From contig LN717261.1 of assembly GCA_001244265.2 (NCBI GenBank), forward strand, positions 806,001 to 870,000: DNA of 64,000 nt, in the 5' to 3' direction. This DNA comes from Microbotryum violaceum. Its lineage: Eukaryota. The position numbers were made by a program, and so were the translations under genes. The notes under the pieces were generated by a model that was not told where the DNA came from, searched no databases, and worked only from the letters and a program-made list of their open reading frames with translations. This document shows, in pieces, positions 1 to 64,000 of the stretch. How positions within the stretch are numbered: the stretch's first letter is position 1; the number at the start of each line of letters is the position of its first letter.

Positions 1-80
1 CGATTGACCTTTAGCGACCCACTATCTCACAATAGGTCATCTATCGACGCCACGTAACTAGAGACGCTCCTACAACAACA
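1..80 (+). mobile_element. 3' end of a Ty1/Copia LTR, same family as the element at 45026-49899
   Basis: 1-80 is the reverse complement of 45026-45105 with 2 mismatches and ends in ...acaaca. The rest of the element lies left of the window. Confidence 0.95.
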
Positions 81-3000
81 GCAAGACCCGATTGTCGCGA
101 AAGTAGGTGTTGTGAGCGTCGGTAGGCCATCCCGAATTGCCTTCGACTAGCCGGTCGTCAATCGTTTCCGAGAGCCTCGCTTTCATCTGAGGAGTCTGGA
201 TGCCAAGTTGTTAGAAGTGGGGTCTGAGAGCCTAACTCATTGCTATTAGTCTTGGTTAATACTTTATTCTGCGCGCGCACCTATCTTTGTCTTTGCGTCT
301 TTTTTCCTTCTGGGTTCCTTCTCCACGCTATTCTCATCATCTCACTCGTGTATCTCGGAGCTGAGTCGTGGAGTACCTCTTAGTCCTTGTTGCAACACAA
401 ATGACGTCTCAGAGTTGGTTAACAAATTGGAGGTGTTCTTCGACTTCGACCGCGACCCATCGTTCCTGGGTTGCTTCCGAGGGTCTGGATTGTGTATTTG
501 CTCGGCAAGTGGCTGCCCTTGGCGCTGTCTCGGTATTTCGATGTATGCGAGGCAACCGGCATTGGCAACAGCTTCAATAGCTGACATCAACGTGTCGGGC
601 AGGGCTCCATTACGCTTAATGTGGCCCACTCTTGGTGCGTATCTCGAGATTGATCGAGTGCTGTCGAATACAGGGCAAATCTCAGAGGTGGACGGCCGAT
701 GACGAGGGTCCTGCGGAAATGCGGTCATTTGTCCCATGCGCAGCTCGGCCGCCGATGCTTGTGGAGCGGCTTTACGCAATTGTTGCAGCTCTTCCAGATG
801 TTGCGGGGACGGACGCGACACCGGAGGCGGAGGATGCAAATGATACCCTGAATGCCAGATATATATTTCCCCCGGGCATTCCTCACGCTGCCCTCGGGCA
901 ATCGTAGCGGAGCACAGGATGTGCCTCATCGGTCCGTTACAGCTTGTGATTGGACACGGCGGTAACTCGTCTGAAGGCCTCTCAACGTTTGGAGCGAGGT
1001 GCTTGCGGGTTGCAGCCTTCTTTGCAGCCTTCTTGGGGCGTCCTGTGACGAGCTGTGGAGTCTCCTCCTGAAACAACTTCGACCTACTCGCTGTCGACAG
1101 CAATGTGTGAGGTCGACGCTTGCCAGGGCATGATTGATCACAACAGACGAACACGCCCATGCAACGTCTTTTGCTGTACTTGCTGTACTCGACGTTTGCA
1201 TCCAAACGCGGGCCTTTCCATCGCCCTTTTGAATCGGTTCGAGATGATGACGCCGAGAAAGCCCACATGTGTGACAAGCCACCGCCCGAGCCTGGATCCA
1301 TACAAACAATGAGGACGTCGCCCCAAGTCCCGTTGGGCCACCAAGGATCAAGAACAATCTCTTGTGAGTATGCTTCGAGCATCAGGTCCGTCATTGTTGT
1401 CCTTCCTTCACTATATGTTGGTAGATTCGCATGATCTTCACTGTTGACGAGCTTGTCATCCGTTGAATCTGGTTCGGTGTTCGGACGTTGATTGCCGGAG
1501 ATCCTGTCGCTTGGAGATGCTTCACGCTTTTCCCTGACAAGCAAGTCGTGCTTGGAAGCAAAAGGTGCGCCACTTGGAACAGGGGCATCTACCCGGCCTT
1601 GAGGTTTTGTAGTGATATTTACGAATGGGAGTCGAGCCTTGATGTGCTCGTAGACCTGTGACGTTTGCAATCAAGAGTCAGCTCAGCGACTAAAGCTCAA
1701 CGACGTAGAATCCGTCAACTCATGAAGCTATGCGCACTCTCAAGGTAATGGCTGCTTCTGCTGGCAACGAGTCGATGTCGAGTACGAAGCCGGTCAACCC
1801 GAGAACCTGGTCCGAAGAGTCGGTCGCAGCAGTAAATGCTGCGAGTTGGTCTTACCGGCAGGAGGCAAGACATGGAGTCGAGTGAGTAGATGACGTAGCC
1901 GCGTCGTCGACCACCCAGTAGTCGAAGCAGGAGTCCTCTGTACAAAGGCACAGATAAGTCGCCGAATTAAACGGTTAGTAACTGGCTGAGTGGCCTGTCA
2001 ACATTGCTTGGGAACCGATCTAATCTTGTCTTGCATACCTTGGAGAGCCAGGCCAGTTAGCTCAGCAACCTCTTCCCAAATTTCTCGTAGATAGACGAAA
2101 CAATGTCCTGTTTCCGTGAAGTTGATGGGCACCAACAGCGTAAATATCATCGGCACGTTAGTCGCCAAGAGAGGTTTCAAGGACAACCTCAGAGTTGACC
2201 ATCAACACTAAGAAAGGAAAGCGGACAATATCAGTTTTCAGTGAAGCCGTTTGTTAAGCAGGCTAGGAGAGCGCATGTTGATGTAAAAGTGCACCACCTA
2301 TAGAGGTGGCAGCGGTAGGATGATACTCATGTCAGAACCGATCAGAACCGATAGTTGAGGAACAAGTGATCGAAGAAAAGATAAACCAGGGAGTCTGCTT
2401 TGCGAAGTCATAGGCCCACGCGCAAGACTATAATCCACTCAGACACTAAGTCTAATCCACTGCCTTAAAACCAATCGAGCCTCCGGGCGCGCGCCTCGCC
2501 TCGTGACCGATGGCCTACCATCTAGACAACACATGTGGCGTACCTTCAAGCTTAAGAGTCGTAGGTTGATGCTTGGGAAGAGTGGAGCTGTCCTTTGGAA
2601 TAGCCTTGGGTTGTGAAACGCTTAGACGGGAGAGGTTCGGAGCTAAGGCTGGTGAAAGCGAGCCGACTTGAAGGGTAGAAGCGGAATTCACACTCTCAAC
2701 ACTGCTTTGACTGCGCAGCGACGGCCAACCGGGATCGCTGTTCTGGGAGCACAGGAGAGGCATTGTTGAATTCTCTTGCTTGATGGTGTGGTGGAAGGGA
2801 GTGTCGTGGGCGAGCCGAGTGGAACAAGGTGAGTCATTGTCACAGTCGTCCTGATGATCGTTGTGCTTATCGTCCACATAATTGTCACAGTTCTCCTCGC
2901 AGTCCTCTGCGGACTTGATGCGATTAGGCAAGTCGCTTGTACGATCGGTGATAGGAAATTCTCCTGTTAGAGTCGGGGATTTCGATAGCCGCGGTGCGGA

Positions 3001-3258
3001 CACCGTGCAGGTCAATGCTTCAGCTTGAAGGTCGCCAGAATCGTCCTGAGGATGCGCTGAGTTTGCCGACTCGGGGACCGACTGGCCGTTTCCTTTCCTG
3101 ATTTGACGATTGATTACTACCGTTGATTGGCGTTTGATGCTTGGGACTTTGAATCTCGACTTGGGAGTCCGCCATTGGGGCCGGTCTCCAGCTCCAGAAC
3201 GAGTCCGAGTCCAGGGCCCGGCGTCACGGTCGGGAAGTTGGCGGTTCCGCAATCTCAT
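81..3258 (-). mobile_element. Multi-exon GCM-like zinc-domain protein, probable DNA transposase, interrupted by the Copia LTR
   Basis: ORF 342-1670 has KRRCMGVFVC..C...RP, CP...CNGPM.HI.C and IYIWHSGYHLHPPP, matching the GCM Cys/His pattern. My translation of ~250-81 reads GWPTDAHNTYFRDNRVL into the LTR, resembling a first catalytic-Asp strand. The S/P-rich ORF at 2515-3372 is the likely N-terminus. Confidence 0.6.
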
Positions 3259-3448
3259 TGATGAAATATTTGAGTCCGTGCCTCCTGGCACAAAGCTGGA
3301 GGTCGCAATTGGCTGGTTCGCAAAAGTCAAACAGTGCCACGGTGTTGACGTCGATGGGCGGTGTGGGGACAATTAGGTGAACAAATGTGAACAAAGGCTT
3401 CGAGCTGAGTGCGCCTCCTGTCGTTCCACATGTCACGTGCGCGCGCGG

Positions 3449-3705
3449 TCGTATCCTTACACATGTTGACACATGTAAGGATACGAGGGTGCGGTAAGGA
3501 CACAGAAATTTTGAATCACTACAAGTCTTGCAATACACATGCTATCGTGTAGTCCTTGCAGACACCATTCAGAAATAGTTATATGTTGATGTTACAATGC
3601 CAAGATGAACAGATTTGGTTGTGTATTGACCTTAACTCATGTGTAAGGATATATCCTTACATGTAGACAAGCCGCTTGCGCCCGACCTGACGTTCCTTAG
3701 AGGCT
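3449..3705. repeat. Palindromic subterminal motifs plus a 31-bp terminal-inverted-repeat (TIR)-like sequence
   Basis: 13-bp inverted arms at 3449-3461 and 3474-3486. Perfect 20-bp palindrome TGTAAGGATATATCCTTACA at 3642-3661. 3675-3705 matches the reverse complement of 16313-16343 at 30/31. Confidence 0.85.
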
Positions 3706-4052
3706 CAGCGCTCAGCCACTCAACGCCTCCCGAGGGTTGAACCACCCCAGAGTTGGAGGATTTTTTTTTCTCGCGGGTAGTCTCGTGTGATTTTTATTTT
3801 TTTCCCTGCGCGCGCGCGCGATTCTCGTGTCCACAAAGGCGCCTCATAAAAAGAATGGGGGGGGGGAGAGAAAAAAAAAAGAAAAAAAAGGGAGGGAAAC
3901 AAAAAAAAGGGGGGGGGGGAAGGAGAAGAGGGAGGGAAGAGAAAGAAAGAGAAGAAGAAAAAGAGGGAGCTCAAGGGGAAGGTGAAAAGGAGAAAGAGAG
4001 GAAGTGGTACGGAACAATTCATTTTGACGCCATACATCATATTACGCAGGTA

Positions 4053-7000
4053 TTATGAAGCTACAAAGTTGTGACACTTCTTTTGATGCCGAGCTCGGCC
4101 ATTCATCTCAGCCCTTGTCAGTCCTCTACAGAACCTTCGTGATTGTGGGTCGTTCGGATCCATCTCGTCTGTCAGCCCGAAAGGCTTCCCGCAGTCCAAG
4201 CACGCCCCGTCACACTCAGTCACCGATCCGTCATCGCTTAGTTTTGACCCCTTGCGTCGACAAGTAGTTTGACCACAGAATCGACGGTGCCTTGCCCCTT
4301 TTGTGGTACCCGCGCGCGTCAAAGCGCGGCTTGTGCCCAAGTCCGCGCTTGAACCAGCGTCGCTCGAGGCAGTTGCAACAAAGGGGCGAATGGATGACGT
4401 TGGAGGATCTGAGGCATCGACTTCTACCTCCATAAGCCTCCCCAAGACTGGCGGTTTGTGACCGAGTAATGGCTTAGCCGCTAGCATGCTAACATCACGA
4501 CCGCGGGAGGGGTTGGTAAGCAAAGCTTGAATCACTCTGACGTCGTTTCCACCCATGTTCATTGTGGCTTGAGCATTTGCCAGCGATGACCATCTCGATG
4601 CCCATGTATTGATGTGCTCTGGCATCTGTGTGATATTTGCGCTTCAGCTCAACATCACCATTCAGTGTGACACAGACGCGACATACTTTGTATACTCCGT
4701 TGGCATACTTGTTCCAAAGCTCGGTAATCTCCAATATCCGAGAATTTTGAGGAGCTCCCAGTCGTACCTTGCTTGAGAGATATCTGTATAGCGCTCGTTC
4801 GCTGGGTGTATGGACATGTAATACAGCGAATCGAGTACCCTGACGTTCCGCTAGCCAGTCGTGGCGAAGCTTGCGATCGGTTAGCAGCCGGCTTTGCATA
4901 TGCTGTATCGCCGACGTATTGATTTGCAGTAAGTTCCGTGGCGACCACTTGACGGGCTCCAAACGCAGAGTCCCGCGCTCGACGTGATAGGGCTCGATCA
5001 AAAAGCGCATTTGCGCTGTTGGCGACTGAACAGGTACGATGCCGAATGTTTCGGTGGATGGGGTGTAGAGCAGCGGGTTGACTATATCTGACACAGTGGT
5101 TGAGTGCCGTGGGAGAAATGCCGAGGTCTTGCGCCTTAGACGATGTAATTTCAGAGTGAGCCAGAGGTCCTAGTGCCCCACAAATGGTTTTCCGGTACGA
5201 TTGAACGTCCCAACCTGCGAATGCAAGGGATAGTGGGTGAGAAAGGTTGCCGCTTCTTCGAATCGCGATGGTGAAGTTGGACTGACCGTGAGATTGTGCA
5301 CTAGCACGTAGTCAGCCAAGCACGCATTGGCATGGCACGGAGAAACACCCGACATTGGAAACCGTTGGCGAAGGTTCCGGTGGATGCCTTCTTCGAGACT
5401 GTTGGTGCCGCGCTGGCAGGAATATAAACGGACACCGTCATCCGCCTTTCCATCGGGCCCTCCGCAAGGCCCAAGGTCGGTGTACAGCTCGATGCCAACT
5501 GGATCCGAGACTTGGCCTTTCCGAATCGCCTCAAGACATCTCTTCGCTGCCTTGTGCGCCGCTTCGTTGAAAAGTGGTTGCTTCGACTTCGCATCAACCG
5601 AGCTTCTCAAAGACCTCCCGGACCAAAGGCTCGAGAATGCCTGGCGGAGGGATCCATCGACGAACGCGTCTCCAAAGCTTCTTATTCCATACCGGCGAGC
5701 GGACCGCTTCTTCCCACGTCATTCCGAGTTTTGCTAGGCGAGCCTCCATCAGGAGTCGATCATCCGCATTCGGAATGAAAACCGCATCGGAGAAGGCGCG
5801 AGCAAAGGCTTGGCAGCACCATGTTTTTTGGACACATAGATCCGGTCAAAGAAATGCCAGAGATCGATTAGAATTTGCACAGCGGTATCGTCTGAGGAAG
5901 GGACTAGTGGAAGGGGATAGTTCGAGATACATACATCTGCTCCAGCCCCGGCGCCAGGACTGGGGCAAGTCTGTAGTAACTGACCTTTGATTGTTGCAGC
6001 CTTGCCCCAGATAGCTTTGCCAGCTGCTTCAGTCTTCTTGCAACGATCCAGTTGGAGGGCTTGTGCGATCTCTGCAGGCCCAACCATTTCACTGTCCTTA
6101 TCGTGATCGTCTATTTGTGCGTCCACATCATCTGTGCGATCGCTTTCGTTGGCGGTGGCAGAAACGGCAGCGTCGGAGGGCTTTTCTTGGATAAAAATCT
6201 CCGAGGCGTGATGCGAATCATGCGTAGCCGAAACGTTTGACGTCCACTGTGCTTCGGTCGGAACGGGCGCATCATCCAAGTCGACGACGAGAGCGCTAAG
6301 CTCGAGTACCAGAGAGAAGGAGTCTGCGGATTCTTGAACTGCGTTCGTGTCCTCGGCTGCCCGATGGTTTGAAGTCGCTTTCAAGTCGGCCAGGCTCTGT
6401 GGCGTGAAAGATCCGTTTTGATGAAAGTTGTACTCAGGAACCAGTGCGCCAGGGGTCAAGATCTGTGTGATGGCGATAATAGCGCGCGATTTGTCCCACT
6501 TGAAGCCATGGAAACTGGACGGTGGTTGGCAGGAAGAGTCAATTGATGAATCGACGGACTGGATTACACCGCGAGCGATCGGCCAGCCAGACTCGTACAT
6601 GACGGCGACTTGAGTGCCCACTCGTGGATTGGCGATCTTCGAAACAGGCCGCGAATGTGGCTCGGAAATCTTGTGGTAAAGACGCAGCGAAGCGTATGCG
6701 TCAAGCGCGGCATAGTCCACAAAGTGTTGGGGAAGCGACTCGTCGGCCCATTGCATAGATCGGCGGATGTTGTTATTCTTGGGTAAGTGTTTCAACAAGA
6801 AGCGTTCGCACAACCCGGCCAATGTCCGATGTCCGGGTCCTTTCTTCACTGAGTGACCTTGGCTGGCGGCGTGCTTAACCAACTCGAGACCGCCATGATG
6901 TCGAAGTGCTGGAGCGACGGCCACTGGATCCTCATCGGCTTCGTCCACGTTCCACATTTCCGCATGTGCGATGGCGTTGGCGATGCGTTTCAAGTCACCC

Positions 7001-9788
7001 GCTACGCCGACTCCGACCTTGACAATGTCGCTGCGCTGGAGGAATAGGACGAGCGGGTCGGGCAATCGGCCTTTGGCACATTTGCCGATGATTAAGGATA
7101 GCTGCCGCAAAGATGAAACAGAAAGTCAGTGAGAAAAAGAAATCCAGAGTCCGAAGCAGCAGATGACATACTTGTATCACATGAATGAAAAGTTCCCCCT
7201 CGAGTGATTCCCAGGCGAATTGCAACACATCGACCGCTATCCGAGGTGGCTGTTGGCGGGCTTGCTGACCCGCACCGGGGGGAGCGTTGCCCATTCTGCG
7301 TCGACACCGACCACTAGTTTCCCTTCTGGGGGGATGTTGTCCGCCATGACTTTCATCAGACGAGTCAAAGCGTACGGTGATTGCACCAAGGTCGGCGTTA
7401 TCCCCAGTGGCAACTTGAGAATGTCGTATTCAGAGGCAGAGTGCGACTGGACCCGTGGCGCGAGCGACGGAATCTTGCTCCTCAAGAAAGGGCCATCGGT
7501 GTCGGGTTGATCTGTGTAACAGATCGTGGGTGCCTCGTTACAATACAACTCTAGATGCTTGGTCATCGCTTCGAGCGAGGTCTCGAATGCCGAGTGGCCC
7601 TTTGTTGAGGTAAGCACGTGGGCGCGCACTTCGCCATATTCATTCCCGACCATGAGCAGTGCGATGAAGGGGGGAACCCCTTCAACCTTGGCAATCTGCT
7701 TCGGGACCGGCAACGATCGGGCTCGGGGCATTAGCTGCTTGCGCTACTAGCAAAGGGCAAGCACGGTTGGTGTTGTAAAGCTAACGTTACCTTGTAACTG
7801 TGATCGATGGTCATAATACTGCAGGGCTTTAGTGATTCAGCATGATTGAGAAGCGTTTCTTGTCTGAAAGACCAGCAGAACATGATCAGTAAACACGACA
7901 TCTACGTAACGTTACAGCCAACCAAGCACTCACTTTCTCATCACGGAATCATAGAACTCCTGAAGAACCTGAGAATTCGGTACGTGGCCGCAATTACCCG
8001 TCGGATCTTCCCAGTCTCCGAGAGCAGGATACAAGCTAGTTGATGGCAAGTCAGCCTCACGCGCCAAGATTGCCGATCGATAGTCCACCTCGAGTCGGTC
8101 ATGAGCGGCGCGATGTGCCGTGACCAATAGGTTCGCAAATTGCTTCGAACCCAATCCGAATTGGAAGGTTCCTCGCATGAGGTTCCAGACAACCGAGGTG
8201 ATTGCGCATCGATATGACAAGTGGAAAGGGAACATCGAATGAAGGGACGACGACAGTTGATCGAGCACCTCGGGCGACCAAGACCGGTATCGTTTATTGC
8301 ACTGCTTATTGTTACATCGATACGAGACCCCAATGAGGATCACCGAGTTGTTGAGATCGCATGCTCGACGAGGCCTGCCAAGAAAGCTGTCTCGTCGCAA
8401 TACGCCTTTCTTCAGAGTCGATTCAGTTTGCTGGCATTTGTCGCACACTAAGCCGGATCCTGCCGGCTGGTCTTCTGGTTGGCCTAATAACATGAGCGGG
8501 TCCAAATAAAAAAACGGCGGGTCGAAGATCTTGAGGTTCTGCCGGGCGCACCGGGTATCGTAAATCGACTCCAGATGGTTTTAGTCGGGAGCCAGCCATG
8601 CAGCATTTGGTGGAAGGGTTTGCTGGAACGATTCGCGCCGGACCCATTTGCGTGCTTGATCGTCTCCCGACGGGAACTGTAGAGGTCGGTCAACCAGGCC
8701 GGGTGTTCCCACCGACCTTGAGCTTTAATGGAACCACCGCCATCATCTTCCTCGTCGCCATCGAACGGATCACCGCCTCCCAACGCACAAAAGCGCATCA
8801 TCATCAGTGATAATTGGTTCGCGGGGAGGAGAGGTCCGTGGATGCGCAGTTTGAAGGTTTGTGATCGCGGGGTTTGCGCTTACTTCACTCATATTCGAAC
8901 GTGGATCCGAGCCAAAAGAGTCTGAATCGTCGGGCAATGCCAATCCGACCGACGTCGGAATCGAGCGCGACGTGGGGGTGGTCGAGACTGAGGCATCGGA
9001 TGCGGAAGGTATGGCAGACGAGCCATCTGGAAACGGAGTTTGGGGTGAAGTTGTTGCCGGTGCAAAGTTGAGAGTTGTTTGAGTCTAAGATTAGGAGCCA
9101 CAGACATGCATTAGTTTAGTCAGAAGGAATACGAGCGACGGGAATGTAGCCCGGCTCACAGTGTATACTTTTGCAGGGGGAAACTGTATGGGAAGATGCA
9201 GCACATTGCCTTTCTGACGTCAATGCCACTAACAGGTTTTGACACTCATGATCCCAATGATCTATTGCAAATCGGGCTTTCACAATTGACCTGCATCCGC
9301 TGACTCTGCTCGTCTAATATGAGTTGGCGTTGAGGCGCTCGCTCGGCCTCTAGCCTAGCTTTCTCCGCTTCCTTGAGTTGTCTTGCACGTTCATCATCAA
9401 GTTCTATTTCGGCAGCTTGCTGTGCTGCTCTCTCGGACTTGGCTATGGCCGCCTCTTCCTTCTCCTCCTCCGTCTTCCTCGGACGACCCTGAGGCCTGGT
9501 CGCTGCGGGCGCCGGGACTAAGCTACGGGGTCGACCTTGTGGCTTCTTGGTCGACTGATCAATTGCAGTCGATCCTGTATCCTGTCCATCAATATGTATT
9601 GAAAGCTCATCGAAGCGGCGCTTCGCGGCCTGAACTTGACTCGGGGTGTTCACGCTGTGTAGAGTGTTGACACAGGGGCCGATCTCGTTCTGGCATGCTG
9701 TCGATGCTGTCGTAGCCGAGGTGCCGACAACTTTGTCGTCCGCGTTATCGGCGCTTCGTTTTCGAAAGAAGCGTGACAGCAGTTGCAT
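4053..9788 (-). mobile_element. Dada-like DDE transposase with a DUF6729-like N-terminal region and an inserted DEDDy (WRN/DnaQ-like) 3'-5' exonuclease; frameshifted
   Basis: PRRACDLNNSVILIGVSYRC...FPFHLSYRCAIT (DUF6729-like). D1 in TIDHSYK (~7805), NEYGEVR, D2 in CYTDQ (~7510). Exonuclease motifs VGVDAEW, VGVAGDLKRI and YAALDAYAS. DxxH in IDLWHFF (~5860), SDPVG, E in RGTNSLEEGIH (~5390). GT-AG introns plus frame changes near 8550, 5810 and 5600. Confidence 0.8.
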
Positions 9789-11189
9789 CGTAGGATATGG
9801 CACGTTGCAGCATGAAGACAAGCGGTGGCCGCATGCGGCGCGCCTGATTGCGCCAACTCAAGTGCGCCTATGGGCCGCCGTTTGGGCAACAAATGGATTT
9901 GTGCGCCCGGGGCTACTTGCGCGTTACAATTCGTTTGTACGCGCGCCGAAAATCGTGCAATTGCGCGCCAAAGGGCCTTCATACGCGCGTCATTCACTCT
10001 TGGACGCACTTTTGGTCTCTAACACGCTCTTGAACCTGCGGACTTGCGCGCTTTCCAGGAAAAACATTTGTTTCTGGCCCCTATTGGCGGTCCACGCGCG
10101 TTTCGCTCACTGTTAGACTCGCTCGCCCCGCCGTATCCGCGCACGGGGCATTACACGCGCTACAGCGCGCTCATGCGCGCGCAACCTACTCAATCTACGC
10201 GCTTTTTGGTATTTTTCCAAAATAACCGAAAGATGATTTTGATATTTTCAATTTTCATAGCTAAATTCCGAGCCCCGCACTCCCCGCTCTTTACGATTTG
10301 CGCGCCTCGGAAGCTGCTTACGCGCGCTCGCAAACAGTTCTCACGCTCGCAGAATCGGATTCGGGATCGGTGCGCCGATTTCGAATGCAGATGCGCGCGA
10401 CCGGAAACACTCACACGCTCGCGGCGCTCTGATTCGCTCGCGGCTTTTTCTACTTGCGCGACAACCGACCCCGAGGAGGATTGCCTTTTCACTCCGCGGT
10501 GTGTATCTCATTTTCATGGCAGGGGCGTTCGCTCCGATTGCTAAGTCTTGATGTACTTGTAAATAGTGACATTGCTATGGTGTATTGGGTTGGTGTGGCT
10601 GTCGAAGCGTTCGAAGCTCAGGGCTGGGCATTCCGGCTCCAAAGTTGAGATCCAGAGAGCTAAGGGCTCGTTCCAGATAATTATTTGTCGGGGTGGGCCG
10701 ACAAATCCTGCACCGGTGCTCCCGGCCAAGAGTCTTGGTATGCAGCAGCAGAATCGTAAAATCGGCACTGGAAGAGTCTCTGCATCTGCTCCAGCTTGCA
10801 TTAGGAGGGCTCAAAGAGCTCCCAGCTTGCAACGTACCTGCACCCTTGGCGGGCAACTCCCTCTCCCAAGTCGGAATGATGCCATCTGCTTTTCTCATGA
10901 TAGCAGTTGAAGGCTGTTGAGTGAAACAGAGTCGTTATGAAAGCGGGGAATAACTGGACAAGGTTGACGTGGGGGCGGTGTGTGTGTGGAAGAAGGCGGC
11001 CGCGCGAGTCCGCGCGAGTATCGCGCGTGAGCTGGTGTGTCGCGCATGAACGAGGCTAGACGAGTCGCGGGCGCGCAAAAGCGTTCGGCGGGGCGGAAAG
11101 CGCCGGCCAAAGCGCGCGGCTGCCACGGCGAACGACATGCAGCCTCTTTGGCTTCGTTCCACAACGCTTGAGCCATACTTGAAAGCACG

Positions 11190-13164
11190 ATGAGTTCGGC
11201 AGCCAACACGACGACGACGAGCACGGCTGCCTCCAAGCGAAGACGTTCTCGCGCTTCCCACCCTTTGGGCGAGGGAGAGTCAAGTGTGAGTGCTACGACG
11301 ACGGGCAACGGTCGGGGAGGAGCCGGTGGGTCGGGTCGCTTGCTCGCTTGCTCGCTTGCACGTTTCCGCGGCGGCTCGTCGTTATTTCACGCCGGCAGCG
11401 GCGCGGTGGTGACGACTGCCACGCGTCACGGCTTGGGGGAATCACCGAGTCGGCGTGCTGATGATCTGTGGCTGGCCTTCGCGATCCTATGCACATACAG
11501 CGGGAAGCATCGGCCGAGTCGAACGACGAGACGGGTCAGTCCGGCCTGGACGAGGACGACAATGCGAGTCTGTCCGCGTTCGGAGCTATTACCAAGGCCG
11601 CGTCGTCGCTGCCGGCCTCGGGGCACACACCACTTTCGACGCGCGAGTCGTTTGAGGCGCCAGGGGTTCCCGGCGCGAGGGTCACGCGAAGGACCAACGG
11701 CACCCACACCGCATCGCCCCAGCTCAACAACACCTCAAAGACCATGGTTGAGGATCCCATCGACAGTGAAGGATCGGCAGGACGTAAGTTCCACGGGACG
11801 GCTCGGGTTTGAGCCGTTGCTTCTGCGGTCCGGTGTGATTGTCCCGAACGCTTTGGAGGCCGTCTCCTTTCCCATTCGTTGACGACTGGACGATGTGTGC
11901 TGTACATTATTGACCAACCCAACTGTCATCGGTTTGAATTGCCTTCTTGTCGCGCAGACGATGGTGATATTTCGTCCGCACCGACTGCTAACCCCGTGCG
12001 AAGCTCGGGACAGCACCACTTCTACCGCGCCCCGATCGTCTCGAAATTGCAGCAGCACACCTCGCATGCGTCGACCTCGACCGACTTAGCCCCTCCTTCA
12101 CCACCGAATGGCTCACCCCGACCTGTGCAACCCTCGCGTCACCCTGGGCATTCGGGGTCGAACGAGCCACCGACGTGGGCCGCGGCCCCACAAGGATTCC
12201 TGAGTACCATGAGCGCTCAAGACATCCAGGTTGGTCCGACGAATGTCTCAACACTGATTATAGCTCTAGGTGACTGATTTGGCTTTCAAACGCAACAGCA
12301 ACATATCCAAGCTGCGATCGACGGGCAGGATGGTCGCGCCTACTCGATCAATCCACCCCCTCAAGGCAGGCCAGTGCGCATCTACGCCGATGGTGTATAC
12401 GACCTTCTGCATTGTGAGTCGGGATCACAGTCTTCGCCACACTCGATTCGAGTAGCTCATGGTCGCGTTCAATGAATAGACGGGCACATGCTCCAACTGC
12501 GGCAGTGCAAGCTCGCTTTTCCTTCGGTCCATTTGCTCGTCGGTGTCTGCTCGGACGAGATGGTGCGCAAATACAAGGCTTCGCCGGTCCTTTCGTCGCA
12601 AGAGCGTTACGAGTCGGTGCGACATTGCAAGTGGGTTGACGAGGTCGTTGAGGACGCGCCGTGGGTCATCGACGAGGCGTTCATGAAGAAGCACGAGATC
12701 GACTTTGTCGCTCACGACGAGGAGCCCTACGTCTCGGCCGACTTTGATGACGTGTACGCTTTGGCCAAGTCCAAGGGTGCGTGCGGGATACCGATCGATC
12801 GTTAAAGACGAGGTCACTGATTCGTCACTCTTTTACGTGGATTTTGAGCACACAGGCCAATTCCTCCCCACTCGCCGAACAAACGGTGTCTCGACCTCCG
12901 AGTTGCTTCAACGAATCGTCGAAGGTTACAGAGAAGGGTCAGTCAGTATGAATTGGAATCTCTATGATGAAACATCTTCCTAACGTTCACATCCGTTCCC
13001 ACAGTGATTACGATGGGAAACTGCGCAAGATCGGTCACCCGGAGCTGTGCTCGAGGCAAGGTTCGGAAGCTGGAACGGGCGGGAGTCAAATTGCCGAGCA
13101 CCACTCTTTAAAGGAGGACGTGACGATGCTGAGCGTGCCTGAGAATGCCGTTTTGGCGGTCTGA
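11190..13164 (+). CDS. PCT1: Choline-phosphate cytidylyltransferase (multi-exon)
   Basis: RPVRIYADGVYD...GHMLQLRQCK, ERYESVRHCKWVDEVVEDAPW, DFVAHDEEPY, FLPTRRTNGVSTSELLQRIV. Start codon inferred. Confidence 0.93.
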
Positions 13165-13569
13165 ATTCGTTACTTTTGATGGGCTCGTCTGTTCTGTATT
13201 CTTTGCCTCGTTCAGCTTGGGAGAGTCGTGGTGGCTTTGACACCACCACTCTCACTCTGCTTGCGTCCGTTCTCATCTTCTGTCCTTTCTCGTTTGTTTC
13301 CCTCTGTAATTGTGCTTCTGTTTATACACTAGAGATGGGTAGTTGCAAAAAAGGGTCATTTTCTTCGGGAATTGATCATCGAGCGAAGGGCATCGATAGT
13401 GCTCAGTCATAACACGGGTCAGGTTCGAGGAGATGGCTCATTTCATTGGGAGTCAAGAAGTCCAGGGTTTTGTTGTATGATTGTATACTACATATGAAAA
13501 GGAGATCCTAGGTGAAAGCTGATAAGAGTCAAGGGCGGTCGGGGACTTTTTTGACAAACCCTGATCCGC

Positions 13570-16134
13570 TCAGCGAGAGTAAGGCTGTTAGAGAAGATCG
13601 CAACTTCATCAGTGTCCTGACTACTACGTTACTCCATGCATGAAAAATTGATGGTTGGCTCACGTGGAACCCAGCCCCACGACCGGCATTCCTTTGAGGA
13701 CCGGTGCCATCAGTTGCAGCGCCCGCTGCACCCGCTGGTCCACCCGCAACGCCACCTGCTTGATGTCCTCCACGACCGCCCTAAACATAGTAAACCCTCG
13801 CGAGTCAGTCATTTTTTCTTAGAGGAAAGTGTAGATGGCTCTGAAAACAGACCGAGAACGCTCCCCTTGCCCCGCCTCTCATCCCACCCCTATGACCACC
13901 CCCCATCGCAACCCCGCCCCGCATAGGCGCCGCGAAGCTCCCCTCCCCACCCTGTCCAACAGGCGCTACCCCAGCCCCCATGCCACCCATGCCCATGCCC
14001 ATTCCCCCCATCGCAGGCATCCCGCCCATCGCAGGCACGCCCATCATCCCTCCCATGCCACCCATTCCTCCCATCCCCATCGTAGGATCGAATCCTGCGC
14101 CCATTCCCGGCATCATCATAGGATTCCAGGCGCCCCAACCCATTTGAGCGAAGAATTTGGACATGGCGTTAGGGTCGAAAGGGGCGTTCATATTGGGCAT
14201 ACCACCGACGGCTCCGGTGACACCGCCTAGAGCAGGGTTAGCTCCAAAGCCACCACCGGCTCCTGCGGGGCCGCCCATTCCGCCGCCACCGACACCACCT
14301 CCCATGAGGTTCATCCCTCCTGCGTGGGCGGCGGGGTTGTGGTGCGCTGCGTTCATGTGGCGCGTGTCGATTCCATAGTCGGGTCGTCGTTGTTCGCCTT
14401 TGGTTTGAGCTCGTTTGACCTCCAACTAAGAAAAGAACAGTGCACCAAGATCAAGATCCTTCCTTGAATTCTCGCCCGAAGCAGAACTAACTGACCAAAT
14501 TGCCATCCATGTAATGCGGTTGACTGTTTAAGACCTTCTCCGTACTTTCGCCCGATTCAAAGTTCACGAAACCGAACCCACGATGACGACCGGTTTCTTT
14601 ATCCATCATCAAGGTCGCGTCGGTGACGACGCCGAAGGGTTGCCAGAACGTACGGAAGGACTCGGGGGTGCAGGTTTGCGGGAGCAGACGGATGAAGAGT
14701 TTGTCGGATTTGGGGTTCGACGAACGCGGGACGGCGCGTTTGGGATCGATCTGCGATACGTTTAAGAAAAGAAGAAGAGCGAGGCGCTCAGTGCGAGTTG
14801 ACCCGGATCGAGCGTGGAAAGGGGAGCGAGCGCGCACCGTCTTTCCGTCCAAATAATGTTCCCCGTGCGCCAAGACCTTGTCCACCGCGGCCGTGGTCTC
14901 GTACGTCAAAAAGGCGAACCCACGCGAACGACCGGTCTCTTGATCACGCATGATGTTGGATTGGATGATGGGGCCGAATTGGGAAAAATACGTGCGGAGG
15001 GATTCTGAGCACATCGTCGGGTCGGGGTGAGTTGAGGGGGTCATGGATGAGTCGAGGTTGTGGGTGGGGTGCAAGGGGCTCACCCTCGTTGGTATCCCAG
15101 TTCAAACCACCAATGAACATCTTGCTGTATTGCTCGAAGAAGAGTCATGGGACAAAGACGACGAATACATACCGCCGGAGATCAGATGAATACAGCAGAG
15201 TGATTCAATGCGTTTGCGTGGGACAAAAGAGGGAAGAAGAACGCGTGAAAATTGATCAGCAACAACAAAGAAAGACAGAGGCCCTACCCGATAGATATTG
15301 TTTATGTATCGAAGACAAGGGAAGCGAGGACCTAGCGAGTTCCGGCTATAGAGTAGAGTAGACGTAGTAGCGGAACAAGTGCTGGTAGGGCAGACAGCTC
15401 CCTGAGACGACGATGGATAGGGTAGGGTAGGGTAGGGCAGCGTAGATCGAGAGGTAGACGATACGCCAACAAGGCCTAGGGCCGCTCGCAGCTCGTATAG
15501 GATATCTCGGGAGCGACAGAGGACAAGACGGTGCAAGGGTAGGATCCGTATGGGGGCGTCTGACGAACGCGTCAAGGACCGCTCGTCGTTGTCCTTCGCC
15601 CGTCTCGGTAAGTTGTGTTAACATCAAGTAGCAATAGAGTGATCACTTACCCTTCTTCAGTCGGATCAGGTCGGTGGTTGTTGTGCTGCGCCTGCTGAGG
15701 CTGTCCCATCATGGGGTTGGACACGCCCGCCGGTGCTCGGTTCTGTGCTTGCATAGCCATGCCGATGCCGATCGCTTGACCATGTTGTTGAAGCGCTTGG
15801 ATCGGGCCTCCTGAAGAAGCCGAAAAAGTAGGTTTCATATCCGCCGACGCGGAGGGTGTAGATGCAGTTACACCACCGGTAGGGGCGGTGTTGGGGGCGG
15901 GGCCAGGCGAGGTGGTTGCGGTGGTTGAACCGACAAGGACGACGGGCTTGGAATCTGGTTGCTCGTTGTCACCGTAGAGGTCGTCGTAGAGGTCGTCGTA
16001 GCCTGTGGGAAGCGGGCGTGTGTGCATCAGCGTCGGTCGCCCACGAGCGAGCGTCTCGTCTGCCACTAGAGCCACTGCGCCGCGTTGAGAGATGATTGCA
16101 CAGGGTGCCCAAACGTACCTTCTTGAGCTGCCAT
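13570..16134 (-). CDS. Two-RRM RNA-binding protein, HRP1/Musashi/hnRNP A-D type, with a Gly/Met-rich tail
   Basis: KMFIGGLNWDT, RSRGFAFLTY, IDPKRAVPR, RHRGFGFVNF, VEVKRA, C-terminal PYSR*. ATG at 16134 (MAAQE). Confidence 0.9.
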
Positions 16135-16343
16135 GATGTAGGAATGTAGGAGTAGATGGTGAGCGAGAGAGTGGGAGGAGTGGCAGGGGTGCAAGCACGA
16201 GCGACGGGTCGGCTAATAATGCGCTAAAATCTCATTTCTTTAGTATTTAGTGGTATTCTTCAATTTAGCTTTTTCTGGTCAGCGGTCAGCCGGTCAGCCC
16301 TAATTACTGATTAGCCTCTAAGGAACGTCAGGTTGGGCGCAAG

Positions 16344-17510
16344 TCGCCGGGGATCAAAAGTAATGACCACGGAGTCGCTCTTCCAAAGTATGGCAGTGTT
16401 GTTGAAAGGAGTGAAAAGAGCGGAGAGCTTTAAGGCTTGGCACTCCTGAGTCCACTGGGCCACCCTTTCGGGGGAAGGTCGGCCAGTTTCGCTCAGGAGA
16501 AAGACGTCGGCGTTATGGGAGCGGAGATTGGAGAAAAGAGAGGCACGCTTACGGTCTTCATTGATTGACTGTACGTTGGCAGCAACAAAAGACACGTTTG
16601 GGATTTTAGTTGTGCTCATCATCTTGGTCCATAGCGTCTTCCACGTCCTTAGGAGGTGCTTCTTGGTCTTCGGCTTCTTCGTCGGCCTCGTCGTCGGTGT
16701 CGGTGTCATCGGGTCGGGCTTTGGGCGCGGCTGAGGGCAACGGCGTGGGCGAAGACGGCTCGGGGCTCGGCTCGGAGGCTTCGAGGGCAGGCGCAGTGGG
16801 GAGGGGCTTCACGAGTGGCTGGCTTGGAGAGGGCGGCAATCGACTTGGATCGAGTTATGATCGACTTTGGCGTGGCCGGAGGAGGGCTTGGGGATGGAGA
16901 GGTGGTCTCTGAGCTGGGGGACTCGGAGGATTTTTCAACGAGGGAGTAGGCAATTCCCTGATTGGAGGCAGGCTGGGGGGCAGGAGGAGTGGCAGTTTTG
17001 CAAGGGAAATTGAAGGAGAACTCGGGGCGGGCATTCTTCGACAGAGAATCGGGCTGAGCTCTGTTGGACAGATCTTCAGTCTGGGCAGCCAGATCCTGTT
17101 CCACTCGACGTTTTTTGGTCGTGCGGTCGTGGGCGGAGGCCGGGGAGATCGACTTGGACACGGCGGCGGGGGCGGCGGTGGTAACGGTGGAGGCTTGCGG
17201 GGCACGTGACGTGGGGGGTCCCTGGGGGCTCGACACATGACGGGCCGGGCAGTGCTGGGTGGCGTGCGAGGTGCTCGCGCAGGACTTGCACGCCGGGGCA
17301 ACGGGGCAATCCTTACGGACGTGAGCCGCGGAACGGCAGAAGACGCAGTGGCGCATGCCACCGGTGATCCTCAGTGGGATTCGCTCAGTGACACCGTCAC
17401 GAGCAATAGAAAGTGAGTCAGGGGGCAAAACATCTACATCCTTAAGGGCAAGGATAAAGTCGTACACCCCAGAGATGTGTTTCGTCTTTCCAATGTATTG
17501 GATGCTACGA
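16344..17510 (-). mobile_element. L1-like LINE fragment: ORF1 C-terminus and start of the ORF2 endonuclease
   Basis: Two CX2CX4HX4C knuckles (CVFCRSAAHVRKDC, CKSCASTSHATQHC), then AANVQSIN...DVFLLSETG (APE start). Truncated at both ends. Confidence 0.85.
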
Positions 17511-19200
17511 CGGAGGACCCTCGCGCCTTCGCCTTGGCCTTGACACGCGCGCCTTCGCCTCCGCAAGTCTCCACCGCGCCCCCCTGTCCCTCGAGCCTCG
17601 CCGCATGACGCTTGCGCCCAGCCTCACTCCTCGACCCATGTGCACCGTTGTCACCTCGTCCACATCTCGGTCAGTCTGCCCGTCGTTGCCAGCTTCGCCT
17701 GCTCTGCCATGCTCTCCACCACGCGCCTTTGCCTCTTGGCACCTTCGCCTCGGCGCCTTCGCAGCACCCCCTGTTACCCGAGCCTCGTCGCCTGATACAC
17801 ACGACCAGCCTCGCTCGATCGACCAATGTGCTCCTTAGTCAACACTTCCACATCCTGGTCCATCTGTCCGGCCGTTGCCTGCTTTGCTCTACACGCCTCC
17901 GCCGCGTTTCGCCTCGCCGCATCCGCGACAGCCTGTTCAACTCACGCTCGCGCGCCGCCGTCTCCACGCCGGGACTTAGTCGATCTACCTCTCCTGTCTT
18001 GCCGAACCGTTGCCTCCGGCTAGCTACCGCCAGCTTGTCATCACGGTCCTCATGTTCCATCGGCCATCAGAGCATCGCCCATCCATGACGACCGTCGTTC
18101 GCAACCTGGATATTGTCGCCCCGGATTGCCAGGCTCACCAACACTCGACCATGGTAGATAAGTTTCCCCTCGTGTCCGTTGTCCAACACAACCCCTCTCG
18201 AAGCCTCATGATGGCCCACTTGGAGTCTAGTCCTTGAAGCTTCGCAACGTGCCCGCCCAGTTGCCTTAGTACCTTTACGCGCTCCCTTGCTAGAACCTTG
18301 TCAGACTCGCGCGCTCTCGCGCCTCTCTCCCTCTTCTCTATCGTTTCACTCGCCTATTCAGACAGCTGAGATTCCATAGAGAACAGAGAACAGATCGCTC
18401 GGCTACAGCCAGAGTGCGTCCGCTCGCCTTGCGACTTCTCCACCTGGGAGTTCACTGCAACACCGTCCTGCCTTGCAACTCCTCGAAACGATCCGGCTCG
18501 TGCCGCCTCACGAATCACCAACGACCCCTGGTCACAACTTAACATCCTGACCACTCGCGCGAGTTGTAGCGGAATAGTGGTTCGAGTTGCAGCAAGACGA
18601 AGGACAACATTGGTGTAGGAGATGTTAAACAAATACCTCAAGCGGTGAAAACCCAGTCTTCTGGGGAAAACCGCAAGAAATTGATCTAAACGGAGGAGAG
18701 TCCGAACTTTTTGGTGATACACAGGGATGGTGGGCGGGATGACAATTGGGAGCTTTGCGACCCAAGCTTCTGGATGTCAGTCGGCTGCAACTGATGATGG
18801 AGCAAGTCCACTGATCGTCTCAGCATACCTTTGCGACAAAGGCAAGACACTGTATAAAGACAGTTGGGGCGCGGTTGGTGCAAAGGACGGCAAAGGGTAT
18901 GCTGAGAGATATGCGATTTAGCTCGTTGCCCAACAAGGGCCCGGAGCAAAATGCTCCCACAAAGAATTTGCAGGGATCCAAGTGCAAAGTACACCGTGCA
19001 ACAAGCTTGGGTGTATCGAAGCACTTACCCCGAGCTACTCTAAGCGAGCCACGTCGAGGGTTTCATACCGAGCTGCTAGCAGCTGTGAACGTCCGGCAAG
19101 ATGGAACTCGATCAGCGACCTCGTCAGCTGGGAGGTAGTCTTGGGAGTGAGGAACGCACCTGTCCCTACAGGTGGTGAACGCAGCCATAGAAGCTGGTAA

Positions 19201-19400
19201 GGGAACGTCGACAACGCAGTGAAGGCCCGAAAGGGAACGTGCGTTGCGAGTACCGCCCGTGAGCTCGCGTGTGGGAAGCACAGCTATAGCATCCACTGGG
19301 GGAAACGTCGACAACGCAGTGAAGGCTCAAAGGGGAACGTGCGTTGCGAGTACCGCCCGTGAGCCCGCGTGTGTGGGAAACACAGCTATAGCATCCACGG
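19201..19400. repeat. Two ~100-bp tandem copies in an unclassified repeat-like region (~17.5-19.75 kb)
   Basis: Unit gggaacgtcgacaacgcagtgaaggc...cacagctatagcatccac starts at 19201 and 19301. tttgcgaggcgtagcgc occurs at ~19490 and ~19576. Confidence 0.85.
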
Positions 19401-19749
19401 GGGAGAGAGGGTCCGTGCGCGCGAGCCTGAATCGGCGCGTCGAATCCTTGCAGCAAAAGCCGAAAAGACCATCAAGGACGAAGGATCGCTTTGCGAGGCG
19501 TAGCGCGATGGAGATTCAGTAAGACAGAGCAACTAAGACAAAGACAGTAGCCCCAGCCTAGTAATATGGCATACCTTTGCGAGGCGTAGCGCAAGCGTCA
19601 AATAGAAGATTTGGGGGTTGGCAGTCTCGGCGAAGGTTATCCTATAGGGTGCTACGTGTTAGTTTGGGCGCGCCCAACTAGGACGCTCCTGAAAGACAGA
19701 CGATGGGTCGTACAGAGGTGAATCGCGGAGACCACTTGAACGAGTTTCT

Positions 19750-22700
19750 TTATTTATTTATTTAACTGGGGCACATAAATTGCAATCCTTCGGGTTGGCT
19801 GGGACCGCTACAAAAAGAGCTAAAGGAGGTTATAAAGCAACGACGGCAAGCAGTTGGGTGAAAGTCAAACCCCTGCGCGCAAAGAGCGCTGCGCAGATCA
19901 AAACCCGCCGAGCACCTAACGCGGACTCCAACGGGCGGTGAATACTGCCGCCGCTTCACGTCCCAAAAGCGGGAGCGAAGATACTCGAAAACCAGGCAAG
20001 AGCGCCTAGAGAAAGAAGGGGGAGAATATACAGAAAGTCACGACTGGAAACACGGAGAACCAGGAATACTAAGGCAGAAAGGAGGGGAACACACCCGAGG
20101 GGCCCAGGGAGGGGGTCGAAGCCGGAGGTAGAGGTCCCCAGGGACTAACAGGCCGCAGCCAAGCCCCAGCTACTCGTCACCCCGACAGCGCCTGATGTCC
20201 TCCCTTGGCTGAATCTCGAGTGCTGGCTGTTGAGCCGTCGGGGCCGAGAGAAAAGCGATCCAGTACAACGAAACGAGCCTCGCCTTGACGCGAGGATATT
20301 GACCAGAAACGAGCGACCTTCCTTCCCGAGCCATGCCGTAGATCTTGACCAACGCGAACGAACGAACCATTCAACGGAGTCCAACACACGGCTTAGTAGT
20401 AAAAGGAGAAGTGGCTGAAGCGTAGTCAACAACCGAGCAACAGGAACGAGAAGAGGAAGGGAAGGGAAAAAAGGGGGGAAAGGAGAGGGAAAAACTTCAC
20501 AAAGCCTGGAAAAACTTCACAAAGCCTCCAACGCAAAGACAATCGACCTGGCTTGCCGATCCATCCAAGAACAAAAAGCCGCTACTGCGCAAAGTGGAGA
20601 GAGAGAGGGAGAGGTGCGCAGCCTTCCATCGGTCATCACACCTCCCAATCTCGAGCCCCAGGCACAAAACCCGCTCGAGAGAGAAAATCTCGCTCGAACG
20701 CTCTGAGTGCACTGGGGAGCGAGGGAGGGGCCACGACCTTGTCCAGCTCGAACCGCTGATGAACGTGCCAGCGGAGCAGGTGCAGCCGCTGGAAGCCGAT
20801 CGCGCAGGCCAGCCGAACCCACATCCATCTCGAGGTCGTTCTCCCACGACCCCGCAAAAGGGGAGCCCCATAGTCAGCTGCTCCGGAGTGAACGTCGACG
20901 GATCGACGTCGGTATCCTCGATGCCCAGCTTGTCGAACAGAATGCGAAGCACCCCACCCCAGAAGCTGGTCGAGTACGCGCACTCGAAGAAGTAGTGCGA
21001 CACCGTCTCGATGACCGCTGCATCGTTGCCGCAGAACAGACACGTCGGCGAAGAGGCATGACCCTGAGTACGCTGCCTCTTGCGCGTCGGCGTCACGTCG
21101 TACATGAGCCGCCAGTGGGTGTCCTGCTCCACAGCAGACGCAAACCGGTCATGGAAGCCATCTCCAGAAGCGCTTCCTATCGCTCTGAGAAGTCCCATCA
21201 CGGAAACGCTTGACACGATCCTCCCTCCCTGGGAACCGAACCACGTTCACAAGCCGACGAAGCTTGCGAATAGTGAACGGTCGGGTGAGCCCAAAGAAGT
21301 TGAAGCACCGAGGACGGGGAGCCTCCTTGAGAGGTATCCGAGCAGGTCGCAACGCGGTCTTGGGCAGCAAGGCTTTCGCCTTGAGCAACTGACCACGCGC
21401 GACCACACGTGCTCGTGCTGTAGGGCGGGTTCCTTAGAGTGCTGCCAGAACCCGCGTCGATGACCAACCAGAGCCCAGCCCTTCCCTTCGTCCCTCCAGT
21501 ACAGGTCCGCGATCTGCGCAAACTTCGCCACTGCGTCCGCATCGTCATATGCGTGCTTGGCACCTTCAGCATAGAGTGAAGGGAGGCGAGGCGGAAGCGA
21601 GAGCAATTCGGGGAGCGTAAGGAGTTCGGACTTGATGGTTGGAACTGTGACCCTGGCAGCTGCAACGACTGCCCCCAGCGCGTCGAGTCGCGATACAGCT
21701 TCTCGACCCGAGCCGTGCTGCTGAAGAACCCCCACGGACTGAAATCGCGGGTCGCAGCGACGAGGGACCTCCAGCTCTCGCGAGCTAGGGGCGCCCAGAT
21801 CGCCTCATTCGAGCCCGCCACAGCATCCCAAAATCGAAGCGCCACCGAATGAACGATGTCGCCGATTGAAATCAAGCCCAAGCCACCGTCCTCCCGAGCC
21901 TGGAACACGAAATCGCGAGCGACGGCATTTCGCCCTGCTCCTCCCCAAACAAAATCCGTAAGTGCTGTCTCCGCCGCCTTAATGAACCATTGAGGCGGTA
22001 TGTCGAAGGACAGCACGTGGAGGACCGTCGAGATGATGTGAGCGTTGGCATAGAAGACCTTCCCACTCGGCGAAAGTGTCCGGTCTCCAGCGGCGCGGGT
22101 CTTGGCCTTGATCCTGTCAAGAACATGGGTCCAAAACAGTTTCGAGTCACCGTGGTAAAAGAAGGAATAGCCGCACCACTTGAAGCTACCCCCCTCCTGC
22201 ACCGTTGGCAGCGCCTGCGCAGTCTCGTCCCGAAGCCAGTTCGGTCCGAGTGGTAGCACCAGCGTCTTGTCCGTGTTGGTCTTCCCGTTGGTTGCCTCGT
22301 ACCACGTCTGCGACAGTGTTTGCAGCTTCGACAATGCCGCCGGTGACTCCACCACCACCACAGCATTGTCGGCAAACACCAGATGCGTAAGCTGCGCACG
22401 CGGCCCCCCTGGCCACACCTTCTGCAGGCCGAGCGCGATCCCGTGCCAAACGAGGGTGTCGAGGAAGGGCTGGAACGTGATGTTCCAAACCGGGCACGAG
22501 AGGGGATCCCGCTGACCGAGACCACACAGCAACCGCACCAAGTCCGTGGGGAACCCATTGATGAGGTAGCGCACCCCCAGAGTCTCGGGATCGTACAAAG
22601 CGCGCAGCAGGGAAATGAAACGCTCACCAAAGCCAAAGGCCTCGAAGACGTCAAAGATCCATGCGTGATCGACCCGATCGTACGCGCTCTGCTGATCCAA

Positions 22701-25700
22701 GGACAAGAGGGCGCCCTCGGGGAAAACTTCAGTGCCTAGCGACTTGAGTTTTTCGAGAAGGAGAGTGAGATGACTTCCCGCGTCTGCTGAACGTCTTGAT
22801 GGCATGAACCCGTGTTGCGCCGGCGGCAAAAGCTCGCCGAGCACCCCATTGAGTCGCGCCACCAAGACCTTGCTGAGGACCTTGTAGGTCGTCTCGCGCA
22901 GTGTGATCGGTCGGTATGCCCCCAGTGATTTCAGATTGGGCCCCGGTTTATTCTTGGGCAAGAGCCGCACCAGCCCCTCTGCCAAGGACACTGTCATTTT
23001 GCCGCCCTCCCACTCGAGTTAAACAAGTCCAACAGTTTGGGAGCAAAGTAGGTTGGCAGCGCCTTGAAGAGCTCCTACGGAATGCCCGAGGGCCCCGGTG
23101 ATCGCCCCGAATCCGTCTTCTTCAACCTCGAGGAGGGGGAAGGGCTCGTCAAGCGCCACTCTCGCTTGACGAGGCAGCCGACGACCGAACGTAGGGTCCG
23201 AGCGGTGGTCATCGTAGCATTTTGCTGCGCAAATAGGGTCGAGCAGGGACCAACGTGCGTTTGTCGGGTCGCCACGAGCTGGGTCCGGCATGAAGAGCGA
23301 CTGCGCGTGCCGTGAAGCAATACCCAGCGCCTCCTGCATGTCAACGGTCTCGGTGCCATCCACATCCTCCAGCGAGATGATGCTCGTCTGGTGACTCCGG
23401 CGGTTGAGACGCATGCGAATGCTTGCCGATTGACCTTCCCTCGAGTCGACTGACGGCACATGCGCACGGATGCGCAGCCACTGAGCCTCCTTTACCGCCA
23501 ACTGGTCCAACCGCGACTTGGCAAAAGCATACGCATCGCGCTCGGTCTCATTCATGTGCTCACCGCGTGCCTCCAAAGCCTCCATGACGGATTGACTCTT
23601 GGCCCGCAGTCAGCGCATGTTGGCACAAGTCGAGCGGTATTGTGCATGGCCAGTGACTGCAACCGCCCGCAGAGCGGCGTCATAGACGTCGCCGAGCGGA
23701 GCAGTCCCCTCAAGCCTTTGATAGACCTTGTCGACGACCCCGGGAATTGATGCGACAAAGTCTTGATTGTCAAAGACTGTTGGGTTAAGCCTCGAAATGA
23801 AATCGCTCGTAGAGGGAAGAGAAAGGGGGGGTTCGGCATCAGCGTTCGATGTAGGCAATGCGAAAGTCGCAACTACAGGTCTGTGGTCCGAACAGGGCGC
23901 GTCGAAGAGCGTAGAAGCGCTCAACAACCAGTTTGCCCAACTGCATTGGACAAGAATATAGTCAATCCGCGACCACGAGCAAATCTTTTGCTCCTCCCCT
24001 CTACCACGGTAGTGAGGACGAGTGAATGCGGGGGTGCAAGAATGGACATGTCGGACCGTGTTGAGTGCCTTGAACGCGATCTTTGACAGCAAGGTCTGCC
24101 AGTGCAATACAGGAGTCCAAGCGTGATCGGTGATGGACACTTGGTCGACCGATACATCCGGACAATCATTGAGATCGCCGGCCAAGATCCGAAGAGTCCT
24201 GGGTCTCGGGGCGTTGAAATGCAGGAGCCCAAAAAAGTTGCGACAATTGTCCTCCTGTACCAGCGCGTACATGTTGATGATCTCAACATTGAGCTCCTCA
24301 AGACAAAACACCGAGCGCAGAAGCCGACCGTCGAAACGAGGAGCGCCTGCAAAGACGACCGGGGTAGAGGAAAGGAGATGGCCCGCCAAAGGTGAGCCAT
24401 TGGGTATGAGGGTAAGGACATGAGGTGTGAAACGAACACAATCTCCTAACCAAGCACTCTCGAAGCCTTCGCGCAACACGTTGTAGCTGAGGTGGTGCTC
24501 TTGCAGGAGAATGGCCGCAGGGGCCGGCCGAAGGGTTCTGAGATAGCGGATGATTTTGACTTGGTTGACTGCGTTCTTGATCGATTGGACGTTAAACGTC
24601 AACACGGTGAGGGACTCAATCATGATTAAATCAGATCAGCGCCGCCCCCTTCGAATTTGGGCACCTCGGACCTGTAACCCCCGGAACTGTTGCCCCCTGA
24701 TGCACCGTGGATCATGGCGGATCCCGCCCGGGTGACACATTGGTTGCCGGGTGCCGAGGCCAAACGGATTGTCGACGGGCGCAGAGGACTCGTCGAGGCC
24801 GGGGTCGCGTTCGAGGTCGAGGTCGAGGTTGGCAAAGATCCCGACGTGCCACCGGACGAAGGCGAAGTCGGCGTCGATCCCGTAGTTGAGGTCGAGGCTG
24901 GGGTCGAAACGGACGCCGCCGTCGTCGTCTGCGTCTCGGCGCCGAGTCGAGCGGTGGCGTGTGTCATGGTGGCGCCTCGAGTGTTGTCCCCCTCCGGTTC
25001 GGTGGAAGTGGTCGATGCGGAGTTGTCCGAGTTGCGGGTCGCTGGGTCTTCGGGGTTAGCACGAGGTCCCAATTCAATCATGTTCGTACCAGAGGCACGA
25101 GAGGCCAATACAGTGTGCCCACCGTGCTTTCCGTTCTTTCCGGCAACTCGGAAGCCGGTCGTTGAAGTCGAAGTCGAAGCCCCTGGAACAGGGGCGGCGG
25201 AGGCCGTAGTCGAAACCGGCTTCCTGCAAGCGCCCCACTGGTGACCGGCGCGATCGCAAAGTGCGCAGTAGTGCGTCTCGAATTCGTGCCGCAAGCCATA
25301 CTTGACGCCCAGGATCTCGATTTCTTGCGGCAAGGCAGCGTTGAGCGCAGCCTTCTGCGTCTCGGCGGAACCTTGGATCAGCCCGTAGGCGAAGGTACGC
25401 GCAGTGGAACCCGTCTTCGGTCATGGCCATCGGATCACCATTCGGATCGACCGCGAGTCCCCGCTGTAATTGCATGAGGGTATACCCTTGCGTGCGACCA
25501 GCGCGGCCGAAGGAGGAAGTGAGAGCATCATTGAGAGATTTTCGGAGCACGGACGCGGGAATCGTGCTGGAAGAGGAGGGTAAGGTGAATCGCACCTGGA
25601 CGACGTGGTTTAGGGGGGAAACGCTCGGGAGCTCGGTGACCATCTCTTTTCCGTGATAGGGGAATGGACCCGCTGCAGCGGCTTCGAGACAGGCCTGGTC

Positions 25701-26347
25701 GGATTCGAACACGAGCTCGTACATATGACGAGCAATCGGGAACCTCTTTGTTGCCTTCGTCACAATTGGGTTCAGCTTCACACATTTCGAGAAGAGCTTC
25801 TCGACCTCGGGGTCAAGCTCGGCGCCCTCGGGCCGCGCGAACATGAATGGCGTCTCGGCCAGCCCAAAGTGCTTGCGCAGCGCAGTCTGTACAAGGCCTC
25901 TTAAGGACCCAGTACCATCCATAATGACTCGGATCACGTTGGAGGCCGGCATCGCGTCGTTTCGTACCGCCCTTTGAGCAGCTCGTGCGAGAGCCGGCGC
26001 CTGCGAAGGCGGCTTGGAAGGGTCATACAACAGTACCATCAGCCGGCGGGTCGACTTGGAGGATGGTACGATGCCAAGGGCTTTGAAGACCTTCTGCATC
26101 GACTTCTCATGGTCCAATCAAGCCTGAGAAGCCTGGGCAAACCAGGCTGGAGGATTGACGGTTCCTCCGGCGACCGAATCACTCAATCGCATGTTGAGTG
26201 ATGCGTCACTCGTGCCAGTACCGGCCGACGGATCGTCGGGGGGCGCCGGGGGGTTGCCGGGGGGATCCGGCATCGCTTCTTGTTCCTTGTCCAGTTGTTC
26301 TTGGCGCAGCTGGCGGTACACTGAACACACTACAACACAAAACGTCA

Positions 26348-26352
<5 letters not shown>
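19750..26352 (-). mobile_element. Near full-length, inactivated L1/Tx1-clade LINE
   Basis: ORF1 ~26273-24626 has CALCDRAGHQWGAC, a stop and a frameshift. ORF2 from 24623 has APE (TFNVQSI, LLQEHH, AGDLND, SRIDYI, SDHRPV), RT ([26 protein letters not shown]), EDGGLGL and CLFC..ETVSHYFFEC. (TAAA)n tail at ~19750-19765; (CA)n beside the 5' end. Confidence 0.95.

Positions 26353-26379
<27 letters not shown>
26353..26379. repeat. (GT)n microsatellite
   Basis: About 13 GT units directly at the LINE 5' end. Confidence 0.95.
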
Positions 26380-26854
26380 ATTTGCACCTCAGGCAGGTTA
26401 AAAAGTAACCAGTCTTAGTAGGCGAACTGGGCCCGGTGGCACACCGCTACCGACGGGAGCAACTCGGCGCCGGGACAGGCCCGTCTACCTCTTCCAAGTC
26501 CGTTTAGACCACTACCTTGATCATATGACGACATGAGTAGTTCCAGCAGATAACAAGAAGTAAAGATTGGTTTCGAGTTGAATCAGTAACCGCACGTAAT
26601 TTTCTAAATGTTTAGACTCTAAGCGCCTGAGGCCGGGGCTCATGCTCATGGGCGGGTGTCCAGTCACGTGCTTGACGCGTTGTGAGATGAGGAACACGTC
26701 AAAGTGGCACGTAAGAAATCTGTCGCGCGTGCATGCAGGCGGCCGCTGCTTCCTGCAGACGTACTACCTCGATCGTCGCAGACTTGTCCCACCCGGAGCT
26801 CGTTTCTGCTGAGCTACTACACTTGTGTTCTCGTATTCATTCCGCTTAGTCACC

Positions 26855-29800
26855 ATGGGCCGCCCCTCGCGACTCAAACCACGCTTTCAGCGGATCAAGC
26901 CTTCGGACTACCTCGACCATCCCGATTGCCCGAATCAATACGCCACGATGCCGCTGTGCCTTGTCACTTTCGGAGGTACGATCGTCGATAAAGGAGGACG
27001 TAAGAGGCCGAGAAAGGCCAAGACAGATATGGATGCCACTCCCACCACATCTGCAACGTCATACGTCGAAACGAGCACGAACCAACGCGTCCCTGTCGCC
27101 TCGACCTCAGTCTTCGCCAATGACCTGAACTTCTCACACGATGATTTTAGCGAGGATTATCTCAGAGACTTCCCTCTTGCGCAGCAGGCCGAGTACGAAG
27201 ACCTAGGGGGAATGTAACTTTCCATGGAGCGCTGGGACCCACCCGACCCCGACTTACAACGCTCAACTCACCAGGAACTCGCACGGGAGGTTTTACCAAC
27301 TCCCCGTGTCTCCGATCCGCCGGTTGCCGCTAAGCAAGAAGGTTACTCCAAGTTTATCACACTCGAGCACGAGCAGCGCGAGAGTCAGCGCGCTGCCCTT
27401 TTGGGTCTCTATCTTGATTTACGCATAAGCACCAATGGGCAGTATCTGCCGCTCGTTTCGAACAGCGACAAGGACGACTTGAACGTTCCTTCACCATGCC
27501 ACTGTCAGCACGTGTATGCTCGCGAGGTGGTCCTGTACGACGGACTGACCGGTATGGGTCGTGCCAGCTCCGTTCACCGATTTGCGCGATGCGTCGTTTC
27601 TTGCCGTTGTCCTGGTATCACTGACACGTGAAACCCCCTCTGCGCCTTGCCGTTCAGTCTATTCCAAGCAAGTCACGTTCTGCGCTTCCAATCCGCCCTG
27701 TGTTGCGGAAGCTGTACGCCTGGCTCAACTTGGGTTTATAGCATCGACCGCTGTCAACCCAGGATCAGCGTTCTCCTTCCGCATGATCCGCCTAGAAAAC
27801 TCGCGTTGGCGTAATGCCCCTTACGCCCTCACTGGCCACGCTGCAGGCTTCGAAGACTATTTCGGGGACAACGGGTGGTCGAAACCAGAGCATTATCATG
27901 GACACCCATATGTGAGCATTTGTTATCGGTTTTTTGCCATGGTTTTACCCGGACTCATTTGCTGCCCGGTTGTGGAGCTCAGGATAAAGAGCTGAGGAAG
28001 CAATGGCAGCGGGCGATCGACGAGTTTCGCGCCATCGAAGCATCTGAGCGCGACGTTGGCGACTTTCTCTTGGGCACCGCCGACGCGCTGGCCAACAAAT
28101 GCCCAGCGTGCTTCGGGCCGAAACGGCTCAACCGACACCATCACACCCTCCAACTGGATTATATGATCGCGCTCGACGGCAACTTTCAGCAAACCCGAGA
28201 AAATAATGCGACATACGATGTCCAGGGAATAGTGCCGAGCTTGTTTCTGTCTGATAAAGCCGTCCTGGACATGAAAGCACTCGTCGAGAATACAGCGCGG
28301 CCAACGAAGAAGGTGAGGAGCGTGATGTATTTGCGTTCCGCCTTGAATACTGAGTAATATCGCTCCGGCCCCGTCGGAAGGCGTGCACAGAGTCGTGGAA
28401 GGCTGCTGACGGGGGCGCTGGTCGAGTCTCGTCGCGCAAGATCGATACAGGACTTGTCGCCGGCGTGTGCCGCCATGATATCGCCCTAAAAATGGTGAAT
28501 CTTGAGAAGACCGGCGAAAAGTGAGTGTATTGAGCTTATGTTCCTCTACTCCAACTTGCATTTTTACTTTCACTGCTCATGCTCATGCCTGCCTGCGCTC
28601 CAATCACCTAGGCTGTACTTCGCTTTAGCCATTGTCAAGCACATCTCGGACCATCTCCCCCCAGATGCTAGGATTGGAGTTTTGTACGACATCGCTTGTA
28701 ATTTCAAGCACCACATTGAGAAGGTTTGCATTGACCACCTCGGCTCGGGCCCCTCCGATATGTCGTTGCTGATCATATGGGCTTTGTGTTTCAACCTTTT
28801 CAGAGGCATCTTCTGCCTGAGCTGTTTGAGTGACTCGAGTTTGCCACAAGTGTCTTCCATGCATACGCCCATACCTGGGGTTGCCAGGTTGACTACAACC
28901 CCCGTCTTATCCCGAACTTTGGACTCACTGATGGAGAAGGTTGTGAGCGACTATGGAGCGCGCTGCGCTCCCTCATCCCCATCAATCGCCCATCAAATAA
29001 GTCCCACCGCCTTGTCAATTTGGCGGTCCGCACGCAGGCAGTGAATGACGCGAACGTCTCAAGGCTTGGTCAGTGCTCCGCAGTCGCCGCTTCGTCTTTC
29101 GCCGTATTGACTCTTTGCAACAACTAGGGTCCTGGTTCACCCGCCGACTTCGCTCAGCCAAGGCTCGGAGCACTGCTGCTCGAAAGGAACTTGAAGCCGT
29201 TATCGCCCACGATGCCACCTGGTCGGAGGAGGCGCTCCGCCTCGCTTGGCAAGACCAGCGACGAGCGCAAGCGTCGAAAACAGTTGCGCAGGAAGCTGAG
29301 GAAGATCGTTTGAGGGAAAGCGAGCTTTATAAACTTGCTGAGGAACTTTACAGGATTGACTGCATCATGTACGTGCTTGGTGCTAACTACTGGAGCTTGA
29401 GCTTGTCCTTCGTTCAGTGATCTTGCTGAGCAGTGACGAGTCTGAACCAGAAGCGCTTGTGGGGCTGAATTCGAAGCACGATCGTCTTGCAAGGGAGATC
29501 GATCAAGCAGCAATTGTCCAACTGCAAAGAAGTGGGACCGGCATCTCGTCCACAGGTTGGCCTTAATTCTCTTACTTAATTTTCCCTGTTCCTGATTGCG
29601 ATGACGTGCCTATTTGCTTCACAGAGCTTCGTCACTTGTGCCAGTGTTCTGTTGCGCTGCGCAAGCTTCATCGAGAAGTGATTGCCTACAAAACTAGCCG
29701 TGAAAAATTGCTGTCGACGCGTCGCGGCAGGGGCGGGTCAACACTTGGCCAGAGAGAGGCCAACAAAGCTCGCAAAACGGAAGTCAAGACTCACTCTGGC

Positions 29801-30776
29801 GCTGAAAAGGCACGTAATGCATACAACAAGGCTGTCAACGCGTTTCGAACGGCAGGCGGATCATCACCATCGCACGTCCTCAACAATCTTCCATCAGTCG
29901 GTAGCCTAGCATCGATTCTTGATCTTGAAGACACAGATCTCTTCTGGCAAGACGGGTTTTTCCCGCATGTTGAAGCTGCTTGGGCCACCGATCCGTGGGT
30001 TAAACGGGGCATCGTTGCTGTGCGTGACCTGGATCGAGCTGCGGAGGAGTTCGCTCGGATTGGCGCCGAGGTGCGACAAACCCTTGCTTGGCTCGAAGAC
30101 GAGCACGACCTCATCTCTAGTCGCCAAACACTTTGGCTAAGCGCGACAGGTCAGTTGTCAGTCGAAAGTTACTCCACTGGTCTAGATGCTGATACCTTTT
30201 TTGATAACATAAATAGATTCCGCTCCAACGATTTATGACCATGATCGTGTTGAACGCGCATTTGGCAGTACCGTCTACGCAACGATCCGGGACCGTGCCC
30301 TCGTCATTCTGGACGCTCGGATGAGGTCTCTTCAAAAGCGCGAACGAGACTGGTTCCGCGATAGCACTTTCTTACTGCTGTGGTACACGACCAGAGGACC
30401 AGCGGATACGCACGAACCAGTCCCTCGAGCTCTGAAGCGTCTCACCCCGCAACTGCTGTTGAACCCGGGCAACGTCTCCAAGACGACAACAGCTACTGGA
30501 GCTGGCGCGCGTAGTGTTGCGCCTCGGGGGGACGCATCGGGCGTCTATGCAGCGCCGTCCGAGTCGTTCCGGACCACCGATGACGATCGTCTGCTCGCGC
30601 GGCGCATCACGGAGCAGCTGGATACTGACATGAATGTAGAAGGCGCAAAGTCTTTGCATGATCTGACGGTCCAGATGCTGGAGTCGCAAGAGGGCATGCT
30701 ATACGATTCGGACAGCTCTGATAATCTGGTTCCCGACGAGGAGCGTTCTTTGTCGGACTCTGACTCGGAAGAATGA
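26855..30776 (+). mobile_element. Kyakuja-Dileera-Zisupton (KDZ) transposase with a CxC1-like domain; multi-exon
   Basis: CHC...VTFC...RLAQLGFIASTAVNPGSAFS (CxC1-like), KCPACFG, IALDGNFQQ, DTGLVAGVCRHD, TGEK, VLYDIAC, VFHAYAHTWGCQ, GLTDGEGCERLWS. In-frame TAA at 27215-27217. Confidence 0.92.
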
Positions 30777-30999
30777 AATGTGAAAAACACAGAATGCAAT
30801 TCAACACAGGAGAGTCGAACCTTCCCGCCCTCCTTCCCTTTCACAATTTTTTGGTTTATTTTGATTTATTATTTTCACTAAGGCCGTCCGTGTTAGTTAC
30901 ACTACGGTCCCTTCGGTTTTCTCTCAAGCCCTGCTGCAACTACAAGACATCCTTCGCTCGCTAAACAAATGCACGGCGCAAGCGGTATCAGGAGAGCTG

Positions 31000-31185
31000 A
31001 ACCGGCGTCTTGACCCTTCCCGAACCGGTGGAACTTGAAACGACTCCCGAACTCTGCCCGGCTAAAATGACCCGAACCCGCTACAACCGAAATGACTCCT
31101 GAACCCGGGCCGCTACGTCCGAAATGACTTCTGAACCCGGGCCGCTATGTCCGAAATGACTCCGACGGGATCCCGAGTACCACAG
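31000..31185 (+). repeat. ~32-bp tandem repeats ending in an LTR-like terminus (...GAGTACCACA)
   Basis: ccgaaatgactcctgaacccgggccgctacgt occurs 2-4 times (degenerate). The end matches the reverse complement of 53411-53428 at 17/18. Confidence 0.65.
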
Positions 31186-31786
31186 TTGTAAAAGGCGAAG
31201 GTGCATACGTCCTCTCATGCTCGTGATCATCCTCACTCGTCCGCGCGCTCGGGATCGAAGGCGTCGTAGGAGGAACGCCGGCTTGGTCAAGTCCGCCTCC
31301 GGATCCAACAGGAGCTCATAAGTTGAGTGCTGATGCGCACGAAGGGCCCGAGTTGAAGGATCCATGGAGTCCGACGATAGGAAGCTCGTATCCAGCGATC
31401 GGAGACTCGGTTCGTGCGCGGGTCAAGGATCAGTAGAACAAGCCTTGCCGATCCGAGTCGTCGCGTGAACCCGTCGCGCGTCGCGACGCTTTCGCAGACT
31501 TTCGCGAAGCTCGTGCACGTGACTTTGCCTGACGATCTTGACCTCAATCGAGCGACGTCGGACAGGCAGCTTTCATGGAGCTACGGAGGGGTTTCTAAAA
31601 AGCCCTCCCTTCAGTCCTACTTTCTACCCGTCTCCTTGATGCCTCGTAGACCATCTCTTGGCTTTCCTTTAGCGAAAGGAGGTACCGGCGCCTCCTAAAG
31701 ATTTGAGCAGCTTCCGGACTCTCTTCGGCGGCATCGACTGTGCATAGCGCGTGTTGGTGCTGGTGGTGTTACAACAATCAAAGACC

Positions 31787-32818
31787 TCATACTACGCAAT
31801 CACTCTGTATCTTCACAAAATTCTCGCAATCACCCGGTATCTTCACTGAACTTTCGGCAACCAGCGGGTTCCCCACACCGTAGTAGACCCTCCGCCCCAC
31901 TTCGGTGACGATCCAATCGAGTCCTTTCCAAATTCTCGGATCGCCGGGCCTACTTGCCTCGCTAGATGCAACACTTACCGCAGGCTCTAGTCGAGCCGAG
32001 CAAGGCATAATGGTCGAAGTATGTGATCGAAGGGAGCAGAGTTCCAAAGCCTGCGGTCGCGGTCAGCGAGGATTACGGGCAAATGAATCAGCATTGGTGG
32101 GGTGGGTGGGGGGGGGGGGAGGGGGCTGGTAGAAACGGTCTTTACATCTGCAATTTCCTCGGACGTCAAGGCGCCCGAGATGTCTTGCTTGTTCGCGAGG
32201 ACCAACAAAGATGCACCTGCGAGCCTCTACAAGAACAATCGGATCTCAGAGTGAAATTAAGCCGGCGAATGCAATGTTGTTCCCACCAAAAGGACGGACC
32301 TCTTCTCGGAGCAACTCGTGCAATTCATCCCGACAATCTGCCATCCTTTCCCGATCACTCGAATCAACGACCCAAATGACGGCGTCCGTGACTTCGAAGT
32401 AGTTGCGCCAATACGGGCGCAAGGACGATTGACCACCGATGTCCCCTGTTTTGGGAAAAGGCGATACGTCAAGCGCCGAGACGAAGGGGAGCAAGCGAAG
32501 TCAGTGCACTACTTGACCGTCGGATGAGATTGGTGCGCGTACAGATGTTGAGGGTGTATCCGATATGAACGATCGTGCGGATGTTGAAACCAAGGGTCGG
32601 GGAGATGAGCGAAATGTCCTCGCCGAGCAAACGCCGTACGATCGTCGTCTTGCCCGCGTTATCGAGTCCACTGAATGAAAGAGATCATCGAGTGAGCTGG
32701 TGGGCAACGACACGGCTTAACGAAGTCGAGAGGCACGGAGAGGAAGTACGCACAGGCAGAGTACACGGATCTGTCGTTCCTTGAGCCGAGTCTTGCGGAT
32801 GATCGTCAGCAAACCCAT
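31787..32818 (-). CDS. ARL2: ADP-ribosylation factor-like GTPase 2 (Alp41/Cin4 type)
   Basis: [62 protein letters not shown]. Confidence 0.93.
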
Positions 32819-32996
32819 CGCAAAGAGAACGGAATGATTGCGATGCGATGAACAAGCCAGAGGGAGAGAGCGCGTGACGTGGCGCCGCCTCCAATTTCCG
32901 AGTCTCGCGCCGCGACGCGCCAAAGCTCCGCCATTTGCAACAACGTGTCTCTCGCTCCGCGCTCCCGAACTCTCATCCCACACTCCCGAGCAAGAG

Positions 32997-33693
32997 ATGG
33001 CCACGAAAAATAAATCGCGGTCCAGAGTCGCTTCCATCACCAACAACGCATCCAGCCTCCAGCTCCCTCCCCTGCCTTCCAGCCTGTCTGCACCGGGCCC
33101 TGCCTCGACCCCTCGGATCGAGCATGAACCGCCGCCCTTCTCGCTCGAACAGCTCGCGTCCATGCTGGATCAAGAACAAAACGATCGTCATCTCCGACCC
33201 CACATCATGAGGAGTTCCTCTTCCAATTCGGGACTCCGGTACGACTATGCTGAATCATCCGGCGAGGACGACGAGGACGACGAGGACGACGAGGACGACG
33301 AGTTGACGACGGTCGAGGTCGTCAATTACGAGATGATGTACTGGGGCTACGGCCTCGTCATCACATGTACGACCTGCTTCATCCTTGGAACTTGGTCCAT
33401 GTTCATCGCACCCTTTGTGGGTCCATACAACAACAAGGTTAGTGTTCTATCCGGCTTCCCGAGCTGGACTCAGCTCTGATCGGACGGGCTCTATTTTTAG
33501 ATCCTCGACGCCATGGCCAACGACACGCACTACAAGTACCTCTTTGTCTTTCTCGTCCCCGTCACGCTCTACACCGTCATCATAAACTGGTGGGGTCTCA
33601 AAGTCAGTCGGGTTCGGTCCAGCTCCCTGCTCGGTTAACATTGGCTCATCCAGCATTCTCTCGACTTGCGCACAGATTTTCCGACATGCTTGA
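32997..33693 (+). CDS. PIG-Y-like small membrane protein (GPI-GlcNAc transferase subunit family), 3 exons
   Basis: Acidic N-terminus, two hydrophobic helices, NDTHYKYLFVFLVPVTLYTVIINWWGLKIFRHA*. Both introns are GT-AG. Confidence 0.7.
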
Positions 33694-34598
33694 CGCCGTA
33701 AGCGCAGATTCGGATCCTTCTCGCACAAATGGACACTCTCTATATTGTTGCTTGTACTACTGCTATCGCAAAGACTCCGGCTCTATTTTCAAAAGGCAAC
33801 GCCGTTACCGCATTGCTGTAAGGCAGTATAAGAAGGTGTAAGAAGGTGTAAGCCCGTGCGCGTAACCTTTACAAGAAGGGGCGGGCGCCTGACACTCTTA
33901 GTCTCTCCTCAGCGACTAGCGTAGAGTTTTCAGTGTCAATCCTACACACTTTGGTCCTGTGATCTTATCGTGGTCGCTCCGATGTACACTCCTACGGGCT
34001 GTATTAGAGCCGCGCTGTCCCCCTTTCATTTTTCGTCTCTTACGCTATGATGCTCTCGCTTCTCGAACTCTTGCTCTCGAAATCATAACATTACTTCGGT
34101 CATCAAGCACTGCCTCTTCAAGCATTACCTCTTCAAGACCTCTCCTGGTTTCTACCGCCTGCTCGGACCTAGCTCCCCAGTTTCAATTTGTATTGAGACC
34201 CGGTGGCCCGGTCAACCCCAAGTTCGGTGTGGGCTCGAAGCCTAAACCGAACGCACATTACCGCAGGGTCGAAGCAAGACTTCTCGACTTGTCGTTGAAT
34301 GCGAATGTCGCAATAGATACGAGTAAACCCACAAAAGGTCGGATACTCAGTAGCGACGAGGCCCGGGAAACCGAGTTCTCGGTGGTGTCCCCTGTGCAAA
34401 CAAGTGGGGGCCCTCGCGTCTTGCAGCTGCGTACGATCAAGCATAAGGTCCGCTTCCGAGTAGAAAACAACACGCCCCCGATACTCTCACCTGGCAAGCA
34501 CCACCCATCAGCCCGTTGCCCCGTGCAGCGAACGAAAACGGGAAAACATCAAAACCCACCGGGTTTGTTCAACATTGCAGCCCGCCCACCCAACGGTG

Positions 34599-36047
34599 TT
34601 ACCCACTCGCGAACTTTATCCCTTCCATCCCCCTCTTCTCCCCGAACCCAACAACTCCCTCATAAACCGCCCATCCAATACCCGCACTCCCGGCTTTCCT
34701 CACCACCCTCAACGCACCCCCTTGCCAAAACCCTTTGAGGCCATGCAGTTGCCATACCTTCTTCGCGCTGCCCGATAAGGTCGTGTACACTTCGGGGGAG
34801 AGTTGGCGTCGGGTTTTCAAGAGATCGAAAGGGGTCGTTAATAAGGTCGATAAGAGGGAAGCCGAAGCGCCGGCTACTCCACCGCCTGCGGCACCTTCTG
34901 CTCGAACACCGAGCAGCCGTCGACCGCGTTCGTAGAAGACGATGAAGAGACCTGCTCCGGGGGCGTCGCGTAGCGCGGTCGGAACGGCGCCTCGCCAAAG
35001 GGAAGCTAGGCCGCCTGTTTGGTAGAGTTTGGAAAGGATTTGGAGGGAGCTGGGTCGAGGTTGATCGGGTTGGGCGATGATGGATGACTGCACGGGGGTG
35101 AGTGAAAGGGGTCAGTCGAATGACGAATGCTGCCTCCCGTCCACACAACTGACCTCGGACAAAGTCTTCAACAACGTCGCGGGCATCAAGATGAATCCTA
35201 CACCTGTCCGTGCAGTACTACCGACCAGGAGGTCGCCCGAGGTGGTCAACTTGATCTTACTCCCCGGTGGGGAAGCGGCCAAGTGTTTCGGTCGAAAGAT
35301 GGGGAACGAGCCGATGAGGTTCCGAAGTCGAGAGAGGGTGAGGAAGTAGAGCGAGACACCAGGAACATTGCTGCAAGACAGAATGACTCGGTTCAATAAG
35401 CCTGATAGTTGCGCGTCTCGTTTTGAAAGTTCCTGTGCTCACCGATATAATGTAGGTACTGTCCCCCGCCACAAGCCAACGATGCCCTCCTGAGCGACGA
35501 CCATCCTCGCGGTCGTCCAGATCTTGGCTCGATACGGTATCGGCGCGACGTTCGGTACAGACTTTCCCATGACTACGGAGGCTGAATTAGACTTGGGTAT
35601 TGTTGTCGCTGATGATGCCAGTGTGGATGTAGACGCAGTAGATGTGGCTGTGGTCCCGGCCGAGCTTTGTCCGATGCCAGAGTGCTTCGGGCTTGAGCTT
35701 GCGATCGACGACGGATTCCCAGCCGTAACTCCACTAACTCCACGCTGTTGTGCTTCCTGTTGGACCCTAGTCTTGATGACTTGTTTGTAAGAAGCCCCCC
35801 AGCACGGTCGCACCAGTCAGCAAGGACTTGCCTACGCGAGCATCCTTTATTTGCAAGCGCTCCCGAGCAGCGACGAGCAGCGAGCTGGGGGTCGATCATA
35901 CGGAACGGACGACTTACGATCGAGCGGCTGCAATGCCAACACACTCACCGCACCCGAGATCGCTCCCGAAGCTAAATGCCATCCCGCCGAAAGGGTCCTC
36001 GTGGAAGTGCTTGGCGGTGAGGCCAGTAAGGGGGCAGAGCCGGACAT
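34599..36047 (-). CDS. Mitochondrial carrier, glycine transporter HEM25/SLC25A38-like
   Basis: QPLD.IKTRVQQ, LWRGTVPTLYRNVPGVSLYF, GSTARTGVGFILMPAT, ALRDAPGAGL, TPFDLLKTR, LRVVRKA. Confidence 0.88.
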
Positions 36048-37076
36048 TGGGGGTGAGGTTCGGTCTCGGTTGCGAAGCGGGAGGAGAGGAGGAGGGAGAG
36101 GTGGACGGCTGGGAAAAGGGGGTGACGAGATAGGAAGAGAGACCTGGGGGGAAGCTGAAAAGTGCAGGGACGAGATGGGTGACCAACACAAAAGTGGTGA
36201 AGAAGGAACCAAAAGCCAAGAAAGCTCCGTCGCACTCTCGATTATGCGATCTCCGACGCAGCGTCCGTCGCGCGGCCTGCCGAGATCAGGTGACCGACCG
36301 ACTGAAGTCATGCAACACCGAACGTGACAGGTCCCTTCTGGTCGGCGAGACACGTTTCGGTGTAGCAGGCCGTTACGGAAAGGGGAAGTCCATGTTTCGT
36401 TGTGGGTGCTCGTGCTCACTGCTTAGTCCTCTTTTTCTCCTCATCGATTTGAACTGCAGTGGCCGGGGGTTACTAACTCAAAAGAGAGCGCCGACGAGGA
36501 CAAAACTTTGCCGCACACAACTCGGCGACGACTCTGACACGGGACCAGCTTGCCATGCAGACCGGAACGATTGAAACTCCATCGAGATGCACACCTCTCG
36601 CTTTGATGCAAAAGTGGACGTAGAGCGGGGTAAAATCATACGTCCGGCAAATTTCGGCATCTTCCTCGCTTCCTTCCCCACCAAGCAAGCGAGGCTTCAC
36701 CGAGTCAACGGCCGAGGCAGCATCTGCTCGTACGTTTACGCCCGGACGAGGCTCTCCAGGTCTCGGGCAGCATAGGTTTCCCCCATCAACGCCTATATGT
36801 CTCAACACCGCCCGTGGACCACCTTCGAATCCGACCTAAAGAAGTCCATGTCTCGGACAATCGAGGCGCCAAGTCAGCCCCAGTTTAGCCTCGAGGTGAG
36901 TCGATAGCTCCTGTTCCTCAAGCGGTACGTATCGGCTTTCCGTGTCTATTCTTCACGATCCATGGTGCAATCCATGTATGCGAGGTGGATTGGAGATCCA
37001 CCGTGCACGTGGGCCATACGAAGGAATACAAAGAAAACATGCTAGTAGGCGTTGATAATACACAGGCCCCACCACC

Positions 37077-39298
37077 TCAAGCCCACATATCCGCCCCGGA
37101 TCCACCGACACTCATCATCGGCCCCGAACCCATCATGCCTCCCGGCGGACCCACCCCACCCATCTGCCGATCGGGCCCCCCAATCTGTGCCGACTTGTTG
37201 ATCATCACATTCTGCAAGTTGACCAACTGCGTCGTCCATCGCTCAAGGGACGCATACCGCCTCACCTCGACGGCCTTGTGGCGAACCAATTCGAGGCGTT
37301 GGGTCACTTGGTCGATTCGTCCCTGAATCTTGTCGTCGAGGATCAGGGAAACGAGGATCGCTTCGACGCTTTCGGATGGGATCGAGAGCTGGCGCGCGAG
37401 GTAGGCGATTTCGATGCGCGTGTAGGGCTTGATGATCTCAAGGATCCATTGCGTGCGTAATGAGCGCAGGACCTCGTCGATGTAGCCGCGGATGAAAGGG
37501 TCGTCCATAATCGTCGAGCGATTGTCTGTAGCATCAAGAAACGAGTCAAAATCAAGCAGCTCACTCTGAGACCTTTGGGACCTACTTCTCAAAATCCTCT
37601 CGGCCTCGTGCACATCGCGCCCCTGATACGCCGACACGAGATTCGTCATGGCCATGATCTCGGGATCGTTCTTGTACGGCTTGGTCTCTTGCGAATCAAA
37701 GGGGTTGATCTCGCTGTCCATGAGCATGTGCGCGAGCACGAGGTACTTGAGCACCTGAATGCGCTGCGGGGACCCGGCTTCGTCGTAGCACTTGAAGGAT
37801 TCAAAGAAATCGATCTGGGCCTGACTCCAATTCCCTGCGAGCGCAACCAAATCATTCAGCACACCAGGTAAAGTAGGAGCAAAAAAAGAGGGAGCTCGGC
37901 TCACTCTCAGACATGTACATCTTGCCACCGCACTCGCGAATGACGCCTTGGATCCTCGGATGCGGGATTGCCGATCGCACGCGTAGACTCTTCTCGTAAA
38001 TCTCCTGTATGTAATGGATCACTCCATCATCGTCAGCGCAGCCCTTGGCTGGATATGAATACCACACCTACTCTCAGTTTTTTGTTGTTCTTCATCTCGC
38101 CGTACATCTGGATCTCGATCGCGTAGACCTCGAGCTGCATTGTGCCCTTGGAACTGTCGACGTCGGCGCCATCATCGGTCGGCGCACACGAGGCATGCAG
38201 TTCCTTCAGAATCTAAATCAAAGAAAGCCAGCGATAAGCCACGGAGCAAAGGTGTCTAACACCGCCTTTTCTCATAAAGGCTCGCCTTATTGAGACGGGT
38301 GTACTCTTTTCGATCGAGCCACAGCTTGGCCAGTTTCAGGTTCGTCTTTGTGCTCAGTCGCTGCAGGGAGCAAACAGAATAAAGAGCACAAATCAGTGTC
38401 CTTCACCTAAAATTGCCACCCCCACCAAAGATCTGACTGACCTCATTCTTGGCCTCTTCCAACGCGCTCATCGTGACTCCATAAAATTCCTGCATCTTGA
38501 CCGTCTCCAACCCATGCTCGGCACTAACATAGTCCAAAATCCCATTAATGCTCTTTTCGGCCATATTCCTCGTCACACCTTTTTTCGTATAGGTCAGCAA
38601 GGTCTTGTAGTAGCTCAACGCGTCGTCGTAGCGCTCGAGTCGAAAGGTCAGTTTGGTCATTTGTTTCAACGCTTTGAAGCCGAATTCGCCTTGTTCGCCC
38701 GCGGAGGCTTCGTTGTCGACGATCTTTTGGAACGAGGCCAAGGCGAGGTCGGGTGTATCCCTTTGAGCTATGGGAAGAGTAAGTTCGGAGTCGAAAAAGG
38801 GGGAACAGAGCCGGGGCCAGAGATCCCAGAGCCGGAGCGGTCGGTCGGACGGGAATGATCAGCGATCCGAAGCAGTCTTGCTCCCACTAGCCCAGCCCAG
38901 CCACTATGGGCTCACACTTGGCGTTGTAGTAATCATTCTCAACATCGACGATATCCTCTTCGTTATCGGATCCTTCGTACTCGAAGCCATAGTCCTGTAG
39001 AACGAGATGGAACGCGCGTCGTTTTACGAGTCAGGAGTCGTCCGTCGAGGAACACAAGCTTGTGTCGGTGAGCTAGCCCCCATAAAAGATTGTAAACTGA
39101 CCTCATCATCCTCATCCATCATCTACACGCAGGACCAGACTCCAAGTCAGCTCCGCTAATTGAACTCCAAGTGGGGGGCGGAGAAGAACCGGTTACATCG
39201 TGCAACTCACAAAGTCCTCGTCGTCAGACCTGGGGACAGGGGCAGAGAACAGCTTCAGTTGGGTTGTTCCTGTTTGGGTTGCTCAGTCCAACTCACAT
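37077..39298 (-). CDS. CSN2: COP9 signalosome subunit 2
   Basis: [85 protein letters not shown] (PCI domain). Confidence 0.96.
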
Positions 39299-39340
39299 GT
39301 TGCGAGATGGTGCGGACGTGTGTGGTGGGTTTGGGTCGAA

Positions 39341-39385
39341 CGTGGGGCGTGGGGCGTGGGGCGTGGGGCGTGGGGCGTGGGGCGT
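39341..39385 (+). repeat. (CGTGGGG)6 tandem repeat, G-quadruplex-capable, just upstream of CSN2
   Basis: Six perfect heptamers, each with a G4 run. Confidence 0.9.
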
Positions 39386-39734
39386 GCGAGGCAGTAGCCA
39401 GAGAGTGAACGAGCGCGCCTGCCATCTGCCAACCACAATCGGCCAACCTCGCTCGCACACACTCGCACACACCACTGGCACCTCCAAGCGAGCACCTCGT
39501 CCCGACAATGAAGAAAGAACTTTCACCAAAACTTTGCCTCGTGCATCTTCAGCAACTGTATCTAGAAAGCTTCCATTCCTCACCTTTCTCACAAATGTTA
39601 GGCCCCCTCCGATCAATTCGTTGAAAAAACCGTTTATAATGTCCTTCATTATAATCGTAGCCCTGTCTACACTTTGTACAACAATCAACAAAGAAACCGA
39701 TAAAACCCTCAACCATACTCCTCGCAATCTCTCA

Positions 39735-41369
39735 TCAGGCCTTCACCCGCTCTTCCTCTCCCTTCAACGCGGCCAACTCCCTCCTCCTCATCTTGGCTCT
39801 CGCCGGAATCGACCGGAAAACCTGGCACACGTCCTCCTTCTGAATGACCAACTGACCCTCGTTCGAGCACTTGGTCCTCGACCTCAATTCGTGACACAGC
39901 GCATCGACATCGCATTCCTCGAACAAAGGATGCGAACAAAGTTTCGCCCAAGCGGTTTGACAAACCCATACGTCCTTGACGTCGACCTGGTTCGAAAGCG
40001 AAGCGGGCCTCCACGGCGCGGGGAGCGCACAAGACATTTGACTGAAATCGCATTCGGGTTTGTTGCAGGGTAATCGACCGTTGGGGAGAGGGGGTGGCGT
40101 TCCACGATCGCATTCGGGATCGTCGAGGTCGGCGGTCGAATCCCGGTCGAGGTCAGGGACCGTTGACGACGTTTCCGTATTGGCGACCGTTTCAGGAGGG
40201 AGCGTGAAGAACGCCGGGTCAAAAAAGGATTGGTAGAGATCCGGCATCGGTAGGTCCTCGTATTCGAACGGAGTCTCGAAATCGAAAGCGACGTCGATCG
40301 GCTTTTTAAGCGAGACGACCATTCCACCGGGGGTGATCGGCATCGCCGGTCGTTGAGCGGAGCAAGTTGGAAGCGCGGCCAGTTCAGGATCGATCGAGGC
40401 CATGGCGTACGAGGCCAGGTCTTCCAAGCTGTTGCCCGATTGGGGTTGGGGTCGCACAGGTAGCGGGTACGGAGCAGACGGTAGCGCCATCGGTGGGGTC
40501 GACGTCGCATAGTTCATCGTCGGAGGCAGCGCCGAAGGTGGGGGAGGGTGAAGCACCAGCTGGGGCTTGACGTCCTCGGCAACGTGAGGGAGACGAAGAT
40601 TTTCGACAGAAGGTTGTTGTTGGGCCTTCGCAGATTTGCTGGACTGCGAATCGTGAGGGCTCAAAGTCGGAGAACTGGCCGAAGGCGCAGCAGTCCCAGT
40701 ATCCAATTGCTCCATCGCGGTCTCGGGCACCGGTTGCCCCAGTCGAAGCGCCTTGTTTTCGGCAATCAACCTGAGAGGACCGACAGAAAAAGCAGATCCC
40801 AGCTCAGTTGGAACCTTTGAACGCCCATCTTCGGAGTACTCACATATCGATCAGCTGAGTCTGGCGAGCTAGCTGCGTCGCCTGTCTTTGGACCTCGACC
40901 TCTATTTCTTGCATATGTCTCTCCTTGCGCTCGCGGAACGATCTCTGCGCGGCGCGGTTCTGCAACTTGCGTTTGGCCGTCTCTTCATCGCCCTCGATGT
41001 CTGCGTTAGAGAATGGAAGGCAAGGAAGGTTCGATGTAGGCGGGTGAGTGAGTGAGAGAGGGAAATATCATCCGGGGAGCGTGGGCGGAGCGCGGCCGGC
41101 CATAAGCGGGCAGCGGGCGCGAGCGCGGGCACAGGAGGACGGTGAGCGCATGAATGGGTGGTTAGGTGGGTGGGTGGGAGAAGTGCATTTGTCAGCCCTC
41201 CGTCGCCGAGCTCGTGCCGCTGTCCAGAGCCTACGGTTACACATATCAACCTTTACCCGGGTCACAAGTAGATACGAAGCAACTCACCCTGATCAGCTTT
41301 CCGTTTCCGACCCCTCTTACTAGGTTCGGTCGACGACGGGGTGGGGGACGTGCTTGTGCCGGCCTTCAT
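39735..41369 (-). CDS. AP-1-like bZIP transcription factor (Yap1/Pap1 type) with a C-terminal cysteine-rich domain
   Basis: KRGRKRK...KRKLQNRAAQRSFRERKERH. C-terminal CQTAWAKL...DVDALCHELRSRTKCS. Confidence 0.88.
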
Positions 41370-44300
41370 CTTGAGCGAGGATCGACGGAGCGGCTTCGTC
41401 CTGGGAGCGCGCGGTCGACCAACCGCGGCAATGTCTGTGGATGTTGCTGCTATGCCTCGGTGCGGGAGACCTCGAAAGTTGGGGTACAATCTATTTGTGG
41501 AAAGGATTAAGAGTTGGGTAGATAACGTCGCTTCGAGCGGTGGTGTGAGTGATATGTGGGCTCGAGTGGTTGGAGTGCCGATGACGCCGACGGTCTGGAG
41601 GACGGGAGAGACGCGACCGGGCAATCCCAAAAGGGTGCGAATGGGTGCAAGGGGGAAACTCACAACTCGCTATTTCCGAGCGCTAATAGAGGAGTAAGAT
41701 GTCAAATCTGACGGGGTTCGACGTCAGAAGTAGCGAAGAAGACAAAGCTTTGTGGGAATTTTGAAGAATGCCAAAGCTTCGTGAGTGTGCATGCAGTTTG
41801 TCGGGGGTTCTCACGGAAGAAAGAACCGAAAATTACAGCCGAGCTCGACAATCAGCGCTCCCCCGGGTCGGCACACCATTCTCGGCGAACAGGGTCAAAA
41901 ACCGCCGGACACCAAAATGAAAAACGAAGCTCACAACAGGGGTGGCTGGAAGGAAATCGATTACCAGAGTTTTTAGCATTGTTTGGTTCGGTCCCGATAC
42001 CGATCCGCTCGGGCTGGGCTTTGGCGACAATTTGCCCCCTGAAAGTCAAGTCGCCCATGCACCCAGCGCGGACGTCCGCTTTGCACAAAGTCAATTCCGA
42101 TGGCATGACTGAGACCGGGCGCAGGATGGAACCCGGAAAGTTTAAAATTTGTTGCTACTCCCGTGCAAAGAGTTCGTGCCTGGAAGGACCGCTCGGGTCA
42201 TCCAGCGAGTATTTGTGCGTAACCCTTCACCTCCCGGGCCATCGATCGTCTGCAGCTTGCTCCATACTTTTCCCCTGTCCTCCCTCACGTCTCCCCTGAC
42301 CTGCATCATTCATCCGGGACCCCGTGCATCTTGCCGGAAGATCCCGAGCCAATTTCTTCATCCGACCCAGTCACCCAACACCTGTACAGGAGCACCTATT
42401 GAATGACCCCTCGGGAAGGAGAACGAGTCTGGCTCCTCCCCCTTCGATCCGAGGCTGATCCGAGCGCACACCAAACCCCAAGAGGGAAGGGTTTCGCAGA
42501 ATGCCCTTGGCGACACACATAATTGCCAGAAGCTACATCAAATGAAGTGTGAGCTATCAGGGATGGTGTAGCTCTTCCCCGTTCCGAAAGAGTCTTGCGT
42601 ACCCGCGGAATGCAGTGGGTCATGGTTTCGCGGTGGTTGACCTCACGAGTTCGGAGTTGGGAACGACGGCCCGTTGGCCGGTCTGGTCGCTCAGGAGCTG
42701 AACGCGGGACGATCGTGTTCGCACAATTAACGCGCCCCCTCCGGGGGCGACGGGTCCCTGAACCTCTGACGGAGTAACACCGACTGACAGCGGCTAGTAT
42801 TACTAAGAACGTTTCACATGAATGAGGCATGTAAATGTGCCAAACGTTAATAAACATTGCAGACAGCGAGATCGAGCCAGAGCCGGGGTGTAAATAGATA
42901 AGTTGAGATCACTCGACATCGCCCATGTCACAGTCCGTGTCTGGACGAGTTAGTGTTCGCATGTGGTCGTCAGCGTTGGGGACCCACATCGCGCGTTCAC
43001 CGAAGTCAGCTATAAGAAGTGGTTTCAGTTGACGTTGAGAGTTCCGGACTTCCGGGAGCGACTTGGGCGCGACCTGGCTAGGCGTGGTGAATGTGTCCAC
43101 CGCTGAAAGACATGGGAATCAAATGGCATGGAATGTCAGGATTCCCCCACAGATCTTTCACAATGGGAAGAGCGTTGCAACCCACGAATAGATGCCTTTT
43201 TGTCGTTGGCCTAAACGGTATCTGCTTGGTTGAGAAAATTGTCCTTGATGCGCCCAAGGCTGTGAGATACCTCGTCATCGCAACGGTGAGTGTAAATCTG
43301 CCGGGTTGACGGTGAAGATGAGGGTGTACATACCGAACGCGTTGGAGTATCCGCGGATCTCATTCCTCATGTCGAGCATCTATGCAGTTGTGCCGTGAGG
43401 TTTGTCTCCGAAACTTTGCCATTCCGCCAGAATACGGTTGATTTGCTTCTCTGCTTCTGTTGTTGCCTTGTACCTTTTCGCGTCCTTGGATTTTTTTTTT
43501 TTTTTTTTTTTTTGTTCATTTCGGACACAACATCCATTTCGATTTCGAGCAGTGCTGCTCCGATTCGAGCCACCTTCTCTGTGGGGATCCGAAAAGCGAG
43601 TTGGCGAAACACATCTCGTCGGCGGAGCATGCTTGAAACGATGAATGGAAAGACGGGTCGCATCGAAATCGCTGTCGTATAGATTGAGCAAATGGTTGAC
43701 TTGCTCATCCAGAGAAATCTTGAGGTTGCGCTCGACACAGAAACCGACGAGACCAAATGGATCAAGGTGTGGCCACAGCTTTGAGAGCACGAGCTGGTCC
43801 GAAGGTTCTCACGAAGGGGCGTCGCCTGTCGCAATGACATAGGTGGCTTGTCCTGGTTGAGATAACGGAGAGCTTTCTCAAAGAGCAGCCATGAGTGAAT
43901 TGGTTCGTCGGTAAGGGATGGCGGCACATGGACGTGTTCGAAAACTGGTTCATCAGAGTCGTTATGCAGTGCGTTGTTGCGTAGCCTTCAAAGAGCGATG
44001 AGGTTGCTTCCACTGTCTCTGCGGCCACCGAATTCGCCAGAACTACGTCGGGCACGAGACAGTCTCCATCCGCGATTTGTCGATCCGATACTCGGGAAGC
44101 AGCCCAGACGGAAGCCGAAGTCGAAGTGGAAGCTGAAACCGCCGCAGAAGCTGGAGAGGTCGGGTTGTGCGCACCCGGGCCGGAACCAGTGCGTCGAATG
44201 AGCTGTGCAATCGCCATCAAAGGAGACGGCAGAGTGCGCCGATTTCTTGCTTCGTTGATCAACCACCTGAGCATCTTTCGACTCTGCTTCACGATCATGG

Positions 44301-45025
44301 GTCGACACTTGTCCAGCTTCGCAAGATTGGGCTCCCTCCGCAGAATGCACACACTGTCAGCGAGTTCCTCGACCGACATGGGCAGTACATCGGTGAACGA
44401 AGCGGTGTTCTGGCTGAAGATGAGGGTGTTTCCGCGCGTGAGTTCTTGTTGAGCTTTCGGGATATCCGAAACGAGTTAGCTTGTACACGATCTTGTAGGC
44501 TCTGGGGCGCGCACTGCAGTGACGAGGTGCTCAAACTGACTCGTGTTGGAGAAGCGATCTCGGACATCAGCGGAGACGTGATCCAGTGCGCGATAAAATC
44601 CGTTGCTCAACGACCGAGGGGGCTTAGTCGGTGGCCCTGTGGTAGGGAACGACCGTTTGAAGCAGTCTGGACAGAGTGAGCACTGAAGCGTGTTGTTCGT
44701 GGGCGAGTACGCGATCTGATCGATTAAATCGCTCGGTCGATGGAGACGTCGGGGATGGATGAGTGCGCCACGTCAAGCTGAACACTGCAATCGCAAGTCG
44801 GAGGTCCGTCCGTAGTGTAGAGTTGGTTAATTCCCTCCAAATCCCTGATTCCTCCCGCTTGATGTTGTCTTCATGCACCCATCGTACGTTATGCCCGAAG
44901 ACTCTCTCGGAACACATCAGGCAGCAGAAGAGACGGGAACGAGCGTCGGTGAAGTAATCATTCCATTCGGAACGGCTCTCGGTGTTGAACTGATCGGATG
45001 CTGGCGCAAAATGCGATGTCACTTT

Positions 45026-49899
<4,874 letters not shown>

Positions 49900-51118
49900 A
49901 CTTTACCGGGATCTTCTTGTTCGGGTTCGGGATGCAGTGGTGGACGTCTGTGCAGCGTTTGTTTAGAGTCAGTCGCTAAGACGTTCCCGCGATTCTTCTG
50001 GACTTCCTCGTTCAGTCAGGCTCGAAGCACGTCAACAGGTCTTGATGCGTATGCTCTGTGGTCGGAGAAGCAATGACGACGTGGCGAAGTCGCGGGACTC
50101 GCCGCTTGTTGCCTTCTGAGAACACACCCATTTGAACAAGCATTACAGTTGGGATCGCACGACCAAAGGAGCGCTTGCAGGGATAGCTCTTTCGCAAGCG
50201 GGTTCCTCCAGGAGTATCCTTTCACGTGATCCGTGATCCGCCCGAAAAAGCTCCTTCAGGAGATCCATGCTGAAGTTGATGCTGCTGCGCACGAGCTGCC
50301 CAAGACTGCATTTGTCAACCACATCATCGAGTGCTGACACTGGACTATTGCGTAAGAGCGGACCGGAATACACATACATAATGCTCGGGGCGCTTAGGCG
50401 GGGTCCTCCTATCTGGGGGAGCAATGTTCTAACCGATCGGCGCTGAAATCGGGCACCCCTATTGCGCTCTTAGGCAGGCTCCTCCTATCCGGGGTAGCAT
50501 TGTTCGCACCAATCGGCGCTGAAATCGGACTCTCCTATGGGACTTCAACAGCCACGCGCGTGCGGGGTGTTTCGGCCATTTCGTCCAACAAAATCTCAGA
50601 ATAGCATCATTTTCGAGGCTGGGAACCCCCCCATTTTTCGAAACGAAACCTTCAGCTCTAACGAGCTTCAGGGATTTCTCACGATTGAGCCGGGGGGTGT
50701 TTTTCTTGGCAGCCGGTCAACCAAGATAGATGAGTCGTGCGGCGAGAATAAATCCCCAAGTTGGAGCACTTTTCGCATGCCGTCACTTTTCGAAGCGCGT
50801 GCCTCCGACTCTGAGAGCTTTCGCCGTAAAGCTCGGCGAGTTCAGAAGCTGCACATTGTCATGTTGAGCTTGGACAAGTGCAATCGCTGTGAACTATAAA
50901 TTATCCATCAAAGGAGACAGTGACAGCAGCATGCCCGCCGAATCGCCATAACACCCAGTGGTCCGAACGCAATCGAAATTGGCCTAATATAAACCCTGCA
51001 TCTGCGAGCTTGATTGAAATGAGAATGGAGCTTGGAGTCCGCGACTGCTCGCCCGCTCCGCCTGCAGACTCTTGCATTGCACTCGTTTGGCCCTTGAACG
51101 CTCGGCACAATCCTCACC

Positions 51119-52055
51119 ATGGTCAGTAGCTCGCTCACACTCAGCTGACATGGAGATACCACTGTCGGACTGACCGTGTTCCTCCGCTCCCCCCTGTTGT
51201 ACCCGGCATACCGCACTGGCGGCTCCGTACCCCCGCCCCGACGCGATCATCCTCCCGATCCCCATCCATGACCTACATGCACCACCTCCCAGGCTTCTTC
51301 GTCTACACCCTACCAAACTCCCCGAGCAGACCTCGACATCACCCTCCCTCCTCGTCCCTTCCTGGCGCCACTGCACCAGCCGCTCCCCTCGACGTACACG
51401 CCCAAAGCCGTCGTCGGCCCCGCGTTCAGCATCGGCCTCGTCTCGGCCGGCTTTGGTCTCTTCATCTCGAGCATTAAGAACAGTCTCGAGTTGCACAACA
51501 AGGGTGCTATGGGCGTCTTTACGAGGACGGGGTGGATCATTGGCTACTTTGGTCAGTTCAAAGCCACTGCCGAGACCGGCGGGCACAGCGCTCGCGGCGG
51601 GGGTGTGGAGTGCAGTACAGCTTTTTACAGAGTATCTGCATCGCATTTTTAATCGGGTTGCTACCTACTGCGACACTAACGCCACGCCCCGAGCTGCCAG
51701 CGCTTTCGCTTCCGCAACCGATCCCAGCAGCTGACCCCCTCATTCATCGCTTCTACCCACAGCCACCGCCGGTTTCGTCTACACCCTCGTCGACAACAGC
51801 GTGTCCAATATGATTGAGAACTCTACAAACGGCATCGCCGGCGCAACAGGTGGATGTGCCGCCGGCTTCGTCTCGGGCATTCGCAACGGCTCTTTATCTT
51901 CCGCGATGGGCTTGTGCGCCTTCATGGGTGCCGCTGTCGGGACGTACGAGTTGGCGGGAGGGACGTTGGGTAACGAGATGAGGAAGGATAGGAAGACGCG
52001 AGATGAGGAACGAATGAGCTTCTTCAAGAAGAGGCCAGAGACCCAGGAGGAGTAA
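51119..52055 (+). CDS. Complex I NDUFA11/21.3b-like subunit (Tim17/22 superfamily)
   Basis: GLFISSIKNSL..HNKGAMGVFTRTG, SNM...NGIAGATGGCAAGFVSGIR, RMSFFKK. First-exon phase unresolved. Confidence 0.75.
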
Positions 52056-53180
52056 AGCAGGACGGGAAGGGGAAACCTGGGCAAGGGGAGGACAGAGTTG
52101 GAGGAGATAGATACGATGGATAGCAGAGAGGGGTGTATAGTGTCGAACGTGGTATCTCTTAACCTTTTTTTTTGTGGCTTGTTCCCGGAGCAATAACAGT
52201 CAAGGTTCGATTCGCGCCCATCACGAAGGCTTGCAAGAGGTGCGGCGCCGAGCATTGTCTTGTAATGCCCTTGCAGTATGGTCGCAGTATATCCAAGCGA
52301 TCGTGGGTCTGGTACAAGTCACCGCGCTTCGGTACGAGTCGGCGAGTGTCGCGTTCTTGGCTGGGACTCGGGGCCTGGGAGCACATGCTTCAACAACCAT
52401 GGTGATCTATTAAGCCTGAATAGTGAGCACACCGTCTGCCTCTCCTGCGAGTCAAATTTGGGCTTCGGGCCTTGGGTCTTTGCATGTGCGGGTGACACAG
52501 ACAAATGACTGGTCGTGGTCGAGCCCGGGCCGTGGTGAGTCCCGCACTGACCCCATCTTTCCACGCACGACGCATCACGCATGCCCGGCCCCCCTATCCG
52601 GAGCAAGCTAGTTCGAGGCGCAAAACCGCCTGGAGAGCGGTGTTCCTAAACAAGCAGTGCAAGCGGGGCCTACATATGCTGCTTCAAGCACTAGTGCCGG
52701 CTGTTTCTGGTCGTAAATCAAGCTCGCAAATGGTTCGGGTTGAGCTACTTTCAATTGGCTTGCTAAGTGCGCACCTTTCGCCACTGGCTTGTAGAGCCGA
52801 GGCTCGCATGGTCTTGTAGAGCAATGGCTCTTCGGTGATACAAGTGTGCGTGTGATACGGATTGTCTCCGACTTCGGTCTTTCGCGGCTAAGATTGTCGA
52901 ACCTGAGCTTAAAAGCTAGAGCTCTTAGCGCGGTCACGACAGGGGCGGAGGCATTCGGGCTCATGCGGATGCCCAATTTGCTCGGTCCTTTTTGTTAAAA
53001 CGCAAAACACCTTGATATCACCTTGCGCCCTCATCTGTGTACTTCTACTCTCTTCCTCTTTCCTATCACTCGCGCTTTGCCCCTCCCGGCTCCAAGTCCT
53101 CCCACTCCCACGATACTTCCCACTCTTTCGAGCCTATACCCATCCTTAAAACTATCTACAAACTACTATCTATCCTACTA

Positions 53181-53412
53181 CTAGGTTCGGAGGCGCGGAC
53201 CTCGCATTGAAAATCAGCAGTTCTGTTACATTATTTCAGGCCATTGAGTCAAATATCCTTCTGAACACAATGTTGTCAGTGATGTTGTGGGAAGCATTCT
53301 GTTGAGTGCCAGTAGTAGTTGGCAGAAGAACCTTAACACCATCTACGTTTGATGCTCGGGACAGTGCAACGTATAACTGTCCATGTAAAAAGACAGGGTT
53401 TTCCAGACACAC
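53181..53412 (-). mobile_element. Canonical Helitron 3' end: Pif1-helicase C-terminus, hairpin and CTAG
   Basis: Minus strand reads VCLENPVF/HGQLYVALSRASNVDGVKVLL...TDNIVFRRIF*, then a short GAGG..CCTC hairpin and CTAG|T at 53184-53180. Confidence 0.88.
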
Positions 53413-53921
53413 TGTGGTACTCCGGATCGTGCACCCAATTGACTGCCGAGCTCCGCCGCGCTAAACGGGTGTTCGATGGTTCGGCGTGCTCCCTCCACAG
53501 CGCCACCTGCAACGAGTGTGACTTTCTCGATCCAATCTTTTCATGGCCAGATCTCCTTTGTGCACCACCGACGACTCACCGACGACAATTGTGACTCGAT
53601 TGACCCGGCGCCGGATGATGAGGCAATCCTTCCCGCGCGCGCGACTACCTTAGATCCTGTCCCTGAGCGCTAGTCGACTCCTGGCTCTGGCTACCCTAGT
53701 TCGCGAACGCCAAAGGCATCGGAAGGAGAGAAGTCTCAGATTGTCCGAACGACACCTGGGCACAAGAGGCGGAGGGTCGAACGAAGGACAAGTACAACTA
53801 GTTTATCGGAGCATCTTGTGTATCATCAAGTTCGAGAATCCTGGTACCTCGGAAGGGTTGCACATGTCAAGATATTGCTGTTTCATCCCACTTGTTTTCC
53901 CGATTATGATTAGTTACTAAT
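53413..53921. mobile_element. LTR-like fragment interrupting the Helitron helicase
   Basis: Begins TGTGGTACTCCGGATC exactly where helicase similarity stops, and shares this terminus with 31169-31186. Confidence 0.5.
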
Positions 53922-55468
<1,547 letters not shown>

Positions 55469-58400
55469 TGTTGTATGAGTGATGCAGGCAGAAGCTAGGC
55501 GCGCGGGTGCCTAGGCTGGAGTGTGTGGGCGCACAGCTGAGGGTTGGCTGAGGTCACGTGGATGTCTGGATTAGGAAGGAGGTTCGCTTAGCGACAGAGG
55601 CTTTTCTTAGTTGCATCTTGGGGGTACTCTCTTGTTCTTTTCCTCGTCACTTGATCTTACAACTTTGTGGTCCTGGCTTTGGCGTGTTATCACAACGCAT
55701 CTCTGCGCCGCTTAGGAGCGCGAGACTACCAAATTCACAACAGGTTATGAGCCTGACGGGTTCCGCCTGGCGTGTTATCACAACGCATCTCTGCGCCGCT
55801 TAGGAGCGCGAGACTACCAAATTCACAACAGGTTATGAGCCTGACGGGTTCCGCCACCCGCTCTCATAAGTCGGACAACATGATCTCAGAGACCACGAAC
55901 ATGTTCGCTGTGTCCGACAAATCGTCGTCTGAGGTACTACGACGTACCAACTACGACACCTGGGCACAAGAGATGATCTTGCTCTTGCGCTCCCACGATC
56001 TTTGGAAAATCACCAAGATCGGAATGGATCCGTCGATCATCAAGATTCCAGAGATTGTCAATCCCGATCTCGATCTCTACGTCGATTCAGTCCGCTCGCC
56101 GACCACATACTCGACGACTCGTTGTCGCTCGAAGAATCTAGGGAATTGTATCTTGATGCTCGTGCATCTTACCTCATCATTCGATCTCTCGATCCTGCCA
56201 ACAAGTCGTTGATCAGCAACTGCTCCACGGCGAACCAGCGCTGGGATGCTCTGCGCACCTATCATCTAGGCGAGCGCAACTCGCAAATCACCTTGATCTC
56301 GGCGCAACTTTCAAGGATGCTCTATACGGGTAAATCTTAGATCTCCTCGGAAGATCATATGATCAAAATTCGCGACCTCAACCTCAAGGCAAAGCAACTT
56401 GGCTACCCGAGGTCAAACACCAAAATCGCGTTTCAAATGCTGAACTTGGTAACGGATCCCAAGTGGGCGAACACGATTGAGGCTTTATCCCTCACCAGCG
56501 ACCCTACACCGACCAAGATAATAGCACGTATAAAGGAGCGTGAAGTCACTTTCGCGCTCACAAACTGCATTCAAGGCGGAACGTCTCTTCTTCTTCCCAA
56601 CGACCCCGCAACCGTTCAGACTGTTGCGGCCAACTCTGCTTCGGATCCCAAGGGATCGCGCAAGACGGGGAAGAAATCTCGGAACAGGCGCAAACCTACC
56701 GACACTTGCACTCGATGCAATGGAAAAGGTCATTGGGCCTGCGACAAGGAATGCCCCGGCAAACGCCCTGAATCTGTCGCATCGGTCAATGAAGGACATA
56801 ATTCCAAGTCTGGTCCTCCTTCCCGCTTTGTAGTTGGCGCTCACGTTGCACGTGAAATGCCAACTGCCTCTTCGTCTCGTTATTCTACGGCTCTTGCCAC
56901 TGCGAGAGATCCCACTTCAAAGCTTGAGTGGGTTGGCAACCCTGGAGCCATTCGCCATCTGATCGGCGATCACTCCCTCCTTCGAAACTTCACTCGAGAT
57001 CCCATTGCCGTTCAAGTTGCGGATGGTTCGATCCAAGAAGTCGAAGGCTATGGTGAACTTTCCGTTACTACCAAAGAAGGCAACATTATCGACTTCAAGA
57101 ACGTCTACTGTTTGCCTGGAGCAAATTTGGCCCTCATCTCGTTCTTTTCACTCTGTGATAACGGATTCGAGCTTCGTATGACGGATGGCGGTAAGACTAT
57201 TAGTGTCTACTTGGGCAACAGGTTCGTCTGCTCTACCGAGCGTGACACCGCCTACTACTTTGATTTCACCATCTACAACGAACCCGTGGCTGTTCTCACG
57301 CGCGCTTCAGCTGGTGCTCCGCTTATGTGGTGGCATCGTGTCTTTGGTCATCTTTCACCTCACACCATTCTCAACATGGTATCTACCAAGATGATCGTTG
57401 ACATCAAGATCTCGGATGAAACGATTCACGACTGCGAAACCTGCATCGTTGCGAACTCTCGCGCTGCACTGTTTCAACATGTCAGTCGTGAGCCGACCGA
57501 GGTTCTCTACCGCGTCTTCATCGACCTCGGTTTCGTCGATGTTCCAGATCACAAAGGACGCTTCGTCTATCTTGTCATCGTTGATCAACTTTCCTCGATG
57601 AAATGGACTTATCCCTTGACTTCCAAGTCCGCTGCCAAAGTTCTCCAGGTGTTCTGTCGCTTTCAAGCTCAAGCGGAACGCGTCACCGGCAAGACTATCA
57701 AGTTCGTTCGTTCGGACAACGGCGGGGAATTCCTCAACCGGTCTTTTGAAGCGGAGTTTACTCGACTTGGTATCACCCACAAGTTCACTGCTCGCTACAC
57801 CCCGAACAAAATGGCAAGGCTGAATGTGCAAATGGCTCGCTCTTTGCTATGGTGCGGGCAATGCTCAAGGATGCTGGACTTCCAGGCTCTTACTGGACCT
57901 ATGCTCTAGATATGGCAACTTTCATCGCCAATCGCATGCAGCATCCTCGCTTCAAGAACAAAACCATCTTCGAGATCTTCTACGGCAAGAAACCGAGCGT
58001 CGGCCATCTCCGACCCTTCGGTGCTATTGCCTTCGTGCTCTTGCCTTGTCAGCTGCATCGCAAGCTTGACGATCATGCCAAGAAGGGCATCTTTGTAGGA
58101 TATTCCGGCGAGTACAACTACATGGTTTTCGTCGACTACACTACCTCTCCCAAGGTCCTCATATCTCGTGACGTCACTTTCACCGAGGCGCTTTCTGAGG
58201 TTCCTTCTGCTCCGGCCGATGTTGATTGTGATCCGGAACACTTTGCAGTTGAGGAGATCTTCAAATACGACCTCATCCCTCAACTTCGTGACATTCGACT
58301 TGATCCTGTGCATCTTCCAGTGCAGGACGGTCCTCTCGCGCTGGCTCCCAGGCGCGCTCCCGATGATCCGGCTCACCTTAGGCTCCCTCTGACGCTGCGG

Positions 58401-58670
58401 AATTGGCCCAAGACAACATCAACGATGACGTGATCATTATCAATGAGCGCGTACGTGCAGAATCTCCTCCTCCGCCTGAAGACAAACTCGAGGATGTTGT
58501 CCCTCAAGTTCCGAACGATGGCTACGAGTATCGTGCGTACAACATCGGTCACAATCCTGGTCGATTCGAGGATGTAAATGAAGAAAACATCCTTCCTCCT
58601 AGCTCTCGATGCGTTGCAGCTCGTCTTGCGGTGGGGGATGTGGCGTTTGTTGCCAAGACCGGACATCCGA
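55469..58670 (+). mobile_element. Degenerate Copia related to the intact element, 3'-truncated before RT
   Basis: LTR TGTTGT...CACAACA at 55469-55742, PBS GGTTATGAGCC. Frameshifted gag-pol with GAPLMWWHRVFGH, RVFIDLGFV, RSDNGGEF, HLRPFG. Confidence 0.92.
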
Positions 58671-58679
58671 TCACGTTGC

Positions 58680-58900
58680 GTGAGGACCCCCGCAAGCCCA
58701 GCCGGAGGCGCATTTTTTTTTTTTTTTTTTGACATTTTGAGGACCCAAAATCCTGAAAATCGTCGAGGCGCATTGCAAAAAATTGACAATTTTGGGACGA
58801 AACACACGTTTCGCCCCGAGGCGCATGTCTATATTTTGACATTTTCCCGTGAGTCGGCAGGAGTCGGCCCAATTTTGGCCTACCCTGAGCAGCCTACGGC
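58680..58900. repeat. Possible DNA-transposon terminal/subterminal region
   Basis: GAGGCGCAT x3, GAGGACCC x2, TGACATTTT-like motifs and a poly-T run. Starts abruptly where Copia homology ends. Confidence 0.45.
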
Positions 58901-59098
58901 ATTGACTTTGGGCCCGTTTGCCTTCGCTTCGAGACGCGATGCTCGCGCTTGAACAAGTCACTTAGTACTAGTACTCTTCCGTAATCACTTGAGTTAAGTG
59001 GCTGTGAGGGATTAGGCCGATTAGATATTGAAGGGGCGCAGGTTCCGTTCCGCTTCACTTCGGTCCGAGATTGGAGCATAGCACGACAACAGTAGAAG

Positions 59099-59365
59099 TC
59101 AATGTGACCGTGCACCAGTCCGCCCGCCATGGCTCCCAATGTGTGGTAGGGTAGAACCACCGCCGGTACGACTCGGGTGCACGGTCACATTGAAGTTTGC
59201 CTTGCGGCAGTGACAGACGCTACCAAATTGGAAAACAAAAGAAAGTTTGGTTGAACTGAGAATTGAACTCAGGTCCACTCTATTAATCAGATTTGCTCTG
59301 ACCGCTGAGTTACTCAAACCGCGGAAATAGATGAATAGGACGGTGCACCCGAGTCATACCGGCGG
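59099..59365. mobile_element. MITE-like nested inverted repeats
   Basis: 59160-59186 and 59339-59365 are inverted (25/27). 59099-59116 and 59176-59193 form a perfect 18-bp inverted pair. The interior is AT-rich. Confidence 0.7.
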
Positions 59366-59390
59366 GGTCGTGGGAGAACGACACTTCAGT

Positions 59391-62300
59391 AAAATGACGG
59401 CGTCCTTGGCAGAGGGGCTGGTGCGGCTTTTGCCCAAGAACAAACCGGGGGCCAATCTGAAATCACTGGGGGCATATCGACCGATCACACTGCGCGAGAC
59501 GACCTACAAGGTCCTCAGCAAGGTCTTGGTGGCGCGACTCAATGGGGTGCTCGGCGAGCTTTTGCCGCCGGCGCAACACGGGTTCATGCCATCAAGACGT
59601 TCAGCAGACGCGGGAAGTCATCTCACTCTCCTTCTCGAAAAACTCAAGTCGCTAGGCACTGAATTTTTCCCCGAGGGCGCCCTCTTGTCCTTGGATCAGC
59701 AGAGCGCGTACGATCGGGTCGATCACGCATGGATCTTTGACGTCTTCGAGGCCTTTGGCTTTGGTGAGCGTTTCATTTCCCTGCTGCGCGCTCTGTACGA
59801 TCCCGAGACTCTGGGGGTGCGCTACCTCATCAATGGGTTCCCCACGGACTTGGTGCGGTTGCTGTGTGGTCTCGGTCAGCGGGATCCCCTCTCGTGCCCG
59901 GTTTGGAACATCACGTTCCAGCCCTTCCTCGACACCCTCGTTTGGCACGGGATCGCGCTCGGCCTGCAGAAGGTGTGGCCAGGGGGGCCGCGTGCGCAGC
60001 TTACGCATCTGGTGTTTGCCGACAATGCTGTGGTGGTGGTGGAGTCACCGGCGGCATTGTCGAAGCTGCAAACACTGTCGCAGACGTGGTACGAGGCAAC
60101 CAACGGGAAGACCAACACGGACAAGACGCTGGTGCTACCACTCGGACCGAACTGGCTTCGGGACGAGACTGCGCAGGCGCTGCCAACGGTGCAGGAGGGG
60201 GGTAGCTTCAAGTGGTGCGGCTATTCCTTCTTTTGCCACGGTGACTCGAAACTGTTTTGGACCCATGTTCTTGACAGGATCAAGGCCAAGACCCGCGCCG
60301 CTGGAGACCGGACACTTTCGCCGAGTGGGAAGGTCTTCTATGCCAACGCTCACATCATCTCGACGGTCCTCCACGTGCTGTCCTTCGACATACCGCCTCA
60401 ATGGTTCATTAAGGCGGCGGAGACAGCACTTACGGATTTTGTTTGGGGAGGAGCAGGGCGAAATGCCGTCGCTCGCGATTTCGTGTTCCAGGCTCGGGAG
60501 GACGGTGGCTTGGGCTTGATTTCAATCGGCGACATCGTTCATTCGGTGGCGCTTCGATTTTGGGATGCTGTGGCGGGCTCGAACGAGGCGATCTGGGCGC
60601 CCCTAGCTCGCGAGAGCTGGAGGTCCCTCGTCGCTGCGACCCGCGATTTCAGTCCGTGGGGGTTCTTCAGCAGCACGGCTCGGGTCGAGAAGCTGTATCG
60701 CGACTCGACGCGCTGGGGGGCAGTCGTTGCAGCTGCCAGGGTCACAGTTCCAACCATCAAGTCCGAACTCCTTACGCTCCCCGAATTGCTCTCGCTTCCG
60801 CCTCGCCTCCCTTCACTCTATGCTGAAGGTGCCAAGCACGCATATGACGATGCGGACGCAGTGGCGAAGTTTGCGCAGATCGCGGACCTGTACTGGAGGG
60901 ACGAAGGGAAGGGCTGGGCTCTGGTTGGTCATCGACGCGGGTTCTGGCAGCACTCTAAGGAACCCGCCCTACAGCACGAGCACGTGTGGTCGCGCGTGGG
61001 TCAGTTGCTCAAGGCGAAAGCCTTGCTGCCCAAGACCGCGTTGCGACCTGCTCGGATACCTCTCAAGGAGGCTCCCCGTCCTCGGTGCTTCAACTTCTTT
61101 GGGCTCACCCGACCGTTCACTATTCGCAAGCTTCGTCGGCTTGTGAACGTGGTTCGGTTCCCAGGGAGGGAGGATCGTGTCAAGCGTTTCCGTGATGGGA
61201 CTTCTCAGAGCGATAGGAAGCGCTTCTGGAGATGGCTTCCATGACCGGTTTGCGTCTGCTGTGGAGCAGGACACCCACTGGCGGCTCATGTACGACGTGA
61301 CGCCGACGCGCAAGAGGCAGCGTACTCAGGGTCATGCCTCTTCGCCGACGTGTCTGTTCTGCGGCAACGATGCAGCGGTCATCGAGACGGTGTCGCACTA
61401 CTTCTTCGAGTGCGCGTACTCGACCAGCTTCTGGGGTGGGGTGCTTCGCATTCTGTTCGACAAGCTGGGCATCGAGGATACCGACGTCGATCCGTCGACG
61501 TTCACTCCGGAGCAGCTGACTATGGGGCTCCCCTTTTGCGGGGTCGTGGGAGAACGACCTCGAGATGGATGTGGGTTCGGCTGGCCTGCGCGATCGGCTT
61601 CCAGCGGCTGCACCTGCTCCGCTGGCACGTTCATCAGCGGTTCGAGCTGGACAAGGTCGTGGCCCCTCCCTCGCTCCCCAGTGCACTCAGAGCGTTCGAG
61701 CGAGATTTTCTCTCTCGAGCGGGTTTTGTGCCTGGGGCTCGAGATTGGGAGGTGTGATGACCGATGGAAGGCTGCGCACCTCTCCCTCTCTCTCTCCACT
61801 TTGCGCAGTAGCGGTTTTTTGTTCTTGGATGGATCGGCAAGCCAGGTCGATTGTCTTTGCGTTGGAGGCTTTGTGAAGTTTTTCCAGGCTTTGTGAAGTT
61901 TTTCCCTCTCCTTTCCCCCCTTTTTTCCCTTCCCTTCCTCTTCTCGTTCCTGTTGCTCGGTTGTTGACTACGCTTCAGCCACTTCTCCTTTTACTACTAA
62001 GCCGTGTGTTGGACTCCGTTGAATGGTTCGTTCGTTCGCGTTGGTCAAGATCTACGGCATGGCTCGGGAAGGAAGGTCGCTCGTTTCTGGTCAATATCCT
62101 CGCGTCAAGGCGAGGCTCGTTTCGTTGTACTGGATCGCTTTTCTCTCGGCCCCGACGGCTCAACAGCCAGCACTCGAGATTCAGCCAAGGGAGGACATCA
62201 GGCGCTGTCGGGGTGACGAGTAGCTGGGGCTTGGCTGCGGCCTGTTAGTCCCTGGGGACCTCTACCTCCGGCTTCGACCCCCTCCCTGGGCCCCTCGGGT

Positions 62301-62644
62301 GTGTTCCCCTCCTTTCTGCCTTAGTATTCCTGGTTCTCCGTGTTTCCAGTCGTGACTTTCTGTATATTCTCCCCCTTCTTTCTCTAGGCGCTCTTGCCTG
62401 GTTTTCGAGTATCTTCGCTCCCGCTTTTGGGACGTGAAGCGGCGGCAGTATTCACCGCCCGTTGGAGTCCGCGTTAGGTGCTCGGCGGGTTTTGATCTGC
62501 GCAGCGCTCTTTGCGCGCAGGGGTTTGACTTTCACCCAACTGCTTGCCGTCGTTGCTTTATAATCCCTTTTAGCTCTTTTGTAGCGGTCCCAGCCAACCC
62601 GAAGGATTGCAATTTATGAGCCCCAGTCAAAAAAAAAAAAAAAA
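59391..62644 (+). mobile_element. 5'-truncated copy of the L1-like LINE (RT, C-terminal Zn finger, 3' UTR, poly-A)
   Basis: Near-identical inverted copy of ~19765-23000, with a poly(A) tail at ~62629-62644. Confidence 0.96.
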
Positions 62645-64000
62645 CTTTACTTCACTTCACTTCACTTCACTTCACTTCACTTCGAAATCGCCCTACCGCA
62701 GTCTTCGATACTCGAGTTAACAAGTGATACACCGACAAGATGTCTACAGGAGACCCTGGGTCCCCACCGCCGGCACCGCGACCCCCGGTGTCCGCCACCG
62801 GCGACCAGATCCCGATAAGCTCGAAGAAGACCCAAGTCACGGGCCCCGCCACCGCCGCACCCAACTATGCCGCCGCTGCGAGTCAGGCGACTCAGTCACC
62901 TGAACAACAGCAACAACAACAACAGCGTGCCAAGGCTCTGGGCAGCCTCCTAAAAGCCATGGGTGCTGTACCCGGAAACCGCATGGATCGTTGGGTCCAG
63001 GCCATCTACTTCGCCGAACTCTACCCCGTCGCCACCGCCACATCGCTGAAATTCTCGGCCTTGAACGCGAACCGGTCTGTTGAGAACATCTTTGATTACG
63101 CCCTTGAAGTGACTCTGTCTCACCAGAGCGCCTCGCGAGCGTCTCATGCCGACAAGACCGATCTCGTGGCCTGCGTCACGAGGCTGTTATCGCCGATCTC
63201 TCCTATCTGCTTTGAGCCTGGAGTTCCTCTGCCGGACCACCTTGCAGCCTATCGACCACAGATCCTAGGCGTACAACATTCATCAATCCTGCGTAATGGG
63301 GCGGCTCACCATCGCGTTACGGTTGGGTTCGTCACCGGCGAGGCACGTGACGCTGCGCTTACGACGCCCCCTGCTCTCACTTGGCGATCGGCGAAGGCCC
63401 GCTTCGCGAAATCTCACAGGTTCCACCATAACATCGTCGAGCTTCGAATCAACGTCGGTGTTCAAGGAGTGCCTTCCATGGATGCCATCATCAAATCGTT
63501 CCAATTACTAGTACAGGACTTGTCAGGCAAGGGACATTCGTGCCAACTTGTGCAGGTTCTGCGCATTATCAGCGTGGACAACGCCTCGGCCTTTGCCCAC
63601 GTTGCCGGAGACTACTCAGCTTTCCTACACTTCGATGACGACTCCCTGTTCAAACGCCCTAACACGACCTTGAAAGAGATCCTACCTTCGAGAATCGGCC
63701 TTCCCACTCGAGGCATCCCCGTCACCGCCCTTCGCCATGACTATGAGAAGGAGGCGGCTTGCGGTAGGTGCCACTTCGTTGGTCACGTGGGAACCTGCGG
63801 ACTGGATCAGGAGAGCAAGCGAAAGGAGGCTCACAACGGCAACGGCAACGGCAACACTAACGCCAACAAGAACACCATCACCAACGACACCAACATTGTG
63901 GAGGCCGAGGCCCCCATTCCTGTGCCGGTTGTTAACAGCATCGCATCACAGAATCGCTTCGCCGGGCTCGAGGTTGAGGAGGGACAGGAGGAAGCGGTAA
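62645..64000 (+). mobile_element. 5' part of another, diverged LINE (ORF1 with frameshifts) preceded by (CTTCA)n
   Basis: ATG ~62740 gives [13 protein letters not shown]...LLKAMGAVP, which parallels ORF1 MPDPPGNPPAP...VFKALGIVP. Knuckle-like [13 protein letters not shown] at ~63760. Confidence 0.75.

What the first reader, a model, noticed from the sequence alone, without database searches (positions are those of the whole stretch)
81..3705. Candidate GCM-domain DNA transposon with a putative binding-site array at its end
Seen: a fungal ORF with the GCM-type Cys/His layout, a following TDAHNTYF...VL segment, four TGTAAGGATA motifs arranged as two palindromes upstream, and a 31-bp sequence that recurs inverted at 16313. 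Known: GCM is best known from animal transcription factors and belongs to the WRKY-GCM1 fold, which is linked to Mutator-like transposases. Inference: this is a poorly characterised GCM-DDE transposon family, and TGTAAGGATA is its transposase-binding site.
Basis: partly seen in the sequence, partly recalled or inferred. Interest (0 to 1): 0.78.

Follow-up and report, generated by a model that had tools for sequence, protein, structure and literature searches.

The report
Broken GCM-domain Mutator transposon copy
This is a dead, truncated copy of a known but little-studied fungal jumping gene (the MuDRF branch of Mutator transposons, whose enzyme carries a GCM-type zinc DNA-binding domain), cut off by a Copia retrotransposon; the repeated TGTAAGGATA motif beside it is real, but its role is unproven.

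Summary
The minus-strand ORF 342-1670 belongs to a multicopy Microbotryum element with at least 13 paralogous proteins in M. silenes-dioicae and M. saponariae. Several of those copies are interrupted by Copia.

- **GCM domain:** a family profile led by the window segment hits mouse GCM1 (1ODH) at E=1.2e-17. An AlphaFold model of window 729-1397 has 1ODH as its only significant Foldseek match.
- **DDE domain:** TDAHNTYF is the first catalytic Asp motif. In full-length paralogs D, D and E are invariant or nearly so. The modelled fold best matches the IS256-family transposase ISCth4.
- **Family:** this architecture was already published as "MuDRF" (Cantu et al. 2011, PMC3164196).
- **State of the window copy:** it is dead. 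It has a 1-bp frameshift near 2185, and a Copia LTR at 81/82 cuts it off just after the first Asp.

The TGTAAGGATA array is non-random, but no tool could show that it lies inside the element or binds the transposase. The 31-bp inverted pair is real but cannot be this copy's two ends.

Verdict: a new member of a known kind, of modest interest.

The parts
1..81 (-). End of a Copia LTR that truncates the element. The rest of this Copia lies left of the window.
   Evidence: 97.5% identical in reverse orientation to 49514-49594 and 45026-45105. Those are the LTRs around the Copia ORF 45389-49516.
85..207 (-). Last surviving exon. It reads ...GWPTDAHNTYFRDN and holds the first catalytic Asp motif of the DDE domain. 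Homology stops at about 85, next to the LTR.
   Evidence: tblastn of P0006 residues 536-576, 92.7% identity. The Asp of 'TDA' is invariant in 63 sequences (D279 in P0012 numbering).
321..1664 (-). Main exon (ORF 342-1670). The true exon probably ends near 399 and is followed by an intron down to about 208. Those two coordinates are read from the translations and no tool tested them.
   Evidence: tblastn of P0006 residues 119-557, 89.5% identity; translations.
729..1397 (-). GCM-type two-zinc DNA-binding domain, with a lineage-specific Lys/Ala-rich insert of about 55 aa between the zinc-ligand blocks.
   Evidence: Profile A2 against PDB: 1odh_A at E=1.2e-17. AF2 model pLDDT 74.1. Foldseek: 1odh_A is the only hit at E<=0.001 (E=4.1e-5, prob 1.00, TMt 0.54). 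The insert is visible in the alignments.
1735..1938 (-). Exon matching P0006 residues 55-122.
   Evidence: 94.1% identity.
2040..2202 (-). First exon of the database gene models (MVNSEV...). The window copy has a 1-bp frameshift at about 2184-2187.
   Evidence: tblastn starts at residue 6 (2186-2040). MVNSEV sits in a different frame from SLKPLL....
2513..2563 (.). Stretch that also occurs beside a rearranged copy of the element elsewhere. It is the only evidence that the repeat extends upstream of 2202.
   Evidence: P0001 residues 292-308 match it at 17 of 17 on the + strand.
2515..3372 (-). 285-codon open frame. It may be an upstream exon of the transposase gene (inferred). No homologue was found.
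   Evidence: 0 of 500 shuffles reach 285 stop-free codons, and its GC1/2/3 profile resembles the element's main exon. A GT donor at 2543 and a CTGAT...TAG acceptor at 2208 join it in frame to MVNSEV. Searches found no relatives.
3442..3493 (.). Imperfect palindrome holding two TGTAAGGATA half-sites (3452-3461 on -, 3474-3483 on +).
   Evidence: repeat I3: 25-nt arms, 80%.
3642..3661 (.). Perfect 20-bp palindrome TGTAAGGATA/TATCCTTACA.
3675..3705 (.). 31-mer repeated in inverted orientation at 16313-16343. Its affiliation is unknown.
   Evidence: The flanks on both sides are unrelated (sequence read).
16313..16343 (.). Inverted partner of the 31-mer. No TGTAAGGATA motif and no transposase homology lie next to it.

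Best explanation
Window 82 to at least 2563, and possibly to about 3705, is the 5' part of a dead copy of a MuDRF-type element. MuDRF is a cut-and-paste DNA transposon of the Mutator (MuDR/MULE-IS256) superfamily. The host is the anther-smut fungus Microbotryum.

Intact relatives encode one protein of about 1500 aa (P0006, P0010) with these parts:
- an N-terminal region;
- a GCM-type two-zinc DNA-binding domain;
- an RNase-H-like DDE catalytic domain with a CxxH motif;
- a disordered linker;
- a C-terminal USP-like domain.

By analogy with other MULEs, the GCM domain would recognise sites in the element's ends. The DDE domain would excise the element and reinsert it, leaving 9-bp target duplications. 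That mechanism is inferred from the family and is not shown here.

The window copy cannot work. It has a 1-bp frameshift after codon 6 of the annotated gene. A Copia retrotransposon at 81/82 removes everything after the first catalytic Asp.

The TGTAAGGATA palindromes sit 80-290 bp upstream of the long open frame 2515-3372. They are candidate subterminal or promoter sites of the element, but this link is inference only.
For: **Repeated element**
- Searches returned 5 and 8 paralogous proteins, at 67-94% identity to the window ORF, named as from M. silenes-dioicae and M. saponariae.
- Several of these proteins are fused to Copia domains at different positions (P0002, P0007, P0011, P0013).
- P0015 is an internal-deletion derivative.

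**GCM domain**
- Profile A2, with the window segment as first row, hits 1odh_A at E=1.2e-17 over 139 residues. Profile A4 gives E=1.3e-19.
- 17 of 63 family members match Pfam GCM PF03615 at E<=0.1. Three are above the curated cut-off: P0033, P0050 and P0053.
- For the AF2 model of the window segment, 1odh_A is the only Foldseek hit with E<=0.001.
- The protein atlas top cluster scores 0.96 and carries GCM in 12% of its members.

**DDE domain**
- D279, D350 and S352 are invariant, and G402, C403, H406 and E494 nearly so, in 63 sequences.
- The AF2 model of P0012 has pLDDT mostly above 90 (lowest 10-residue blocks 77-78) over residues 237-535.
- All 5 Foldseek hits at E<=0.001 are chains of the ISCth4 transposase. 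ISCth4 belongs to the IS256 family, which is described as similar to eukaryotic MULE transposases (PMC7780238, passage).

**Family size:** 201 representatives at E<=0.001.

**Published description:** a GCM domain plus a DDE transposase, named MuDRF, with 9-bp TSDs, found in Basidiomycota and Naegleria (PMC3164196, passages).

**Truncation:**
Against: - Neither the window ORF nor any Microbotryum paralogue matches any Pfam family. None of the 63 family members matches a Pfam MULE or Mutator transposase model.
- Only about 40 residues of the DDE region survive in the window, so the DDE assignment rests on paralogues.
- Foldseek TM-scores are modest: TMt 0.54 for GCM and 0.34-0.39 for ISCth4.
- No terminal inverted repeat, no second end and no target-site duplication could be examined. 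Mobility and element boundaries are therefore not demonstrated for this family in Microbotryum.
- The frame 2515-3372 has no detectable relative. All database gene models that reach the N-terminus start at MVNSEV (P0007's starts differently). The element may therefore end well before the motif array.
Confidence: 0.88

Rival explanations
1. The TGTAAGGATA palindromes and the 31-mer are not part of the MuDRF element. They belong to host intergenic or promoter DNA, for example sites for a dimeric host transcription factor, or to an unrelated small repeat. The element would then end somewhere between 2563 and about 3400.
For: - No stored protein or other window sequence links 2600-3705 to the element.
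- Nine database gene models start at MVNSEV (2202): P0003, P0006, P0008-P0011 and P0013-P0015.
- The 31-mer's partner at 16313 has no transposase homology and no TGTAAGGATA motif beside it.
- The 31-mer's partner at 16313 lies within about 100 bp above the top of a run of minus-strand open frames (15650-16231 down to the RRM-bearing frame 14490-15101).
Against: - The 285-codon frame between the gene and the array is not reached by 0 of 500 shuffles. It has the element's flat GC1/2/3 profile rather than the GC3-rich host profile.
- It can be spliced in frame to the MVNSEV exon.
- The bin 2001-4000 has the highest TTG/TCG ratio in the window, 1.45, as expected for repeat-targeted C-to-T mutation. 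All of these points are weak.
Confidence: 0.45
2. The two 31-mers are the terminal inverted repeats of a separate 12.7-kb element lying between them (3675-16343). Alternatively, 16313 marks the end of another MuDRF-related or non-autonomous element.
For: - The pair is 30 of 31 identical, inverted, with sharp boundaries and unrelated flanks.
- The interval contains transposon-like ORFs with DUF6729 and a sub-threshold 3'-5' exonuclease match.
Against: - No matching direct repeat is seen next to the arms. The bases left of 3675 and right of 16343 differ (read).
- The interval also holds an ordinary-looking RRM gene.
- There are only two copies in 64 kb.
Confidence: 0.2
3. The ORF is a domesticated GCM-type transcription factor gene of the fungus and not a transposon remnant.
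For: - Stand-alone WRKY-GCM1 domains derived from MULE transposases are known in fungi (PMC1702500, passages).
- The 442-aa frame is intact.
Against: - There are many paralogues at 67-94% identity to the window ORF, each continuing into a DDE domain.
- The window copy itself continues into the first DDE motif and is then cut by Copia.
- It has a 5' frameshift.
- It shows C-to-T type replacements relative to paralogues, for example R to W and R to C.
Confidence: 0.03

Closest known systems
MuDRF elements of the MuDR/Mutator superfamily (Repbase MuDRF-1_PSt and others; Cantu et al. 2011, PMC3164196)
   Same: A single protein combining a GCM DNA-binding domain with a DDE transposase. The branch is only remotely similar to other MuDR transposases and occurs in Basidiomycota, including Pucciniomycotina, the subphylum of Microbotryum (passages read). 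My results agree: GCM by profile and fold, and a DDE domain closest to IS256/Mutator.
   Different: - I could not compare sequences with the Repbase entries because they are not held here.
- The TIRs and 9-bp TSDs reported for MuDRF could not be checked.
- The Microbotryum proteins have a ~55-aa insert inside the GCM domain, which explains the Pfam miss.
- They also carry a C-terminal USP-like domain that is not mentioned in the passages I read. Figure S2 of that paper is a PDF and was not visible.
Classical MULE transposases with WRKY-GCM1-superfamily zinc fingers (insert-containing and HxC families; Babu et al. 2006, PMC1702500)
   Same: An N-terminal WRKY-GCM1-fold DNA-binding domain sits ahead of a Mutator-type catalytic domain. 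Some carry C-terminal protease fusions, such as OTU in Medicago (passages).
   Different: Here the DNA-binding domain is of the GCM type proper, with the inserted second zinc site. That paper described the GCM1 family as exclusive to animals. The protease-like module is USP-type, not OTU.
Animal GCM transcription factors (mouse GCM1 DNA-binding domain, PDB 1ODH)
   Same: The domain matches by sequence profile (E=1.2e-17 and 1.3e-19) and by predicted fold. It shares the CxGVxxC...RP, CxxC...C and HxGxHxHxxPP blocks.
   Different: - It is attached to a transposase and is multicopy.
- The octamer ATGCGGGT, which I recall from memory as the animal GCM site, is absent from 1011-5761 and not enriched in the window (40 matches against 48.3 expected).
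- The DNA target of the fungal domain is unknown.
IS256-family bacterial transposase ISCth4 (PDB 6XGX, 6XG8, 6XGW)
   Same: It is the best structural match to the catalytic domain model (E=5e-5 to 3e-4, prob 1.00). IS256 TIRs carry a subterminal TGTAAA motif (PMC7780238, passage), and the window motif starts TGTAAG. That resemblance is only a weak lead.
   Different: - ISCth4 is bacterial and moves by copy-out/paste-in.
- It has no GCM or USP domains.
- Sequence identity is 12-14%, and TMt is only 0.34-0.39.

Membership tests
GCM domain (Pfam PF03615; fold of PDB 1ODH) | Sequence match to the GCM family model or to a solved GCM domain | tested here: met
   The window ORF alone has no Pfam hit and no PDB phmmer hit. 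Family profiles led by the window segment hit 1odh_A at E=1.2e-17 and 1.3e-19. 17 of 63 relatives hit PF03615 at E<=0.1, and 3 of the 37 relatives scanned score above the cut-off.
GCM domain (Pfam PF03615; fold of PDB 1ODH) | Eight Cys/His zinc ligands in the GCM order | tested here: met
   C79, C85, C90, C148, C153, C162, H186 and H188 of window segment 729-1397 are at least 90% conserved in 31 sequences. They align with the Cys/His blocks of 1ODH (alignment). Which residue binds which zinc was not modelled.
GCM domain (Pfam PF03615; fold of PDB 1ODH) | Predicted fold matches the solved GCM structure | tested here: met
   The AF2 model has pLDDT 74.1. In Foldseek against PDB, 1odh_A is the only hit at E<=0.001 (E=4.1e-5, prob 1.00, TMt 0.54). 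WRKY domains appear only as weak hits.
GCM domain (Pfam PF03615; fold of PDB 1ODH) | Sequence-specific DNA binding | not testable with these tools
   This needs EMSA, DAP-seq or similar.
Mutator superfamily / MuDRF | DDE catalytic triad on an RNase-H-like fold, with a C/DxxH motif after the second Asp | tested here: met
   Met at family level. D279, D350 and E494, plus C403 and H406, are invariant or at least 90% conserved in 63 sequences. The beta/alpha core is modelled with pLDDT mostly above 90. The window copy keeps only the first Asp motif.
Mutator superfamily / MuDRF | The catalytic domain is closer to Mutator/IS256 than to other superfamilies | tested here: met
   In Foldseek, all 5 hits at E<=0.001 are ISCth4 (IS256 family). 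Hermes, P element and RAG1 follow at E>=6.9e-3. However, 0 of 63 members hit a Pfam MULE model. The sequence link to MuDR is reported to need four PSI-BLAST iterations (PMC3164196).
Mutator superfamily / MuDRF | GCM domain N-terminal to the DDE domain in one protein | tested here: met
   The two domains are collinear in the paralogues and in the alignments of distant relatives.
Mutator superfamily / MuDRF | Terminal inverted repeats and 9-bp target-site duplications | not testable with these tools
   The other end lies beyond the Copia, outside the window. No fungal genome DNA collection was available. The 31-mer pair is not a valid TIR pair for this copy.
Mutator superfamily / MuDRF | Multiple dispersed copies | tested here: met
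   13 paralogous proteins come from 10 named contig groups (C001, C003, C005, C006, C011, C017, C026, C076 and C051 of M. silenes-dioicae, and Chr5-2 of M. saponariae). Only one copy lies in the window.
USP (peptidase C19) domain, in full-length paralogues only | Profile match across the USP catalytic domain, with Cys-box and His-box motifs | tested here: met
   Profile A4 hits USP18 (2.4e-8), USP8 (1e-7), and USP46, 54, 4, 12, 15 and 1 over about 240-280 positions. Pfam UCH matches 2 of 63 members. Atlas UCH clusters score 0.90-0.92. Catalytic activity was not tested. This part is absent from the window.

The most novel reading that the evidence does not exclude
The palindromic TGTAAGGATA half-sites form the subterminal recognition array of the GCM-type transposase. 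That would give the first DNA target for a non-animal GCM domain. MuDRF transposases would also be three-module enzymes (GCM, DDE, USP-like protease) whose conserved C-terminal USP domain has not been described. Together these would make the family a plausible source of the animal GCM transcription factors and a new case of a transposase fused to a ubiquitin-system enzyme.
Probability: 0.25. Interest if true: 0.55.

Novelty: new member of a known kind. Interest (0 to 1): 0.3.

Why it matters
The family places a GCM domain, best known from animal glial and placental transcription factors, in a transposase. It therefore bears on how such factors arise from mobile elements.

That point was already made in 2011. 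The window adds only a decayed Microbotryum copy. The useful by-products are:
- a working profile of a family that Pfam does not recognise (201 representatives);
- the catalytic residues;
- evidence for a conserved USP-like C-terminal module;
- a concrete candidate binding motif that an EMSA could test.

Tried and rejected
**Family and structure searches**
- Pfam on the window ORFs and on six Microbotryum paralogues found nothing meaningful. The best hits were 'Ustilago_mating', Ribonuc_L-PSP and Lsr2 at E=0.018-0.16, all below cut-off.
- phmmer of the window ORF and of P0006 against PDB gave only chance-level hits.

**The frame 2515-3372**
- BLASTP against P0045 found nothing.
- phmmer against all 159 stored proteins found nothing.
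- tblastn of all 159 stored proteins against 2203-4050 found only the 17-aa P0001 match.

**RNA and DNA motif checks**
- Rfam at gathering thresholds and ARAGORN on the whole window gave 0 hits, so the 31-mer is not part of a known RNA gene.
- A degenerate core of the 31-mer gives 3 matches, and 2 of 100 shuffles do as well, so there is no larger family in the window.
- TGTAAGGATA with 2 mismatches gives 31 matches against 23.9 expected. There is no second cluster.
- I checked by eye a Helitron-end reading of the 20-bp palindrome, using the CTRR end recalled from memory. No such end follows it.
- The region 3400-3760 folds better than shuffles as single-stranded DNA (z=-3.87). This only restates the palindromes.

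- The genome-contig scan was not used because that collection holds only bacteria and archaea.
Full report
**What is in the sequence**

- On the minus strand there is a 442-aa open frame at 342-1670.
- The peptide ...GWPTDAHNTYFRDN is read from base 123 down to about 85.
- TGTAAGGATA occurs exactly four times in the 64-kb window, all within 3452-3661. The copies form an imperfect inverted repeat (3442-3493) and a perfect 20-bp palindrome (3642-3661).
- Allowing one mismatch gives 6 matches in the window against 0.94 expected, and 0 of 100 shuffles reach 6.
- The 31-mer 3675-3705 recurs inverted at 16313-16343 with 30 of 31 bases identical. These are the only two copies in the window.
- Window 1-81 is 97.5% identical, in reverse, to both LTRs (45026-45105 and 49514-49594) of an intact Copia element whose 1376-aa polyprotein carries gag, integrase and RVT_2.

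**It is a repeated element of Microbotryum**

Homology searches with the ORF returned 5 and 8 proteins. The sources name all of them as Microbotryum silenes-dioicae or M. saponariae, at 67-94% identity to the window ORF.

Two are full length (P0006, 1561 aa; P0010, 1513 aa). Others are fused by gene prediction to Copia gag, integrase or RT at different positions (P0002, P0007, P0011, P0013). P0015 is an internal-deletion derivative that joins the N-terminus to the C-terminal domain.

tblastn of P0006 maps the window copy as exons 2186-2040, 1938-1735, 1664-321 and 207-85. There is no other copy in the window. Homology ends at about 85, four bases from the Copia LTR.

The start MVNSEV (2202) is in a different frame from the following SLKPLL..., which indicates a 1-bp frameshift near 2185. 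The window copy is therefore a dead 5' fragment.

**The GCM domain is real**

Pfam and PDB sequence searches with the window ORF alone find nothing.

A profile of eight Microbotryum copies (A1) searched against 1.84 billion representatives found 201 proteins at E<=0.001 and 61 at E<=1e-10. Most hits match the DDE part.

Alignment of their upstream regions shows a shared pattern: W.W...G...R.C.GV..C....C....RP ... C..C...L....C.A ... H.G.H.H..PP. The window residues C79, C85, C90, C148, C153, C162, H186 and H188 are at least 90% conserved among 31 sequences.

Further support:
- Three relatives exceed Pfam's GCM cut-off: P0033 at 31.6 bits, P0050 at 37.1 and P0053 at 25.7, against a cut-off of 25.
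- 17 of 63 relatives match GCM at E<=0.1.
- The profile headed by the window segment hits mouse GCM1 (1odh_A) at E=1.2e-17. A second profile gives 1.3e-19.
- An AlphaFold model of window 729-1397 (pLDDT 74.1, pTM 0.66) has a single significant Foldseek match in PDB: 1odh_A at E=4.1e-5, probability 1.00 and TMt 0.54.
- A language-model search put a Mucoromycota cluster with GCM in 12% of its members on top, at 0.96.

The Microbotryum lineage has a ~55-residue Lys/Ala-rich, low-confidence insert between the ligand blocks. This probably explains the Pfam miss.

**The DDE domain is Mutator/IS256-like**

In a 63-sequence alignment (A3), D279, D350 and S352 (P0012 numbering) are invariant. G402, C403, H406, W461, W464, W465 and E494 are at least 90% conserved.
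- D350 lies in FVVDYSSAQ.
- C403 and H406 form a CxxH motif.
- E494 lies in TTNAVES.

The AlphaFold model of P0012 has pLDDT mostly above 90 over 237-535 (lowest blocks 77-78), with a beta-beta-alpha-beta-beta-beta-alpha...beta-alpha order.

All 5 Foldseek hits at E<=0.001 are chains of the ISCth4 transposase. Hermes, P element and RAG1 follow at E>=6.9e-3. ISCth4 belongs to the IS256 family, whose transposases are described as similar to eukaryotic MULEs (PMC7780238, passages read).

Against this, TM-scores are low (0.34-0.39) and 0 of 63 members match a Pfam MULE model.

**It is a known family**

Cantu et al. 2011 (PMC3164196; passages found with 'GCM') describe 'MuDRF'. [quoted passage not shown]
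- It is linked to MuDR only after four PSI-BLAST iterations.
- It is flanked by 9-bp target-site duplications.
- It occurs in Puccinia, Melampsora, Laccaria, Schizophyllum, Coprinopsis and Naegleria.

Their Figure S2 is a PDF and was not visible to me, and the Repbase sequences are not held here. Membership therefore rests on architecture and not on direct alignment.

Babu et al. 2006 (PMC1702500; passages) had described the GCM1 family as animal-only, while showing that MULEs carry other WRKY-GCM1 fingers.

A Microbotryum TE survey pools MuDR and MuLE elements under 'TIR' elements, about 0.42% of the genome (bioRxiv 10.1101/2022.08.03.502670; passages).

Full-text searches for 'MuDRF', 'GCM domain'+transposon+fungi and 'glial cells missing'+transposase found no further relevant paper in the held library.

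**The motif array and the 31-mer**

I could not test whether TGTAAGGATA is the transposase's site. No fungal genome DNA was available, so I could not compare element ends, TIRs or target duplications.

Indirect points for the array lying inside the element:
- A 17-aa stretch of the scrambled gene model P0001 matches window 2513-2563 perfectly, so the repeat extends at least 360 bp upstream of the annotated start.
- The frame 2515-3372 is open for 285 codons, which 0 of 500 shuffles reach (maximum 233).
- That frame has the flat GC1/2/3 profile of the element's main exon (0.56/0.51/0.56 against 0.56/0.51/0.54), not the GC3-rich profile of host genes at about 0.69.
- A GTACGC donor at 2543, together with a CTGAT branch, a pyrimidine tract and a TAG acceptor at 2208, joins it in frame to MVNSEV.
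- The bin 2001-4000 has the highest TTG+CAA over TCG+CGA ratio in the window, 1.45.

Points against:
- The frame has no detectable relative.
- Nine database models start at MVNSEV.

The 31-mer pair is certainly homologous, but it cannot be this copy's two ends. The gene lies left of 3675, not between the arms. The partner at 16313 has unrelated flanks, no TGTAAGGATA motif and no transposase homology.

The octamer I recall as the animal GCM site is absent from the array region.

**Other findings**

Full-length paralogues and many distant relatives carry a C-terminal USP-type domain. This module lies outside the window.
- Profile A4 hits USP18 (2.4e-8), USP8 (1e-7), and USP46, 54, 4, 12, 15 and 1.
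- The consensus is NSCxLD...CxxxxC...YxxVGR...H.T...YxYD.
- 58 of the 159 stored proteins match the P0006 C-terminal segment.

**Verdict**

This is a decayed Microbotryum member of the MuDRF branch of Mutator transposons. The binding-site claim remains an untested hypothesis. The 31-bp repeat is unexplained.

Noticed in passing
P0006 residues ~1095-1561 and P0010 (paralogues; not in the window): The full-length MuDRF-type proteins end in a USP-type (peptidase C19) domain with Cys-box and His-box-like motifs. Profile A4 hits USP18, USP8, USP46, USP54 and others. The passages of the 2011 MuDRF description that I read do not mention this domain.
   Followed up: partly
window 2515-3372 (-): A 285-codon open frame with no detectable relatives. 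It can be spliced in frame (donor 2543, acceptor 2208) to the transposase's annotated first exon, so it may be an unannotated upstream exon.
   Followed up: partly
window 45026-49691: An apparently intact Copia element. It has a 1376-aa uninterrupted polyprotein ORF (45389-49516, -), and the ~80-bp stretches at 45026-45105 and 49514-49594 each match window 1-81 at 97.5% (the two were not compared with each other). It is 98.8% identical in protein to the Copia embedded in P0011, which suggests recent activity.
   Followed up: partly
window 5752-8580 (-): ORFs with DUF6729 (40 bits, above cut-off) and a sub-threshold 3'-5' exonuclease match lie on the same strand, just upstream of the element. 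They may belong to another mobile element. No paper in the library mentions DUF6729.
   Followed up: no
window 20500-26117 (-) and 59331-61893 (+); 19749-20500 vs 61893-62643: Two non-LTR retrotransposon copies carry RVT_1 and zf-RVT, and the first also carries an endonuclease domain. They share a 752-bp flank at 98.8% identity.
   Followed up: no
window 28499-29041 (+) and 43765-44475 (-): A fragment with a weak KDZ (Kyakuja-Dileera-Zisupton) transposase match (21.6 bits, below cut-off) and an ORF with DUF6570 (27.3 bits). The window is a mosaic of mobile elements around a few host-like genes: RRM at 14490-15101, PCI at 37080-38018 and PAP1 at 39738-40850.
   Followed up: no
window 19201-19403: A tandem duplication of about 100 bp (two copies, 91-93% identical) of unknown meaning.
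   Followed up: no
window 3760-4010: A long purine-rich, low-complexity tract (runs of G and A) lies directly right of the 31-mer. A 30-bp piece resembles tracts at 20443-20472 and 61921-61950, next to the non-LTR elements.
   Followed up: no

Follow-up and report, generated by a model that had tools for sequence, protein, structure and literature searches.

The question raised by this locus is whether positions 4053-9788 of the stretch of Microbotryum violaceum DNA analysed here (64,000 nucleotides in total, further referred to as the window) encode a Dada-like transposase with an exonuclease in its catalytic core, and whether the gene is still intact. The 64-kb window is rich in transposable elements, and a Copia ORF of 1376 codons (4.1 kb) within it is unbroken.

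The boundaries originally predicted for the gene proved to be exact, on the minus strand (Table 1). Its read-through translation, whose residue numbers are used below, matched a profile of 57 basidiomycete homologues with 931 bits (E 8e-284) in one collinear alignment covering profile positions 5-1442 of 1470, a match far beyond chance. From the N-terminus the protein contains two AT-hooks, a four-cysteine zinc finger (in DUF6729), D, D, ExoI/II/III, DxxH and E, so the order of motifs from the first D onwards was borne out. The Dada assignment was made by comparison with published descriptions of Dada proteins. The gene is very probably a decayed DDE transposase gene of Dada type, from the subgroup with a WRN-like DEDDy 3'-5' exonuclease in the catalytic core.

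Table 1. Features of the transposase pseudogene, in window positions and listed in the direction of reading. Residue numbers are those of the read-through translation; fractions refer to the 57 homologues. Frameshift positions are approximate.
Feature	Position	Strand	Remarks
Transposase pseudogene (whole)	4053..9788	-	ATG 9788-9786, TAA 4055-4053; read-through of 1700 codons
Two AT-hook motifs (GRPR)	9477..9536	-	9536-9525 and 9488-9477, N-terminal exon; read from the sequence
Frameshift 1	8562..8565	-	Fits loss of one base; closest Microbotryum protein reads through uninterrupted
Candidate N-terminal four-cysteine zinc finger	8299..8445	-	C343, C346, C386, C391
Pfam DUF6729 match	8047..8436	-	Profile positions 74-198 of 229, E 4.4e-10
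Intron, 70 nt, GTGAGT...CAG	7864..7933	-	Join restores HMM collinearity
First catalytic D (D533, in TIDHSYK)	7803..7805	-	D in 52/57, gaps in the other 5
Intron, 47 nt, GTAACG...TAG	7744..7790	-	Alternative acceptor at 7735
Second catalytic D (D615, in CYTDQ)	7510..7512	-	55/57
WRN-like DEDDy 3'-5' exonuclease domain	6676..7314	-	Split by frameshift 2 and one intron
ExoI D685/E687	7302-7294	-	D in 48/57, E in 50/57
Frameshift 2	7240..7243	-	Within exonuclease, ExoI/ExoII interval
Intron, 70 nt, GTATGT...CAG	7102..7171	-	Splits exonuclease domain
ExoII D764	6996-6994	-	50/57
ExoIII Y858/D862	6714-6700	-	51/57 each
Beta-rich domain after exonuclease	6451..6633	-	Present family-wide (HMM alignment); strands 472-553 in P0019 model
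Linker ahead of DxxH, acidic/low-complexity, poorly conserved	5900..6450	-	Equivalent stretch 557-616 of P0019 model disordered
DxxH motif (D1141, H1144; DLWH)	5854..5865	-	55/57 each
Frameshift 3	5809..5812	-	Directly past DxxH
Frameshift 4	5598..5600	-	From comparison with homologues and family HMM
Catalytic E (E1299, in GTNSLEEG)	5392..5394	-	54/57, gaps in the other 3
Intron, 72 nt, GTCAGT...CAG	5215..5286	-	Gap in both homologues compared
In-frame TAG stop	5170..5172	-	Homologues: F 20, Y 19, D 12 of 57
Intron, 61 nt, GTATGT...CAG	4626..4686	-	Join YK|MPEH fits family FYKLPEH
C-terminal cysteine-rich tail	4065..4304	-	41% identity to Microbotryum protein P0001 residues 944-1002

All catalytic residues are retained in the read-through translation, and each is present in 48-55 of the 57 homologues. 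This includes the DDE residues, on whose conservation the original prediction had made the Dada assignment depend. In predicted structures the first D lies within a beta strand and the second just past one, and the E is located in a helix (model of homologue P0019). The model of P0192, a relative without the exonuclease, was compared with the PDB. The best match was the transposase of ISCth4 (6xg8; E 2.8e-4), which we take to be an IS256-family element, followed by the P element transposase (6pe2; E 0.026), Mu transposase and retroviral integrases. Foldseek TM scores of this model to transposases were low (TMq 0.20, TMt 0.41), with E <= 0.001 in only 2 matches. In the Atlas, a chordate cluster with DUF6729 in 90% of its members matched the core of P0192 at a TM of 0.67. 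Clusters with DUF6729 were most frequent in Chordata and Basidiomycota.

The exonuclease was recognised at several levels. The ExoII-ExoIII piece of the window (6652-7101) matched the mouse WRN exonuclease 2e6l with an E of 7e-5, the family profile matched the same structure with an E of 2.7e-35, and the model of P0019 matched 2fbx with a TM of 0.86. Pfam searches on the raw stop-to-stop pieces returned the two families named in the original prediction: DUF6729 on piece 7933-8580, and DNA_pol_A_exo1 on piece 5752-7125, where only the ExoII/III half is present. The latter scored 23.3 bits, just under the cut-off of 23.6, because the exonuclease domain is split. Both Pfam domains were found in the 5 homologues scanned, except for P0066, which lacked DUF6729. 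Among the 75 proteins found with P0002, 42 contained both domains and 57 the exonuclease domain.

In the Apophysomyces protein P0181, which has no exonuclease, just 12 residues separate D230 from D242xxH245. The window protein can be aligned with P0181 on either side, and since Mucorales relatives devoid of the exonuclease align on both flanks, the second D and DxxH are separated by approximately 510 residues. The exonuclease, the beta-rich domain and the linker are an insertion at this point, and the word "inserted" in the original prediction was thus well chosen. Among the long members listed, the majority have the exonuclease, and it is missing from a few, including those of Apophysomyces.

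Outside the core, the family consensus likewise begins with GRP motifs. The candidate zinc finger has the spacing CxxC-x39-CxxxxC, with cysteines present in 45, 47, 48 and 37 of the 57 homologues, respectively. In the C-terminal tail the family consensus reads CxxCxxxxC, and the CCHC pattern of published Dada proteins was not clearly matched. Five introns are well supported and two more are uncertain. The intron at 5215..5286 is in frame and without a stop, and therefore resembles coding sequence in the raw ORF list.

The four frameshifts and the TAG stop were absent from the original prediction. Because of these lesions the copy is unable to make the protein, and it is a pseudogene; if mobile at all, it could move only in trans. 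That the gene is in reality intact and active, the lesions being assembly or sequencing errors, is very unlikely. The catalytic residues are all kept, and no RIP-like depletion of TCG was seen in the gene compared with other window regions, as would fit such errors. However, the lesions are five independent ones, none of them within a long homopolymer, and the 4.1-kb Copia ORF of the same window is unbroken. In addition, the nearest relatives, from three Microbotryum genomes, are themselves either fragments of 184-552 aa or a chimera containing reverse transcriptase sequence, and in a quick tree the window sequence is on a long terminal branch (1.85 versus a median of 0.79).

Membership of a DDE superfamily other than Dada (KDZ/Zisupton, MULE/MuDR or an IS256-like group) is, in our view, highly improbable. 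An Atlas feature search placed the zinc-finger piece close to the CxC4/CxC5 cysteine clusters known from KDZ transposases (scores 0.91-0.93), and besides ISCth4, MULE, Transposase_mut and IS66 (TM ~0.4) are among the structural neighbours. However, Pfam scans of 5 full-length homologues (E <= 1) and of 9 window pieces (E <= 0.1) found no KDZ, MULE or Mutator domain. The position of the exonuclease matches one published for Dada only, the spacings from finger to first D and from first to second D resemble those of Dada-U6_DR, and similarity to IS256, MuDR and P is itself described as a Dada property (Kojima & Jurka 2013).

A search around the gene revealed neither element ends nor a target-site duplication nor subterminal repeats, and no inverted repeat closely brackets it. 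The only strong inverted-repeat pair (3675-3705 / 16313-16343) has a host RRM gene within it as well. The 64-kb window contains no second copy of the transposase gene and no tRNA gene or fragment; no snRNA or other Rfam family matched at gathering score in the 64 kb, or at E <= 5 in 1500-12500. These absences count against the Dada assignment, as do the lack of a clear CCHC match and the low TM scores to transposases. In single genomes elsewhere, relatives of the gene are repeated. Microbotryum silenes-dioicae has at least five loci (five gene models on five contigs, all covering query residues 45-97), Arthromyces matolae has 7 named proteins and Mycena pura 5. The original prediction had held that a single-copy gene without element ends would speak against it; the at least five loci in one Microbotryum genome run counter to single-copy status, and the ends were indeed not found. 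The DUF6729 piece of the window retrieved 313 representative clusters at 50% identity. In the quick tree the window protein groups with proteins of Phenoliferia, Rhodosporidiobolus and Sporobolomyces (SH-aLRT 99). That the locus is a host gene (a domesticated transposase, or a repair exonuclease of WRN type with additional domains) would agree with the lack of ends, duplication and second copy in the window and with the many relatives named merely "3'-5' exonuclease" in databases, but has next to no probability given a broken gene in a window rich in transposable elements, relatives that are multi-copy per genome, and the many short fragments among the 150 relatives listed.

For the Dada-type transposase, the intact protein would be expected to bind DNA by means of the two AT-hooks and the four-cysteine finger, and to perform strand cleavage and transfer with an RNase H-like core formed around D533, D615, E1299 and DxxH. 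During transposition the exonuclease may trim 3' ends where the transposon or the target has been cleaved, or strip mismatched or flanking nucleotides there. Such a role is plausible, since recessed 3' ends are substrates of WRN-type exonucleases. Such trimming or nucleotide removal was proposed for the Dada exonuclease by Kojima & Jurka (2013). Every Dada element with defined ends sits in a small-RNA gene (Kojima & Jurka 2013). There is no small-RNA gene within the 64 kb around the decayed copy, and the exonuclease module is kept in every long relative of the branch. On this basis one could speculate, although we regard it as rather unlikely, that the exonuclease-bearing Dada elements of Basidiomycota form a large distinct branch that has given up small-RNA-gene targeting, and in which the WRN-like exonuclease and the beta-rich domain serve an obligatory step of an IS256-like reaction, e.g. 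trimming of the transferred or flanking 3' end. If true, this would be a transposition chemistry not previously described among eukaryotic elements.

The locus itself, a dead copy, reveals nothing new on mechanism. With it, an architecture that is published but has received little study, namely an exonuclease within the core of a DDE transposase, is now seen in a Microbotryum-type lineage as well. Pfam DUF6729 corresponds to the zinc-finger region in the Dada-type transposase family; our literature search found no paper linking DUF6729 to Dada. Many members are labelled only "3'-5' exonuclease" in databases, and the link is therefore useful for annotation. The intact relatives Rhodosporidiobolus P0120, Sporobolomyces P0146 and Paxillus P0002 are suited to functional tests of the exonuclease.

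[quoted passage not shown] An exonuclease between the second D and DxxH had already been published for Laccaria and Ectocarpus elements (Kojima & Jurka 2013), as the original prediction correctly stated for fungi and algae. Like Dada-1_LB and Dada-2_LB (Laccaria bicolor) and Dada-1_ES (Ectocarpus siliculosus), to which it is likened by description, the window protein has DDE, DxxH and an N-terminal cysteine finger, with a DnaQ-like DEDDy exonuclease, complete in its catalytic residues, at the same position; the gene with introns and the basidiomycete host are further shared points in this comparison. Unlike them, the window copy is a pseudogene of a Microbotryomycetes-type lineage.

Animal Dada elements (Dada-U6_DR etc.) share DDE and DxxH and a four-cysteine finger upstream of the first D; no terminal inverted repeats were detected in them, nor around the window gene, whose ends were not found. 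The finger of Dada-U6_DR is Cx4C-x34-CxxC, the distance from its last cysteine to the first D is 135 residues (142 here), and that between the two D residues is 68 (82 here, 70 in P0192). Animal Dada elements have no exonuclease, and their second D and E are 176 residues apart versus 684 here. Their insertion sites are U6, U1 or tRNA genes, flanked by duplications of 6-7 bp, and no gene of these kinds is present in the 64-kb window. The Mucorales DUF6729 proteins P0192 (Apophysomyces ossiformis) and P0181 (Apophysomyces sp.) contain the D, D, DxxH and E motifs too, with 28-31% identity flanking the insert, but lack exonuclease, beta domain and linker, leaving 38 residues between the second D and DxxH in P0192. 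The kinship of the exonuclease-less core to the ISCth4 and P element transposases is at fold level only, with 12-13% identity and low TM scores. The exonuclease shares the DEDDy fold and the ExoI/II/III residues with the WRN exonuclease domain (PDB 2fbt, 2e6l), EXD2 and Mut-7/Nibbler; those are host repair or RNA-processing enzymes, whereas the domain described here is embedded in a transposase core.

The transposase gene lies on the minus strand, from a start ATG at 9788 to a stop TAA at 4055-4053, exactly the span 4053-9788 of the original prediction. In the raw stop-to-stop ORF list it was split into nine pieces in three frames. The frame-by-frame profile matches followed a collinear order along the gene, and collinearity was restored by five introns with GT...AG ends (see Table). 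The candidate intron at 8888-8777 may instead be a fifth frameshift. Four frame changes, at about 8565/8562, 7243/7240, 5812/5809 and 5600/5598, left no space for an intron and must therefore be indels; a long homopolymer was present at none of these four sites. In addition, an in-frame TAG was found at 5172-5170, where the homologues have F (20/57), Y (19/57) or D (12/57). A read-through translation with X at the five lesions (four frameshifts and the TAG) had 1700 residues and matched the family profile (931 bits, E 8e-284) in a single alignment that ran from profile position 5 to 1442 of 1470. Assembly quality was checked on a Copia ORF of 1376 codons in the same window (45389-49516), which was unbroken; we therefore read the lesions as genuine and the gene as a pseudogene. 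The window copy of the transposase is dead. RIP-like decay of the pseudogene was rejected, as TCG was no more depleted there than elsewhere in the window.

Table. Introns (window positions) and catalytic motifs (residues of the read-through) of the transposase pseudogene
Feature	Position	Strand	Description
Intron	7933-7864	-	70 nt, GT...AG
Intron	7790-7744	-	47 nt, GT...AG
Intron	7171-7102	-	70 nt, GT...AG
Intron	5286-5215	-	72 nt, GT...AG
Intron	4686-4626	-	61 nt, GT...AG
Candidate intron, uncertain	9290-9085	-	non-conserved N-terminal part
Candidate intron, weak	8888-8777	-	112 nt, GTGAAG...GAG, weak GAG acceptor; non-conserved N-terminal part
D1	D533		D in 52/57 homologues
D2	D615		D in 55/57 homologues
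ExoI	D685, E687		48/57, 50/57 homologues
ExoII	D764		50/57 homologues
ExoIII	Y858, D862		51/57 homologues each
DxxH	D1141, H1144		55/57 homologues each
E	E1299		54/57 homologues

All residues on which the prediction had been based were present in the read-through and conserved among the 57 homologues, including the DDE triad (D1, D2 and E). Upstream of D1 the read-through contains the cysteines C343, C346, C386 and C391 and two AT-hooks. Of the two Pfam domains named beforehand, DUF6729 was detected in the stop-to-stop pieces (8436-8047, E 4.4e-10), and DNA_pol_A_exo1 stayed just under the cut-off (23.3 versus 23.6 bits) in a piece containing only ExoII and ExoIII.

That the exonuclease is an insertion in the catalytic core was borne out by relatives that do not have it. 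Among the 150 matches to the DUF6729 piece that were listed were proteins from Apophysomyces (Mucorales) without an exonuclease. In P0181, one of these, 12 residues separate D230 from D242xxH245; in another, P0192, 38 residues separate D432 from D470xxH473. Residues 380-628 of the read-through align to P0181 1-243, and residues 1141-1606 to P0181 242-687. Since both flanks align to the exonuclease-less relatives, the second D and DxxH of the window protein are about 510 residues apart, a stretch made up of the exonuclease together with a beta-rich domain and a linker. The beta-rich domain (window 6451-6633; residues 472-553 of P0019, the homologue from Amanita inopinata) is conserved family-wide and always follows the exonuclease; it matched no Pfam family, and no description of it was found.

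A structural model of P0019 reached pLDDT 80.5 and pTM 0.63. In it, D156 lies within a strand and D226 just past another strand, followed by a compact domain (265-456), the beta-rich domain and a disordered stretch; downstream of this come a strand, D657xxH660, a helical region and E808 in a helix. With Foldseek, the inserted domain resembled the WRN exonuclease (2fbx, E 1.1e-11, TM 0.86 by target). Against PDB sequences the family profile matched the exonucleases WRN (E 2.7e-35), EXD2 (1.2e-20) and Mut-7 (1.8e-13) and no transposase, and the ExoII/III piece of the window itself matched 2e6l (E 7e-5). Because exonuclease matches dominated the Foldseek output for P0019, the exonuclease-less P0192 was modelled instead (pLDDT 72.5). 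Its top PDB match was the ISCth4 transposase (6xg8, E 2.8e-4, 462 columns), followed by the P element transposase (E 0.026), Mu transposase and retroviral integrases; TM scores were low, and only 2 matches had E <= 0.001. In the Atlas, the P0192 core matched a chordate cluster with DUF6729 in 90% of its members (TM 0.67), and MULE, Transposase_mut and IS66 clusters at a TM of about 0.4. A cnidarian Atlas cluster, with an OTU protease domain in 49% and DUF6729 in 10% of its members, was also structurally near the core of the transposase, with a TM of 0.53 by query.

The DUF6729 piece retrieved one longer protein, P0001 from Microbotryum silenes-dioicae (52% identity). This annotated protein of 1005 aa is a chimera, in which a reverse-transcriptase insert separates the N-terminal end of a Dada-type transposase from its C-terminal end, and its make-up suggests that a LINE inserted into that transposase copy. 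A 458-aa piece from the window matched P0002 from Paxillus (1473 aa), which has both Pfam domains. A search with P0002 yielded 75 proteins including itself, nearly all from Agaricomycetes and one from Phenoliferia; both domains were found in 42, only the exonuclease in 15, only DUF6729 in 13 and neither in 5. The family profile was built from 57 of 76 proteins (length 1150-1750 aa), leaving out 18 shorter or longer ones and P0001. P0066 from Phenoliferia served as a reference only in part, because the region around D1 and some of the finger (the four-cysteine motif upstream of D1) are missing from its gene model. When 1.84 billion representatives were scanned in full with the DUF6729 piece, 313 proteins matched at E <= 1e-3, 135 of them at E <= 1e-10. 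Among 144 further proteins, 14 had all nine profile landmarks and 82 only the finger or the finger and D1, which is consistent with most family members being decayed copies or partial gene models. The nearest proteins were fragments from M. silenes-dioicae, M. saponariae and M. lychnidis-dioicae; M. silenes-dioicae had at least 5 gene models on five contigs (52-87% identity). A quick tree of 25 rows placed the window protein with proteins from Phenoliferia, Rhodosporidiobolus and Sporobolomyces (SH-aLRT 99), on a long branch (1.85 versus a median of 0.79).

Within the 64-kb window no second copy of the element was found (blastn and tblastn), scans for inverted and direct repeats gave no terminal repeats or target-site duplication, and ARAGORN and two Rfam runs found no small-RNA gene as a target. 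One inverted pair of 31 nt (3675-3705 / 16313-16343, 30/31 bases matching, arms 12.6 kb apart) was considered as terminal repeats. It was rejected because a host gene with two RRM domains (14490-15101) lies between its arms, its flanks are unduplicated and the similarity ends at 31 nt. The pair spans both the pseudogene and the RRM gene, and its right arm adjoins an ORF that weakly matches an endonuclease (LINE-like).

Two palindromes, at 3442-3493 and 3638-3660, lie 400-600 bp beyond the stop codon. Both are built on one word, GTAAGGATA, with its complement; allowing up to 1 mismatch, this word occurs 14 times in the window (5.2 expected), 5 of them at these palindromes. About 40 bases past the stop codon lies a long low-complexity, purine/pyrimidine-biased tract (3849-4010) with G and A runs on the plus strand, followed by a (CG)n run at 3808-3822. 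Upstream of the ATG, GCGCGC-type words cluster at 9838-10394 and 11001-11113, and among them are four weak copies of a 29-nt unit at 9917-10326 (69-72% identity to the reference copy); these words may represent binding sites or subterminal repeats.

Transposable elements are abundant across the whole window. The intact Copia-type polyprotein ORF (gag, integrase, RVT_2) at 45389-49516 probably belongs to a young element; broken Copia pieces are present at 54328-57906, and LINE-type elements (RVT_1, zf-RVT and a weak endonuclease match under the Pfam cut-off) at 20500-26117 and 59331-61241. Besides the RRM gene, host-type genes encode a PCI-domain protein (37080-38018) and a PAP1-like transcription factor (39738-40850).

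A literature search found no paper on DUF6729 or PF20499, and on Dada with exonuclease or DEDDy with transposon only that of Kojima & Jurka (2013, PMC3706591) was relevant. There, Dada proteins are defined by a DDE triad, a DxxH past the second D, and N-terminal CCCC and C-terminal CCHC fingers. The elements are described there as having no terminal inverted repeats, target-site duplications of 6-7 bp and insertion sites in U6, U1 or tRNA genes. They are distantly similar to MuDR, hAT, P, Kolobok and IS256 and, via HHpred, to integrases and Mu transposase. [quoted passage not shown] The transposase-plus-exonuclease architecture is already published. Dada was also already known from four fungal phyla, according to Muszewska et al. 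(2017, PMC5751038); a term search of a paper from 2022 on Dada in fish (PMC8869645) gave no mention of exonucleases. The motifs, the insertion and the published protein features, with curated Dada compared by description, support the interpretation as a Dada-like transposase with a DEDDy exonuclease in its core. The protein features of the 2013 paper are present in the window gene, with the exception of the C-terminal CCHC pattern, which was not mapped. The spacings of the window gene resemble those of Dada-U6_DR. The distance from finger to D1 is 142 in the window gene and 135 in Dada-U6_DR, and that from D1 to D2 is 82 in the window gene and 70 in P0192, compared with 68 in Dada-U6_DR.
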